Part shown: positions 1 through 64,000 of the stretch, in pieces | Layout: each line of letters begins with the position of its first letter | Numbering within the stretch: the first letter of the stretch is position 1 | Virus record (IMG/VR): IMGVR_UViG_2778261533_000001 | Location: 18,026-82,025 of that record | DNA from: a virus | Lineage: Duplodnaviria; Heunggongvirae; Uroviricota; Caudoviricetes | Length of the DNA: 64,000 nt | Direction: 5' to 3' (one strand) | Translations under genes and position numbers: made by a program | The notes under the pieces: model-generated | What the model was told of the DNA's origin: nothing | Seen by the model: the letters and a program-made list of their open reading frames with translations, nothing else | Database searches by the model: none

Positions 1-132
1 ATTGAAAATGTAAAAAAACAAATTGCCATCACTCGCGAAGAGAAAAAGGTTAAGTCAGCCGCATCAGTTACGCGCAGCCGTAAAACCAAGAAGGGGCAGC
101 CAGTAAACGACAACCCCGAAAGCGCGCAATAA
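1..132 (+). CDS. c1: C1 repressor of lysogeny, 3' end (partial, begins upstream of window)
   Basis: Frame-1 translation from nt 1 gives IENVKKQIAITREEKKVKSAASVTRSRKTKKGQPVNDNPESAQ then stop, matching the remembered C-terminus of P1 C1; consistent with the C1 operator-like sites scattered through the window. Confidence 0.85.
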   Translation: MENVKKQIAITREEKKVKSAASVTRSRKTKKGQPVNDNPESAQ

Positions 133-164
133 ATTATGCCCGGCATCAACCGGGCATTCTTCCA

Positions 165-1280
165 TTATTCAGCCGCCACCGGTTTTAACAAACCAGCATC
201 AAGTAGCTTGCGAGTTAACCACTGCTGGCCTTTACCCGTTAATTGAGGCGTCAACCGTATCTGGTAGCCATCTTCATCATCCAGCACCACTTCTTTCACC
301 GTGAAATACCCGGCGTTGATGTATTGCTGGAACGGCACATTTTTACGTCCGCCGGACGCAATCAGGATGCCGTTCTCCCGTAACCAGGCAAACAGCGCGT
401 TTTGCTTAAGTCCAACAACCTTTGCAAAATTTCCAATCAGGATCCCCTTGGCCACTGATACCCGGTCGGCAAAATCGACCTTAGGGGCGGCGGCCACCAG
501 CTGCTGATTTAGCTGGTGGGCTTTCTGTTCCAGAAGTTGCTTTTGTTCAGCCAGTTCGGCAGCCAGGCGCAGAGCTTCAGGAAGCGTCTGGGGGATTGTG
601 ACCGGTTGCTGTTCTTTTTGTCGGAAGTAGCTGTCTTCCAGTTTTTCAAAGAATGCCCATGCCTGATCAGTTTCGAGCATTTTAGCGTGACGGGCAGCGC
701 CGCGTTCTGTCCAGAGAGTGAGTGAGCGGGCTTTGGGTGAGACTGGATTTTGTGAGTAGTTTAAAGCTACCCGCAAATTTTTCAGCTCATCGCCAATAAC
801 CTTGAAAAAGTGCTTCCCTTCAACAAAGCGCACTTTGTTCTCATGATGATTCTGGCGAATACGGATTGTTTCTGTCCCATACCCTTTTGCAAGAGTCTCG
901 GTTGTCACTACACGCATCCCCTGCCACTCCAGAACGGGAATTTCATCCGGCTGATTTTGAGCAACCACCAGCTCCGATTTCTGAACTGAAGTTGCATGAA
1001 TTTTTTCTGATTTAACGTTAGTTGCTTTCATTCTGTGTGCCTCCTTGCGTGCTTCGGCTGCGATGGTTGCGTAATTCAGATGCCCCTGTTCGAGCAGGTA
1101 TTCGCGGATATCAGACAACAGGATACGGTGAACCGCGTTCTTGTCCTTTCTCCGGTAAAGTTGTTTGGTGATCATGAAGTAGTTGGCAATAACGCCTGGT
1201 ATATCTCTGGTGCTGATACAGGCAGTGTGCTGTTCAATTGCCTCAATCATTTCTTCACGGGTGACTAATGACGTTCTCAT
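165..1280 (-). CDS. Antirepressor-like protein (Ant/KilA C-terminal domain family), second copy
   Basis: 371-aa ORF; N- and C-terminal regions nearly identical to the 469-aa Ant at 49780..51189 (C-terminal ~180 aa shared, ending LTGKGQQWLTRKLLDAGLLKPV); start overlaps stop of upstream icd-like ORF. Confidence 0.6.
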   Translation of the reverse strand: MRTSLVTREEMIEAIEQHTACISTRDIPGVIANYFMITKQLYRRKDKNAVHRILLSDIREYLLEQGHLNYATIAAEARKEAHRMKATNVKSEKIHATSVQKSELVVAQNQPDEIPVLEWQGMRVVTTETLAKGYGTETIRIRQNHHENKVRFVEGKHFFKVIGDELKNLRVALNYSQNPVSPKARSLTLWTERGAARHAKMLETDQAWAFFEKLEDSYFRQKEQQPVTIPQTLPEALRLAAELAEQKQLLEQKAHQLNQQLVAAAPKVDFADRVSVAKGILIGNFAKVVGLKQNALFAWLRENGILIASGGRKNVPFQQYINAGYFTVKEVVLDDEDGYQIRLTPQLTGKGQQWLTRKLLDAGLLKPVAAE

Positions 1281-1498
1281 ACTCCCTCCTGAGCAGAAGC
1301 GTTAACAGGGAGGCACCAGTAACTGAGAGAATTGCGCGAATCAGTAGAAAAACGGGCGGAGAAAATGCAAGGTGCATCAGGAAGCTGAGGGCGAGCCTCA
1401 TCTTCTGTCGGTGCAATAACGAAGTGATAGTGACGTTTCTGGCAGGAATAAAAGCGCCAGATAAATTCAGGGTGAGTTGGGGTAGGGATAGTAGCCAT
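1277..1498 (-). CDS. Icd-like small protein (second copy)
   Basis: 73 aa, paralog of the Icd at 51186..51407 (shared EFIWRFYSC.K.HYHFVIA.TEDEAR.QLPD.PCIF.ARFST.SRNSLSYW); RBS AAGGAGG upstream; overlaps ant-like start. Confidence 0.6.
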   Translation of the reverse strand: MATIPTPTHPEFIWRFYSCQKRHYHFVIAPTEDEARPQLPDAPCIFSARFSTDSRNSLSYWCLPVNASAQEGV

Positions 1499-1837
1499 AA
1501 TGGCAGCCTCCTTTTGCTAACTTAAGGAGCTACCGCGTGAGGTTCCAATCTCAATGGCGGTAGCACTGACTGGGTTGGAACTACCGGCGCAAAAGGGAAC
1601 CGGCCTGCCTTTCGGCAGCCCAGCCAGCACTACCATTGATCTCGGAGCTATGTGCTACGTATGGCTGTGCGATGGCATGACACAAAAAAAGACGCTTTTG
1701 GCGTCTGTGTCGCCTTTTGCATTATCCGGGGTTCCAATCCCGGCACCCGTTTTAATGAGGTGCCTGATAAGCATAAACCGAAAATGCCTCAAGGCGCAAG
1801 AGGTCAGGTTCAATGTAACATCGGTAGTTAAAAAACA

Positions 1838-1854
1838 CAATTTATTAGAGCAAA
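1838..1854 (-). promoter_or_regulatory. C1 operator-like site (15/17 to ATTGCTCTAATAAATTT) upstream of the second icd-ant module
   Basis: Sequence aatttattagagcaa on plus strand, the reverse complement of the P1 C1 operator consensus. Confidence 0.55.
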
Positions 1855-1857
1855 TAT

Positions 1858-3342
1858 TCATTCATTAAGCCATGCCAGAGCTTCATCAACCTGCGCTTCG
1901 TCTTCGACGCTAAGCACTTCATCCTGGGGAACATAATCCGCCAGCATAGCGAAACAATATGTATCCCAATGGTCTGGTGAGTGCAGGTTGAGTTTTTTCT
2001 TCATATCCTCCTTACTCATCACCTTCCATTGACCTGCGGAGTTAATCCCTACAGGGATTTTCGACGCTTCCTCAATAGTTTCATTACCCTTATCCAGTCT
2101 CATACGACCAGATTTTACGGCCTCTGCGGCTTGAACGTTGGCATAAGCACGTTTATCAAAGTACAGGCTCTTATCTTCACGGCTATGCATCTTTTTACCC
2201 CAGCGTATACGCTGTACGGTAATACCATAATACTCGTACATCAGATCCGCCGTTGCTTTACCCAGGCCATCGCCGTCTATCGCTATGGTGATATTTGGGA
2301 ATCGCTCAGGATTGCATTCTGCAAAAATTTTGGCGGCAAGCTGCGTTTCTGTAACGTCTGTGTATTCCAGCATTCGATAGTTGATTACACGGCGTTTATT
2401 TCGCTGGCCGGACACCATCATGATATTGATAACGGACTTATCCCGTCCCGTACCACCAGCAACGTCCACACATGCAAGCCAGCCCCATCCTTTGGCAATC
2501 TTGACTTTCCGCCGCGTTGCACGTTCAACCTCATCACGTCCAAGAAGGAAGCCATCCTGTGATTTAGGGAATAGGCCGCGTACCTTAATCATGTACATAG
2601 GGTTATCACGCCCGCCGTACTCCGCCAACTTCATTTTGATAAATGCTGGCGTTACCAGCGGTGATTCCTCACTGTTAAGCGTGATCGCCGTATAAACGCC
2701 ATCAGGGTTACCAGGACGCTTGGCCAGTTTATGGTGTGTATCGTAGAAATAGCCGCTTGGGCGTGTAGGCTGTGACAGTAATAAGATGCGGTTATCCTGT
2801 CCGGTAAGAGCACCGGTGATGATACCGAAAGCTCTATCACTGACACCGGAGGCTTCATCGATAATATACAGAAGATGATCTGCGTGTTCACCGGCGAGAG
2901 CTTCTTCACTTCCCAGACGAAAGCCCTTCGGTACTACAGTCCATACACCTTTACCAGTAACCTCATAGAAAGCGGTTTCTGTCAGAACAAAATAATCAGC
3001 AAGCCATGGGAAACGGCTGGTGGCAGTAGCCCAGTTTATCTTGATGTACTTGAATATACCGGTCATTACCTGCTGAATTTTGTTCGCAACGATAATGGCG
3101 CGGGCACCGGGATACATGATTATGAACAACATGATCATGATAGAAGTCATGTCTGATTTCCCGGTACCGTGACCAGACGAAACAGATGTCTTGCTACCCT
3201 GTTCCTGCACAGACTCAATAATCAGATCCTGCTGCCAGGTAGGTGTTTTGCCGAACAAAACATCAGCGGCCGCAATCCAGTCATAACGATATAGCGCCAC
3301 CAGCTCGCGCCAACGTGGATCCGTTACGCAACTTCTGGACAT
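1858..3342 (-). CDS. pacB: Terminase large subunit / packaging protein PacB
   Basis: 494 aa, same length and position as P1 PacB; immediately downstream of pacA with overlapping start/stop; Walker-like GHGTGKSD motif. Confidence 0.88.
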
Positions 3343-4535
3343 TAATCATCATCCCCGTATAGCTTGCGGGTAACTTCTTCGTCTTCCTCCTCGTCTTCGT
3401 CCAGGTCTTGTTCCAGCCATGGGTCGTTTGATACACCTTCAGTATCAACATCTCCATAACCGCCTGTATCAACGATATCGGCGATTTCTTCCCTACGTTG
3501 CTCAATCCACAATGCAGCATCGGCGCGGCGGTTGGCGGCCCGTTCTCGCGCAACTTTGTCCAGATCTTCAAGAGAAGGGCCACCGACGGCAGTTTGCCTT
3601 TCCTCATCATCGGCATTTGTCTTAGGAGCACGCAGATCGGCTTTGATTTGCTCCAGCATCAGGGGCGGCACTTTCCCTCCATGCGCCTCGATGAATTCAG
3701 CCGCTTCCAGCACTGACCAGTTATTTTCACGCTTTCGTTCGTATGCCAGCTTAACAATGCCAGCTTGCCCCATAGATAAAGCGTGCTTTTCCGCCTCCCG
3801 GCTTTCTTTTCGATAGTTATTCCGGATGCTGTAAATGGTGTTGATCAGGCTGCTTATCTGCGCGGAACAGCTGTTTAGCATGCTCGCGATACGGTATTCA
3901 GGCGGAGTACCTTCATCATCGTCTTTTTGCTGATCGCGCATTTCCTGCACCAGGCGAATACACGTATCCCTGGCGTTCTCCAGCATAAGGAGATGAGAAA
4001 GAGACTTTTCAAGAAGAGTGGTTTCCAGAACATCGGCCCCGGACCGACGCAACATAGCGCGCGCGGCCTTCCGCGCTTCAACGTTATCTATCAGGTAATC
4101 GCCCGCTTCGAATTCAAAGCGTTCACCATCATCATCCAGGGTGTCGCGTTCCAGGCGATCACGTAAGGTCCGGTGGGCACGGGTGATCACGTCATGATCA
4201 TCTGAACGATCATTTATGCGCTTATTTTGGCGCTTCGCATTCTCGACTGCGGCACTGACAACGGCATTAACCCTTTGTTTTTCCGCTATTTCAGCCGCAA
4301 TGCGATCACCTGCATGTTGATCATTAGAGTGATCAATGATCATGCTTTTTAGTGGCTTCCTGACTGGCTTATTTGGCTTGCGGCTGTCCGCTGTCCTGGT
4401 GTCTTCTTTGAAGGCACGGAGATAACGACGTGCAGTATTAGGGTTAAGATTAAACTCGGCGGCATACTGTGCGATGGTGTAACCACCATCTCGCGCCAGG
4501 CGAGCAAAATTCTTCTTGTGATCGTCCCAGGTCAC
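3342..4535 (-). CDS. pacA: Packaging protein PacA (pac-site recognition/cleavage subunit)
   Basis: 397 aa; N-terminus [28 protein letters not shown] and acidic C-terminus [18 protein letters not shown] match remembered P1 PacA; GATC-hexamer pac site lies inside its 5' region. Confidence 0.9.
4150..4345. other. pac site: two clusters of Dam-site (GATC) hexanucleotides
   Basis: GATC at 4157, 4185, 4196, 4208 and at 4304, 4319, 4331, 4338, mostly in TGATCA/CGATCA context, two clusters about 100 bp apart inside pacA as in the P1 pac site. Confidence 0.65.
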
Positions 4536-4620
4536 TTATGCTTCCTTTCGAAAAAACTCTTTTTGACGCGAGGGTAACGAAAGTCACATGTCAAAAGGCC
4601 CGGAACGGGCAAGCAATCAA

Positions 4621-5073
4621 TCAGATACGTGCGGATGTGGCATTACCGTAATGACGGTGCTGACGGGCCACCTTATTGAAAAGTTGACGCGCCATTACCC
4701 AAGGCTGGTGCTCCCGGCGTTCCTTTTCGTCCTGCGTCATATAGAGTTCGTTCTGGAGTTTTTCATCAAACCGGCGCGGTGCGCGGCTGCGGCGAAAGAA
4801 TTCAGGGTTCAGAGAGTGGATCTGAAATCTACGTGGGCGTGTACTATCGTCAATCAAAACAGACGAATACTTAGACACAGCGATAGCCTTTAAGCGCAGA
4901 TAAACGTCGCGCTTATCGACATCCAGATGCGGGTATTCCTTTTCAAGGATTGCTGCGAGTTCTTTCGCTGATAGAAGAGATTTAGTGCGGATCATGTAAT
5001 CCGCAATCTCATACGATGTTATTCGTGAGTGATTTATTTCCATGAAGTGGCGTCCCTGCCAGTTAAGTAACAT
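4621..5073 (-). CDS. lpa: Late promoter activator-like protein (Lpa position)
   Basis: 150-aa ORF directly upstream of pacA; C1 operator-like site in its upstream region (5144..5160); position matches P1 lpa. Confidence 0.55.
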   Translation of the reverse strand: MLLNWQGRHFMEINHSRITSYEIADYMIRTKSLLSAKELAAILEKEYPHLDVDKRDVYLRLKAIAVSKYSSVLIDDSTRPRRFQIHSLNPEFFRRSRAPRRFDEKLQNELYMTQDEKERREHQPWVMARQLFNKVARQHRHYGNATSARI

Positions 5074-5143
5074 CCTGTCACCTACTGATTAGCCCATGTC
5101 AACTAATCAACGTGGAATATAATACTCTCGATTAAAGAAATAG

Positions 5144-5160
5144 CAATACATTAGAGCAAT
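5144..5160 (-). promoter_or_regulatory. C1 operator-like site (14/17) upstream of lpa
   Basis: caatacattagagcaat on plus strand. Confidence 0.4.
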
Positions 5161-5161
5161 T

Positions 5162-6205
5162 TTATCTAACGCTCGACGAATGACTTGTGATAGCGCCGAC
5201 TCCAAGCGCGTAATCAAAGAACAATCGTTGATGCATCGCCAGCCTGCCGTGCGTTTTCTCCCAATTATCGCGGTCACGCTCAATATCACGCTGGCATGAC
5301 TGGCACAGAGGAATTGCGTAAATGTCATGCGCGCATAATCGACTATGACGAACGATATAAGGCGTAATGTGAGCGCCAGCTCCCGCAGCTCCACACCCAC
5401 AGCATGGACGGGAAGCAACAAAGTCCATGTACTCAGGTAATTTTAGCGATTGCAGTTTTGGTATTTTGAAATGCGCCATGCCAGGGTCGGAGTCAACATC
5501 CACAGGGCATACTTTTGCACGCATCGGCGCGGCGCGTTCTTCCATCATCTGAACATATGCTGTAGCGCGATCGTCATACGGGCGAATATCCGCCTCTTTC
5601 AGAGGTCCGCTATCCTGCGTTGCGGCTTTCATCTTATTTATTGATATACGGCAAACTTCTTCCGGCATCAGGTGCATCATGTTGCGCATGAAAGCCCACC
5701 AGCACAGTTCCTGAATACTTAAATCATGGCCATCTGAAAGCCCCATTTCCTGACGGGCGACATCCAGTATCCAGTTAACGCGATTATTATGCAGCGTTTC
5801 TTTCAGCTCATTAAAACCACGCATCCGGTAATGGTTATCGTGATGCCAGCACAACAACACCGCGCTATTGTCTCGTTCAGCGTGGACAATATGGTTGTCA
5901 CACCAACTACGATCTGCGGCCTGGCATTGACCCTCTTTCCTACGCAACCACGCCACCAGCGCGTCAATTCCACCAATACGGCGAAACAGTTCATCGCTGT
6001 TAAAAAACGGCTGCAACGCCTCATTTGTTGCCATAGTTTGCTCGGAAACAACGAGGCCGTCGTCCATGTGCTCGATTAACTCACGCGGCACCGGCTCCAT
6101 AATAAATTTACGGCCAGCCTCCACCAGCTTTCTGACTTCCTGATCCACTTTGAATGTGGCGACGCCAAGCTCTTTTTGTACAAAGGGAGTAATTACGGCT
6201 TTCAC
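5162..6205 (-). CDS. Hypothetical Cys-rich protein at the P1 pdcB (post-doc) position
   Basis: 347-aa ORF between doc and lpa; C-terminal CxxC-rich segments (RPCCGCG, CQSCQ); identity by synteny only. Confidence 0.45.
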
Positions 6206-6232
6206 ATCACACCTTTCATCACTGATTGGGCT

Positions 6233-6433
6233 TTATCTGCTGCCCGGCATTCTCTGTTTAAGCACAACCATTTCCTGACGGCATAACACAGCAATAGCGG
6301 TCCTGGCACCAATTTGCTTACCAACCAGGTATTGCTTTACCTCGCGGCGACTCACGCCATCAAGAAGCATCTTTAACGCTTCACGGGACAACTTGTTGTA
6401 TTTACGTGCCATTAATCTACTCCGCAGAACCAT
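6233..6433 (-). CDS. Small basic protein downstream of doc (pdcA position)
   Basis: 66-aa ORF overlapping the doc 3' end by 17 nt; identity by synteny only. Confidence 0.35.
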
Positions 6434-6797
6434 ACAATCTACGTAACGTGTCGGCGACAGAAGATACAGATATCTCGCCAGTCGCAGCCCCTACAGTAAG
6501 GTCTGCCAGTTCAGGGGAATCAAATACCTGCACCCCGTTACGGCGTAGAAATAGCAGCGCACTGTTTAGCGCGGTACGCTTATTGGCATCATTGAATATA
6601 TGCCCTCTCGCTGTAGCTACCAGGTAGGTGGCGGAGGCTTCGAAAAGGTCGGTGATCTCTTCGTAGGCAACTCTGGCCTGAACTCTCCCGATAATGGCCT
6701 CTGCCCTACCCGGATCAGACATTCCCGGCAGGCCGCCGTAGCGGCTTATATTCGCATCATGAAGCGCAATAAGTTCTTCCGGTGATATATGCCTCAT
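6417..6797 (-). CDS. doc: Doc toxin (Fic-fold kinase) of the phd-doc addiction module
   Basis: 126 aa, [39 protein letters not shown]... essentially the P1 Doc sequence as remembered. Confidence 0.95.
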
Positions 6798-7018
6798 TAT
6801 CGGTTAACCAGTTCCTTGTTGGTGGAGTCCAGGGTGTCAAACAGGGATGCAAATTCAGCATCCAGCGCCGCTTTTTTGTAGGCTTCGAAAGTAGCCTTGC
6901 TGACAATTACTGCTGGCTCACGGCCTCTGCGGGTGATTTCAACCTCTTCCCCGGCTTCAACATTGTTGAGCACTTCAGAAAGGTTGCCACGCGCGGTACG
7001 GAAGTTAATGGATTGCAT
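6797..7018 (-). CDS. phd: Phd antitoxin
   Basis: ORF 6797..7024; P1 Phd begins [39 protein letters not shown], so start taken at second Met (73 aa). Confidence 0.9.
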
Positions 7019-7090
7019 AAACACCTCGTGTACTCGTTATGTGTACACAATTATAAACTTCACAGGCATAAAGCACCAGCACTTTGCAGC

Positions 7091-7480
7091 TTAAATAACC
7101 GGACAATCATCAAACTCCCCACTTCGGGCATCATTGATGACATGAGTGATCACACCAAAAACAGCATTACTGCCCGTGTATCCATCGTCATCTACTGGTA
7201 ACGCCTCTTTCTTCCCGGTGCTTAAATCCTCCAGGTGCTGGCGCGGATACTTCCTGTATCTCTTTATGCGATATTCACCCTCCATAGCGCACACAAGCAG
7301 AGAACCATCAACCGGAGTAAGCGAGGAATCAACCACCAGCAAAGCACCCTGCAATATTCCCTCACGGTGATGGCTATCAGCTGCCCGCATGAAGTAGGTT
7401 GCTGATGGATGCCTGATTAGTTGCTGATCAAGAGAAATTCGGCTTTCAACATAATCCGCCGCAGGAGAAGGGAAGCCCAT
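7091..7480 (-). CDS. humD: UmuD' homolog HumD
   Basis: 129 aa, MGFPSPAADYVE... with S24-peptidase-like core, located upstream of phd-doc as in P1. Confidence 0.85.
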   Translation of the reverse strand: MGFPSPAADYVESRISLDQQLIRHPSATYFMRAADSHHREGILQGALLVVDSSLTPVDGSLLVCAMEGEYRIKRYRKYPRQHLEDLSTGKKEALPVDDDGYTGSNAVFGVITHVINDARSGEFDDCPVI

Positions 7481-7805
7481 AGCGTTTTCACCTCAATAAT
7501 ACTGTTAATTTATACAGTATACATTAAAGAGACACCTTTGGTGCAAACGCGTTACGTACATCAACCACCGCTGATGATTTTGTGCTCTTTGCTACTATTC
7601 ATCACCAACGGATCAGCGTATCGGTAATTCACATTGGCTATGTCCGCCTGTCCATCGAAGAAGATGAAGATCGTTATATCGTACGCCACTATACATTGGA
7701 CAGAAAAGAGCTTCCCAATGAATGGAACATGAGTAATTTCTACAACGGTGAATATGGCTTAAAACCCGCTATGAATGGCGCGGGCATTGCGTAATAGCCT
7801 AACAA

Positions 7806-8045
7806 CTATTCTGTTTTCTGATATGCCGGATCGTTCCCTTTTGGCAGCTGGAGGCTTAACTGCCGGTAGTGCCGTAGACGTTCCATGAAATAGGTGCGCA
7901 GATTCTCTGGTTGCTCGCGGGCTACCTGTTCAGCTATGACAGGTATGTTCAATCGCTCTTTGTACGCCACACCGCTGGCAGCCAGATCAACGTTAACCTT
8001 ATCCCGTTCTTCCTGACTTTTAGCTGCAATATTCCAGTCGCTCAT
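7806..8045 (-). CDS. hot: Pol III theta-subunit homolog Hot
   Basis: 79 aa; [35 protein letters not shown] closely resembles E. coli HolE/P1 Hot. Confidence 0.85.
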
Positions 8046-8047
8046 AT

Positions 8048-8320
8048 TTAAGGCTCACATTTCCAGATGGTATTCTGAACACCCGAACCGGGCGCAAGAT
8101 TAGGGTTAGCGTTCGCGCTATGCTGATATACTGCTTTAGACTTCCCATATTGCTGACAGGCTTTATCTGCGGTTTTTTGCAGGCTATCCAGGCCATACCA
8201 ACCATCTGACTGTATGCTTACCTTTTCACCGTCGTTGTATTGCACCATTGCACACCCAGATATAGCCAGTATCGCACCGACAATAACGCTTTTCCATAAA
8301 ACTCTATGCAACATATACAA
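8048..8320 (-). CDS. Putative lipoprotein
   Basis: 90 aa with signal peptide and lipobox (AILAISGC). Confidence 0.5.
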
Positions 8321-8359
8321 AAATCCCCTCTGTGAATTGAGGGGATTTTAGCATGGTGA

Positions 8360-8995
8360 TCAGATATCGGCCTTATTCGGAATTTTATCAGCCACCAGCG
8401 GCAATAAAGCCTTCGCCATTTCATGAACCAACATGGCATCAATGACGCCTAGCGTATGGCCCGGTTTAATGTTTAATGCCGCCTCAAGATGACTCCTTTC
8501 CAGGCCGCTTTTCTCGGCTTGTTTATGACGATCTGGTGTAATAACTTCGCCCAAAACGCGGCTAATTTTTTCTCGTAATTGCTGGGTGCCAGCACACTTG
8601 ATCGCTGTATCGTGGAGACGGTTAACCAGTTCGCGATAAACATGCGGCTTAATGCGGATACGTTCACCGGTGACGCCCTTTCCTGGCGCTGGCACCGAAC
8701 TATCCGGATAGTTGCCAGCCTCGTAAGCTACCCGCAGCCAGTGCATGAATGTTTCAGTGGACACACAACCACAGTCCACATCGATTTTTCCGCGTTGCTG
8801 TTCCAGCCACTGCTCAAAATTCAATCTACACGTATTACTTTCATGTTGCTCTTTTTGTCTCAAGGCCAGCATCTGCTGGGCTATTTCCAATACTTCATCT
8901 GCCGTATATCCAGCACCGTGACCATACATTTCGATACGGGAAATAATCTCTGATATACGCTCTTCAGTGATTCTGGTCATTTCTTTTTGCGCCAT
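8360..8995 (-). CDS. Hypothetical protein
   Basis: 211-aa ORF, co-oriented, overlaps the next gene by 19 nt. Confidence 0.45.
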   Translation of the reverse strand: MAQKEMTRITEERISEIISRIEMYGHGAGYTADEVLEIAQQMLALRQKEQHESNTCRLNFEQWLEQQRGKIDVDCGCVSTETFMHWLRVAYEAGNYPDSSVPAPGKGVTGERIRIKPHVYRELVNRLHDTAIKCAGTQQLREKISRVLGEVITPDRHKQAEKSGLERSHLEAALNIKPGHTLGVIDAMLVHEMAKALLPLVADKIPNKADI

Positions 8996-9348
8996 TTCTT
9001 TTCACATTCCTTAGTCCATTTTTCAATGTTCATTTTGGCAATATCAGTCATTCCATCACCTAAGAAATACTTTTTCCGGTATGTCTTGCACTTAAACCAC
9101 ACTACAACAGCCACCAGCCAGAAAATAAAAGGCCATACAGCAATACCAACGACAGCCGCGATAAAGCCCAATAGCCATAAATGAAGCTCTCCAACTTCTG
9201 TTTCCGGCAATATTCTTAAAGAATTAAACAGCAGGCTGAACGAATGGTCGTATGCATTGGCGGTATAAGACATGCAATCCATATAATTAAAGTCATAGCC
9301 TGCGGCTGCCGCCCATAATGGGCGGTCAAGAAAATGTTTTAGTGTCAT
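8977..9348 (-). CDS. Putative membrane protein
   Basis: 123 aa with a long hydrophobic segment (LWLLGFIAAVVGIAVWPFIFWLVAVVVW). Confidence 0.45.
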   Translation of the reverse strand: MTLKHFLDRPLWAAAAGYDFNYMDCMSYTANAYDHSFSLLFNSLRILPETEVGELHLWLLGFIAAVVGIAVWPFIFWLVAVVVWFKCKTYRKKYFLGDGMTDIAKMNIEKWTKECEKKWRKKK

Positions 9349-9830
9349 TATATAAATTTAAGGTTCAGACCAGTTATCTTCAATAGCAATGCTTAATCTT
9401 TGTAGCCATTCTGCTAATTTCAGCATTGCTTCTCTTTCGCTTAAACCACGAGGAAAATCATCAAGCGAAATTGTTGGCTTGAATCCCCCCGCAATTATCC
9501 ATTTCAACTGTCAGATTTTGTTCCAGCACGGTATTTCTTACGCGGCTATTGTGCCGAAGCAAATATACTGAGCGTGATTTATTGGTTTTGTGGTCTAGCT
9601 TATATTCGGTAAGTATCATCTGGCTTTTGCCATGATTATTACCTCTCCACATACTTACCTCACTTAATAAAACAACTCCATGCGTAGTTGATGATTTTTT
9701 CCCACGTAATATAAATCTGCACTCCGGCAGTAAAACCAAAGCCAACAATTGCTGAAAAAATCAAAACATTTACTTTTGACATTATAAATTTTCTCTCGGT
9801 GTCGTAGGTGATAGCACCATAATTGATAAT

Positions 9831-10064
9831 TTAGTGAGTTAGCAGTTCCATTTTTTTGATGATTTCCGCATGAGCATCATCGTTATCAACACTTAGCTCG
9901 TTTAATGCTTCTCGCACTACATCAACTTCTTCAGGCTGAAAGAAGTCGTCGCGGTAATCACCAAATAGAACCGAAACCAGCCTGCCACCAGCAACATCAA
10001 GATTGGCGCTAACAGGTGGCTCTTTGCCATCCTCAAATTCGACTACAAAAGTTAATTTCCCCAT
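9831..10064 (-). CDS. Hypothetical small acidic protein
   Basis: 77-aa ORF. Confidence 0.35.
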   Translation of the reverse strand: MGKLTFVVEFEDGKEPPVSANLDVAGGRLVSVLFGDYRDDFFQPEEVDVVREALNELSVDNDDAHAEIIKKMELLTH

Positions 10065-10140
10065 CGTTACCCCCAGAAGATAAAAATAGCGGCAATCGCC
10101 ATAGCTACGCCTACAATCGCAAATGCTTCAGGCCAGCTTA

Positions 10141-10473
10141 TTACCTCACCTCCAGTCTCCATACCGCCTGACCAATCCGGCTGGCATGGGTATCTTTGGA
10201 TACTGTTCCATCTTTAGCCAGCTCCATAAGAATTTTGCGCAAATCTGCCGAACGCCATTCTTCATCAGGAAATTCCTTCTCCATTGCCAACCGCAGATTC
10301 CAGGTTGCTATCGTGAATGGATATTCCCCGCCGAGAGCTTTCTCTTGCAGGGCAGCACGGGAACGTATCACCTGCAAAACCTTCTCTTTTACATCCATCA
10401 TTTTGCCTCCTGCGGCGGTTCTGGTAGCGGCATCCAGTGTGATGGTATCCACGACGCACCAGGTATTACCCAC
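10141..10473 (-). CDS. Hypothetical protein
   Basis: 110-aa ORF. Confidence 0.4.
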   Translation of the reverse strand: MGNTWCVVDTITLDAATRTAAGGKMMDVKEKVLQVIRSRAALQEKALGGEYPFTIATWNLRLAMEKEFPDEEWRSADLRKILMELAKDGTVSKDTHASRIGQAVWRLEVR

Positions 10474-10516
10474 CCATCATTAGCGTCAGGATGCCCCGGG
10501 ATGTAAGTCGCCCATT

Positions 10517-10912
10517 TCATTCGCCAGTCACCTTTCCTGTCAAACTCCCTGGCAACAAGAACGGCTGTTTTGGTATTCCATATCGCTCGAATACAGCTAA
10601 ATGGTTGCGCATAATCTCAGGCGTAAGCTCTTTGTAAGCATAAGCAAGAGGCTCTGATGCATTATCCGGCACAACCGACGCAAGCGCGGCAGCATAAACA
10701 GGAATAACGTCCACTTGCTCTTTATTGCTTTCATCCGTTAAAGCCCAGAATAATTTCCCGGCCGGATGTTTGAAAATATAAGCAATTGGTTCTGCTTCCA
10801 GCGATGCCAGAGCAATTTCATACGACCGTCGCTCAATATTGTCTCGCACGTCCAGGCTGCTGATACGCTCTTTGATTTCTTTAATCATTTCTTTGTCGGT
10901 TAAAGTTGTCAT
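10517..10912 (-). CDS. Hypothetical protein, paralog of 11787..12302 (shared N-terminal region)
   Basis: 131 aa; TDKEMIKEIKERI.SLDVRDNIERR.YEIALASLEAEP shared with the 171-aa ORF. Confidence 0.5.
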   Translation of the reverse strand: MTTLTDKEMIKEIKERISSLDVRDNIERRSYEIALASLEAEPIAYIFKHPAGKLFWALTDESNKEQVDVIPVYAAALASVVPDNASEPLAYAYKELTPEIMRNHLAVFERYGIPKQPFLLPGSLTGKVTGE

Positions 10913-34815: not shown

Positions 34816-35238
34816 ATGTCATTCTTTTCTACGTTAAAAACAGCTTTGTCTTTGAAGGAGAAACTTGCTGCTACTGGTGTTCTTGTTCTGATTTGCGCAC
34901 TTGTTGGTGCTGGGTTTGCATGGGAACGTCATCAGCTAAAGCAAGCCATGGAGAAAATTGGCAGTCTTGATCAGGCTGTTAAGGAACGTGATAAGTCAAT
35001 AATGGATCTTAACCAGACCATTGAGACGATGAACAAAGCAGAGCAACATTTTCACAGCCAGGAAGTGAAAAATGAATCAGAACAAGCCAAATATGCTGAC
35101 AGGCAAATGGAACGAAAAGCTGAAGTTCAGAAACAACTGGTTGCGGCGGGTAATGTTCGCCAGCGCATTCCTGCTGACACTCAGCGGTTGCTCCGGGAGT
35201 CGATCAGCGAATTTAACGCCGACGCCGACAAAGGTTAA
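34816..35238 (+). CDS. Rz-like inner-membrane spanin candidate (ppfA position)
   Basis: 140 aa, N-terminal TM segment (GVLVLICALVGAGFAW) followed by coiled-coil periplasmic domain. Confidence 0.45.
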   Translation: MSFFSTLKTALSLKEKLAATGVLVLICALVGAGFAWERHQLKQAMEKIGSLDQAVKERDKSIMDLNQTIETMNKAEQHFHSQEVKNESEQAKYADRQMERKAEVQKQLVAAGNVRQRIPADTQRLLRESISEFNADADKG

Positions 35239-35404
35239 CCACCCTGCCCCCAAAAGTGCATTTATGTGCAGGATGCCAGAGTTTAGCAGTGAATATTTTG
35301 ATGATCTGCCAGCCTATATCCTTGATACAGAAACGATGCTGATGGGGATTAACAGGAAGAATCGCAACGTTAATGATTACAACCGCGCTATCAGCGGTAA
35401 CTAA
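35153..35404 (+). CDS. Rz1-like outer-membrane lipoprotein spanin candidate (mlp position)
   Basis: ORF 35072..35404 in alternate frame overlapping the 3' end of the Rz-like gene; lipoprotein signal MFASAFLLTLSGCSGS. Confidence 0.45.
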   Translation: MFASAFLLTLSGCSGSRSANLTPTPTKVNHPAPKSAFMCRMPEFSSEYFDDLPAYILDTETMLMGINRKNRNVNDYNRAISGN

Positions 35405-35415
35405 AAGGGATTTTT

Positions 35416-35808
35416 ATGTCTGATAAAGTAACAGTAAAGCAAACTATCAACAAAGCGACTTCAATCTACAAAATTGAGCACATCACTGTTGGCAAGCCAG
35501 GATCTGAACAATACCGTCATGCTTTCGAGCTTGCCGATCAGCTTGGTTTAAAACACCCGGATTGCATCGAGCATGTCTTTCCGACCTATGCTGATGAGCA
35601 ATGTACTCATGTTCTTACCGAAGAGGATTTTTTCAGCACTGAAGAACGAGAAGGCGTTGATCGCTGCATTGGTGTGATTTGCTCTTCAGTGAGTTATGAG
35701 TTATTCCCTAATGTCCATGAAAATGGTGGTATTGGATACCAATTCCTGTACGAAGGCGATGAGCTTAAGTGTTATGAACATGGCCTTCTCATCGAAAGCG
35801 TAGAATAA
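35416..35808 (+). CDS. Hypothetical protein upstream of the replicon
   Basis: 130-aa ORF with RBS. Confidence 0.4.
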   Translation: MSDKVTVKQTINKATSIYKIEHITVGKPGSEQYRHAFELADQLGLKHPDCIEHVFPTYADEQCTHVLTEEDFFSTEEREGVDRCIGVICSSVSYELFPNVHENGGIGYQFLYEGDELKCYEHGLLIESVE

Positions 35809-35839
35809 TACGGCTTCCTTCCAACCGGCTTTGTTGGCC

Positions 35840-36085
35840 GGTTTATTCAACTTATCCACAGCATAGATCCAATAAACAGATCCTAAAGAGAACCTAGGAA
35901 GATCCAAAGAAGATCCCGGATCGCTGTAAGCCGCGCCATTTCTGGCCTGAAATGGGATCAATATTGACTATACGCGATTTTATGTTGACTGTGCACGATT
36001 TATTGTTGACTGCACGCGATTTATTGTTGACTATACGCGACAGAAACATTGACTGCACGCGATTTTAGAGCCTGACTATTCACAG
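35840..36085. other. Plasmid origin oriR/incC: DnaA box, GATC repeat cluster and about six ~21-bp iterons upstream of repA
   Basis: TTATCCACA at 35850..35858; AGATCC-type GATC repeats at 35866..35957; direct repeats gactRYRCRCGATTT... through 35958..36085. Confidence 0.7.
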
Positions 36086-36142
36086 TTGTTGATAACTGCA
36101 ATCCAGATGACGCCAGGCCGCGCCACATATGGAGAAACCACG

Positions 36143-37027
36143 ATGCCGGAAGAAAATAAAGGCTTCCTTAGCGTTGAAGAAGTTGCAGGAAATACAGGAG
36201 AAATCCACAGCCTGAAACCCAATAACAATAGCACTATACAACCCATCGCTTTGTTGCGCTTAGGTGTGTTTGTGCCAACCTTAAAATCTACCAATGTGGC
36301 ACTACGTCGCGGATCGTCAGTTACTACAAACACAACGAACGCAACCGAAGAACTATCAAGCCTCAAAATTGTTGAGCAGGAAGGCTATGAGGGAATTGAA
36401 ATACATGGTCCACGCCTGGATATGGATACTGATTTTAAGGTGTGGGTGGGCATAACCTCCGCGTTGTTTGACTACGCACCTGATGATGACGGCATAATCA
36501 CCCTGCCATTCTCCGAGTTTGCCGATCGATGTGGCTATCCACGTAAGCGCCTTTCAAAGGCGTTCCGTAAAAGTATTGATGACTCTCTAACACGCATTCA
36601 GCAAACAGTTGTCAAATTCCGCTTCCCGGCGGCAAAAGGTCATCTCAATAACATTAACGTCAACTTGTTGGCATATAGCAGCCTGAATACCGAGCTTGAT
36701 GTTATCGAGATCCAGCCGCAAAAACAGCTATCTGAACTTTACTATGTTGACTATAAGCGAATCCTGAAGCTGAAGATGCTGGATAAGCTCGGGCGCAAAG
36801 AGACGGCCAAGGTGCTGTATACATTCTTTGAGGCTCTACCCGCCAACCCGGCACCTGTCAGCATTGAGCGCCTTAGAGCAAGGCTTAATCTCAAATCATC
36901 CGTTAGCGTGCAAAATAGCGTTATCAGAAAAGCCATGAAAGATTTGGAAGCTATTGAATATCTTAAATTTTCAGAGATAAAAAACGGCAGGAAAATCGGC
37001 TTCCAGATTCATAAGCGCAATCCATAA
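36143..37027 (+). CDS. repA: Plasmid replication initiator RepA (P1/RepFIB family)
   Basis: QPIALLRLGVFVP and GPRLDMDTDFKVWVGI blocks and C-terminal ...HKRNP match remembered P1 RepA; start placed at MPEENKG after RBS GGAG (ORF opens at 36086). Confidence 0.85.
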   Translation: MPEENKGFLSVEEVAGNTGEIHSLKPNNNSTIQPIALLRLGVFVPTLKSTNVALRRGSSVTTNTTNATEELSSLKIVEQEGYEGIEIHGPRLDMDTDFKVWVGITSALFDYAPDDDGIITLPFSEFADRCGYPRKRLSKAFRKSIDDSLTRIQQTVVKFRFPAAKGHLNNINVNLLAYSSLNTELDVIEIQPQKQLSELYYVDYKRILKLKMLDKLGRKETAKVLYTFFEALPANPAPVSIERLRARLNLKSSVSVQNSVIRKAMKDLEAIEYLKFSEIKNGRKIGFQIHKRNP

Positions 37028-37300
37028 TATTGACTATATGCGATAGCGAGAAGTTGACTATAGGCGACATTCGTTGACGCTGGTGGATTTTTGCTGGCGT
37101 CAATATTCTGCAAGTCGCTATTGAGATGGCTTTTAGGGTCATTTCATCGCGTATAGTCAACGTTTCTCCCGACAATATCTTACATAGTCGATCTTTGGTG
37201 GAGTTAAATCGACTACAGTCAACTTTTGACTGTAGTCACATCGCGCATAGTCAACTATTCACATTAACCTTCGCGCATAGTCAACATTTGCGCGGTTCTC
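37028..37300. repeat. incA-like iteron array downstream of repA (copy-number control)
   Basis: About 9 copies of TTGACTATAGGCGA-like iterons in both orientations. Confidence 0.65.
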
Positions 37301-37319
37301 ATCAAGCAGTGGTACTGAT

Positions 37320-38129
37320 ATGCAAGAAGAGAAACAACACTACCTCTACGTTCTGGTGCCGGAGAACGGAGATACTTTTAAAATCGGTATTTCATGTGGT
37401 CCATTGGCACGGTTTAAAGGGCTACAAGTGAGTCCCGATTTTGCGCTTTCACGGGTCTATCGTGGTACGCGTTTGGCAATGGTTAATCTTGAGCGGGCTT
37501 TACACGCAACCTTTTTCCCCTGGAATGCGCCGTGGGAGAAAAGCGCCGGTGGCGGGCATACTGAATGGTTTACACGAGAGTGTCTTGATAAGGTTTTGGC
37601 TCATATCGAATATCTAAATGATATGTGGGGAGGGATTCTCGAGCGCATTAAGTCGAATGATTTACTTCAGCGTCCAGTAGATGCTGCTCGCTCTTTCGAA
37701 AAAGAGTTGGATGTTACTTCTATCGTGACTTTCAAAGATGACGCAGGAATGAGGGACGTGGCTTATGTCTCCATATCTGGCTATGAACCGGACGCGATCC
37801 GCGCTCAATGTGAATTGCTGAAAGCAGTGTTTATGCTTCGGACTAAATATCCCTGGGAGACAGGGCGGGTGTGCTTCCCTATGGAAGAGTTAACCGCCAC
37901 CATTGATTCCCAGCTTTACCACGATAATCCAGAGAAGTTTTTTAGCCTTTTAGCCGGTAATGGGCTTAACTGTGTGTCCGGGCTGGGGCGAAGTAGAATC
38001 CAACATGCCTCGCTCTTCGGTCCCTTCTTTTACGATCGACACGGGTACTTTGAGGCTGAACTTCCGGCGCTTACGCGTGCTATAGATACTATCGATTTCG
38101 AACGATTATTCGCTGCTCTTAGCAAATAA
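37320..38129 (+). CDS. T5orf172 / GIY-YIG-like domain protein with uncharacterised C-terminal domain
   Basis: 269 aa; HYLYVLVPENGDTFKIGIS...R...GGGHTEWF matches the T5orf172 (GIY-YIG superfamily) signature; followed by a strong terminator. Confidence 0.55.
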   Translation: MQEEKQHYLYVLVPENGDTFKIGISCGPLARFKGLQVSPDFALSRVYRGTRLAMVNLERALHATFFPWNAPWEKSAGGGHTEWFTRECLDKVLAHIEYLNDMWGGILERIKSNDLLQRPVDAARSFEKELDVTSIVTFKDDAGMRDVAYVSISGYEPDAIRAQCELLKAVFMLRTKYPWETGRVCFPMEELTATIDSQLYHDNPEKFFSLLAGNGLNCVSGLGRSRIQHASLFGPFFYDRHGYFEAELPALTRAIDTIDFERLFAALSK

Positions 38130-38136
38130 CACTGAT

Positions 38137-38158
38137 GCCCCTGAACGGGGCTTTTTTG
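38137..38158 (+). terminator. Rho-independent terminator
   Basis: gcccctg-aac-ggggc followed by tttttt. Confidence 0.7.
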
Positions 38159-38297
38159 TGCCCTCCTTGTAACTCTCAATCGTGCAAAATGAACCAAACA
38201 TGCAGAGAATGCTATGTACAAGCATCTGTGCATACATTATTATTTTATGCAGCATTTTTAAGTAAATTCAAAAATACAGCATAAAGGATGACTTTCG

Positions 38298-39494
38298 ATG
38301 AGTGATTCCAGCCAGCTTCACAAGGTTGCTCAAAGAGCAAACAGAATGCTCAATGTTCTGACTGAACAAGTACAGTTGCAAAAGGATGAGCTACACGCGA
38401 ACGAGTTTTACCAGGTCTATGCGAAAGCGGCACTGGCAAAATTGCCTCTACTGACTCGAGCGAACGTTGACTATGCCGTAAGTGAAATGGAAGAAAAGGG
38501 TTATGTTTTCGATAAACGCCCTGCTGGCTCTTCAATGAAATATGCGATGTCAATTCAGAACATCATTGACATATATGAACATCGCGGAGTGCCAAAATAC
38601 CGGGATCGCTACAGCGAAGCGTATGTGATTTTCATCTCCAATCTTAAAGGCGGTGTGTCAAAAACTGTATCGACGGTTTCTCTGGCGCATGCAATGCGTG
38701 CCCACCCTCATCTTCTGATGGAAGATTTAAGGATTCTGGTTATTGACCTTGATCCGCAATCTTCAGCGACGATGTTTTTAAGCCATAAACACTCTATTGG
38801 TATCGTAAACGCAACATCTGCACAGGCTATGTTGCAGAATGTAAGCCGTGAAGAGCTGTTAGAGGAGTTTATTGTTCCTTCTGTTGTACCTGGGGTTGAC
38901 GTTATGCCTGCGTCGATTGACGATGCCTTTATTGCATCCGATTGGAGAGAACTGTGCAATGAGCATCTGCCGGGTCAGAACATCCATGCAGTCCTGAAAG
39001 AAAATGTGATTGATAAGCTCAAGAGCGATTATGACTTTATCCTTGTTGATAGTGGTCCTCACCTTGACGCCTTCCTGAAAAATGCTTTGGCCTCGGCCAA
39101 TATACTGTTTACACCTCTGCCGCCTGCAACGGTTGATTTCCACTCATCGCTTAAATATGTTGCTCGCCTTCCTGAGTTGGTGAAACTCATTTCGGATGAA
39201 GGCTGCGAGTGCCAGCTTGCGACTAACATTGGTTTTATGTCCAAGTTGAGTAACAAGGCAGACCATAAGTATTGCCATAGCCTGGCTAAAGAAGTGTTCG
39301 GTGGGGATATGCTCGATGTCGTCCTCCCTCGCCTTGACGGTTTTGAACGTTGCGGCGAGTCTTTTGACACTGTTATTTCAGCTAACCCGGCAACGTATGT
39401 TGGTAGTGCTGATGCATTGAAGAACGCGCGAATTGCCGCGGAAGATTTTGCTAAAGCAGTTTTTGACCGTATTGAATTTATCAGATCTAACTGA
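38298..39494 (+). CDS. parA: Partition ATPase ParA (type Ia, with N-terminal DNA-binding domain)
   Basis: 398 aa; deviant Walker A (NLKGGVSKT) and overall sequence matching remembered P1 ParA. Confidence 0.95.
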   Translation: MSDSSQLHKVAQRANRMLNVLTEQVQLQKDELHANEFYQVYAKAALAKLPLLTRANVDYAVSEMEEKGYVFDKRPAGSSMKYAMSIQNIIDIYEHRGVPKYRDRYSEAYVIFISNLKGGVSKTVSTVSLAHAMRAHPHLLMEDLRILVIDLDPQSSATMFLSHKHSIGIVNATSAQAMLQNVSREELLEEFIVPSVVPGVDVMPASIDDAFIASDWRELCNEHLPGQNIHAVLKENVIDKLKSDYDFILVDSGPHLDAFLKNALASANILFTPLPPATVDFHSSLKYVARLPELVKLISDEGCECQLATNIGFMSKLSNKADHKYCHSLAKEVFGGDMLDVVLPRLDGFERCGESFDTVISANPATYVGSADALKNARIAAEDFAKAVFDRIEFIRSN

Positions 39495-39510
39495 GGAGTA
39501 AGAAACCCCC

Positions 39511-40512
39511 ATGTCAAAGAAAAACAGACCAACAATTGGGCGAACCCTTAATCCTTCAATATTAAGCGGATTTGATAGTTCTTCAGCCTCTGGCGATCGA
39601 GTCGAGCAGGTATTCAAGTTATCTACTGGTCGCCAGGCCACATTTATCGAGGAGGTAATTCCTCCGAACCAGGTAGAAAGCGATACCTTTGTTGATCAGC
39701 ATAACAACGGGCGTGACCAGGCATCTCTTACGCCAAAATCATTAAAAAGTATCCGAAGCACTATTAAGCATCAGCAATTTTACCCTGCAATAGGTGTTAG
39801 ACGGGCTACAGGGAAAATTGAAATTTTGGATGGTTCCCGGCGTCGAGCTTCTGCCATCTTAGAGAACGTAGGGTTGCGGGTTTTAGTCACGGACCAGGAG
39901 ATCAGCGTTCAGGAAGCGCAAAATTTAGCGAAAGACGTTCAGACAGCATTGCAGCACAGCATTCGAGAAATAGGTCTGCGTTTGATGCGAATGAAAAATG
40001 ATGGGATGAGTCAGAAGGATATTGCAGCCAAAGAAGGGCTGTCTCAGGCGAAGGTCACGCGTGCTCTCCAGGCAGCGAGTGCTCCGGAAGAATTAGTCGC
40101 CCTTTTCCCTGTGCAGTCGGAATTAACCTTTTCGGACTACAAAACGCTTTGTGCTGTTGGCGACGAAATGGGGAACAAGAATTTAGAGTTTGATCAGCTT
40201 ATTCAAAACATATCCCCGGAAATAAACGACATCTTATCCATTGAAGAAATGGCCGAAGATGAAGTTAAAAATAAAATCCTGCGCTTGATAACAAAGGAAG
40301 CCTCACTACTCACGGATAAAGGTTCTAAAGATAAGTCCGTAGTTACTGAATTATGGAAATTTGAGGACAAGGATCGCTTTGCAAGGAAGCGCGTGAAAGG
40401 CCGTGCATTTTCTTATGAGTTTAATCGACTCTCAAAAGAGTTACAGGAAGAACTCGACAGGATGATTGGGCATATCCTTAGAAAGAGCCTCGATAAAAAG
40501 CCGAAGCCTTAA
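39511..40512 (+). CDS. parB: Partition protein ParB
   Basis: 333 aa, MSKKNRPTIGRTLNPSILSGFDSS... matching remembered P1 ParB. Confidence 0.95.
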   Translation: MSKKNRPTIGRTLNPSILSGFDSSSASGDRVEQVFKLSTGRQATFIEEVIPPNQVESDTFVDQHNNGRDQASLTPKSLKSIRSTIKHQQFYPAIGVRRATGKIEILDGSRRRASAILENVGLRVLVTDQEISVQEAQNLAKDVQTALQHSIREIGLRLMRMKNDGMSQKDIAAKEGLSQAKVTRALQAASAPEELVALFPVQSELTFSDYKTLCAVGDEMGNKNLEFDQLIQNISPEINDILSIEEMAEDEVKNKILRLITKEASLLTDKGSKDKSVVTELWKFEDKDRFARKRVKGRAFSYEFNRLSKELQEELDRMIGHILRKSLDKKPKP

Positions 40513-40519
40513 ACTTTCG

Positions 40520-40610
40520 CCATTCAAATTTCACTATTAACTGACTGTTTTTAAAGTAAATTACTCTAAAATTTCAAGGTGAAATCGCCACGATTTCACC
40601 TTGGATTTTA
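40520..40610. other. Centromere parS (heptamer box A and hexamer box B motifs)
   Basis: ATTTCAC/GTGAAAT heptamers and TCGCCA hexamers immediately after parB. Confidence 0.7.
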
Positions 40611-40716
40611 CCTTCCTCCCCTCCTCCCGAAAAAAATAAAAAAATTGCTTGTCACGAGAAAGTCAACAAGTGACTTTCAATAAAATCTCTTCCGAAAAGG
40701 GATTCACACAAGTGCC

Positions 40717-42444
40717 TTGTGTTTAAGGAAGAGTAAATTGAGTAACTTACGCGAATACCAGAATCGTATTGCAGATATCGCAAAACGCTCTAAAGCTGTG
40801 CTTGGCTGGGCAAGCACTGCGCAGTTCGGTACTGATAACCAATTCATTAAAGATGATGCCGCGCGTGCCGCATCTATCCTTGAAGCTGCACGTAAAGACC
40901 CGGTTTTTGCGGGTATCTCTGATAATGCCACCGCTCAAATCGCTACAGCGTGGGCAAGTGCACTGGCTGACTACGCCGCAGCACATAAATCTATGCCGCG
41001 TCCGGAAATTCTGGCCTCCTGCCACCAGACGCTGGAAAACTGCCTGATAGAGTCCACCCGCAATAGCATGGATGCCACTAATAAAGCGATGCTGGAATCC
41101 GTCGCAGCAGAGATGATGAGCGTTTCTGACGGTGTTATGCGTCTGCCTTTATTCCTCGCGATGATCCTGCCTGTTCAGTTGGGGGCAGCTACCGCTGATG
41201 CGTGTACCTTCATTCCGGTTACGCGTGACCAGTCCGACATCTATGAAGTCTTTAACGTGGCAGGTTCCTCTTTTGGTTCTTATGCTGCTGGTGATGTTCT
41301 GGACATGCAATCCGTCGGTGTGTACAGCCAGTTACGTCGCCGCTATGTGCTGGTGGCAAGCTCCGATGGCACCAGCAAAACCGCAACCTTCAAGATGGAA
41401 GACTTCGAAGGCCAGAATGTACCAATCCGAAAAGGTCGCACTAACATCTACGTTAACCGTATTAAGTCTGTTGTTGATAACGGTTCCGGCAGCCTACTTC
41501 ACTCGTTTACTAATGCTGCTGGTGAGCAAATCACTGTTACCTGCTCTCTGAACTACAACATTGGTCAGATTGCCCTGTCGTTCTCCAAAGCGCCGGATAA
41601 AGGCACTGAGATCGCAATTGAGACGGAAATCAATATTGAAGCCGCTCCTGAGCTGATCCCGCTGATCAACCACGAAATGAAGAAATACACCCTGTTCCCA
41701 AGTCAGTTCGTTATCGCGGCTGAGCACACGGTACAGGCGGCGTATGAAGCACAGCGTGAATTTGGTCTGGACCTGGGTTCCCTACAGTTCCGCACCCTGA
41801 AGGAATACCTGTCTCATGAACAGGATATGCTACGTCTTCGCATCATGATCTGGCGCACTCTTGCGACCGACACCTTTGACATCGCTCTGCCGGTTAACCA
41901 GTCCTTTGATGTATGGGCAACCATCATTCGTGGCAAATTCCAGACTGTATATCGCGACATTATTGAGCGCGTTAAATCTTCTGGTGCGATGGGGATGTTT
42001 GCTGGTGCTGATGCAGCATCTTTCTTCAAACAGTTGCCGAAGGATTTCTTCCAGCCAGCCGAAGACTATATCCAGACTCCGTATGTTCACTACATCGGTA
42101 CCCTGTTCGGTAACGTGAAAGTGTACGAAGTACCTGCTGGTATTTGTAAGAACTTAACGACAGAGAACATTCAGTTCAGCTCGATGGATGTGCTGTGCTA
42201 CGTCCGTGATGAAAATCCGGGTAAAGCAGGCTTTGTGACTGGTGATGCTGTCCCGGCTATCCCGTTCCAGCATCCGACCACTCCGGCGCTGGTCAACCGT
42301 ACCACACTGTGGGGTTCGGCTATCAACGATATGCACCCACGCAACGGCGCTGATTACTTCACTCGTGTAACGCTGACAATGGCCAAAAAAGGCGGGCTTA
42401 ACTTTATAAGCGGCGACACGATTGATGCCGGTGACTCTGAGTAA
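40717..42444 (+). CDS. Virion structural protein, probable major capsid protein precursor (P1 gene 23 position)
   Basis: 575-aa ORF between parS and the sheath-like gene; by synteny. Confidence 0.4.
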   Translation: MCLRKSKLSNLREYQNRIADIAKRSKAVLGWASTAQFGTDNQFIKDDAARAASILEAARKDPVFAGISDNATAQIATAWASALADYAAAHKSMPRPEILASCHQTLENCLIESTRNSMDATNKAMLESVAAEMMSVSDGVMRLPLFLAMILPVQLGAATADACTFIPVTRDQSDIYEVFNVAGSSFGSYAAGDVLDMQSVGVYSQLRRRYVLVASSDGTSKTATFKMEDFEGQNVPIRKGRTNIYVNRIKSVVDNGSGSLLHSFTNAAGEQITVTCSLNYNIGQIALSFSKAPDKGTEIAIETEINIEAAPELIPLINHEMKKYTLFPSQFVIAAEHTVQAAYEAQREFGLDLGSLQFRTLKEYLSHEQDMLRLRIMIWRTLATDTFDIALPVNQSFDVWATIIRGKFQTVYRDIIERVKSSGAMGMFAGADAASFFKQLPKDFFQPAEDYIQTPYVHYIGTLFGNVKVYEVPAGICKNLTTENIQFSSMDVLCYVRDENPGKAGFVTGDAVPAIPFQHPTTPALVNRTTLWGSAINDMHPRNGADYFTRVTLTMAKKGGLNFISGDTIDAGDSE

Positions 42445-42504
42445 TCAGGGGAAGTTCTCCGTTTAACATAGCGCCCCCGTGCGGGGCGCATAACAGGGAA
42501 AGTT

Positions 42505-44094
42505 ATGTCTCAATATTCAATTCAACAGTCATTAGGTAATGCATCCGGCGTCGCTGTTAGCCCGATCAATGCCGATGCGACGTTATCTACCGGTGTTGCA
42601 TTAAATAGCAGCTTGTGGGCTGGTATTGGCGTATTTGCGCGTGGCAAGCCGTTTACTGTTCTTGCGGTTACTGAGTCCAATTACGAAGATGTTCTCGGCG
42701 AACCGCTGAAGCCGTCTTCCGGCTCACAGTTCGAACCAATTCGCCATGTATACGAAGCTATTCAGCAAACGTCTGGTTATGTTGTTCGCGCTGTTCCGGA
42801 TGATGCGAAGTTCCCGATTATTATGTTCGATGAATCAGGCGAACCGGCTTACAGTGCGTTGCCATACGGTTCTGAAATTGAACTTGATAGTGGCGAAGCC
42901 TTTGCTATCTACGTTGATGATGGTGATCCGTGTATTTCACCTACCCGTGAGTTAACCATCGAAACGGCAACAGCGGACAGCGCGGGTAATGAACGCTTCC
43001 TCTTAAAACTGACCCAGACGACTTCGCTCGGTGTGGTAACGACCCTGGAGACACACACTGTGTCTTTGGCGGAAGAAGCGAAAGATGACATGGGCCGCTT
43101 GTGTTATCTGCCTACGGCTCTGGAAGCCCGTTCTAAATATCTGCGCGCGGTTGTTAATGAAGAGCTGATTTCGACGGCGAAAGTAACAAATAAAAAATCG
43201 TTGGCGTTCACTGGTGGTACCAACGGTGATCAGTCGAAAATCTCAACCGCTGCGTACCTGCGTGCGGTGAAAGTGCTGAACAATGCGCCGTACATGTACA
43301 CCGCTGTTCTTGGCCTGGGCTGCTATGACAATGCGGCTATCACCGCATTAGGTAAAATCTGTGCAGATCGCCTGATTGATGGCTTCTTTGATGTCAAACC
43401 GACATTAACGTACGCAGAAGCACTACCAGCTGTTGAGGATACCGGTTTACTTGGTACCGATTATGTAAGCTGTGCTGTCTATCACTTCCCGTTCTCCTGC
43501 AAAGACAAATGGACCCAATCCCGTGTGGTCTTCGGTCTGTCTGGCGCGGCGTATGCGGCGAAAGCTCGTGGCGTCAAGAAAAACTCTGATGTCGGCGGTT
43601 GGCATTACTCACCGGCTGGTGAAGAACGTGCCGTCATTGCTCGTGCGTCAATTCAACCGCTGTATCCGGAAGATACCCCGGACGAAGAAGCAATGGTTAA
43701 GGGCCGCCTCAATAAAGTATCTGTTGGCACCTCTGGCCAGATGATCATCGACGATGCTTTAACTTGCTGCACGCAGGATAACTATCTGCACTTCCAGCAC
43801 GTCCCATCCCTGATGAATGCAATCAGCCGTTTCTTTGTCCAGTTAGCCCGCCAGATGAAGCATAGCCCTGACGGTATTACTGCCGCTGGTCTGACTAAAG
43901 GGATGACCAAACTTTTGGATCGCTTTGTCGCCTCCGGCGCTCTGGTGGCTCCTCGTGATCCTGATGCTGACGGTACAGAACCGTATGTGCTGAAAGTTAC
44001 GCAGGCGGAATTCGATAAATGGGAAGTAGTCTGGGCCTGCTGCCCGACTGGCGTAGCCCGTCGTATCCAGGGCGTACCGCTGCTTATTAAGTAA
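42505..44094 (+). CDS. Tail sheath-like protein (P1 gene 22 position)
   Basis: 529 aa; size and position fit a contractile tail sheath; strong RBS. Confidence 0.5.
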   Translation: MSQYSIQQSLGNASGVAVSPINADATLSTGVALNSSLWAGIGVFARGKPFTVLAVTESNYEDVLGEPLKPSSGSQFEPIRHVYEAIQQTSGYVVRAVPDDAKFPIIMFDESGEPAYSALPYGSEIELDSGEAFAIYVDDGDPCISPTRELTIETATADSAGNERFLLKLTQTTSLGVVTTLETHTVSLAEEAKDDMGRLCYLPTALEARSKYLRAVVNEELISTAKVTNKKSLAFTGGTNGDQSKISTAAYLRAVKVLNNAPYMYTAVLGLGCYDNAAITALGKICADRLIDGFFDVKPTLTYAEALPAVEDTGLLGTDYVSCAVYHFPFSCKDKWTQSRVVFGLSGAAYAAKARGVKKNSDVGGWHYSPAGEERAVIARASIQPLYPEDTPDEEAMVKGRLNKVSVGTSGQMIIDDALTCCTQDNYLHFQHVPSLMNAISRFFVQLARQMKHSPDGITAAGLTKGMTKLLDRFVASGALVAPRDPDADGTEPYVLKVTQAEFDKWEVVWACCPTGVARRIQGVPLLIK

Positions 44095-44103
44095 GGGAAT
44101 ACA

Positions 44104-44919
44104 ATGAGCAAAAACTTTTTTCAATCCGGGGCATTTTTGGGGAATGGACTGTCTCGTTTCGCTTTGAACTCTGATCCTGTGCAGCTGATGGAGTCTGCCC
44201 GAGCAAGCGCCGAACCGCCAACAGATCCGGTTATTAATAATAATCCGGAACCGGCGGCACAGACTAACGATAACGTTCCATCTGCCCCGGCTCCTGAGCA
44301 AATCCTGGAAGGGAAAGACGGTAAAGAATGGACCGTCGAACAGGCGCACCAGATGATTCTGGAAGCTGCAAATCGAAGTGCTATGCAGAATGCGTTGAGT
44401 GATGCGGCCGACGCCGTTTTCGCCTGGGCTGATAGCGGTGATCTGACTTTCGACTCCCTTGATGGTTTCGTTCAGGCTATCGCTGGTATCTCTGATGACG
44501 ACGACTCCGAAGTTACAGAAGAACAGGACGATGCCTATAACGAAGCATGGGCAAATGTTGCTGACTTCCTCGCAGCATGCGGTGTAGATGATGACCTGAT
44601 CGAAGCACTGGCTGACGATGAAGACGATGACGCTGCTGCTGATGTTGGTGCCTCTATCGCTAGTTTAGATAGCGACGACCGCGACGAACTGGAAGCGGCG
44701 TTTGTTGTTGCTGGCACTTCTGATGAAATGCTGACTGAAGCATTTAAGAAGGTTGTTCGTAACGGTGAGATCAAACTCATCCGTAAACGCCTGCGTAAAA
44801 AACGTCTGACTGCGGCTCAAAAATCGGCGCTAAAAAAAGCGCGTCGAAAAGCCCAGACTGGCGCGGCAAAACTTGCCCGCAAAAAGTCAATGAAACTGCG
44901 CCGTAAGCGCCTTGGCTAA
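44104..44919 (+). CDS. Highly acidic protein with basic C-terminal tail (scaffold/internal protein-like)
   Basis: 271 aa; long D/E-rich region and K/R-rich C-terminus. Confidence 0.45.
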   Translation: MSKNFFQSGAFLGNGLSRFALNSDPVQLMESARASAEPPTDPVINNNPEPAAQTNDNVPSAPAPEQILEGKDGKEWTVEQAHQMILEAANRSAMQNALSDAADAVFAWADSGDLTFDSLDGFVQAIAGISDDDDSEVTEEQDDAYNEAWANVADFLAACGVDDDLIEALADDEDDDAAADVGASIASLDSDDRDELEAAFVVAGTSDEMLTEAFKKVVRNGEIKLIRKRLRKKRLTAAQKSALKKARRKAQTGAAKLARKKSMKLRRKRLG

Positions 44920-44954
44920 AGGAGGAGGCCGGGGAACTCCGGCCTTTAACTTGA

Positions 44955-45536
44955 ATGGCTCCTATAGCTTATGGGGTTTACAGCCAGGCTGACGGTGTAT
45001 CGCCATATCTGAAAGTTACTTTAACGAACTCTCAGTACCAGGTTACCGGATATATCAGCCAGGGAGCGGCAATGAACATGGCCCAGAATTGGGAAGCGCC
45101 GTTTACCGGTATGTCCATGGGATCTGTTTCTGGTGCTCTGGGTGGTTTTGTGCAAGTAGGTACTGAAACAACGTCGGTTGCCCGTTGGAATAGCTTAATG
45201 GTTTGGGAAGGGGGGACTCCGCCGACGTTCACGCTGCCTGTAACTTTCATTGCTTTGAACAATCCATTCATTGAAGTTTCAGGCGCTATCGCCGCGTTGA
45301 CAGCCATGATTAGCCCGGAACTAAAAGCGGCCAATGTTGGTGGTCGAATCCCGGAGCGCGTGACGCTAAACATTGGTCGCCGGATCAACATCACCGATGT
45401 CGCCATCCAGGACTTAAGTTTTGATCTCGATGCGCCAAGGGACAGTAATGGATATTTCCTGAAAAACACCGTCAACCTCCAGTTGACCGGTTCTTCGATA
45501 TATAACAGCTCCGATATTGTTCGGGCGTTCCAGTAA
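44955..45536 (+). CDS. Hypothetical structural protein
   Basis: 193-aa ORF with RBS GGAGG. Confidence 0.45.
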   Translation: MAPIAYGVYSQADGVSPYLKVTLTNSQYQVTGYISQGAAMNMAQNWEAPFTGMSMGSVSGALGGFVQVGTETTSVARWNSLMVWEGGTPPTFTLPVTFIALNNPFIEVSGAIAALTAMISPELKAANVGGRIPERVTLNIGRRINITDVAIQDLSFDLDAPRDSNGYFLKNTVNLQLTGSSIYNSSDIVRAFQ

Positions 45537-45547
45537 AAGGATTTTAT

Positions 45548-46057
45548 ATGGGGCACAATAACACTAAGGGAAACCGTAAATTTATTAAGGGCCGCTATAC
45601 TGCCAACGCGGCCAAAGGCGAACGACTGGTATCTTCTGAATTCCAGCTCACTTTTGCAGGCCATGAAGATATCAGCGTACTGGTTCGCACGTCGCAAATT
45701 CCTGAAATGACCCGCGAGGATGTGGAGGACTATGGTCCGAATGGTGTGAAGTTCAACCAGCACGGACCAATTCGAAACTCTGGGGAAATCCAGGTCCAGT
45801 GCGTGGAGACTATCGAAGGCGATATTCTTCAGTTCATCAAGGATCGCATTGCGGCGAAGGACTATGTTGATATCACGATGGCTGCTACCCCTGAATCCAA
45901 ATCTTCCGGGGTTAACGCTGTGACAAAAGCTGCTACAACAATTGAAATGTTGGACTGCAAAATCTACAGTGATGCAATCGACTTTAGTACCGAAGATGTG
46001 ACTGCTGCTGTGCGCCCGTCACTTCGTATCGTCTACAACTGGATTGAGTGGGATTAA
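45548..46057 (+). CDS. Hypothetical structural protein
   Basis: 169-aa ORF followed by terminator hairpin. Confidence 0.45.
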   Translation: MGHNNTKGNRKFIKGRYTANAAKGERLVSSEFQLTFAGHEDISVLVRTSQIPEMTREDVEDYGPNGVKFNQHGPIRNSGEIQVQCVETIEGDILQFIKDRIAAKDYVDITMAATPESKSSGVNAVTKAATTIEMLDCKIYSDAIDFSTEDVTAAVRPSLRIVYNWIEWD

Positions 46058-46076
46058 GAGTCATCCCTTGTATTTT

Positions 46077-46099
46077 AAAGCTCCTTCGGGAGCTTTTTT
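46077..46099 (+). terminator. Rho-independent terminator
   Basis: aaagctcc-ttcg-ggagcttt followed by T run. Confidence 0.65.
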
Positions 46100-46140
46100 G
46101 TGCTTAAATCATGTCAATATAGCGAAATTTTGAGCATATT

Positions 46141-46437
46141 ATGGAAATTGATTTTTCATACTCTCCTGAAACGATAGAACGAAGATTTGAAATAATTGGA
46201 TGCAAAACTATTTCCGAGGAGCATTATTGGATTCTCTATGATGCCAATACATGGTTATGTGCCTTAGCAGAATGTCAGCCATCGTTATGTGTAGGGGAGG
46301 GGGCTTTTCGACATAAGGTGCTGGCTACACTTGAAGTGAACACGTTACGATATTGGTGTGTAGAAATACTTAGTGATAACAAAGAATTGCACTTATTATT
46401 GCTGAATAAGTGTGCTTCTCTGCGCAGAAAAGCATGA
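46141..46437 (+). CDS. Hypothetical protein in AT-rich segment
   Basis: 98-aa ORF; coding status uncertain. Confidence 0.3.
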   Translation: MEIDFSYSPETIERRFEIIGCKTISEEHYWILYDANTWLCALAECQPSLCVGEGAFRHKVLATLEVNTLRYWCVEILSDNKELHLLLLNKCASLRRKA

Positions 46438-46602
46438 AAAAACCCAACCGCTCTCCCGGAATTATCAGAAGAATATGTGCGGAAAGTTATAGCTAGCTAT
46501 TGAAAAGCTAAAGTAGATCGGTTAGATTTGCATTACTCATCTACCATGTGTAGAAAGAGCGATCGAACCCGATACATAGCAATATGTGTCGGGTTCAGCT
46601 TT

Positions 46603-47082
46603 TTATGTCCCAAGTGCTCTTTTTCTGCTTTGTTTGAGTGTTCTGATTTTACTGTCATAGGTTACAACATAGGCTGTTTTGAGAAGCCAATAGTCTCTAC
46701 GTGCGGATAGCACAACAACGTAGTTTTCACACTCATTCCAGATTACCCACTCTTCAGTTGGTCCTCGTCTTTCAGACCAACATGATATATCGCAATGGTT
46801 ATAATTCCTTATCATGTGCGCGATCCAGCGAATTCGCTTGCACCGTTCAAGATCGGGTATACGTTCTTCTTCTATTTTTCCCTCTGATACTAAATGCCAA
46901 AATCCGAATTCTTTCCCATTATATTCCGGTGAATAACGTAATCGAACAGGGAGACCCTTAAACGTTATATTAGATATTAAAATATCTTCTCTAACAACAT
47001 CATATACATCGTCTATATACTCTTGCCAACTTCCATTGAAGTACAATAAATCTGGCATTTGAAGCATCAGCGAGCCTCCCAC
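46603..47082 (-). CDS. Hypothetical protein, second gene of AT-rich two-gene operon
   Basis: 159-aa ORF overlapping the upstream gene by 16 nt; no recognisable motifs. Confidence 0.45.
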   Translation of the reverse strand: MGGSLMLQMPDLLYFNGSWQEYIDDVYDVVREDILISNITFKGLPVRLRYSPEYNGKEFGFWHLVSEGKIEEERIPDLERCKRIRWIAHMIRNYNHCDISCWSERRGPTEEWVIWNECENYVVVLSARRDYWLLKTAYVVTYDSKIRTLKQSRKRALGT

Positions 47083-47771
47083 ACGAAAATATTAAATTTA
47101 CTTTCTGTTGGAAGAGTACTTTTTAGTAACTCCCTGTTTGTATGTGATTTTATTCTGTTTATGACTTGGATTTTTCCCGCGTTGCTATTCATTCCTCGAT
47201 GAACGTAGCCTAACGCGCCAATGAAAAGATCCGTTAGCTGCAATTGCTGCACTTCATGAGATCGTATATGTTGAATTCTGTTTATCGACTCATGATTGTA
47301 ATCATAGCGATCATTGTGAAGAACCCCTCTTAATTTCTCAATTTTTTCAATACCTAAAGTATCTTTTATATCTAGGTAGATATTGTATGTGTTGTTACTT
47401 TCTATTATGTTTTTTAAGACATAAAAAAACATCTTATAATAGAAAGTATTATGATCTTGATGGAATCGAGCATGGTCCAGTTGCTCTTTATCAGGAACAA
47501 CAACACCTCTAAAGCGCAATGCAGGGTTGCTGAAGAAGTAATCTACGACATCTAAGTAAAATTCAACTTTGGACGCAGATACTTTAGTCCACTTGATTTC
47601 GAAATCAGGTTTTAGATTGTGTTTTAATTTTAATTCCTTGATGTCTCTAGCAATTTTTTTTGTGATAGTGCCGGGACACCAAAGCGCACCCAATACCATG
47701 ACTTTATTATGATCATTTAGTAGGTGACAGGATTCATCGCAGAATACATTAAATGTTCTTCGGTTCAACAT
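47067..47771 (-). CDS. DUF3800-like protein (conserved N-terminal DES motif)
   Basis: 234 aa; N-terminal FNVFCDESCHL resembles the DUF3800 signature; AT-rich codon usage. Confidence 0.45.
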   Translation of the reverse strand: MLNRRTFNVFCDESCHLLNDHNKVMVLGALWCPGTITKKIARDIKELKLKHNLKPDFEIKWTKVSASKVEFYLDVVDYFFSNPALRFRGVVVPDKEQLDHARFHQDHNTFYYKMFFYVLKNIIESNNTYNIYLDIKDTLGIEKIEKLRGVLHNDRYDYNHESINRIQHIRSHEVQQLQLTDLFIGALGYVHRGMNSNAGKIQVINRIKSHTNRELLKSTLPTESKFNIFVWEAR

Positions 47772-47922
47772 GTTAACTCCACTTATTGTTAGGTAGAATT
47801 GTCCGTTAGTTGTTTATTAATTGCAATAATGGGGCGTCCAGTTTTGGCAACAGTGTCCTCTTACCAGGACACCTATGAGTTTGCCTTATGGCAAACTAGA
47901 GGTGTTGAAAGTATGCATGGTT

Positions 47923-47936
47923 ATAATTAGAGCAAT
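47923..47936 (-). promoter_or_regulatory. Degenerate C1 operator-like half-site (12/17)
   Basis: ttagagcaat core at the 3' end of repL, upstream of the two-gene operon. Confidence 0.3.
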
Positions 47937-47939
47937 TCA

Positions 47940-48785
47940 TTACCCTCTGAATCCTGCCGGTATACCCCATTGTTCGTTATCTTTATTTTTGGCTAAAACC
48001 GCATTAAGAGCTTCGTTTACCGTCATGCAATGCGGTAGGTTATCGAAGTTTGATATCCCGCCAATATCAGGCGAACGCTTGTTCTTCAGGTAAGCATATT
48101 TCCGCGCAGCCGCCTCTACTTTCTGCTTGAACTCATGTTTTTGAGTGCGTTTTTTGGATAACCGCAGATTGTCAGCCTTTGCTTTTGCCTTAGCGATCCA
48201 TGAAGTCAATTTTTTGAGGCTGGTCGTTCCGGCACCGCCGGAAACTGATCTTTTTGTTTTTTTAACTTGTGACTTCTTATTCTTTATTGCCACGTCATCC
48301 TGACAGGGGGAGGGGGTATCATTTTGACATGGGGGTGTGGATAAAAAATTAAATAAAGCCAATGTCTTAGCGAGAACAGCTTTAACCTTGGTTGCCGCTG
48401 AAGAGATCTTTAATTTGCTTTCTATCAGCGCATTTTTGGCTTGTTGTGCGAAGGCCAAAAAGGATGGTGTAAACCGGTACAGGTTAGCGCGACGTTCACG
48501 GTGATCGCCGATAACAATCTCTACAGACAGAATTCCTTTGTTTACAGCTTCACGGAATGCACGAACGACGGTTGATTGGCTATAACCAGTTTCTGCCGCG
48601 ATCAGGCGGTGAGGCTTGTGAATGAAGTATTCACTGGTTGTTGCCGCGAGATTTGCACATTGCGACAGGATATGCCCGGCGCTACGGGATAGACCGGAGT
48701 GTGTTACAAAGCAGGCCAATTCATAGCCAGAAAAAGTAAAATCGCTCATCGTTATACAGCTCAGGAAAGTGACTTTAGCCAGCAT
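47940..48785 (-). CDS. repL: Lytic replication initiator RepL-like protein
   Basis: 281 aa, same length and position (downstream of kilA) as P1 RepL; basic C-terminal half. Confidence 0.6.
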   Translation of the reverse strand: MLAKVTFLSCITMSDFTFSGYELACFVTHSGLSRSAGHILSQCANLAATTSEYFIHKPHRLIAAETGYSQSTVVRAFREAVNKGILSVEIVIGDHRERRANLYRFTPSFLAFAQQAKNALIESKLKISSAATKVKAVLAKTLALFNFLSTPPCQNDTPSPCQDDVAIKNKKSQVKKTKRSVSGGAGTTSLKKLTSWIAKAKAKADNLRLSKKRTQKHEFKQKVEAAARKYAYLKNKRSPDIGGISNFDNLPHCMTVNEALNAVLAKNKDNEQWGIPAGFRG

Positions 48786-48814
48786 TACAATGCTGGTGGT
48801 TCTTACTACGTCTG

Positions 48815-49615
48815 TTAGCGCGTTGCCGCGACAGGTACCAGCACACCAGCATCAAGCAATCGCTTCATCAGCCACTGCTGACCTTTGCCGGTTATACGAG
48901 TCGTGAAAGAAATCCTGCTTCCATTGCTTGTATCGATCACGGTTTCTTTAAGGGTGAAATACCCACGAGATATGTATTCTTGTTTGGGGACGTTCCTGCG
49001 TTCACCGGTTGCGATCAGAATTCCGTTATCACGCAACCAGGTGAAGAGATAGTTTTGGCCCAGGCCGAGCACTTTGGCATAGTTGCCGATTAGAACCCCG
49101 CTGGCGGTAGCAACGCGTTCGGCGAATTCGACTTTAGGTGCATCCATAAGCATTTTTTGCTCCAGCCGTTGCTTTTGCTCTGCCAGGTCGGCAGCCAAAC
49201 GGAGAGCTTCAGGGAGACTCTGCGGAATAGCAGGTTGTAATCTTCCGGCTCGATAGTCGATAAATGTCTGGTTTACCTTCAGCCGAAATGCGGGAGAAAT
49301 CCAGCCTGCGTACTCCACAGCGAGCAATTCATGGGCAAAAGTGCCGCCGCCACGGCCTTCGAACGAAACTATGCAATTCTGCATAGTTTCTTTTTCAAGC
49401 TCTTCGATGAGCTGTTTGGCTGACAGCGTTCTTAGCCATTGAGCTGGCGCTTTATGGGCACCGAGTCCGCTCGCTCTGTGTAGAGCATTAAGGTTGTAAC
49501 GGCCAGCGCGGTCGGTCGTAATTTCAACACCACAAATAACAGGCAGAGTGGTTGAAGGATCGACATTTTGATGAAGGTTTGATATATTCATATCCGCATT
49601 GAATGTTTGTTGCAT
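48815..49615 (-). CDS. kilA: KilA-like protein (KilA-N domain plus Ant-type C-terminal domain)
   Basis: 266 aa; C-terminal 130 aa homologous to Ant C-termini (LPEALRLAA.LAEQKQ.LEQK...APKV.FA.RV); C1 operator upstream. Confidence 0.65.
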   Translation of the reverse strand: MQQTFNADMNISNLHQNVDPSTTLPVICGVEITTDRAGRYNLNALHRASGLGAHKAPAQWLRTLSAKQLIEELEKETMQNCIVSFEGRGGGTFAHELLAVEYAGWISPAFRLKVNQTFIDYRAGRLQPAIPQSLPEALRLAADLAEQKQRLEQKMLMDAPKVEFAERVATASGVLIGNYAKVLGLGQNYLFTWLRDNGILIATGERRNVPKQEYISRGYFTLKETVIDTSNGSRISFTTRITGKGQQWLMKRLLDAGVLVPVAATR

Positions 49616-49684
49616 TTTTTCTCCAAATTTGCATCAACCTTCAATCACCAGCTCGAAATGGTGATTCTTTGCACTTAGAAAACG

Positions 49685-49701
49685 AAATTTATTAGAGCAA
49701 A
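49685..49701 (-). promoter_or_regulatory. C1 operator-like site (16/17) upstream of kilA-repL
   Basis: aaatttattagagcaaa. Confidence 0.6.
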
Positions 49702-49779
49702 TTTTTCTAACTCGATCCAGATCGGGTTGGTCGATCTGCTCAGAAACCTGCCAGTTTGCTGGCAGGTTTTTTTCTTTTG

Positions 49780-51189
49780 TTAACCTATTGCTACTGGTTT
49801 TAACAAACCAGCATCAAGTAGCTTGCGAGTTAACCACTGCTGGCCTTTACCCGTTAATTGGGGCGTCAGCCGTATCTGGTAGCCATTTTCATCATCCAGT
49901 ACCACTTCTTTCACCGTGAAATACCCGGCGTTGATGTACTGTTGGCGCGGTACGTTTTTGCGCGCACCAAAAGCCATGAGAATGCCGTTCTGGCGCAACC
50001 ATGAGAAAAGGGCGTTTTGCTTAAGTCCAACGACCTTTGCAAAGTTCCCGATCAGGATTCCATTAGCCACTGATACCCGGTCGGCAAAATCGACTTTAGG
50101 GGCTGCGGCCACCAGCTGCTGATTTAGCTGGTGAGTTTTCTGTTCCAGTAGCTGCTTTTGTTCAGCCAGCTCGGCAGCCAGGCGCAGAGCTTCGGGAAGC
50201 GTCTGGGGGATTGCGACCGGTTGCTGTTCTTTTTGCCGGAAGTAGCTATCTTCCAGTTTTTCAAAGAATGCCCACGCTTGCTCTGTGTCTACGATCTTAG
50301 ACATGCGTGCCGCTCCGCGTTCGGTCCAGAGTATTAAGGATCTGGTCTTGGGGGAAATTTGCAACTCGCTAAAAGATAGTCGCAAACTTTTTATCTCATC
50401 TCCTTTGATTTTAAAGAAGTGTTTACCCTCTACAAATCGTTCTTCATTGCGATTGTAGTTCTGCTGAATACGAATAGGTGTAGTGCCATACCCTCTAGCA
50501 AGAGTCTCGGTTGTCACGACGCGTACTCCCTGCCATTCCAGAACGGGAATTTCATCAGGATGATTTTCAACATTTATAGGTTCCAATGCCTGAATCATGG
50601 TATGTAGCGAACGGCGGACCGCTTTTGACTCGCGCGCGGCAACTCGCAGGGCTTGTTTGTAGGTCATGGTTATGACAACCATAGGCGTACCGCCACCTGG
50701 CGGCACGGTTGCACTTTTTGTGTAACCGTCCTCACCTTCTAATTCGTCGAGTATTTTTTCGATGAATTTGTTGTTCCGAACCTCTGGTTCCCCACATAAC
50801 TTACGCGCTTCATTGACCATCTTTAACAGTGTCTGGCTGTCGATTGTGTCTCCAGTGTTGGAGATAACATTCACAGCTGGTGATGGCGTAGCTGAAGCAA
50901 CAGGTGCTGGTTTTTCAACATTCAAATTATTACCGGTCATTCTATGTGCCTCCTTTCTCATTTCTGCTGCCACTGTTGCGTAACGTAGACGTCCTTGTTC
51001 AATCAAATAGTCCCTGATCTCGGCTATCAGTAGCCTGTTGATCACAGCCTTATCTGTTCGGGTATAAAAACGCCTGGTTATCATGAAATAGTTGGCAATT
51101 GCGCCGGGGATCTCCCGTGTCGGCATACAGGTTGTATGCAGGGCGATCGCTTCGGCTATTTCATTACGGGTGACGAGAGGTTTTTTCAT
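49780..51189 (-). CDS. ant: Antirepressor Ant (Ant1-type)
   Basis: 469 aa directly downstream of icd with overlapping start/stop; C-terminal domain shared with KilA and the 371-aa paralog. Confidence 0.7.
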   Translation of the reverse strand: MKKPLVTRNEIAEAIALHTTCMPTREIPGAIANYFMITRRFYTRTDKAVINRLLIAEIRDYLIEQGRLRYATVAAEMRKEAHRMTGNNLNVEKPAPVASATPSPAVNVISNTGDTIDSQTLLKMVNEARKLCGEPEVRNNKFIEKILDELEGEDGYTKSATVPPGGGTPMVVITMTYKQALRVAARESKAVRRSLHTMIQALEPINVENHPDEIPVLEWQGVRVVTTETLARGYGTTPIRIQQNYNRNEERFVEGKHFFKIKGDEIKSLRLSFSELQISPKTRSLILWTERGAARMSKIVDTEQAWAFFEKLEDSYFRQKEQQPVAIPQTLPEALRLAAELAEQKQLLEQKTHQLNQQLVAAAPKVDFADRVSVANGILIGNFAKVVGLKQNALFSWLRQNGILMAFGARKNVPRQQYINAGYFTVKEVVLDDENGYQIRLTPQLTGKGQQWLTRKLLDAGLLKPVAIG

Positions 51190-51407
51190 AAATCCCCCTG
51201 AACGTCGGCAGAGAAGGGGAGGTTCCAGTAACTAAGTGAATTGCGCGAGTTAGTTGAAAAACGGGCAGTAAAAATGCAGGGGCCATCAGGCAATTGAGAG
51301 CGTGCTTCGTCTTCTGTTGCTGCGATGACGAAGTGATAGTGGTGTTTTTTACAGGAATAGAAACGCCAGATGAATTCTTGGCGTGCGCAAGGATTGGCAT
51401 TAACCAT
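51186..51407 (-). CDS. icd: Icd (interference with cell division) protein
   Basis: 73-aa ORF immediately upstream of and overlapping ant; matches the P1 icd-ant arrangement. Confidence 0.7.
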   Translation of the reverse strand: MVNANPCARQEFIWRFYSCKKHHYHFVIAATEDEARSQLPDGPCIFTARFSTNSRNSLSYWNLPFSADVQGDL

Positions 51408-51721
51408 AGTTACGGCCTCACAATCAGGTTTAACAACCTGCTACCCGCTGCTAAACAGGTGGCAGGACGTGACGGGGTTAGCAGACTGGCGATTGTGAAA
51501 CCAGCAGGCCGAAGCCTCCCCATCACGCCCCACCATAATTTGGGCGTAACGCGGTTTTACGGACACAAAAATACCGCAATATCGGATATCTGCGGCTGTC
51601 CGCACAATCATTCAGGCTGCTAAACCCGGTCGCAGAATTTGCTACGACGGCGAAACTATAAGCCTGAACGATTAAAAGGTCAATATGATGCGAAAAGATA
51701 GCATTCACGACTTAAAAATAC
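51408..51721 (-). ncRNA. c4-type antisense RNA and leader region of the immunity I operon (boundaries approximate)
   Basis: Untranslated about 300-nt leader between C1 operator (51722..51738) and icd; P1 encodes the c4 antisense RNA here; exact RNA ends not determinable by eye. Confidence 0.35.
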
Positions 51722-51738
51722 AAATTTATTAGAGCATT
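51722..51738 (-). promoter_or_regulatory. C1 operator-like site (16/17) upstream of the c4-icd-ant operon
   Basis: aaatttattagagcatt. Confidence 0.6.
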
Positions 51739-51835
51739 GTTTGTTTAATAAATGCACAATTGGATCTAATAACCTCTTTTTTTTAAAGGCGAAAATATGT
51801 ACCCTAAATGAGTTATAAGGCAGGTGAGGTTATAA

Positions 51836-51969
51836 TGAGAAAACTATTACTACCGTTATTATTTATGGCTGGGACTGTTAATGCAGCATCAAGCGTAAAG
51901 GAGATTTGTACCGATTATACGAAATACCTTGGGCACGTTTACGCCTTTGCGATCAATGACTATTAATCC
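51836..51969 (+). CDS. Small secreted protein (signal peptide)
   Basis: 44-aa ORF MRKLLLPLLFMAGTVNAASS...; below ORF-track cutoff; AT-rich. Confidence 0.3.
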
Positions 51970-52305
51970 ATGCGTAGGAGTGGATTTATGCTGATTCGTT
52001 TGTTTTTAGTGCTTTCCTTTTTAACATTTAATGTTTTTGCTGATGAAGTTGACTTTTCGAAGGTAGATTGTAATTCAGTGGAAACAAGAAAAGCTCTTAT
52101 TGAAGAATATAACGAAATATTATCGTCATATGGAATAACAGTGGTTGATTCTTATAATCAAAAAACTATTCAGAAAGGAATAAATAAACTGGTCTGTTAT
52201 GGGGTTTACCAATATTCAGATGGCTCTTCGGAGTATGTTATTTATAAAGCATACCCAAATAGTCTTGGTGAATTAATTAGTGAGTTTAAACCGATTAATG
52301 AGTGA
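51970..52305 (+). CDS. Secreted protein (signal peptide), sim-region candidate
   Basis: 111 aa, N-terminal MLIRLFLVLSFLTFNVFADE signal peptide; AT-rich. Confidence 0.45.
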   Translation: MRRSGFMLIRLFLVLSFLTFNVFADEVDFSKVDCNSVETRKALIEEYNEILSSYGITVVDSYNQKTIQKGINKLVCYGVYQYSDGSSEYVIYKAYPNSLGELISEFKPINE

Positions 52306-52312
52306 ATGGAAA

Positions 52313-53092
52313 ATGAAATTATTTAATGTAATAACATTTTGTTGTGCTATTTTTGCTGGAAGCGCGATAGCTGATAATAAATTGCCAGATTGGCTTTCTA
52401 CCTCAAAGAAAGATTATGATTTAGTAAGGGCATTCTATTTGTCTGGATTTGCTTCGAAAGCAATGAACAATCAATTTGGTTATCATTTGCCATCTGAGTT
52501 GGTTAATGATTTTAAAGATAATGAATTTGCTGCTCAGGAAAAATGGAACACAATTCCAATTGTGTATGGTGAAATAAAATCCATAAGAATGGTGAATAAT
52601 AAACCAATTGTAGAGTTATTTACTCCAGGGGAAAATGCAACGCCACTAAATTATATCAAATTGAAAATATTGGATTCAAAGCAAGACTCTCTGTTAAAAC
52701 TAAAAAAAGGGGATGATATATATGCAGTGTGCTCAGGTGCTAATTTTAGCTTAGTGCCAATTCTGAGCAACTGCACTCCTGCAACAGACGTCATTGATGC
52801 TGCACTCTCTTTTTCTGGTGAATATATGTTCCCTGCTTTTGATTCTTTTTCGCCTACTAAGCAAAACGTCAAATATATATTCACAAATCAAGATCCTGTT
52901 CAGATGATGAATTTTATAGGGTACCTATCCTTAGTCGATACAACGAAGGATAAGAAAAAAATGGATATGGTTCGTAAGTGTACGCCTTGGAAGCCGGAAT
53001 GTTCACAACAATTCGTTGATGTAATGGAAGGATTTGATAGCATCATGTATAAATATGAGGGAGAATTTAAAAATTACATAGAATTAAAATAG
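52313..53092 (+). CDS. Secreted/periplasmic protein, superinfection-exclusion (Sim-like) candidate
   Basis: ORF 52280..53092; signal peptide MKLFNVITFCCAIFAGSAIA; AT-rich; position next to immunity I as for P1 sim. Confidence 0.45.
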   Translation: MKLFNVITFCCAIFAGSAIADNKLPDWLSTSKKDYDLVRAFYLSGFASKAMNNQFGYHLPSELVNDFKDNEFAAQEKWNTIPIVYGEIKSIRMVNNKPIVELFTPGENATPLNYIKLKILDSKQDSLLKLKKGDDIYAVCSGANFSLVPILSNCTPATDVIDAALSFSGEYMFPAFDSFSPTKQNVKYIFTNQDPVQMMNFIGYLSLVDTTKDKKKMDMVRKCTPWKPECSQQFVDVMEGFDSIMYKYEGEFKNYIELK

Positions 53093-53124
53093 TATTTGAA
53101 AGGATAGTCAATTTAAGTTTAAAA

Positions 53125-53150
53125 AAACGCCCATTAAAGGGCGTTTTATT
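53125..53150 (+). terminator. Rho-independent terminator
   Basis: aacgccc-attaaa-gggcgtt followed by T-rich run. Confidence 0.65.
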
Positions 53151-53276
53151 GTTTTACTCAAAACAACCTGATTATGTGATAACCATATCATATCCCTCAT
53201 TCCACCTACACTGATTACCCCCCAGACAACAATATTCCTACTCAATGAACAAATGACTACTCGTAGAATCGGTTAA

Positions 53277-53867
<591 letters not shown>

Positions 53868-53877
53868 GGGGGCTGAT

Positions 53878-54489
53878 ATGGGGCTTAATGTTGCTTCAGT
53901 AAAGTCTTATGTATCTTCGGCATTAACGACGACATTATTTGGCTCCGGCGTTGGTGAGCGGGAAGTTGGTAAGCTGACGTCAATCATCATGAACAAAATG
54001 CTGTTCGCGCAAGGATGGCAGTTCTCTGTCGAAGTTGATGGTCTGGAGGGGGCAGACTTCTTTGCTAAAGACATTACCTACCACGATTACAGCATCGAAT
54101 ATGAAACGATTAAAATCGGCGGAGGGAATATCCTTCAGCCAACGGAGCGTTCGCCTGGGCAGATAACAATGATGGTCAGGGATACCGTTGATGGCCTCGT
54201 TTTGGACTGGTTTAAGACGGCAAAAAGTCGGGTGATCAATCCGGACGGTACCGGGAATATACCGTCTAAATATTTGCTCAATGTGCGTATTTATCGGTTG
54301 CTGTCCTCCGGTTTAACCAAACTGGAAAATGAGATGACGGTATTCCCGGTCACTACCGGCGATGTCACCTATGCGCGGGATCAGGTTACGGAATTTAAGT
54401 CATTCCCAATGACCTTCGCATTGCACAGCACGTTTAACCAATCCTCAAGTTCTTTAGCTTCCCTTCTGGGCTTTAGTTTTTCGCTTTAA
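53878..54489 (+). CDS. Probable tail tube protein
   Basis: 203-aa ORF immediately upstream of the tape-measure region; by size and position. Confidence 0.45.
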   Translation: MGLNVASVKSYVSSALTTTLFGSGVGEREVGKLTSIIMNKMLFAQGWQFSVEVDGLEGADFFAKDITYHDYSIEYETIKIGGGNILQPTERSPGQITMMVRDTVDGLVLDWFKTAKSRVINPDGTGNIPSKYLLNVRIYRLLSSGLTKLENEMTVFPVTTGDVTYARDQVTEFKSFPMTFALHSTFNQSSSSLASLLGFSFSL

Positions 54490-54503
54490 ATTAAGGAGCA
54501 AGG

Positions 54504-55385
54504 ATGCTTTTACCCCTTTTCCCGCTACCATCGCGGCCAACTGAATTAATCCAGTTCCGTCAGCCAAATATTGCTGATGCGATGCGTTTCAACTCGATAA
54601 CACCGGAGGAACAAGAACAACAGACAACGGCGTATTTAAAAGCCTTGCTGGCTGAACCCGCGAAACATGATCCCCTGACATGGACGGCGCAGGACCGGAT
54701 TACCGCGTTATGGTGGATATTTACCGGCTCCCGTGAAACACCGGTCGAGACATTCACCTACACCTGTAAACATTGCGGTAAAGAGCATTATTACGATTGC
54801 GATATGAATGCTCTGGCTGAAGATATCCAGGTCCTGGAAGTGGAACCTTTCATTGACGATATTGAGGTGTCTGTAGAGGGAGTACCTTATCAATGGCGTA
54901 TCGTGCCGCTTGATGGTTGGGCAATGGAAATGCTGGAGATGCGCCGTGCAGCATTGCCACCTGAAGACGACGCGGAATTCAAAGAAGCGATCGTTGATTT
55001 GCGTTTTTGGGAATTCGCTTATCAGTGTGAGCTTTATAACGATGTTAGCGGTACTCGTGAAGATCAGGCTGAGCGTCGTTATGAAACGATTAAACGGATG
55101 GCCATTGATACTGAATTTATGAAGCTGGCGGCACACATCCGACTGGCTCATGAAAAGCTCGAACATGGTTTACCGTGCTACATCGATAAAGGTGAAATGC
55201 GTCTTCGTCTCCCGCCGCATAAATGCCCAAATCAGGATAAAAAGGAGTCCACAGAGGGTGCATATACCCGTCTGTGGGTGCCCTTTCGGGCTACCGACTT
55301 CATTCCACAGGTGGGGATTGAAAAGCTATCAGACCTTAGTGTCCAACCTGGTTTTGTATGGGGGTATACCGATTCAGGACGCTGA
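54504..55385 (+). CDS. Hypothetical tail-assembly protein with Cys cluster
   Basis: 293-aa ORF with CKHCGKEHYYDC motif. Confidence 0.45.
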   Translation: MLLPLFPLPSRPTELIQFRQPNIADAMRFNSITPEEQEQQTTAYLKALLAEPAKHDPLTWTAQDRITALWWIFTGSRETPVETFTYTCKHCGKEHYYDCDMNALAEDIQVLEVEPFIDDIEVSVEGVPYQWRIVPLDGWAMEMLEMRRAALPPEDDAEFKEAIVDLRFWEFAYQCELYNDVSGTREDQAERRYETIKRMAIDTEFMKLAAHIRLAHEKLEHGLPCYIDKGEMRLRLPPHKCPNQDKKESTEGAYTRLWVPFRATDFIPQVGIEKLSDLSVQPGFVWGYTDSGR

Positions 55386-55466
55386 AAGGCTTACTGAATC
55401 CTATGCGTTTTTCCTGTTGGAGAAACTGGAAGAAAAACTTAAACCGAAACGGTAGGCGATAAGATC

Positions 55467-58400
55467 ATGGAAAGAAAAAACGCCAATATTGACGATGTTA
55501 TAAGGACAGTTGAAACCGCCAGCGCGAAAGAGCTGGAAGAGCTTGCAGGTATTCGGGAAGCTGTTGAAGATTTGAAAGGGGAACGCGTTGCAACGGTTGA
55601 CCCAGTATCTCGCAGTGTGTCGGCATTAAATCGCACAATCGAAAATTCACGTCCTGACTTTGTGACCAATGCGCCATCAGTGGACCCTATTGTTGACGCA
55701 ATAAAACGGCTTAATTTAGGGGACGTTTCTCGTATACGGGAGGACAAAGTCACTAACCGTGAACAGCAGGCTGCACCAACAGCGCACAATCCCCCAAATA
55801 GACGAAGAGAGGCAATAACAGAGGATGTTAAAGCACAGCGGTTAGAACCGGTCAAACTCGCTCGTGATTTGAAAGGGGAACGCGTTGCAACGGTTGACCC
55901 AGTATCTCGCAGTGTGTCGGCATTAAATCGAACAATCGAAAATTCCCGGCCAGACTTTGTGGCCAATGCGCCATCAGTAGACCCTATTGTTGACGCAATG
56001 AAACGACTTAATTTAGGGGACGTTTCTCGTGTAGTTCAGGAGGGCATTGCTCAACAAGAACAGCAGGCCAAATCAACTACACCAAAGGGTAAAAAACGAC
56101 GCAGGAAGGCTATACCAGAGGATATAAAGGCACAACGGACCGAAGCAGCCGAACACGCTCGCGAAATGTTCGATCAAAAAGGCGGTGCGCAAAAAAGCCA
56201 AAACCAACGCGATGCGCGTGGTCGTTTTATTGGAAAGTCAGGGAGTAAGGCCGCAGCGGAAGATGCCCGTGCTGAACGTGCTGAAAAGGCCAGGCGCAAA
56301 GAGGATGATGAGCGTCTAAATGCTGAATCAGGTTTATTAAAAAAACTGTCAAAAGTAGCTGAAGGCATAGGTAACCCTTCAGAGACTCGTGCCGTTGATG
56401 CGTTAGGTTATGCCGTTGCTGGTCCATTGTGGGCAGCAGGGAAGGAGCTTGGCGGGATATCAAAAGAAGTTGGTGGATCGCTTAATGGTGCCAGAAAGTC
56501 TATTGCCGATGTGATTCGTGGCAATGACGATAACAGCCGTAGAAAAGGTTTTTTTAGGCGTAAATCGCAAAATAGTGCCGATGTCGTTCAGGTTAACACC
56601 CAAAAACGGACAGTTCAGGAACTTCAGGAGCAGACCAGCGAAATTAAAGAGGGCAATGACAAGATTCTCAGCGCCCTTGATCAGATAGCCAAAAACACCG
56701 GGAAAAAGAAGGGCGGCTTGCTGTCCAAACTATTTAGCCTGTTAGGGAAGGGGGCCGGTGGCGTCGCGTCGTTGTTAATGGGGCGTGGCATGCTGAAAAA
56801 AGCTGGAGCACTCGCTTTTGGCGCTCTGGGGGCAAAGAAACTTGTAGGAATGCTACGCGGTGGTGGCAAGAAGACTATCGCCCATGAAGGTGGAGATTTG
56901 GCTGCCCGGGCAGCAGGTAAACTTGGATTAAAGGCAGTTGGTAAAGGGGCGTTACGCGCAATTCCCTTAGTCGGCACAGTGGCTGGAGGTATTTATGATG
57001 CGGTAACCGGTTGGAATGATACAGAAGCGCAACGTCGAGCGTTTGGGCTTAAATCAGGACAAGATCCATCATTCCAGCAAAAAGCCGCTTATACGTTAGC
57101 CAATGTTCTTGATATGGGGGGACTGGTATCTGGTATTAGCAGCGCCATTGGTGAGGTTCTCAAATCACTTGGATTTGAGGATATCGGCAATATGTTGCAA
57201 TCATTTTCGACGGAAAGTATTGCCCAGGCCATTGATAGTGGGATTACCAACTTAGAAACATATATTTCTAACCTTGGCGACACCATTTCTACCAAGTTCG
57301 AAGATTACACAGCAAAGATTGGTGATGCTGTTTCAGCATGGTTTAGCGATACATCTAATAAGCTGCTTGAAAAGCTGGATGCCATCAAAGACTTCTTTAC
57401 TGTTGATAACCTGAAACAGGTTTTCAGTGATGCAATTGATAGTGCAATTGATTTCATTAAGAACCCAGGGAAACACATTAAAGAGGCGGCTGGTAATATT
57501 TGGGATGGGGTTAAAAATTTACCTGGTAAAGCATTAGATGCAGCGGTTGATGCCGTTAAAAATACCCCTGCGGCAATGATTGTATCAAAAATACCCAATC
57601 CGATCGGCGAGGCTAATGCGAAAGAAATCGCTCCAGAGTTAAAAGCTCCGGTTAATAGCGAGGCTAATGCGAAAGAAATCGCTCCAGAGTTAAAAGCTCC
57701 GGTTAATAGCGAGGCTAATGCGAAAGAAATCACTCCGGAGTTAAAAGCTCCGGTTAATAGCCACCAGGAGACATCTGATTCTAAAACTGAATCCGATGCC
57801 AAACAGACTAATATTGTTACCCGCGTGATAAATGCGGCACTGGACACGGCGAAAGATAGCAATAAAACAGTTAAAGAAACTGCTAATCAGATTATCAATA
57901 CAAATGCCGTAGAAACGGGCAATAGCGCGTTGCAGAAAATTGATAAAGCTATTGGTCAAAATAGCTCGTCATCATCGTCGCTTAATACCACTGGCACCAG
58001 GAATGACATTCAGAAAGCTGCGGATACCTACAACAATGGCCGCTTGGATGTAAAAGTCGGAAGTCTTGGATCTGAAGGTAAGGCAAATCTCGATAAGTTG
58101 GCTCCGTATTTTGCTGAACTAGAGAATAAATATGGTCTTCCAGAAGGCACTCTTTACGCGATTGCTGCAACTGAATCTGGTGGTAATCCGTATGCAAAAT
58201 CCCAAACCGGTGCTCTGGGAATGTTTCAGTTCACGGGGATTGCTCGTGAAGAGACTGGCTTAGCTGAAGGTGAATCGTTTGATCCTGTGAAATCGGCAGA
58301 AGCTGCGGCTCTTCTCATGAGCAAGTATCTGAAGCAAGCCAATGGAGACTTAAACGAGGCCATCACTGCATATAACGCTGGGTTTGGCACTATCAATAAG

Positions 58401-59258
58401 TGGAAAAAAGGCACAGGTGACTTATCGAAAGAAAACCGTGAGTACGCGATCAAGGTCAATACTCATCGTGCTCGCTATTTAGGTGGTGAAATCTATACAC
58501 CTGGAGCAGGAGCACAGGGTGGGGCGCAATATGGAGTGAGGGGACCACTGCCTGATAACGCTGTTATCGATCAGTCTACTGGCCTGGCGTTTACCCCTGG
58601 TGATAGCCCGTTTGAGAAAGGCGGTCTGGTAGACAAAATCGGCAATGCTGTTGGCGTTAACGATCTGGTCAACAAATTCATGAATGGCCGGGGTATGCGT
58701 CGGGAAGTCGTTCAGGGAACGCTCGAAGAACGTGCACGAGGGAAGGGGACCGCAACAGCAGCTGGCAATGTGTATGTTGATACTCCGATGCCAGTTGAAG
58801 AGGCGCGTCCGGTGGCCAGCAACTCAAGTTACTTTGACCAACTCGGCGCACAAATGGGGATTGATGGACTATTCGATAAACTCCGCAACTCGCCGGGGAT
58901 GCGGAAAAATAATGCGCCTGAACCAGCCTCCACGTCCAAGGTGACGACTGCCGCCAACGATTTGCAGCAACCAACCGGTCGTATGCAGATAGACGGGCAG
59001 GTTATTAGTGACCTTGGCGGTTCCGGTGCCAAGCCGACAATGCAGTTGGCTGATAATACCGTTTCACTTGATGGTGAAACGAAGCGGCTGTTTGCGCAGA
59101 TGACCTCATTGCTTGCCAGGATTGAAGAGCACACCAAAGACTCGGCGAAAGGCCAGGGAACTGTCGTAAAGGTCAGCACGCCTCAGCCGGGCGTTATGCG
59201 CACGGTACCACTGTCAATTGATGATCCGTTGATGAATGACTACGCGAGAGTTGATTGA
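55467..59258 (+). CDS. sit: Tail tape-measure-like protein with lytic transglycosylase (SLT) domain, Sit-like
   Basis: 1263 aa; SLT-like motifs (AIAATESGGNPYAKSQTGALGMFQFTGIAREETG); internal tandem repeats; upstream of baseplate genes. Confidence 0.7.
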   Translation: MERKNANIDDVIRTVETASAKELEELAGIREAVEDLKGERVATVDPVSRSVSALNRTIENSRPDFVTNAPSVDPIVDAIKRLNLGDVSRIREDKVTNREQQAAPTAHNPPNRRREAITEDVKAQRLEPVKLARDLKGERVATVDPVSRSVSALNRTIENSRPDFVANAPSVDPIVDAMKRLNLGDVSRVVQEGIAQQEQQAKSTTPKGKKRRRKAIPEDIKAQRTEAAEHAREMFDQKGGAQKSQNQRDARGRFIGKSGSKAAAEDARAERAEKARRKEDDERLNAESGLLKKLSKVAEGIGNPSETRAVDALGYAVAGPLWAAGKELGGISKEVGGSLNGARKSIADVIRGNDDNSRRKGFFRRKSQNSADVVQVNTQKRTVQELQEQTSEIKEGNDKILSALDQIAKNTGKKKGGLLSKLFSLLGKGAGGVASLLMGRGMLKKAGALAFGALGAKKLVGMLRGGGKKTIAHEGGDLAARAAGKLGLKAVGKGALRAIPLVGTVAGGIYDAVTGWNDTEAQRRAFGLKSGQDPSFQQKAAYTLANVLDMGGLVSGISSAIGEVLKSLGFEDIGNMLQSFSTESIAQAIDSGITNLETYISNLGDTISTKFEDYTAKIGDAVSAWFSDTSNKLLEKLDAIKDFFTVDNLKQVFSDAIDSAIDFIKNPGKHIKEAAGNIWDGVKNLPGKALDAAVDAVKNTPAAMIVSKIPNPIGEANAKEIAPELKAPVNSEANAKEIAPELKAPVNSEANAKEITPELKAPVNSHQETSDSKTESDAKQTNIVTRVINAALDTAKDSNKTVKETANQIINTNAVETGNSALQKIDKAIGQNSSSSSSLNTTGTRNDIQKAADTYNNGRLDVKVGSLGSEGKANLDKLAPYFAELENKYGLPEGTLYAIAATESGGNPYAKSQTGALGMFQFTGIAREETGLAEGESFDPVKSAEAAALLMSKYLKQANGDLNEAITAYNAGFGTINKWKKGTGDLSKENREYAIKVNTHRARYLGGEIYTPGAGAQGGAQYGVRGPLPDNAVIDQSTGLAFTPGDSPFEKGGLVDKIGNAVGVNDLVNKFMNGRGMRREVVQGTLEERARGKGTATAAGNVYVDTPMPVEEARPVASNSSYFDQLGAQMGIDGLFDKLRNSPGMRKNNAPEPASTSKVTTAANDLQQPTGRMQIDGQVISDLGGSGAKPTMQLADNTVSLDGETKRLFAQMTSLLARIEEHTKDSAKGQGTVVKVSTPQPGVMRTVPLSIDDPLMNDYARVD

Positions 59259-59614
59259 TGGCCAACAATAACGAAATTGATCCTTTGCTGACGCTGGAGT
59301 TATCCGGCGTAAAAACGTATGAGTCCCAGGAGGAGGCCTGGGGCGCTCGTTTATATGAGTGGCTAAACACTTATCAGGGTGAGGTATACGGAGATCCGTC
59401 ATGGGGCAATGTTTTACCGCAGTTTAAACACGAACCGACCAACTTGTCGCATGTTCAAATTGCGGTTGAGGCAATGCTGTTGCAAAAACTGACGGTAGAT
59501 TTACCTGACATACCGATTTCTGGCTTGTCAGTTGCCGAGGGAGATGCTTTTGATAAGTTGAAAATATCCATTCGTATCAGGGATATAACTATCACACAGG
59601 ACGTGGTGCTATGA
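59255..59614 (+). CDS. Baseplate wedge protein (gpW/gp25-like)
   Basis: 119 aa, overlaps sit stop, precedes J-like gene. Confidence 0.5.
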   Translation: MMANNNEIDPLLTLELSGVKTYESQEEAWGARLYEWLNTYQGEVYGDPSWGNVLPQFKHEPTNLSHVQIAVEAMLLQKLTVDLPDIPISGLSVAEGDAFDKLKISIRIRDITITQDVVL

Positions 59615-61044
59615 GTAAAACAACACCGACTAAAGACAGTATTCGTGCAGAGTTTGAAGAGCTTGTCGAGAAAGATTCATTCTGGTCGAAGTTTGTCGGC
59701 TCTCAATTTGTCTCGATGCTGACATTGTTTATTACCCAGATTGTCTACAGGTGCTTTCAGTATGCCGATGCGGCGCTGGCTGAAGGCTTTATATCGACCG
59801 CGACGCGGCGTTCCTCTATCCTGGCAGCGGCAGAAACGAATAGTTACGTTGGTACCAAGCCAACACCGTCATCGGGGATGATTGAGATCACCGCCACAAG
59901 TGAAGATGCCCCAGCGGTAATCCCCAAAAACATGCCTTTAATATCTGACGACCAGTACCCTTACATGACTATGGATGTATGCAGGTTGGTTGACGGCACC
60001 GGTACGGTAGAAGTGGCACAGTTGGAAATCCAGGAGGTGACATATACCGTTACGGCAGCCAAAGAATTTCTGGAAGTCGTGTTATCAAAGGCTCTTACTG
60101 CTGTCTGCTATAAGCTGGAAGTATTCGTGACGACCGATGGTAAGACCACGCAGTGGTCTTCCAGCACTATGTTCCGGTTAGCCGGTAGTAAAAGCCAGGT
60201 CTACGTTGAGTTTTATAAACCATCCGAGCAGTTGGGGGTTCGATTCGGCGATGGGCTAATTGGGCAAATACCGCCAGAAGGTTCGACAATTACGCTTAAG
60301 GTATGGTGCACCAACGGCGATATAACCCTGGTTGCTGGCCAAAACCTGACGCCTGTCGATTCTGCGGCTAATTTAGCTAATTTGATTTCAGTTAAGACAA
60401 CGACACCTATAACCGCAGGTACCGATGCTGAAACAACGGAGATCACACGTAACCGTGCACAATATTACCTTGCCTATGATGATCAGGTCGTATGGGGCGG
60501 GGACTATACGTATTTTCTGGTTCGTAACATCCCGGGGCTGTCCTGGGTAAAGGCATGGGGCGAAGGCCAGCAAGAGAAATTAGATGGTGCTTATAATGTT
60601 CAGAATATCAATAAGATATTTATTTCAGGATGGCATCCAAATAAAAGCCAGTCAGAGCTTGAAGAAATGATCCTGACTGCCTTTAAGAAGGTACCGAATG
60701 AACTGAACAAGAAATTCTCTTATAAAGAGGTCAGAAAACTACCATTTAAGATAACCATCACCGGGCGGATATCGGCAAGCCTGACTATTGAGAACGTGGC
60801 TGATGAGTTGAAGTCGGCACTGGAAACAAAATTTGGGCGCGACTCAAATTTCTTTGATCCGAACGGTGTCGGCAAGTACATCCTGATCAAGAAAAAAGAC
60901 GTTTGGGCATTTATCGAAACGCTGGGTTATTTCCGCGACTTTTATCTGGAATTTGTCGAGTGGAATGAGTCCAACGGCTTTTACGATTTCGTTTATCTGG
61001 ATACAGAAAACTCCACCTTTAATATTTCGTATGAGGAGGAGTGA
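59611..61044 (+). CDS. Baseplate J-like protein
   Basis: 477 aa between W-like and I-like genes. Confidence 0.5.
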   Translation: MSKTTPTKDSIRAEFEELVEKDSFWSKFVGSQFVSMLTLFITQIVYRCFQYADAALAEGFISTATRRSSILAAAETNSYVGTKPTPSSGMIEITATSEDAPAVIPKNMPLISDDQYPYMTMDVCRLVDGTGTVEVAQLEIQEVTYTVTAAKEFLEVVLSKALTAVCYKLEVFVTTDGKTTQWSSSTMFRLAGSKSQVYVEFYKPSEQLGVRFGDGLIGQIPPEGSTITLKVWCTNGDITLVAGQNLTPVDSAANLANLISVKTTTPITAGTDAETTEITRNRAQYYLAYDDQVVWGGDYTYFLVRNIPGLSWVKAWGEGQQEKLDGAYNVQNINKIFISGWHPNKSQSELEEMILTAFKKVPNELNKKFSYKEVRKLPFKITITGRISASLTIENVADELKSALETKFGRDSNFFDPNGVGKYILIKKKDVWAFIETLGYFRDFYLEFVEWNESNGFYDFVYLDTENSTFNISYEEE

Positions 61045-61880
61045 TGCAACGTTCCTGGTTTAATAATCGGCTTACATCAGCTAAGCAAAAGTCATTGCTC
61101 TATAAATCATTGGCTGATTTGGTTCAGTCAATGATGGACACCTTTGTTGACCCATGGTTGGAGCGAATTACCAACCGGAAGTCTATTTTTTCCATGAGCA
61201 AGGAGGATCTGGAGACCAGGACAAATGAACTTGGCCAGTTCTTTACTATCAGAACCTCAAACTCATCTTCCGTTCCGATGTTGTTACAGCAGCGGCTTGA
61301 TGAGATTCACTTTAAGGGGACTGAACGCCCTATAAACCAGACAATTTACCGCGAATTTAATGGTATTTCTGTTTTATGGGATCCGATATATGCACCGGTG
61401 GACCTTGAACGTCATCCCTATGGCACAGTTCTAATACCAGAAAGCACACTGGAAACTACCGGCGGCACATTCGGCGAGATGTTTCTGACTTCCAGAGGGA
61501 TGATCAGTATTCCCATAAACGACCTGGCCCGGACAATGGGTATTACTGGCACGATAGATCAGTCCGCAATTACAGAAGAAATTCTCAGAAAGTTTAATCA
61601 GTTCGTAAAGCCTCTACTGCCACTGCATATAGTGTTTGATGGGCTTACGCTCTATTTGTCGGTTGTTGTAAATGAACAGGCCGACATGATCACTTTGAAC
61701 GAGATTTCTGATACCGAAAAAGCATTCTGCTGGTTTGAAACTTCGGATACAACTTCGCTTACTGGAGTTACGTCGATTAGCGCCCCGATCACCGCAACGC
61801 CTGGTGGCACTATTGTGAAAGCGACACCTACGTTTGATCGCACACGCGCAGATGATTTGTTGCTGGATAGCGACGCCTGA
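61041..61880 (+). CDS. Baseplate/tail protein (gpI-like)
   Basis: 279-aa ORF, translationally coupled. Confidence 0.45.
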   Translation: MMQRSWFNNRLTSAKQKSLLYKSLADLVQSMMDTFVDPWLERITNRKSIFSMSKEDLETRTNELGQFFTIRTSNSSSVPMLLQQRLDEIHFKGTERPINQTIYREFNGISVLWDPIYAPVDLERHPYGTVLIPESTLETTGGTFGEMFLTSRGMISIPINDLARTMGITGTIDQSAITEEILRKFNQFVKPLLPLHIVFDGLTLYLSVVVNEQADMITLNEISDTEKAFCWFETSDTTSLTGVTSISAPITATPGGTIVKATPTFDRTRADDLLLDSDA

Positions 61881-61958
61881 CAATCACCCCGTCCGTAGGG
61901 CGGGGTGACAAGTTACTTCTCTTACAATGAGGCTTCACAACATTGATTAGGGAAAATC

Positions 61959-62393
61959 ATGTCTGACGTCTCAACAAACCTCTATAAGAGTCAGTTGTTG
62001 GACTATTACTATCAGCGGCGCGCTGAATCGTCCATTAACAAAGGCTCTCGATTTTTAATCAGTAAGGCCGTTTTCGGTACCAGTTCACTGGTTACTAAGA
62101 AAGGAGATGGCACTTATGAGATTGGAGAACTGCCAAAGGCTTTCGATCTGGCTGAACTGACAAGTCAATTTTGCACCATCGACCTCGTTCCAACCTACTC
62201 AGGCGGGATAATTACTGTCCGAATGGACCTTGATCAAAGCCAGTTGCAGGAAGGGAAAAACTACCCATTCAACACTCTGGTTGTTCTGGATAACGAGAAC
62301 AAGCCAATCGCCATTATTTGTGTCCAGGAAGACTCGCTGTATGTGGGCAAAACATATACCGCAGTTATGGCCATAAACACGACTACAGCATAA
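61959..62393 (+). CDS. Tail-fibre-associated structural protein (P1 gene R position)
   Basis: 144-aa ORF immediately upstream of the tail-fibre gene. Confidence 0.45.
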   Translation: MSDVSTNLYKSQLLDYYYQRRAESSINKGSRFLISKAVFGTSSLVTKKGDGTYEIGELPKAFDLAELTSQFCTIDLVPTYSGGIITVRMDLDQSQLQEGKNYPFNTLVVLDNENKPIAIICVQEDSLYVGKTYTAVMAINTTTA

Positions 62394-62404
62394 GGATATG
62401 CTTG

Positions 62405-64000
62405 ATGAATGACGTTACAGTTGTTACATCGGTTACTTACCCATCACCCGAGTCGTTGGCTCTGGTGGCTGATGTGCAATACCACGAACCATATCTGTCA
62501 GCCGCGCTAAACCGAAAATTCAGGGGAATTGTTGACCCTGGATTTTATGCTGGTTTCCTGCCGAAGCCTGGCGGTGGGATGAACCTGTTAATCACCTCAG
62601 TGGATGGTGATAAAACCGCTGGCGCGGCGTCAGTGAATATTGGTGAATTCTACCAGGTAACTATTCAGCAGCGTAAGGATATTTCTCTTGCACTTAGCGC
62701 AGGTAAGAAATATGCAATTGTGCTGAAGGGAAGATACCTCCTTGGAGAAGATTCTTATCAGGTTAATACCGCGTCACATATTCATGCGGCTGAATTTGTT
62801 GCCAGAACCTATACCGATTCATATCAGTTAGGAGATGGGGAACTGCTTGTTTGTACGGTGAATATCCCTGCTGGCGTATCTGCTATTACTCAGGAAATGA
62901 TAGATGTATCCGACCGCATCGATCTCACGATAGGCATTGAAATTTCCGACTCTGTAACCAGTACCAGAAGTGATGTCGCTGCAAGTTCGCTGGCGGTTAA
63001 AAAAGCCTACGATCTGGCGAAAAGCAAGTATACGGCGCAGGATGCAAGCACAACACAAAAGGGATTAGTTCAGCTCAGTAGCGCAACTAACAGCGACAGC
63101 GAAACAATGGCGGCCACCCCTAAAGCCGTTAAGTCTGTAAAAGAGCTGGCTGATACCAAAGCGCCAATAGAAAGCCCAGAGCTTACAGGAACGCCAACCG
63201 CGCCGACGGCAGCACAAAGTACAAACAGCACGCAGATCGCAAACACAGCCTTTGTTAAGGCAGCTATAACAGCACTTATCAATGGTGCTCCGGGAGCACT
63301 GGATACGTTGAAAGAAATTGCGGCTGCGATCAATAACGACCCGAATTTCAGCACAACTATCAACAATGCCCTGGCTCTCAAAGCGCCTTTGGCAAGCCCT
63401 GCATTAACGGGTATCCCTACTGCACCTACCGCTGCACAGGGCACAAACAATACGCAGATCGCTACGACTGCTTACGTACGGGCTGCTATATCTGCATTGG
63501 TCGGCTCATCACCAGAAGCTCTTGATACCCTGAATGAGCTTGCAGCAGCACTTGGCAATGACCCGAACTTTGCGACAACAATGACAAATGCGCTGGCAGG
63601 GAAACAGCCACTTGATGCAACTTTAACAGCGCTCGCTGGCCTTACGACTGGCGCAAATAAATTGCCGTACTTTACCGGTACAGACACTGTTTCCCAGACT
63701 GATTTAACGTCAGTCGGTCGCGATATCCTGGCTAAAACAAGCACACTGGCTGTTATCCAATACCTTGGTTTAAGAGAAATCGGTACCAGCGGTGAAAAGA
63801 TCCCCCTGTTGAGCACGGCTAACACATGGAGTGCACGCCAGACTTTCAACGGTGGGATCACCGGGGCGCTGACAGGGAACGCCGACACCGCGACGAAATT
63901 GAAAACAGCACGCACGATTGGCGGTGTGGCATTTGATGGTACTGCGAATATTAATTTACCTGGTGTTAACGTTGCGGGTAATCAGAATACATCCGGTAAC
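62405..64000 (+). CDS. S: Tail fibre protein S, 5' constant part (partial, continues beyond window)
   Basis: Open frame from ATG 62405 to window end; own translation shows repeated collar motifs GALDTLKEIAAAINNDPNF and ALDTLNELAAALGNDPNFATTM typical of P1 S / T4 gp37 / lambda Stf fibres. Confidence 0.8.
   Translation, partial: MNDVTVVTSVTYPSPESLALVADVQYHEPYLSAALNRKFRGIVDPGFYAGFLPKPGGGMNLLITSVDGDKTAGAASVNIGEFYQVTIQQRKDISLALSAGKKYAIVLKGRYLLGEDSYQVNTASHIHAAEFVARTYTDSYQLGDGELLVCTVNIPAGVSAITQEMIDVSDRIDLTIGIEISDSVTSTRSDVAASSLAVKKAYDLAKSKYTAQDASTTQKGLVQLSSATNSDSETMAATPKAVKSVKELADTKAPIESPELTGTPTAPTAAQSTNSTQIANTAFVKAAITALINGAPGALDTLKEIAAAINNDPNFSTTINNALALKAPLASPALTGIPTAPTAAQGTNNTQIATTAYVRAAISALVGSSPEALDTLNELAAALGNDPNFATTMTNALAGKQPLDATLTALAGLTTGANKLPYFTGTDTVSQTDLTSVGRDILAKTSTLAVIQYLGLREIGTSGEKIPLLSTANTWSARQTFNGGITGALTGNADTATKLKTARTIGGVAFDGTANINLPGVNVAGNQNTSGN

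Follow-up and report, generated by a model that had tools for sequence, protein, structure and literature searches.

The interval between positions 133 and 1857 of the window (the whole 64-kb stretch of viral DNA that was analysed) most probably holds a complete, selectively maintained second immI cassette that acts as an orthogonal lock under the C1 repressor, a reading to which we assign a probability of roughly 70%. P1 immunity is the textbook tripartite system known from P1 and P7, each with a single immI module, in which the C4 antisense RNA is freed from its precursor by RNase P and the antirepressor Ant binds and inactivates C1. An earlier note on this DNA had proposed a second immI-type c4-icd-ant module between pacB and c1, and the proposal was borne out on every sequence feature that could be tested, with all of its elements recovered on the minus strand. 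Our reading draws on anatomy, homology, complementarity, covariation, purifying selection and prevalence, all of which were observed directly. The insert itself is real, and it probably functions; the module is already known, being common in P1 relatives and noted in the literature.

The insert at the pacB-c1 junction

The insert (133..1857, 1725 bp) stands in place of the 24-bp spacer of P1, and the swap is exact, running from stop codon to stop codon. In P1, pacB ends at 93206 and c1 at 93231, which sets the length of the spacer against the 1725 bp of the window and agrees with the earlier statement that the two genes are nearly adjacent there. Comparison of this junction with both the P1 and P7 genomes likewise confirmed an acquisition of about 1.7 kb relative to them. 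The genes and RNA elements of the cassette all lie on the minus strand, and the features of the locus and of the canonical module are as follows.

1..132, plus strand: 3' end of c1 (C1 repressor), left flank of the insert
136..157: GC-rich hairpin, probable bidirectional terminator, between the convergent c1 and ant
165..1280, minus strand: ant paralog, 371 aa (Ant1-like), with ORF6N and KilAC domains
165..1031, minus strand: predicted in-frame internal product, 288 aa (Ant2-like), starting at codon 84
1277..1498, minus strand: icd paralog, 73 aa, its stop overlapping the ant start
1510..1517, minus strand: target site b2, GCAAAAGG, overlapping the icd Shine-Dalgarno sequence (SD) AAGGAGG at 1507..1513
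1517..1636, minus strand: 39-aa ORF inside the C4 RNA (Pfam Phage_ASH, 32.4 bits; PGAP name 'ash family protein')
1542..1548, minus strand: target site a2, UUGGAAC, in a small hairpin loop, within the downstream copy of GATTGGAACC at 1541..1550
1553..1640, minus strand: C4 antisense RNA gene, with b' at 1589..1596 (hairpin loop) and a' at 1575..1581 (single-stranded)
1685..1763, minus strand: isrK-type leader RNA, with decoys a1 at 1731..1737 (hairpin loop) and b1 at 1713..1720, and an intrinsic terminator at its end
1770..1799, minus strand: predicted constitutive promoter, picked by eye (TTGCGC at 1794..1799, 18-nt spacer, TATGCT at 1770..1775)
1812..1840, minus strand: predicted C1-repressible promoter (TTGTGT at 1835..1840, 17-nt spacer, TACATT at 1812..1817)
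1838..1854, minus strand: C1 operator, 3 nt downstream of the pacB stop codon
1858..3342, minus strand: pacB (terminase subunit), right flank, by RCS47 and P1 annotation
49780..51738, minus strand: canonical immI operon (Op51-like operator at 51722..51738, c4-a1b1 at 51609..51661, C4 at 51455..51540)
49780..51189, minus strand: canonical ant, 469 aa
51186..51407, minus strand: canonical icd

The C-terminal 43 aa of C1 are 98-100% identical in the P1-like loci from which the left flank was recovered, and C1 is annotated at this position in RCS47 and pNJS001-1. The hairpin that follows has 9 pairs, 6 of them G-C (terminator scan), and lies 3 nt past the c1 stop and 7 nt past the ant stop. Neither a target duplication nor IS ends were found at the junction, and insertion mediated by an IS or transposon was rejected. 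A 104-aa ORF on the plus strand (1554..1868), antisense to C4 and isrK and without a family match, was taken as spurious.

The two protein-coding paralogs described from the sequence, a 73-aa Icd and a 371-aa Ant with overlapping start and stop, were both confirmed, the overlap being an ATGA at 1277..1280. The Icd paralog matches NCBIfam NF033153 (phage_ICD_like) at 47.1 bits, above the cutoff of 25, and shares 77% identity with P1 Icd and 76% with the canonical Icd of the window. Some related cassettes have GTG as the icd start codon. Pfam assigns ORF6N to residues 116-201 of the Ant paralog (E = 2.9e-20) and ANT/KilAC to residues 259-360 (E = 4.4e-32); this protein is 55% identical to P1 Ant1, and its identity to the window's canonical Ant is 78% over residues 79-369 and 59% over the N-terminal 93 aa. 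The predicted Ant2-like start is preceded by AAGGAGG (1040..1046), 8 nt upstream of the ATG at 1031..1029, and P1 ant2 likewise starts at codon 84 of ant1 (48937 vs 48688). Because ant also has a good SD of its own (AGGAGG, 5 nt before the ATG), its dependence on icd translation is an assumption carried over from P1. Among junction alleles, dN/dS was 0.15 for ant and 0.11 for icd; judged by these ratios, both genes are under purifying selection. Furthermore, ant is intact (370 or 371 aa) in 14 of the 17 junction loci with enough sequence and shortened in the other three.

Control region, C4 RNA and target sites

The C1 operator-like site had been correctly recognised: it reads TTTGCTCTAATAAATTG, with 2 mismatches to the consensus ATTGCTCTAATAAATTT. 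At up to 3 mismatches the window holds 11 such sites against 0.41 expected, a count reached in none of 100 shuffles. At this threshold, and at the same distance, the operator is found in all pacB-c1 junction cassettes (36/36) and is absent from all D6-like cassettes (22/22), which would tie expression of the junction copies to C1 status. The -35 of the predicted C1-repressible promoter overlaps the operator, and the assignment was made by alignment to P1, in which the -35 of P2c4 (formerly P51a) overlaps Op51. Transcription from the predicted constitutive promoter would start near 1763, where the isrK model also begins. An alignment with phage D6 shows conservation of both the location and the -35 hexamer of this promoter, and all 23 junction loci picked out by an exact-string test contain a TTGCGCC...TATnnT motif. 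Since a generic sigma-70 promoter scan called no site in the second-cassette leader, both putative promoters rest on alignment to the promoters annotated in P1 and to D6.

The leader had been put at about 340 nt, and 1499..1837 indeed measures 339 nt. Its direct repeats, GATTGGAACC at 1541..1550 and 1730..1739, occur nowhere else in the 64 kb, and the suspected c4-like antisense arrangement proved to include a C4 RNA, matched by Rfam RF01695 over the full-length model (positions 1-87; 76.7 bits against a gathering score of 45, E = 3e-13). This RNA has a predicted fold energy of -46.4 kcal/mol (z = -5.46; 0/200 shuffles fold as well) and carries a 3' GCCA motif and a tRNA-like stem. The isrK-type leader matches Rfam RF01394 (62.4 bits against a gathering score of 50, model positions 1-77) and consists of two 5' hairpins, with a1 in the second loop, followed by the intrinsic terminator (stem 1690..1706 and a U run, by terminator scan and fold); the c4-a1b1 model gives a sub-threshold match of 23 bits at 1723..1776.

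The recognition sites of the second cassette are a = UUGGAAC and b = GCAAAAGG, and a1, a2, b1 and b2 are all exact complements of c4 a' or b'. Target site a2, whose hairpin has the predicted stem UGAG/CUCA, complements a' GUUCCAA. A check of the leader for complementarity to the icd ribosome-binding site (RBS) was also positive: b2, the exact complement of the c4 loop b' CCUUUUGC, lies over the icd SD, which is itself within a predicted hairpin with the anti-SD CUCCUU. The 39-aa ORF ends where b2 begins, adjoining this hairpin. It is annotated in pNJS001-1 and corresponds in position and frame to Gifsy-1 orf45, and it is probably not an independent gene.

From these elements we infer promoter use, C4 processing, Ant-C1 binding and all phenotypes, and propose the following scheme. 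In a lysogen, C1 would shut the operator-proximal promoter, while the constitutive promoter would yield mostly the short leader ended at its leaky terminator, together with some read-through transcript processed to C4. The C4 loop b' and tail a' would then pair with b2, over the icd RBS, and with a2, blocking translation of icd and, via coupling and polarity, synthesis of Ant. When C1 is absent or inactivated, the extra transcription and the a1/b1 decoys of the leader would outrun C4, Icd and Ant would be made, and Ant would inactivate C1. A prophage could in this way silence, in trans, any incoming relative with either of the two locks, and an infecting phage could escape lysogens that lack either c4. 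Two antirepressor circuits would thereby change both immunity and induction logic.

Specificity, covariation and distribution

The canonical module has a c4 identical to the 77-nt P7 c4. In an exact-complement test we sought the a and b sites of either module in the leader of the other and found none, and site-wise duplex energies favoured the cognate targets. Since the recognition sites of the second cassette are unrelated to those of the canonical P7-type c4, the two circuits are predicted to be orthogonal, which supports in silico the suggestion of differently specific antirepressor circuits. Whole-molecule RNAduplex runs of each C4 against each leader returned large energies for cognate and non-cognate pairs alike; they ignore intramolecular structure and, being uninformative for this reason, were not used.

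Covariation among relatives also favours the reading as a second immI cassette. In 75 cassettes of this c4 family, with locus context (junction or other) assigned by tblastn, the a and b sites each come in two alleles, all four pairings of which occur, and the match is exact at all four target sites in 73 of the cassettes; the two exceptions are recombinant or chimeric loci. Because the sites are interleaved in the order a1-b1-b'-a'-a2-b2, a single crossover could not yield the four combinations. The window combines a' GUUCCAA with b' CCUUUUGC; in both RCS47 and JL22 a' is GUCUCAA, paired with b' CCUUUGAC in the former and with b' CCUUUUGC in the latter. Such haplotypes are common to the D6-like and P1-like pools. 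One locus (L047) is a recombinant between the two modules. On one IMG/VR contig (L037, L054) the junction cassette and a cassette in the canonical-side context have the same a'/b' haplotype. L054 seems to be chimeric, its first 165 nt being identical to L037 and its a1 mismatched to its own a'; were it genuine, the two loci would not be orthogonal in every case.

The rarity that the earlier note implied did not hold, as the same insert lies at the same position in RCS47 (NC_042128), JL22 and 281 PLSDB plasmids. Because reference P1-family genomes thus carry the module here, its novelty falls while its identity stands. The 281 PLSDB records with the insert compare with 314 that have the near-empty junction of P1, and P1 and P7 lack the insert, as does about half of the P1-like plasmids; with about as many plasmids lacking the cassette as carrying it, the cassette is dispensable. 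Genomes with two modules recur (RCS47, JL22, 673R5 and D6). The copies in RCS47, JL22, pTZ20_1P and many IncY phage-plasmids share position, gene order and operator with the window at 92.8-96.4% nucleotide identity, but differ from it in c4 haplotype (RCS47 and JL22 compared). The insertion has been described as 'two short hypothetical orfs and ... ant ... inserted between pacB and c1' (Venturini 2019, PMC6906374), and our literature search found descriptive mentions (PMC6906374; PMC6799933 for D6-like plasmids) and no functional study of the junction cassette.

The cassette resembles the immI module of P1 and P7 in having a C1 operator over the -35 of a predicted upstream promoter, a second, downstream promoter that is likewise predicted, a/b duplicates flanking C4, b over the icd RBS, a 73-aa Icd, the ATGA overlap, a KilAC C-terminus and, at codon 84, a putative internal start, and it matches the annotated P1 order Op51, P2c4, P1c4, a1, b1, c4, a2, b2, icd, ant1/ant2. 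It differs in its place at the pacB-c1 junction, in its unrelated recognition sequences, in a leader and C4 that belong to the isrK/D6 sub-family, with nucleotide similarity only from icd onwards, and in the ORF6N middle domain of an Ant at 55% identity to P1 Ant1. The immI-like module of phage D6 (at ~75 kb; orf83 is icd, orf82 is ant) is 93.6% identical through leader, isrK, terminator, C4, a2/b2 and 5' icd, and it shares the position of the predicted constitutive promoter and the b allele; however, it has no C1 operator, its a allele differs and its Ant is unrelated (no BLASTP match). D6 also has a second module, of the P1/P7 c4 family, adjoining repL. In the Salmonella Gifsy-1 isrK-orf45-anrP locus, as in the window, an isrK RNA with a1/b1 and a leaky terminator precedes a C4-family RNA (orf45 region), after which comes an ATGA-coupled antirepressor gene, but this locus lacks icd and a C1 operator and has a lambdoid context. 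In the mechanism published for it (Hershko-Shalev et al. 2016, PMC4825925), the short RNA activates in trans instead of C4 repressing as an antisense RNA, and such trans-activation of downstream translation, together with Hfq binding, is known for Gifsy-1 only (PMC4825925).

Alternative readings and significance

The Gifsy-1 precedent raises an alternative that we consider unlikely, namely that the cassette is mainly an IsrK-type positive switch with the 79-nt leader (1685..1763) as its key trans-acting regulator. The leader would pair with the C4 region of the read-through mRNA, or sponge C4, and under particular stresses the C4-overlapping ORF, then icd and then ant would be translated, making the cassette an induction trigger or host-physiology module and not a determinant of immunity specificity. 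The above-threshold isrK match argues for this, as do the shared isrK/a1b1-C4-antirepressor order of Gifsy-1, where the experimentally translated orf45 overlies C4 and IsrK in trans raises anrP translation ~140-fold (PMC4825925), and the equivalent 39-aa ORF of the window, placed as it is at the start of b2 by the icd SD hairpin. The switch is, however, compatible with the immI model, and P1 also has annotated a1/b1 decoys. Diversified and exactly matched a/b alleles are expected from trans-specificity selection between competing phages, whereas a purely cis-acting switch would not need them, and the icd and C1 operator of the module are both missing in Gifsy-1.

It is less probable still that the second Ant acts on the repressor of a co-resident phage-plasmid (D6-like or other) or on a host factor instead of its own C1, the cassette then being a device for warfare or cross-talk between elements, outside the P1 lysis-lysogeny switch. 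The close relationship of its regulatory RNA part to D6 immI, the c4 haplotypes shared between the D6-like and P1-like pools, and the divergence of this Ant from P1 Ant1, with a different ORF6N middle domain, would fit such a role. Yet this protein shares 78% identity with the window's canonical Ant across residues 79-369, could not be matched to the D6 Ant proteins, and stands in every junction copy behind a C1 operator that the D6 copies lack. Very improbable, in our view, is a neutral or decaying hitch-hiker, left by illegitimate recombination with a D6-like element and now functionless. The many plasmids without the insert, the shortened ant in 3/17 copies and the inter-module recombinant would be accounted for, but dN/dS of 0.11-0.15, an operator kept in 36/36 copies, exact compensatory changes across three to four separated sites in 73/75 cassettes and the occurrence of the insert in 281 PLSDB records all speak against decay.

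On the preferred reading, that of a second immI cassette, the insert would give the phage another, orthogonal antisense-RNA lock, which would act on a second antirepressor and be coupled to the one C1 repressor. Should the cassette be functional, the heteroimmunity of phage-plasmids that carry AMR would be set by a pair of RNA specificities and not by one, with a bearing on which elements coexist, are induced or displace each other. A broader and tentative proposal, possible though we would not presume it, is that a modular RNA 'immunity code' with two sites is common to P1-like and D6-like phage-plasmids, with two independent c4 locks per genome drawn from two c4 sub-families and with reassorting a/b alleles. 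The haplotype pair, in the window P7-type plus UUGGAAC/GCAAAAGG, might then set who superinfects, co-resides and induces, also across the P1/D6 boundary, and heteroimmunity groups in natural populations of P1-like elements might be driven mainly by the junction cassette. The exactly co-varying, interleaved a/b alleles also provide orthogonal antisense/target pairs of natural origin. In practice the value lies mostly in annotation: the RCS47, JL22 and 673R5 records do not annotate the isrK leader, the C4 RNA and the operator at this junction, and the one RefSeq plasmid that was checked names the C4 gene 'ash family protein'.

Organization of the insert between pacB and c1

We found that the spacer between the convergent pacB and c1 genes is swapped exactly, stop codon to stop codon, for the insert: the two stop codons are 24 bp apart in P1 (pacB end 93206, c1 end 93231), in agreement with the near adjacency given in the earlier note, compared with 1725 bp in the window, a P1-like phage-plasmid in which the plus-strand c1 gene ends at 132 and the minus strand carries pacB (1858..3342) and pacA. 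Neither duplication nor IS ends were found at the insert boundaries when the window junction was examined. Every element listed in the earlier note was recovered where it had been placed, and the parts are as follows.

1838..1854, minus: C1 operator, 2 mismatches to consensus
1840..1812, minus: inferred upstream promoter (TTGTGT, 17 nt, TACATT)
1799..1770, minus: inferred second promoter (TTGCGC, 18 nt, TATGCT)
1685..1763, minus: isrK RNA ending in an intrinsic terminator (Rfam, 62.4 bits vs gathering score 50)
1690..1706, minus: stem of the isrK intrinsic terminator, with U run (terminator scan)
1553..1640, minus: C4 antisense RNA (Rfam, 76.7 bits vs 45; fold z = -5.46)
1277..1498, minus: Icd-like ORF, 73 aa, matching family NF033153
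165..1280, minus: Ant ORF, 371 aa, with ORF6N and KilAC antirepressor domains
136..157: GC-rich hairpin between ant and c1

Across the window, C1 operator-like sites number 11 versus 0.41 expected by chance. Alignment shows that the -35 of the putative upstream promoter overlaps the operator, as for P2c4/P51a at Op51 in P1, that the position of the second is kept in phage D6, and that the order of parts in the leader is that of P1 and P7-type leaders. The predicted start of the second promoter, near 1763, coincides with position 1 of the isrK model; a generic promoter scan called neither promoter in the leader. The 73-aa and 371-aa ORFs share an ATGA overlap, and within ant an AAGGAGG lies 8 nt upstream of an ATG at codon 84, the same codon as the P1 ant2 start within ant1.

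Judged by nucleotide similarity, the junction cassette is a mosaic: the stretch from the predicted constitutive promoter into icd is D6-like (93.6% over 1436..1764; 84% over a longer stretch), the ~60 nt upstream, with the operator and the predicted repressible promoter, are similar to the Op51 region of P1, and ant is P1-like, its nucleotide sequence being 82.7% identical to that of the canonical ant in the window.

The pacB stop lies 3 nt from the operator with no terminator between them, so late transcription of pacAB, which runs on that strand too, could enter the cassette; in that case c1 would be protected from antisense transcription by the hairpin at 136..157. In many junction cassettes (L016, L017, L033, L046, L051) icd starts with GTG, not ATG, at the unchanged position. 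The window also carries three tRNA genes on the minus strand (26766..26838, 28483..28555 and 28561..28633).

Antisense sites and the canonical immI operon

Site names follow the P1 record: a is the one on the 5' side, and b, on the 3' side, is located at the icd ribosome-binding site.

1731..1737, minus: a1, exact complement of a'
1713..1720, minus: b1, exact complement of b'
1589..1596, minus: b' loop of C4, CCUUUUGC
1575..1581, minus: a' of C4, GUUCCAA, single-stranded
1542..1548, minus: a2, exact complement of a'
1510..1517, minus: b2, exact complement of b'

The leader folding and complementarity proposed in the earlier note bear out its antisense arrangement: b2 overlaps the icd Shine-Dalgarno sequence (AAGGAGG, 1507..1513), which pairs with an upstream CUCCUU in the predicted fold, and a1 and a2, each in a predicted 8-nt hairpin loop, form the cores of the GATTGGAACC repeat, which is absent elsewhere in the 64 kb.

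The canonical immI lies at 49780..51738 on the minus strand; its c4 matches the 77-nt c4 of P7 exactly, and its sites are a = UUAGCAG and b = GAUUGUG. No a or b site of one module was found in the leader of the other, in either direction, and site-wise duplex energies prefer the cognate targets; the two C4 RNAs are therefore predicted to act without cross-regulation, in line with the differently specific circuits suggested earlier. The proteins of the two modules are paralogs: identity between the second and the canonical Ant is 78% over residues 79-369 and 59% across the N-terminal 93 aa, and P1 Ant1 is 55% identical to the second Ant. For the second Icd, identity to its canonical and P1 counterparts is 76-77%. 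Taken together, these comparisons support a second immI cassette that is real and complete, stands under a C1 operator and has a C4 specificity predicted to be orthogonal to the canonical one.

The window's canonical Ant is 469 aa long with an ORF6N domain, compared with 347-348 aa in P1 and P7. In two other P1-like contigs (L023, L071) an Ant 99% like it is accompanied by an isrK/D6-family c4, which indicates that c4 cassettes and ant reassort at the canonical locus too.

Distribution and reassortment of C4 specificities

The insert occupies the same junction in RefSeq Punavirus RCS47 (92.8%, annotated 'ant'), JL22 and 673R5, and its presence in RCS47 has been mentioned by Venturini et al. 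(PMC6906374). In PLSDB, 281 records match 80% or more of the 2-kb query at a single location, with both flanks covered in 40/40 among the matches listed; 314 of the 703 records matching a junction probe have the essentially empty, P1-type junction. The insert is absent from P1, as the earlier note expected, and from P7; both have empty junctions, as do phiW39 and SJ46. Because reference P1-family genomes carry the insert and the literature mentions it, its supposed novelty does not stand, and the junction cassette is neither rare nor undescribed. No functional study of it was found in the literature searched.

C4 recognition sites at the junction and type of the canonical module, a pairing that differs from genome to genome
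Genome; junction a'/b'; canonical module
Window; GUUCCAA / CCUUUUGC; P7 type
RCS47; GUCUCAA / CCUUUGAC; P7 type
JL22; GUCUCAA / CCUUUUGC; hybrid, P1 a' + P7 b'
673R5; more divergent C4; P7 a' + novel b'

A pattern scan of IMG/VR for the insert's C4 sub-family yielded 71 loci, which with RCS47, pNJS001-1, D6 and the window make a set of 75 cassettes. These contain exactly two a' alleles (GUUCCAA and GUCUCAA) and exactly two b' alleles (CCUUUUGC and CCUUUGAC), in all four combinations, and in 73/75 the a1, b1, a2 and b2 sites are all exact complements of their own C4. Since the six sites are interleaved (a1-b1-b'-a'-a2-b2), single crossovers cannot yield the four combinations, which implies that matched sets have been selected.

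The two exceptions, L047 and L054, look like recombinants or chimeras between two modules. L047 (IMG/VR contig 2778261639_000014) is a pacB-module-kilA hybrid in which pacB is followed directly by c4-icd-ant and then kilA, with a1 mismatched to its own c4; it looks like recombination of two same-orientation modules with loss of the ~50 kb between. The first 165 nt of L054 are those of the other module of its contig (L037; 3300045988_157941), and the identity of this C4 segment suggests gene conversion or assembly chimerism.

All four haplotypes occur at the pacB-c1 junction (36/75 cassettes), where a C1 operator with at most 3 mismatches is present in 36/36; D6-like elements account for 22/75, with an operator in 0/22, and the remainder either occupy the canonical immI locus, with kilA downstream (10/75), or lie in contexts without assignment (7/75). 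At the junction, the copies of ant give a dN/dS of 0.15 and those of icd 0.11, and ant is intact (370 or 371 aa) in 14/17 junction loci with enough sequence. The matched sites, the retained operator and these dN/dS values point to a probably functional cassette. A view of the junction specificity as a two-site code that reassorts and that D6-like elements share may be new.

In the junction cassette of vB_EcoM-673R5 (L085), a further C4, more divergent and scoring 75.9 bits, has ACCUUGGAC in its b' region and GGCCAAC as a', and there is no isrK match at the gathering score, so that the junction has more than four specificities. D6 itself has two c4-icd-ant modules, one per c4 sub-family and each with a different Ant type: one at ~75 kb (L005) is isrK-type, and the other (L080, 20.7-21.2 kb, adjoining repL) belongs to the P1/P7 c4 family, with a P1-type a', a novel b' (CGTAAGT) and matching targets.

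The IsrK leader and an ORF inside C4

In Gifsy-1, the Rfam matches run from isrK, which a c4-a1b1 match overlaps, straight into a C4-family RNA; the antirepressor gene anrP comes next, and the published 'orf45' begins at the AUGG of the C4 5' stem. The Gifsy-1 locus is therefore a module of the same kind as the insert. There, the short IsrK RNA that ends at the terminator has been reported to act in trans to switch on translation of the antirepressor, and part of the transcripts to pass the terminator by read-through (PMC4825925). Such trans-activation supports a decoy or anti-antisense role of the a1/b1 leader (1685..1763). An IsrK-type mechanism would be the main rival to the antisense model, or else its complement, and we consider the complementary role more likely. 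Recognition of a full isrK-C4 circuit at the pacB-c1 junction may be new.

1517..1636, minus: 39-aa ORF wholly inside the C4 RNA and a2 region (Pfam Phage_ASH, PF10554, 32.4 bits)
34073..34210, minus, Gifsy-1 (L079): equivalent ORF (orf45), which shares the AUGG start in the C4 stem

In related plasmids PGAP labels the 39-aa ORF 'ash family protein'. Because this ORF lies inside C4 and the Gifsy-1 orf45 start is shared, the Ash 'protein family' may be largely the translation of a conserved RNA gene; alternatively, the 39-aa ORF may be a real leader peptide coupled to icd. Its stop (UAG) in the window falls at the start of b2.

Follow-up and report, generated by a model that had tools for sequence, protein, structure and literature searches.

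As judged from its sequence, the long direct repeat of this phage DNA is the 3' half that two paralogous antirepressor genes have in common, made up of the linker and the KilAC domain that follow a more diverged ORF6N domain. On the same grounds it is not an isolated duplication, because the whole P1-type immI operon is present twice in the window, by which we mean the entire 64-kb stretch of the record that was analyzed and within which the two modules were counted. The initial annotation recorded the repeat and overlooked the complete second C4-icd-ant immunity module around it. We refer to the ectopic module between c1 and pacB as M1 and to the module adjoining kilA and repL as M2. Our preferred reading, to which we assign a probability of about 0.72, is that the repeat belongs to two full immI operons that would work as separately addressed antisense-RNA switches of a P1-like plasmid prophage. 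The coordinates of the features are summarized in Table 1.

Table 1. Features of modules M1 and M2, the repeat copies, and neighboring genes in the 64-kb window
Feature	Position	Strand	Basis or remark
c1 repressor gene, 3' end	1..132	+	Remainder left of the window; c1 end in RCS47 matches window 132
GC-rich hairpin between convergent c1 and ectopic ant, probable bidirectional terminator	136..157	.	Terminator-like match ATGCCCGGTTGATGCCGGGCAT
Ectopic ant (M1), 371 aa	165..1280	-	ORF; Pfam; annotated 'ant' in RCS47
Repeat copy 1, ant 3' two-thirds	175..958	.	blastn and block identities; high-identity core 179-683
icd-like gene (M1), 73 aa	1277..1498	-	ORF; stop overlaps ant start (ATGA)
Predicted C4 targets in icd leader (M1): a2 GAUUGGAAC 1542-1550, b2 GCAAAAGG 1510-1517	1507..1550	-	
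C4 antisense RNA (M1)	1553..1640	-	Rfam RF01695, 76.7 bits (gathering score 45)
Leader RNA (M1), isrK-like, with a1 1731-1739 and b1 1713-1720 in hairpins	1685..1776	-	Rfam
C1 operator-like site (M1) TTTGCTCTAATAAATTG	1838..1854	-	2 mismatches to ATTGCTCTAATAAATTT; directly after pacB stop codon
pacB (large terminase), right flank of cassette	1858..3342	-	
Plasmid replicon and partition: RepA-like, ParA, ParB	36086..40512	+	Pfam Rep3_C, ParA HTH/AAA_31, ParB
kilA, 266 aa, KilA-N and KilAC; diverged third repeat copy	48815..49615	-	Pfam
C1 operator of kilA/repL, equivalent to Op53	49685..49701	-	Predicted
Canonical ant (M2), 469 aa	49780..51189	-	5' part P7/P1-type
Repeat copy 2	49790..50567	.	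blastn
Canonical icd (M2), 73 aa	51186..51407	-	Stop overlaps ant start (ATGA); icd block 99.5% identical to P7
Predicted C4 targets (M2): a2 UUUAGCAG 51448-51455, b2 GAUUGUG(AGG) 51419-51425 over Shine-Dalgarno	51419..51455	-	Identical to P7
C4 antisense RNA (M2)	51455..51540	-	Rfam RF01695, 69.6 bits (gathering score 45)
a1/b1 leader (M2): a1 51617-51624, b1 51603-51609	51603..51661	-	Rfam c4-a1b1 RF03163, 54.6 bits vs 46.7
C1 operator (M2), equivalent to Op51	51722..51738	-	1 mismatch to ATTGCTCTAATAAATTT; predicted

The two copies lie ~49.6 kb apart in direct orientation, as the initial annotation had stated, and repeat-finding placed them in one direct-repeat family (D1). Their identity had been given as about 95% over more than 500 bp; pairwise alignment confirmed the homology, but at 86.0–89.0%. 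Ungapped comparison of 165–730 with 49780–50345 yielded 487 identical positions of 566 (86.0%), and the best 500 bp (183–682 against 49798–50297) reached 445/500 (89.0%). The similarity is patchy, ranging from 70 to 97%: 96.6% in block 179–323, 70.0% in 324–403, 92.2% in 404–595, and 79.3% in 596–730, with exact runs of 65, 38, 29, 29, 26, and 23 bp as the longest. Nor does the repeat end near position 730, as weaker homology (~70%) extends across the ORF6N domain as far as 958, giving 83.0% over 788 bp by blastn (E = 0), far above chance. Homology between M1 and M2 resumes in the ant 5' end (64–65%), in icd (72% nucleotide identity; repeat D4, 1308–1468 against 51217–51377, 80%), and in the C4 leader. 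The view of kilA as a more diverged copy was correct: it shares 62% DNA identity (48828–49127) and 59% protein identity over 164 amino acids with the ant repeat, and the DNA value makes it too diverged for a realistic recombination partner.

M1 is a 1.7-kb cassette, bounded by the operator and the ant stop, that replaces the ~25-bp spacer between c1 and pacB. In SJ46 and NZ_CP098199, these two genes are ~24–25 bp apart, indicating that both genomes display the empty site of the cassette; the c1 stop was also aligned with SJ46. Positions 1–3400 of the window are 95.3% identical to RCS47. The alignments revealed neither a target-site duplication nor a mobile-element end at the cassette junctions, and the hairpin between c1 and ant is unlike the terminator downstream of canonical ant. 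The best match to M1 was found in NZ_CP114131 (96.2%). About 320 PLSDB plasmids carry the cassette in full, as do 321 of the 5426 complete E. coli genomes, and 33 of 71 IMG/VR loci showed the pacB/c1 context.

The predicted regulatory parts of M1 follow one another in the order known from immI. Its operator-like site aligns with Op51 of P1 and P7, and the window holds 11 C1 operator-like sites where 0.41 are expected. A promoter scan found no sigma-70 consensus promoter for M1 on the correct strand; a weak candidate, TTGAGG-17-TATCAG, lies at 1764–1792. The leader scored 62.4 bits against 50 with the isrK model (RF01394), matched c4-a1b1 only weakly (23 bits), and ends in an intrinsic terminator at 1690–1706. 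In the C4 RNA, the recognition elements are the hairpin-2 loop CCCUUUUGC (1589–1597) and the 3' single-stranded GUUCCAA (1575–1581); b2 overlaps the icd Shine-Dalgarno sequence AAGGAGG (1507–1513). The overlap of the icd stop with the ant start implies translational coupling, and homologous plasmids carry the M1 icd annotated as Icd-like. RefSeq mis-annotates C4 genes as small 'ash family' proteins.

Ant(M1) is composed of an N-terminal Ant1-type region, an ORF6N domain (Pfam, 2.9e-20), a linker, and a KilAC domain (ANT/KilAC, 4.4e-32). ORF6N and KilAC are common to both Ants, and the Pfam ANT model (PF03374, cut-off 25.3 bits) scored 111.1 bits for Ant(M1), 105.1 for Ant(M2), and 112.2 for KilA. 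An internal Ant2-like start is present in each gene, in M1 at ATG 1029–1031 preceded by AAGGAGG at 1040–1046, where both the Shine-Dalgarno sequence and the ATG are conserved, and in M2 at ATG 50938–50940. At the sequence level, AAGGAGG-N8-ATG is kept at codon 84 in both ants, which is the P1/P7 ant2 position. M2 ant contains an ORF6N segment that the Ant1 proteins of P1 and P7 are without. The M2 C4 recognition elements equal those of P7 C4 (loop CACAAUC, single-stranded CUGCUAA); on the identity of these elements, M2 is the canonical immI with exactly the specificity of phage P7. By their predicted features, both M1 and M2 have the P1-type immI layout, with an operator, a1/b1, C4, a2/b2, a coupled icd, and nested ant starts.

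Alignment with P7 and M2 showed that M1 differs in both C4 recognition elements and in their targets, from which the two modules are predicted to be orthogonal immunity switches. RNAduplex calculations are in agreement with this prediction: cognate energies were −21.2 and −26.0 kcal/mol for M1/M2 compared with −14.4 and −16.2 for the cross pairs, although these values disregard C4 folding, and free pairing inflates the off-target ones. For the known heteroimmune pair P1/P7, the same calculation gave −22.1 and −26.0 for cognate against −15.3 and −19.8 for cross duplexes, a smaller gap than that of M1/M2, and the cognate duplex was the best in each row of the C4-target matrix. Complementarity of the loop element to both b-sites holds in each of 76 M1-type modules, and that of the single-stranded element to a2 in 76/76 and to a1 in 74/76. 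C4-target covariation divides these modules into four specificity classes and is perfect across them, indicating that selection on pairing is required.

We propose that each C4 RNA pairs solely with its own leader and blocks translation of icd, and hence that of ant by coupling, as annotated for P1. If each C4 is specific in this way, the lysogen would keep two antirepressors silent through two independent RNA addresses. It should then have immunity against superinfecting P1-like phages whichever of the two immI types they carry, and as an infecting phage it would bring one Ant beyond silencing by a resident of a single type. The broader immunity conferred by two modules is suggested by analogy with P1/P7 heteroimmunity.

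Over the C-terminal 168 codons of the two ant genes, dS was 0.48 and dN 0.04, corresponding to a dN/dS of ~0.085 in the shared part, and the proteins are 92% identical; dS was saturated in the ant N terminus and in icd. These values indicate that the ant 3' halves diverged from each other later than the other parts of the modules did and are under strong purifying selection. P1 Ant1 and Ant2 bind and inactivate the C1 repressor. Given the 92% identity of the C-terminal 168 amino acids, Ant(M1) would likewise inactivate C1, which is presumably the common target of both Ants. Across genomes, the ant 3' half is mosaic between alleles, with incongruent block-wise groupings that record past exchange, be it inside one genome or between phages that infected the same cell. 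The last 150 nt of ant track the locus, reading KPVAIG at every kilA locus and KPVAAE at ectopic loci. On this pattern, the ant 3' half appears to be a homology arm used in cassette exchange at the population level. Homologous exchange between immI alleles would break and rejoin in this shared stretch, which would thus serve the swapping of cassettes and not 49-kb deletions.

The similarity could instead stem from a recent duplication within the genome or from ongoing gene conversion that homogenizes the ant 3' ends in concerted evolution. The contrast between a dS of 0.48 in the 3' half and saturation in the 5' half agrees with this, as do the 65-bp identical run at the 3' end and the grouping of M1 with M2 (95.7%) against P7 and RCS47-M1 in block 549–595. 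Yet in every 3' block M1 is closer to its ectopic orthologues (93–95%) than to M2 (82–92%), and the 65-bp run sits in a block that is 97–100% conserved in nearly all alleles. Nor is a dS of 0.48 recent, and the regulatory halves, including the two C4 RNAs, come from different C4 families, so that recent duplication was rejected. NZ_CP098199 lacks an ectopic copy and yet carries the same canonical 469-aa ant (98.9%); on this ground, conversion was discarded as an explanation for the ORF6N patch of M2. We consider this explanation quite unlikely, and of the gene conversion between antirepressor alleles that the initial annotation had envisaged, the cross-genome mosaic bears out the general idea but not a recent event between the copies in this DNA. 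It is very unlikely that M1 is what a recombination accident left behind, non-functional and in decay, with the repeat as leftover homology devoid of a role. Such decay is seen in phi456, where an IS1-truncated remnant of an M1-type ant adjoins c1, but in M1 both ORFs, ant and icd, are intact, and the low dN/dS points to constraint. Moreover, the C4 match is strong, the operator, Shine-Dalgarno sequence, coupling overlap, and internal start are all kept, the C4-target covariation is perfect in four classes, and the module occurs in hundreds of plasmids.

The remaining explanation, which we regard as unlikely, takes the repeats chiefly as substrates for RecA-dependent crossover that would yield a 49.6-kb circle plus the remainder, or a deletion, and thereby an unstable genome. 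RecA recombination has a minimal processing segment of roughly 25 bp, and since the two copies are in direct orientation and five or six of their exact blocks lie above about this length, a crossover is possible in principle, as had been proposed. The accompanying notion of a 49-kb split or deletion fared less well. An identity of 86–89% reduces RecA/MutS-controlled recombination by orders of magnitude in mismatch-repair-proficient cells, and recombination across this patchy repeat would be strongly suppressed. RepA-like, ParA, and ParB genes sit between the two repeat copies; the split would separate RepA/ParAB/RepL from c1, placing them on different circles, and because a c1 circle has no replicon and a replicon circle has no c1, both products should be lost or lethal, making the split a dead end. 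Among 72,556 PLSDB plasmids, we found neither the predicted kilA-immI-pacB junction nor the reciprocal c1/M2-5' junction, the c1 part forming just 14% of the latter query, and the arrangement is stably inherited in the plasmids described above. A query joining kilA, the ant 3' part, and the M1 5' part matched 25 PLSDB plasmids, which were rejected as deletion circles because they are full-size (~90–97 kb) P1-like plasmids with a canonical immI of M1 type. One short-read IMG/VR contig (L050) does have the topology of the predicted small circle, repL-kilA-ant-icd-C4-operator-pacB-pacA. Its crossover lies at the C4/icd boundary in the C4 leader, outside ant, and may be a misassembly across the repeat; queried with this junction, PLSDB returned no record with kilA beside pacB. 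As a practical point, the ant repeat can mislead short-read assemblies of P1-like plasmids.

The reading of the repeat as part of two separately addressed immI operons gains breadth from other genomes. RCS47 and D6 each carry two modules and NZ_CP058684 carries three; the C4 elements differ between co-resident modules in D6 and NZ_CP058684, and the ectopic C4 of RCS47 belongs to a class other than that of M1 in the window. A wider proposal, which we hold tentatively and at somewhat less than even odds, is that P1-like phage-plasmids stack two or three mutually orthogonal C4-icd-ant modules, a device for an arms race with two-element RNA addresses and the ant 3' end as homology arm. If this is true, each added C4 widens the range of superinfecting relatives that a lysogen silences, and each added Ant breaks the immunity of residents without the corresponding C4. 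Immunity groups would then follow from a combinatorial RNA address of two elements: the M1 family has four classes, the P1/P7/D6 family at least another four, and NZ_CP058684 shows one additional type. The ant 3' half would be the arm by which address cassettes are swapped between phages and loci. In E. coli, P1-like phage-plasmids often carry resistance genes, and immunity decides which of them coexist, exclude, or induce each other. If M1 works as we infer, the immunity type would consist of stackable, recombining RNA addresses and would not be a single P1-or-P7 trait, the mutual immunity of phage-plasmids would be predictable from sequence, and the ant 3' end would be explained as a recombination hotspot.

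The system is of a known kind. Compared with the immI operon behind P1-P7 heteroimmunity, the order and parts are the same in M1 and M2. M2 is of the P7 type (98–99.5% identical in the 5' blocks) and departs from P1 and P7 by the ORF6N segment in its 469-aa Ant, which their Ant1 lacks. M1 falls into a separate C4 sequence family, its leader being ~53% identical to that of P1/P7, and differs by its recognition elements, its isrK-like leader, the ORF6N domain in its Ant, and its position between c1 and pacB instead of at kilA. KilA of P1 has the C-terminal KilAC domain in common with both Ants (PF03374; 59% amino acid identity), whereas its N-terminal domain is KilA-N and theirs is ORF6N.

An 'ant' insertion between pacB and c1 was described in phage RCS47 and plasmid pTZ20_1P (Venturini et al. 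2019, PMC6906374), and these share locus and cassette with M1. In the passages of PMC6906374 that were searched, the cassette is mentioned simply as "an ant gene", and a description of it as a full C4-icd-ant module is absent from them. The ectopic copy of RCS47 has the loop target GUCAAAGG and the single-stranded target UUGAGAC, compared with GCAAAAGG and UUGGAAC in M1 of the window, and the differences are accompanied by compensating changes in C4, a1/b1, and a2/b2. D6 and D6-like plasmid prophages contain two c4-icd regions (PMC6799933; D6, NC_050154), so that D6 likewise combines two C4-icd-antirepressor modules in one plasmid prophage. The orf83 module of D6 is 93.6% identical to window 1436–1764 and has the loop element in common with M1 but differs in the single-stranded element (GUCUCAA). 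The antirepressors of D6 belong to other types (annotated Rha/Roi-like) and do not share the KilAC 3' half; consequently, D6 is without a long ant-ant repeat. Finally, M1 resembles the isrK-orf45-anrP region of Salmonella Gifsy-1 in the Rfam isrK model and the gene layout, these being the two points of likeness: the leader is of isrK type, short, and terminated, and is followed by a small ORF coupled (AUGA) to an antirepressor-like gene. In Gifsy-1, the IsrK RNA activates anrP translation in trans (PMC4825925).

Over positions 1-3400, across c1, ant, pacB and pacA, the window is 95.3% identical to phage RCS47, and at 47.9-51.8 kb repL, kilA, ant, icd and c4 are arranged as in P1 and P7. The window is a portion of a P1-like plasmid prophage (Punavirus). 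Part of 1-3400 is also matched by more than 100 Stx-converting phages. The direct repeat that the initial annotation had proposed between the two ant genes was recovered by blastn (175-958 versus 49790-50567, 83.0% over 788 bp, E = 0). The identity of about 95% over more than 500 bp attributed to it proved too high, as 165-730 and 49780-50345 agree at 487 of 566 positions (86.0%), and the best 500-bp stretch at 445/500 (89.0%). By block, identity is 96.6% (179-323), 70.0% (324-403), 92.2% (404-595), and 79.3% (596-730), and the longest exact runs measure 65, 38, 29, 29, 26, and 23 bp. The description of kilA as a more diverged copy held, with 62% DNA identity. A KilAC/ANT domain is common to both Ant proteins and KilA, and an ORF6N domain to both Ants; Ant(M1) shares 78% amino acid identity with Ant(M2) over 293 residues and 59% with KilA over 164. 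The canonical ant (469 aa) contains its ORF6N-coding segment at 50119-50605, which ant1 of P1 and P7 lack. Further repeats in the window include an 87% tandem-like pair (55569-55780 and 55866-56077, 297 bp apart) within a 1263-aa SLT-domain ORF and three direct-repeat pairs of 79-87% at 10782-12425, spaced by 806 or 1312 bp.

The homology extends beyond the ant 3' ends, and the window holds the entire immI operon in two copies: M1, an ectopic C4-icd-ant module between c1 and pacB, and M2, the canonical module beside kilA. An internal AAGGAGG-N8-ATG at codon 84, corresponding to ant2 of P1 and P7, is retained in both ant genes.

Components of the two immI operons in the window
Feature	Position	Strand	Rfam
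M1 C4 RNA	1553-1640	-	match
M2 C4 RNA	51455-51540	-	match
a1/b1-bearing leader upstream of M1 C4	1685-1763		isrK
a1/b1-bearing leader upstream of M2 C4	51609-51661		c4-a1b1
M1 icd ORF, 73 aa, stop overlapping ant ATG	1277-1498		
M2 icd ORF, 73 aa, stop overlapping ant ATG	51186-51407		
C1 operator-like site at start of M1 operon	1838-1854		
C1 operator-like site at start of M2 operon	51722-51738		

C1 operator-like sites number 11 in the window versus 0.41 expected by chance. Three of them lie close to the ant genes and kilA; the other eight (≤3 mismatches) are spread over 5144-33614, two of them as an overlapping inverted pair (29288-29315). A Dmt-like double DNA methyltransferase ORF of 1013 aa (29306-32347, minus strand) has Pfam matches to N6-adenine (752-984) and C5-cytosine methylases, Hint_2 (77-126), and LAGLIDADG_3 (298-361), the latter two suggesting that the gene is interrupted by an intein carrying a homing endonuclease. 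Three tRNA genes cluster at 26766-28633 (minus strand; Rfam tRNA matches).

The antisense RNA C4 was compared with its targets, a1/b1 upstream and a2/b2 downstream in the icd leader, in an alignment of six leaders. P1 and P7, reported as heteroimmune in a passage of Venturini et al. (PMC6906374), differ exactly at the C4 recognition elements and targets. Both recognition elements and all four targets of M2 are identical to those of P7, with CACAAUC in the hairpin-2 loop, CUGCUAA in the 3' single-stranded element, a-sites UUUAGCAG, and b-sites GAUUGUG. M1 carries loop CCCUUUUGC, single-stranded GUUCCAA, a-sites GAUUGGAAC, and b-sites GCAAAAGG, and its b2 overlaps the icd Shine-Dalgarno sequence. 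Duplex energies of the two C4 elements with the icd leader, calculated with RNAduplex, were -21.2 and -26.0 kcal/mol for the cognate pairs of M1 and M2 versus -14.4 and -16.2 kcal/mol for the cross pairs; the corresponding values for P1 and P7 were -22.1 and -26.0 versus -15.3 and -19.8 kcal/mol. Because the gap between cognate and cross pairs is larger for M1/M2 than for P1/P7, M1 and M2 are predicted to be orthogonal by the P1/P7 yardstick. Together, these comparisons show two complete immI operons whose C4/target pairs do not match each other, each operon being led by a C1 operator-like site.

An IMG/VR scan that required the M1-type C4 core but allowed any base at the recognition positions found 71 loci; the window and reference modules brought the set to 76. 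Two loop variants (UUG or UGA) and two single-stranded variants (UC or CU) combine to give four address classes. Complementarity of the loop element to its b-sites, upstream as well as downstream, holds in 76/76 modules; that of the single-stranded element holds for a2 in all 76 and for a1 in 74. The window and RCS47 cassettes are 95% identical overall, yet both elements differ, with all compensating changes present. Since the C4 elements covary with their targets, the alignments show the predicted C4-target pairing to be under selection.

Judged from its flanks, M1 is a cassette inserted between c1 and pacB: the stop codons of these genes are ~24-25 bp apart in SJ46 and plasmid NZ_CP098199 versus 1.7 kb in the window. 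The operator and the ant stop mark the two ends of the cassette, and a new hairpin (136-157) stands between M1 ant and the convergent c1. Neither a target duplication nor transposon ends were seen at the cassette junctions. Full-length M1 occupies the same site in phages RCS47, vB_EcoM-673R5, and JL22, and matches 320 PLSDB plasmids and 321 of 5426 complete E. coli genomes; c1 flanks M1 in every plasmid among the matches listed. The pacB/c1 context was found in 33 of the 71 IMG/VR loci with an M1-type C4. No phage-collection record covered at least 80% of the M2 module; many plasmids carry a copy ~99% identical. In phage phi456 the ectopic ant is reduced to its last 333 bp beside c1 (L002 5165-5497), followed by IS1 (InsB); this truncation is IS-mediated, and pacAB is likewise removed there. 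Most plasmid matches contain an "ash family protein" label; such 39-aa PGAP coding sequences (NZ_CP023961, L007 5809-5928; NZ_CP058684, L008 5829-5948) nearly coincide with the Rfam C4 RNA (L008 5865-5952, same strand) and are probably spurious protein calls on an RNA gene.

Over the C-terminal 168 codons, M1 and M2 ant differ by dS 0.48 and dN 0.04, whereas dS is saturated in the ant N terminus and in icd. On this contrast, the two ant 3' halves share a later common ancestor than other parts of the modules and are under strong purifying selection; a recent duplication as their source was rejected on the same dS. Seven alleles compared per block gave incongruent groupings. In block 324-403 the alleles split into two types that are 70% identical: window M1 and RCS47-M1 share one with the copy at the kilA locus of NZ_CP058684, and window M2, P1, and P7 share the other with the kilA-locus copy of NZ_CP023961. 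In block 504-595, window M2 clusters with the M1 type, not with P7. The final 150 nt of ant track the locus, not the 5' type: kilA-locus copies all end in ...KPVAIG and are 97-100% alike, and ectopic copies end in ...KPVAAE. Several IMG/VR loci, including L022, join P7-type icd-ant to M1-type C4, and L055 joins a P7-type ant middle to M1-type icd. We read these mosaics as frequent exchange of immI cassettes by homologous recombination between related phages, one homology arm being the ant 3' half. On this reading, the earlier proposal of gene conversion between antirepressor alleles is partly borne out. There is no sign of recent exchange between the two copies of this genome: M1 matches its orthologues better (93-95%) than it matches M2 of the window (82-92%), and NZ_CP098199, where the c1-pacB site is empty, has the 469-aa M2 allele too (98.9% identity).

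RepA, ParA, ParB, and RepL are encoded between the repeats and c1 outside. A crossover splitting the element would leave both replicons, along with several C1-controlled operators, on a 49.6-kb circle lacking c1, and would place c1 on a second circle lacking a replicon; each of the two should be lost or prove lethal. Neither the kilA-immI-pacB adjacency nor the reciprocal junction occurs in any PLSDB plasmid (0 each). One 25.9-kb IMG/VR isolate-genome contig (L050, IMGVR_UViG_2778261639_000014) has repL-kilA-ant-icd-C4-operator-pacB-pacA at ~1930-11074, the arrangement that a circle formed by crossover between ectopic and canonical modules would have. Its leader is M1-type, switching to P7-type sequence at the C4/icd boundary, and the contig may reflect either true recombination through the repeat or a misjoin of the repeated leader during assembly.

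By analogy with the P1 annotation, each C4 would pair with its own a2/b2 and block icd translation, and with it the coupled expression of ant; Ant, once made, would inactivate C1. A lysogen could then silence incoming P1-like phages of either the P7 or the M1 address, an example of the latter being NZ_CP023961, which carries the window's M1 class at the canonical locus. As an infecting phage, the element would bring an Ant that a single-address resident could not silence.

Plasmid NZ_CP058684 stacks three C4-icd-ant modules, each at a different locus and with an address of its own: at kilA, with an M1-type C4; between c1 and pacB, with another type of C4 (loop CCUUGGAC and single-stranded GGCCAA) unmatched by the M1 pattern; and between lysozyme and head-processing genes, with a P1-family C4 (loop CAUUCGU). 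The three modules occupy L082 24480-26098 and 34562-36240 and L008 4480-6130. In 27 IMG/VR loci outside the P1 pacB/kilA contexts (L011, L012, L014, and 24 more), M1-type C4-icd precedes a gene without a KilAC domain, and 25 of them have an Icd-like ORF of 65-67% amino acid identity; in other prophages, the same RNA switch appears to be linked to different effector genes.

In the literature surveyed, outside which the D6, P1, and RCS47 genome papers lie, we found no recognition of the insertion as a full, differently addressed immI, no four-class covarying address code, and no locus-tracking ant 3' end; a passage of Venturini et al. (PMC6906374) describes the pacB-c1 insertion solely as two short ORFs and an ant gene. 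The module type, the sharing of the KilAC domain, and the insertion site were already known or annotated. D6 likewise carries two C4-icd-antirepressor modules with different elements, and a second such region is also present in a D6-like plasmid (PMC6799933).

Follow-up and report, generated by a model that had tools for sequence, protein, structure and literature searches.

On balance, we favor the view that the rlfA-rlfB gene pair of phage P1 is a self-contained mobile two-protein conflict cassette, corresponding to the PADLOC candidate system PDC-M04, and not a part of the lytic replicon. Its most likely role, as suggested by comparative evidence, is that of an anti-phage or conflict module. 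In the mechanism we propose, an invading phage or element would trigger an RlfA-RlfB complex to cleave RNA or RNA-DNA hybrids, and this cleavage would block the invader either directly or through abortive infection. The two genes have carried a tentative "replication-linked" label since genome annotation, in one of the most used phages of genetics, and this label is probably wrong. If a role in defense or exclusion proves true, it would supply a function for the DUF3800 RNase H-like domain, which is also present in retrons and Cas12/Cas13 loci, in an organism with every genetic tool in place, and would provide a further example of type I restriction operons that harbor immunity genes. Otherwise, rlfAB is an ordinary, already annotated accessory locus of P1.

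Identity and gene structure of the locus

The window, i.e., the whole 64,000-nt stretch of DNA that was analyzed, is phage P1. It shares 99.9% DNA identity with NC_005856, its RlfA and RlfB do not differ from the proteins of that record, and the locus lies downstream of repL, as rlfA and rlfB do in P1. Within 46400-48000, the single difference from NC_005856 is at position 47887, in a hairpin loop. The initial annotation, which was made from the letters and ORF translations, had said that the locus corresponds to the rlfA/rlfB slot of P1; in fact it is P1 itself, and rlfA and rlfB are already known and annotated P1 genes.

The two overlapping minus-strand ORFs in an AT-rich stretch downstream of repL are present as initially described (Table 1). 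The reported length of 234 aa for the first product stands, and that of 159 aa for the second has to be shortened. It is obtained from the ORF at 46603-47082 (minus strand) if read from a GTG. The true start of RlfB is almost certainly the ATG at 47067, which gives 154 aa, because GGAGG lies 8 nt upstream, homologs begin at an equivalent MLxMP and the P1 annotation agrees. With this start, rlfA and rlfB overlap by one base (TGATG), and translation of rlfB is predicted to be coupled to that of rlfA.

Table 1. Features of the rlfAB region (window coordinates)
Feature	Position	Strand	Description
Variable low-GC cargo block	46100-47925	.	pmgF, rlfB, rlfA and leader; from the bplB terminator to the C1 half-site
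pmgF	46141-46437	+	98-aa ORF, 38.7% GC, convergent with rlfAB, within the variable low-GC block
Hairpin	46565-46596	.	14-bp stem, between convergent rlfB and pmgF; likely terminator
rlfB	46603-47067	-	154 aa from ATG; obligate partner of RlfA, no described domain
rlfA	47067-47771	-	234 aa, DUF3800 protein, predicted RNase HII-like fold
repL-rlfA intergenic leader	47772-47939	-	168 nt, three hairpins
PrlfA	47798-47826	-	Predicted sigma-70 promoter; NC_005856 annotation transferred by coordinates
C1 operator half-site	47920-47936	-	Annotated monovalent operator Orlf, formerly Op55; NC_005856 annotation and consensus match

A foreign cargo block beside the lytic replicon

The low-GC block spans 1,826 bp with 37.3% GC (z = -3.3), and only 1.4% of equal-sized windows are as low. 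The comparison with the surroundings that had been suggested gave 35.2% GC for rlfA and 38.3% for rlfB, against about 47.1-47.2% for the window, so the AT-richness remarked on initially is real and unusual for the window, and the rlfAB block is compositionally foreign to the P1 genome. The region is also listed as variable and low-GC in PMC9603915. Near-identity to P1 RlfA/RlfB combined with a composition matching the rest of the genome had been named as a finding that would speak against an acquired pair; near-identity was found, whereas the composition (37.3% versus ~47% GC) is not that of the genome. In alignments with P1-like plasmids without rlfAB, homology ends just past the T-run of the bplB terminator (~46099) at one edge of the block, and right after ATTGCTCTAAT at the other.

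Among plasmid records, rlfAB was found in 101, compared with 516 that have P1 repL (~80% lack the pair). Other P1-like elements carry hokD, TnpB, an 81-aa ORF or a 198-aa ORF in the slot. Hence, rlfAB is dispensable cargo of foreign composition in a variable P1 slot. CRISPRi knock-down scored both rlfA and rlfB as non-essential (PMC10695390), and the P1-based vector fragment annotated in NC_005856 ends 4 nt before the rlfA start.

These data bear directly on the label of the genes. The P1 record contains the tentative note "possibly associated with lytic replication", to which the name "replication protein" given to RlfB by RefSeq and PHROGs can be traced; no family model in Pfam or NCBIfam backs this name. 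A replication-linked function would mean that RlfA, assisted by RlfB as an accessory factor, works as an RNase H at oriL and processes primers or the hybrid between transcript and origin. Firing of oriL requires transcription from P53, and primers at ColE1-type origins are processed by RNase H. Such a function would suit the position of rlfAB, which adjoins repL and oriL and is probably co-transcribed with them, as well as the predicted RNase HII-like fold of RlfA and the database name of RlfB. We nevertheless regard it as very unlikely: the same repL occurs without rlfAB in most plasmid records, no RepL homolog was found near rlfAB in any of 87 non-P1 loci, knock-down of either gene is tolerated, rlfA lies outside the lytic-replicon fragment annotated in cloning vectors, and the supporting name goes back to the record's own tentative note.

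RlfA is a DUF3800 protein with a predicted RNase HII-like fold

Profile and structure searches, which had been suggested for both proteins, identified RlfA as a DUF3800 protein with an RNase HII-like model and gave no confident fold match for RlfB. The DUF3800 likeness of RlfA, initially recognized from an N-terminal DES motif, is real: the protein matches Pfam DUF3800 (PF12686) with an E-value of 3.5e-14 and 54.2 bits (cutoff 21), covering profile positions 1-148 of 149. In a 27-sequence alignment, D12-E13-S14 and Q178-x-x-D181 are invariant, as are C15, H16, C32, K136, and D137, with C11 conserved in at least 90%; in 77 sequences, D12, E13, and D181 are at least 97% conserved. The structure model has an RNase H-like superfamily fold of the RNase HII type, with D12/E13 in strand 1, D134/D137 after strand 4, and D181 in helix 175-191. 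The model and the conservation together suggest that RlfA is a metal-dependent nuclease of the RNase HII type and competent for catalysis; its candidate catalytic carboxylates would be D12, E13, D134 or D137, and D181. No solved DUF3800 structure was found by sequence.

RlfA shares its predicted fold with RNase HII/RNase H2A, but only 7-13% sequence identity. Unlike RNase HII, it has the extra conserved residues C11/C15/H16/C32 and K136/D137, is always paired with RlfB, and shows the distribution of a mobile gene rather than a housekeeping gene. The median identity of RlfA between P1 and distant phyla is 52%, with ~50 columns at least 97% conserved. This conservation is unusually high for a defense gene and counts against a defense role.

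RlfA and RlfB form a strict pair

An RlfB homolog is encoded directly downstream of RlfA in 79 of 80 bacterial genome loci from many phyla, the exception being a contig end. The pair is likewise present in 76 of 80 loci from viruses, and the remaining four are all truncated by a contig end, either inside rlfA or no more than ~500 nt past it. The commonest junctions, with our own assignment of start codons, are overlaps of 4 nt (25 loci) and 1 nt (13 loci). Moreover, the distance matrices of RlfA and RlfB correlate (Mantel r = 0.45; none of 999 permutations reached this value). In bacteria and phages alike, RlfA and RlfB therefore come as a strict pair whose genes show start-stop overlaps, and the tightly coupled gene pair noticed initially is confirmed. 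The family is also very widespread and strictly two-gene: at least 581 RlfA relatives were confirmed in the genome scan, and the RlfB profile search yielded 1,791 clusters at 50% identity.

The partner protein, initially described as having no recognizable motifs, indeed matches no Pfam or NCBIfam model. A weak resemblance to RelE and colicin D was seen, below confident thresholds. Comparison of the RlfB profile with E. coli RelE by hhalign detected nothing, a Foldseek search of the PDB gave nothing significant, and the best hit of a profile search of PDB sequences reached only E ~1. Compared with RelE/ParE and colicin D/CdiA (BECR-fold) toxins, RlfB has an additional N-terminal half that holds most of its invariant residues (F56, H58, R69, D72, and R75). 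No domain fusions were found; every relative stands alone, is roughly 150-180 aa long and lacks a Pfam domain. RlfB may be produced stoichiometrically with RlfA and may bind it, a physical association suggested by genetics and gene layout only. It could then bind nucleic acid and confer specificity or regulation on the complex, or it could be a second ribonuclease, similar to RelE/colicin D.

The two-gene layout with a start-stop overlap is also what would be expected of a toxin-antitoxin or addiction module, in which one protein (RelE/colicin D-like RlfB, or RlfA) is a nuclease toxin that the other neutralizes, so that the P1 prophage and other elements are stabilized by the killing of cells that lose them. 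The Hok toxin gene found in the same slot in other plasmids points in this direction, as does the carriage of rlfAB by plasmids, an integrative element and prophages. However, the upstream protein, RlfA, is large, better conserved than RlfB and equipped with a full set of candidate catalytic carboxylates, unlike a typical antitoxin; the searches revealed no antitoxin domain that would bind DNA; neither Foldseek nor hhalign gave significance to the RlfB fold match; and many copies are chromosomal, within restriction operons, where addiction is not needed. P1, moreover, already carries phd-doc. Taken together, we judge an addiction module to be unlikely.

Genomic neighborhoods and relation to known systems

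The cassette reading preferred here draws on the contexts in which homologs occur. A type I specificity subunit is encoded immediately upstream in 16-18 of 71 homolog loci, and HsdR immediately downstream in 9-12 of 72; about a quarter of the bacterial rlfAB copies lie in type I restriction operons, flanked by hsdS and hsdR. For example, a Methylomonas locus has the order hsdM-hsdS-rlfA-(rlfB)-hsdR, and an Algoriphagus locus reads hsdMS-RT-rlfA-rlfB-hsdR, followed by a Piwi protein, with the RT directly upstream of rlfA. Further neighbors include GmrSD, KwaB, AIPR, and MmeI or Eco57I methylases. Copies were also seen at a prophage end beside int (the Enterobacter prophage copy, with 59 nt upstream), beside guaA in an integrative element with relaxase and TrbL, where the pair adjoins the integrase, and next to SymE. 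The viral copies are accompanied by integrases, CI-like repressors, lysins, and restriction-modification genes. Outside P1, the cassette thus occurs in restriction operons of type I, in defense islands, and at prophage ends that carry integrase, repressor or lysis genes. In P1, the neighbors are repL and pmgF, and the pair does not lie between hsdS/hsdM and hsdR.

Both proteins match the PADLOC candidate PDC-M04 (PDC-M04A to RlfA at 1e-95 and PDC-M04B to RlfB at 3.5e-52), and the P1 genes overlap in the same A-then-B order. They belong to the same family, with no sequence-level difference; PDC-M04 is a computational candidate, and the P1 copy resides in a phage-plasmid rather than a chromosomal island. 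Our literature search found no paper mentioning PDC-M04 and no phenotype or mechanism for it. With these matches, the distribution among plasmids (101/516 records), the slot swaps, and the restriction-operon and prophage copies, the initial proposal of horizontally acquired toxin, abortive-infection or defense-type cargo is supported. Of the roles offered with it, anti-defense is the less likely one, since in many bacterial loci the pair has the orientation of the host hsdS and shows start-stop coupling to it.

Like RlfA, proteins encoded in type VII retrons and in Cas12a2/Cas12a3/Cas13 loci (TPR-DUF3800, Csx32) have a DUF3800 domain, a predicted RNase H-like fold and a defense setting. The P1 locus differs from these in having no reverse transcriptase, TPR domain or CRISPR array, its partner being the small RlfB; in addition, RlfA keeps the QxxD motif, which the retron DUF3800 clade is reported to lack. 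The CASK preprint assigns no function to Csx32. We considered P1 rlfAB as a type VII retron and rejected this, as there is no RT ORF among the neighbors and no Rfam match in 45.5-49 kb. Structured RNAs (DUF3800-I to XI, drum, and skipping-rope) have been described beside DUF3800 genes (Weinberg 2017), which thus usually have a dedicated neighbor-encoded partner; for RlfA, this partner is a protein. No DUF3800-associated RNA from Rfam was detected in the 45.5-49 kb region of the window with E-values up to 10, nor in 20 homologous rlfAB loci at gathering thresholds, and many rlfAB loci have no intergenic room for such an RNA.

The placement of many copies recalls PrrC and TgvAB, defense genes that also reside inside type I operons, TgvAB being a validated two-gene defense system (PMC11411939). 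Restriction-embedded RlfAB copies run in the same direction as hsdS, whose stop codon they often overlap. RlfAB is unrelated in sequence and domains to GmrSD and to PrrC, which combines an ABC-ATPase with an anticodon nuclease, and the P1 copy, unlike PrrC and TgvAB, is found outside any restriction operon.

A stronger proposal, of which we are doubtful, is that RlfAB represents a mechanistically new two-protein immune module, composed of an RNase HII-like enzyme and a partner with a new fold, and acting in a PrrC-like manner in restriction operons. RlfA would then act on RNA-DNA hybrids or ribonucleotide-containing nucleic acid of the invader, and RlfB would gate or redirect it, taking the place of the RNAs, reverse transcriptase or TPR modules of other DUF3800 proteins. 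The copies embedded in type I operons would serve as a back-up of the PrrC kind, set off by inhibition of the restriction enzyme, and in P1 the module would be switched on by loss of C1 at lytic onset.

Transcriptional context in P1

The degenerate C1 operator-like half-site that had been assigned to the pair is present, but it is not the operon's own. The annotated site reads ATTGCTCTAATTATAAC and matches the 17-bp C1 consensus ATTGCTCTAATAAATTT at 12 of 17 positions, the left 11 being perfect and the right part diverged; with more than three mismatches, it is not among the 11 C1 operators that a 3-mismatch scan detects elsewhere in the window. In P1-like plasmids without rlfAB, repL is likewise followed by these 11 nt, and the sequences diverge immediately afterwards; by this comparison, the half-site is a part of the conserved repL backbone and not of the rlfAB cassette. 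Nothing on Op55 was found in the literature.

No intrinsic terminator was found on the minus strand between repL and rlfA, and rlfAB therefore probably rides on the C1-repressed kilA-repL transcript; it may additionally use its own predicted promoter, PrlfA, which no operator overlaps. Our consensus promoter scan did not recover the annotated PrlfA and predicted no promoter overlapping the half-site. P1 rlfAB would accordingly be switched on at an early stage of lytic growth, and lysogens might express it weakly. P1vir transcriptomics places rlfB among the early lytic genes (bioRxiv 10.64898/2025.12.28.696737).

This arrangement weighs against a defense role, as a defense that protects the lysogen would be expected to be on during lysogeny, whereas rlfAB lies behind a C1-controlled operon and among early lytic genes. 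It would suit a lytic-phase weapon, that is, an early nuclease pair that degrades host or competitor nucleic acids (for takeover, exclusion of co-infecting phages or counter-defense) and gives the lysogen no protection. The position directly behind kilA-repL with no intervening terminator, the C1 half-site at the repL-rlfA junction, and the early lytic assignment of rlfB all agree with this, and knock-down leaves plaque formation intact, as expected of an accessory function (PMC10695390). However, most homologs reside in bacterial chromosomes and appear to be co-transcribed with host restriction genes, other copies take lysogeny-module or end positions of prophages beside integrases and CI-like repressors, which points to a function that serves the host or the lysogen, and the P1 record predicts a separate promoter that carries no operator. 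We thus find a purely lytic weapon quite unlikely, and retain the mobile conflict cassette as the preferred explanation.

Leader and flanking features

The leader between repL and rlfA has a predicted RNA fold of -42.4 kcal/mol (z = -4.1 versus shuffles), in which the last hairpin pairs with the Shine-Dalgarno sequence of rlfA. We considered it as a conserved regulatory RNA and rejected this despite the z-score, as the leader is specific to P1: upstream of the Enterobacter prophage copy there are only 59 nt, and other copies have a different leader or none. It seems to consist of local hairpins and not to be a family feature of rlfAB.

On the other side of the pair, pmgF is swapped out together with rlfAB in other P1-like elements, a replacement also seen in PMC6906374. 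Residues 3-67 of its product are 43% identical to the N-terminus of a 198-aa protein encoded in the same place in plasmids without rlfAB. The hairpin that separates the convergent pmgF and rlfB is the sole terminator-like site in 46300-48100; it was scored on the plus strand, with a T-run, and the palindrome is also seen on the minus strand, directly past the rlfB stop codon.

Identity and gene structure of the locus

Positions 46400-48000 are 99.9% identical to bacteriophage P1 (NC_005856, AF234172, and AF234173), which identifies the window as P1, and the RlfA and RlfB protein sequences do not differ from those of P1. The sole mismatch to the reference in this interval, at 47887 (T here, C in NC_005856), affects only the tetraloop of the leader hairpin GUUUGCC-AUAA-GGCAAAC, whose stem remains intact. 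The initial annotation had described two overlapping ORFs, one DUF3800-like and the other a motif-free partner of 159 aa. The first matches Pfam DUF3800 (PF12686) at 54 bits (cutoff 21). RlfB indeed had no match in Pfam or NCBIfam, but its length needs correction: the 159-aa ORF extends to a GTG at 47082, whereas a GGAGG located 8 nt upstream of the ATG at 47067, the equivalent MLxMP start of RlfB homologues, and the same start in the P1 annotation favor the ATG, so that rlfA and rlfB overlap by one base (TGATG). The locus is already known, both as the annotated rlfAB of P1 and as a catalogued PADLOC candidate lacking validation, and is not a new feature.

We consider rlfAB most likely to be a mobile conflict cassette (defence, exclusion, or abortive infection) that joins an RNase H-like nuclease to a partner dedicated to it. 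This reading is based on the obligate pairing of the two genes, their foreign composition, their presence or absence in a conserved backbone, the embedding of copies within restriction operons and at cargo sites of prophages, and the apparently intact active site of the nuclease.

Features of the rlfAB region and related intervals (window coordinates)
Feature	Position	Strand	Description
bplB terminator hairpin	46077-46099		AAAGCTCCTTCGGGAGCTTTTTT; exact left boundary of the variable block
Cargo block (rlfAB, leader, and pmgF)	46100-47925		1,826 bp; 37.3% GC, z = -3.3
pmgF	46141-46437		Convergent with rlfAB
rlfB	ATG at 47067	-	154 aa
rlfA	47067-47771	-	234 aa; DUF3800
PrlfA	47798-47826		Separate promoter predicted in the P1 record
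Orlf (formerly Op55)	47920-47936		Annotated monovalent C1 operator
sim region	51200-53200		Low-GC island; minimum ~33% GC

Composition and variability of the cargo block

The genes had also been described as AT-rich, which the GC content bears out, and as acquired cargo, which is largely right. The GC contents of rlfA, rlfB, and pmgF are 35.2%, 38.3%, and 38.7%, respectively, against 47.2% for the window, and a GC content as low as that of the cargo block occurs in just 1.4% of windows of equal size. The proposed comparison with P1 therefore gave a divided answer, the proteins being identical to P1 RlfA/RlfB but their composition not matching the genome. The limits of the block follow from alignment with P1-like plasmids lacking rlfAB, in which homology is lost directly past the T-run of the bplB terminator (~46099) on the left and directly past ATTGCTCTAAT, at 47926, on the right. 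Weak, sub-threshold Rfam hits on this terminator (STnc130 3' end and PhotoRC-I) were rejected as mere terminator-like matches. Earlier comparisons of P1-like phage-plasmids count the segment rlfA-rlfB-pmgF among their eight variable low-GC regions (PMC9603915; PMC6906374). The window contains a single other strong and comparable low-GC island, at 51.2-52.3 kb within the interval tabulated above; mapped onto P1 coordinates, it corresponds to the sim (superimmunity) region, another variable part of P1-like elements.

P1 repL is present in 516 plasmid records, only 101 of which contain rlfAB. In its place, other P1-like elements have an 81-aa ORF together with a 198-aa ORF, the 81-aa ORF with hokD, or an IS200/IS605-type transposase gene (orfB) with the 198-aa ORF. 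The type I toxin gene hokD lies between repL and bplB in some P1-like plasmids (L084:3866-4021 and L086:3866-4021; L-numbers denote compared loci with their own coordinates) and orfB does so in phage RCS47 (L082:2688-3857), so that this slot behaves as an all-purpose landing site for small cargo of the selfish or toxin type. Residues 3-67 of PmgF share 43% identity (E 4e-16) with the N-terminus of the 198-aa protein, whose gene (L083:3424-4017) sits at the pmgF position in P1-like plasmids without rlfAB. This similarity raises the possibility that pmgF is a shorter version of that gene, swapped along with the cassette, and its 'morphogenetic' label looks doubtful.

A replication function for rlfAB in P1 was given lower weight, since the pair is missing from about 80% of the plasmid records that carry this repL, no RepL homologue was detected around the 87 copies examined outside P1, and the P1 fragment in pCYPAC-type vectors stops 4 nt before rlfA. 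Moreover, CRISPRi knock-down of either gene left P1 plating intact (PMC10695390). The name 'replication protein' is attached to RlfB in RefSeq (YP_006520.1) and PHROGs, and NCBI gives many of its relatives (including P0002, P0007, P0008, P0010, P0016, P0306, and P0311) the name 'oxidoreductase', but neither name has support from Pfam, NCBIfam, or structure.

Distribution of the gene pair and its neighbours

More than 5,400 RlfA relatives were found by word-indexed search, and at least 581 were confirmed by genome scan (48-74% identity to P1), in Enterobacterales, Bacteroidota, Nitrospirota, Chloroflexota, Cyanobacteria, Desulfobacterota, Acidobacteriota, Planctomycetota, and others. The tight coupling of the two genes proposed initially extends well beyond P1: with an RlfB profile, a homologue was detected directly downstream of RlfA in 79 of the 80 best loci, the sole exception stopping at a contig edge. 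A total of 198 viral contigs in IMG/VR encode an RlfA relative, which is accompanied by RlfB in 76 of the best 80; the four exceptions are contigs that terminate inside rlfA or at most ~500 nt past it. The commonest junctions, by the start codons assigned in this analysis, are overlaps of 4 nt (25 loci) and 1 nt (13 loci). Of the two proteins, RlfB is the faster-evolving (median identity to P1 of 35%, against 52% for RlfA), yet their distance matrices correlate (Mantel r = 0.45, a value reached in 0 of 999 permutations). The RlfB family comprises 1,791 clusters at 50% identity, and nearly all members listed stand alone, measure roughly 150-180 aa, and contain no known domain.

In 16-18 of 71 bacterial loci, the gene immediately upstream encodes a specificity subunit of a type I restriction system, and in 9-12 of 72 HsdR is encoded immediately downstream. 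The upstream gene frequently has the same orientation as rlfA and overlaps or abuts it. Copies inside type I restriction operons recall PrrC, a defence system embedded in such an operon. The validated system TgvAB is likewise embedded in one (PMC11411939). Further bacterial neighbours include GmrSD, KwaB, AIPR, MmeI or Eco57I methylases, and AAA_15/AAA_21 ATPases. The pair adjoins int at the extreme end of an Enterobacter lambdoid prophage, adjoins the integrase beside guaA in an integrative element (relaxase, TrbL) recorded as E. coli, and occurs with SymE in a small Klebsiella islet. Nearest neighbours on viral contigs include integrases, CI-like repressors, lysins, and restriction-modification genes, which are the usual prophage cargo positions. 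RlfA and RlfB match the PADLOC phage-defence candidate PDC-M04 (1e-95 and 3.5e-52) and no validated PADLOC system; our literature search found no paper mentioning PDC-M04. Counting against a defence role, RlfA conservation is higher than usual for defence genes.

Two restriction operons deserve mention. In Methylomonas sp. 11b (hsdM-hsdS-rlfA-rlfB-hsdR; L174:7699-8536), the ORF after rlfA has only 57 aa and is followed by a 660-nt gap; this rlfB looks truncated or frameshifted, and would leave a rare RlfA without an intact partner. An Algoriphagus mobile element (hsdMS-RT-rlfA-rlfB-hsdR; L176/L177:3183-14617) has a reverse transcriptase (RT) gene (RVT_1, 502 aa) 23 nt upstream of rlfA, both nested in the operon, and a Piwi-domain (Argonaute) gene after it. 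This locus may link RlfAB to RT-associated DUF3800 systems.

Transcription of rlfAB in P1

The operator-like site assigned to the cassette is an annotated C1 half-site, but not the cassette's own: the consensus is matched only over the left 11 nt, and the same 11 nt follow repL in a plasmid without rlfAB before the sequences diverge, which assigns the half-site to the repL backbone, at the boundary with the cargo. A scan allowing up to three mismatches recovered 11 other C1 operators in the window (0.4 expected by chance) and missed Orlf. Since no intrinsic terminator was found between repL and rlfA, rlfAB is likely transcribed by read-through from the C1-controlled kilA-repL promoter. This position behind a C1-controlled operon, together with the grouping of P1 rlfAB with early lytic genes, suggests that the P1 copy may act in lytic growth rather than protect the lysogen. 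As an explanation of the pair, a lytic weapon was given lower weight than a conflict cassette. The 168-nt rlfA leader has an unusually stable fold (z = -4.1), whose last hairpin is predicted to pair with the rlfA Shine-Dalgarno sequence; the P1 leader was not found at rlfAB copies elsewhere.

Protein features

Elsewhere, DUF3800 proteins are associated with eleven different structured RNAs (PMC5737381), a retron RT (PMC7736814), or, in Cas12 loci, a TPR domain (PMC10910872), and in Cas13 loci one shares an operon with a kinase. No DUF3800-associated structured RNA was found beside RlfA in P1 or in 20 homologous loci, and we therefore infer that RlfB would take the dedicated-partner role held by RNA, RT, or TPR domain in those systems. 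The P1 locus is of interest as a tractable system in which to approach the function of DUF3800/RlfB modules.

The confidently predicted model of RlfB (pLDDT 92) has no convincing structural relative in Foldseek (best E = 0.06). A toxin-antitoxin module was given lower weight as well; hhalign of RlfB against RelE found nothing. The best-conserved RlfB residues (P5, G12, Y22, F56, H58, R69, D72, R75, W81, W97, and T131) would be compatible with nucleic-acid binding or catalysis. In RlfA, D12, E13, D134, D137, and D181, and likewise S14, C15, H16, D20, and K136, are at least 97% conserved among 77 homologues, in agreement with the RNase H-like fold and rearranged active site published for DUF3800 (PMC7736814; PMC10910872), and the active site is apparently intact. 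A sequence search of the PDB found no DUF3800 structure. Within residues 11-32 of RlfA, beside D12-E13, a 27-sequence alignment shows no variation at C15, H16, and C32 and almost none at C11. RNase HII does not typically have such a Cys/His cluster, which could provide an additional metal site or act as a redox-sensitive switch.
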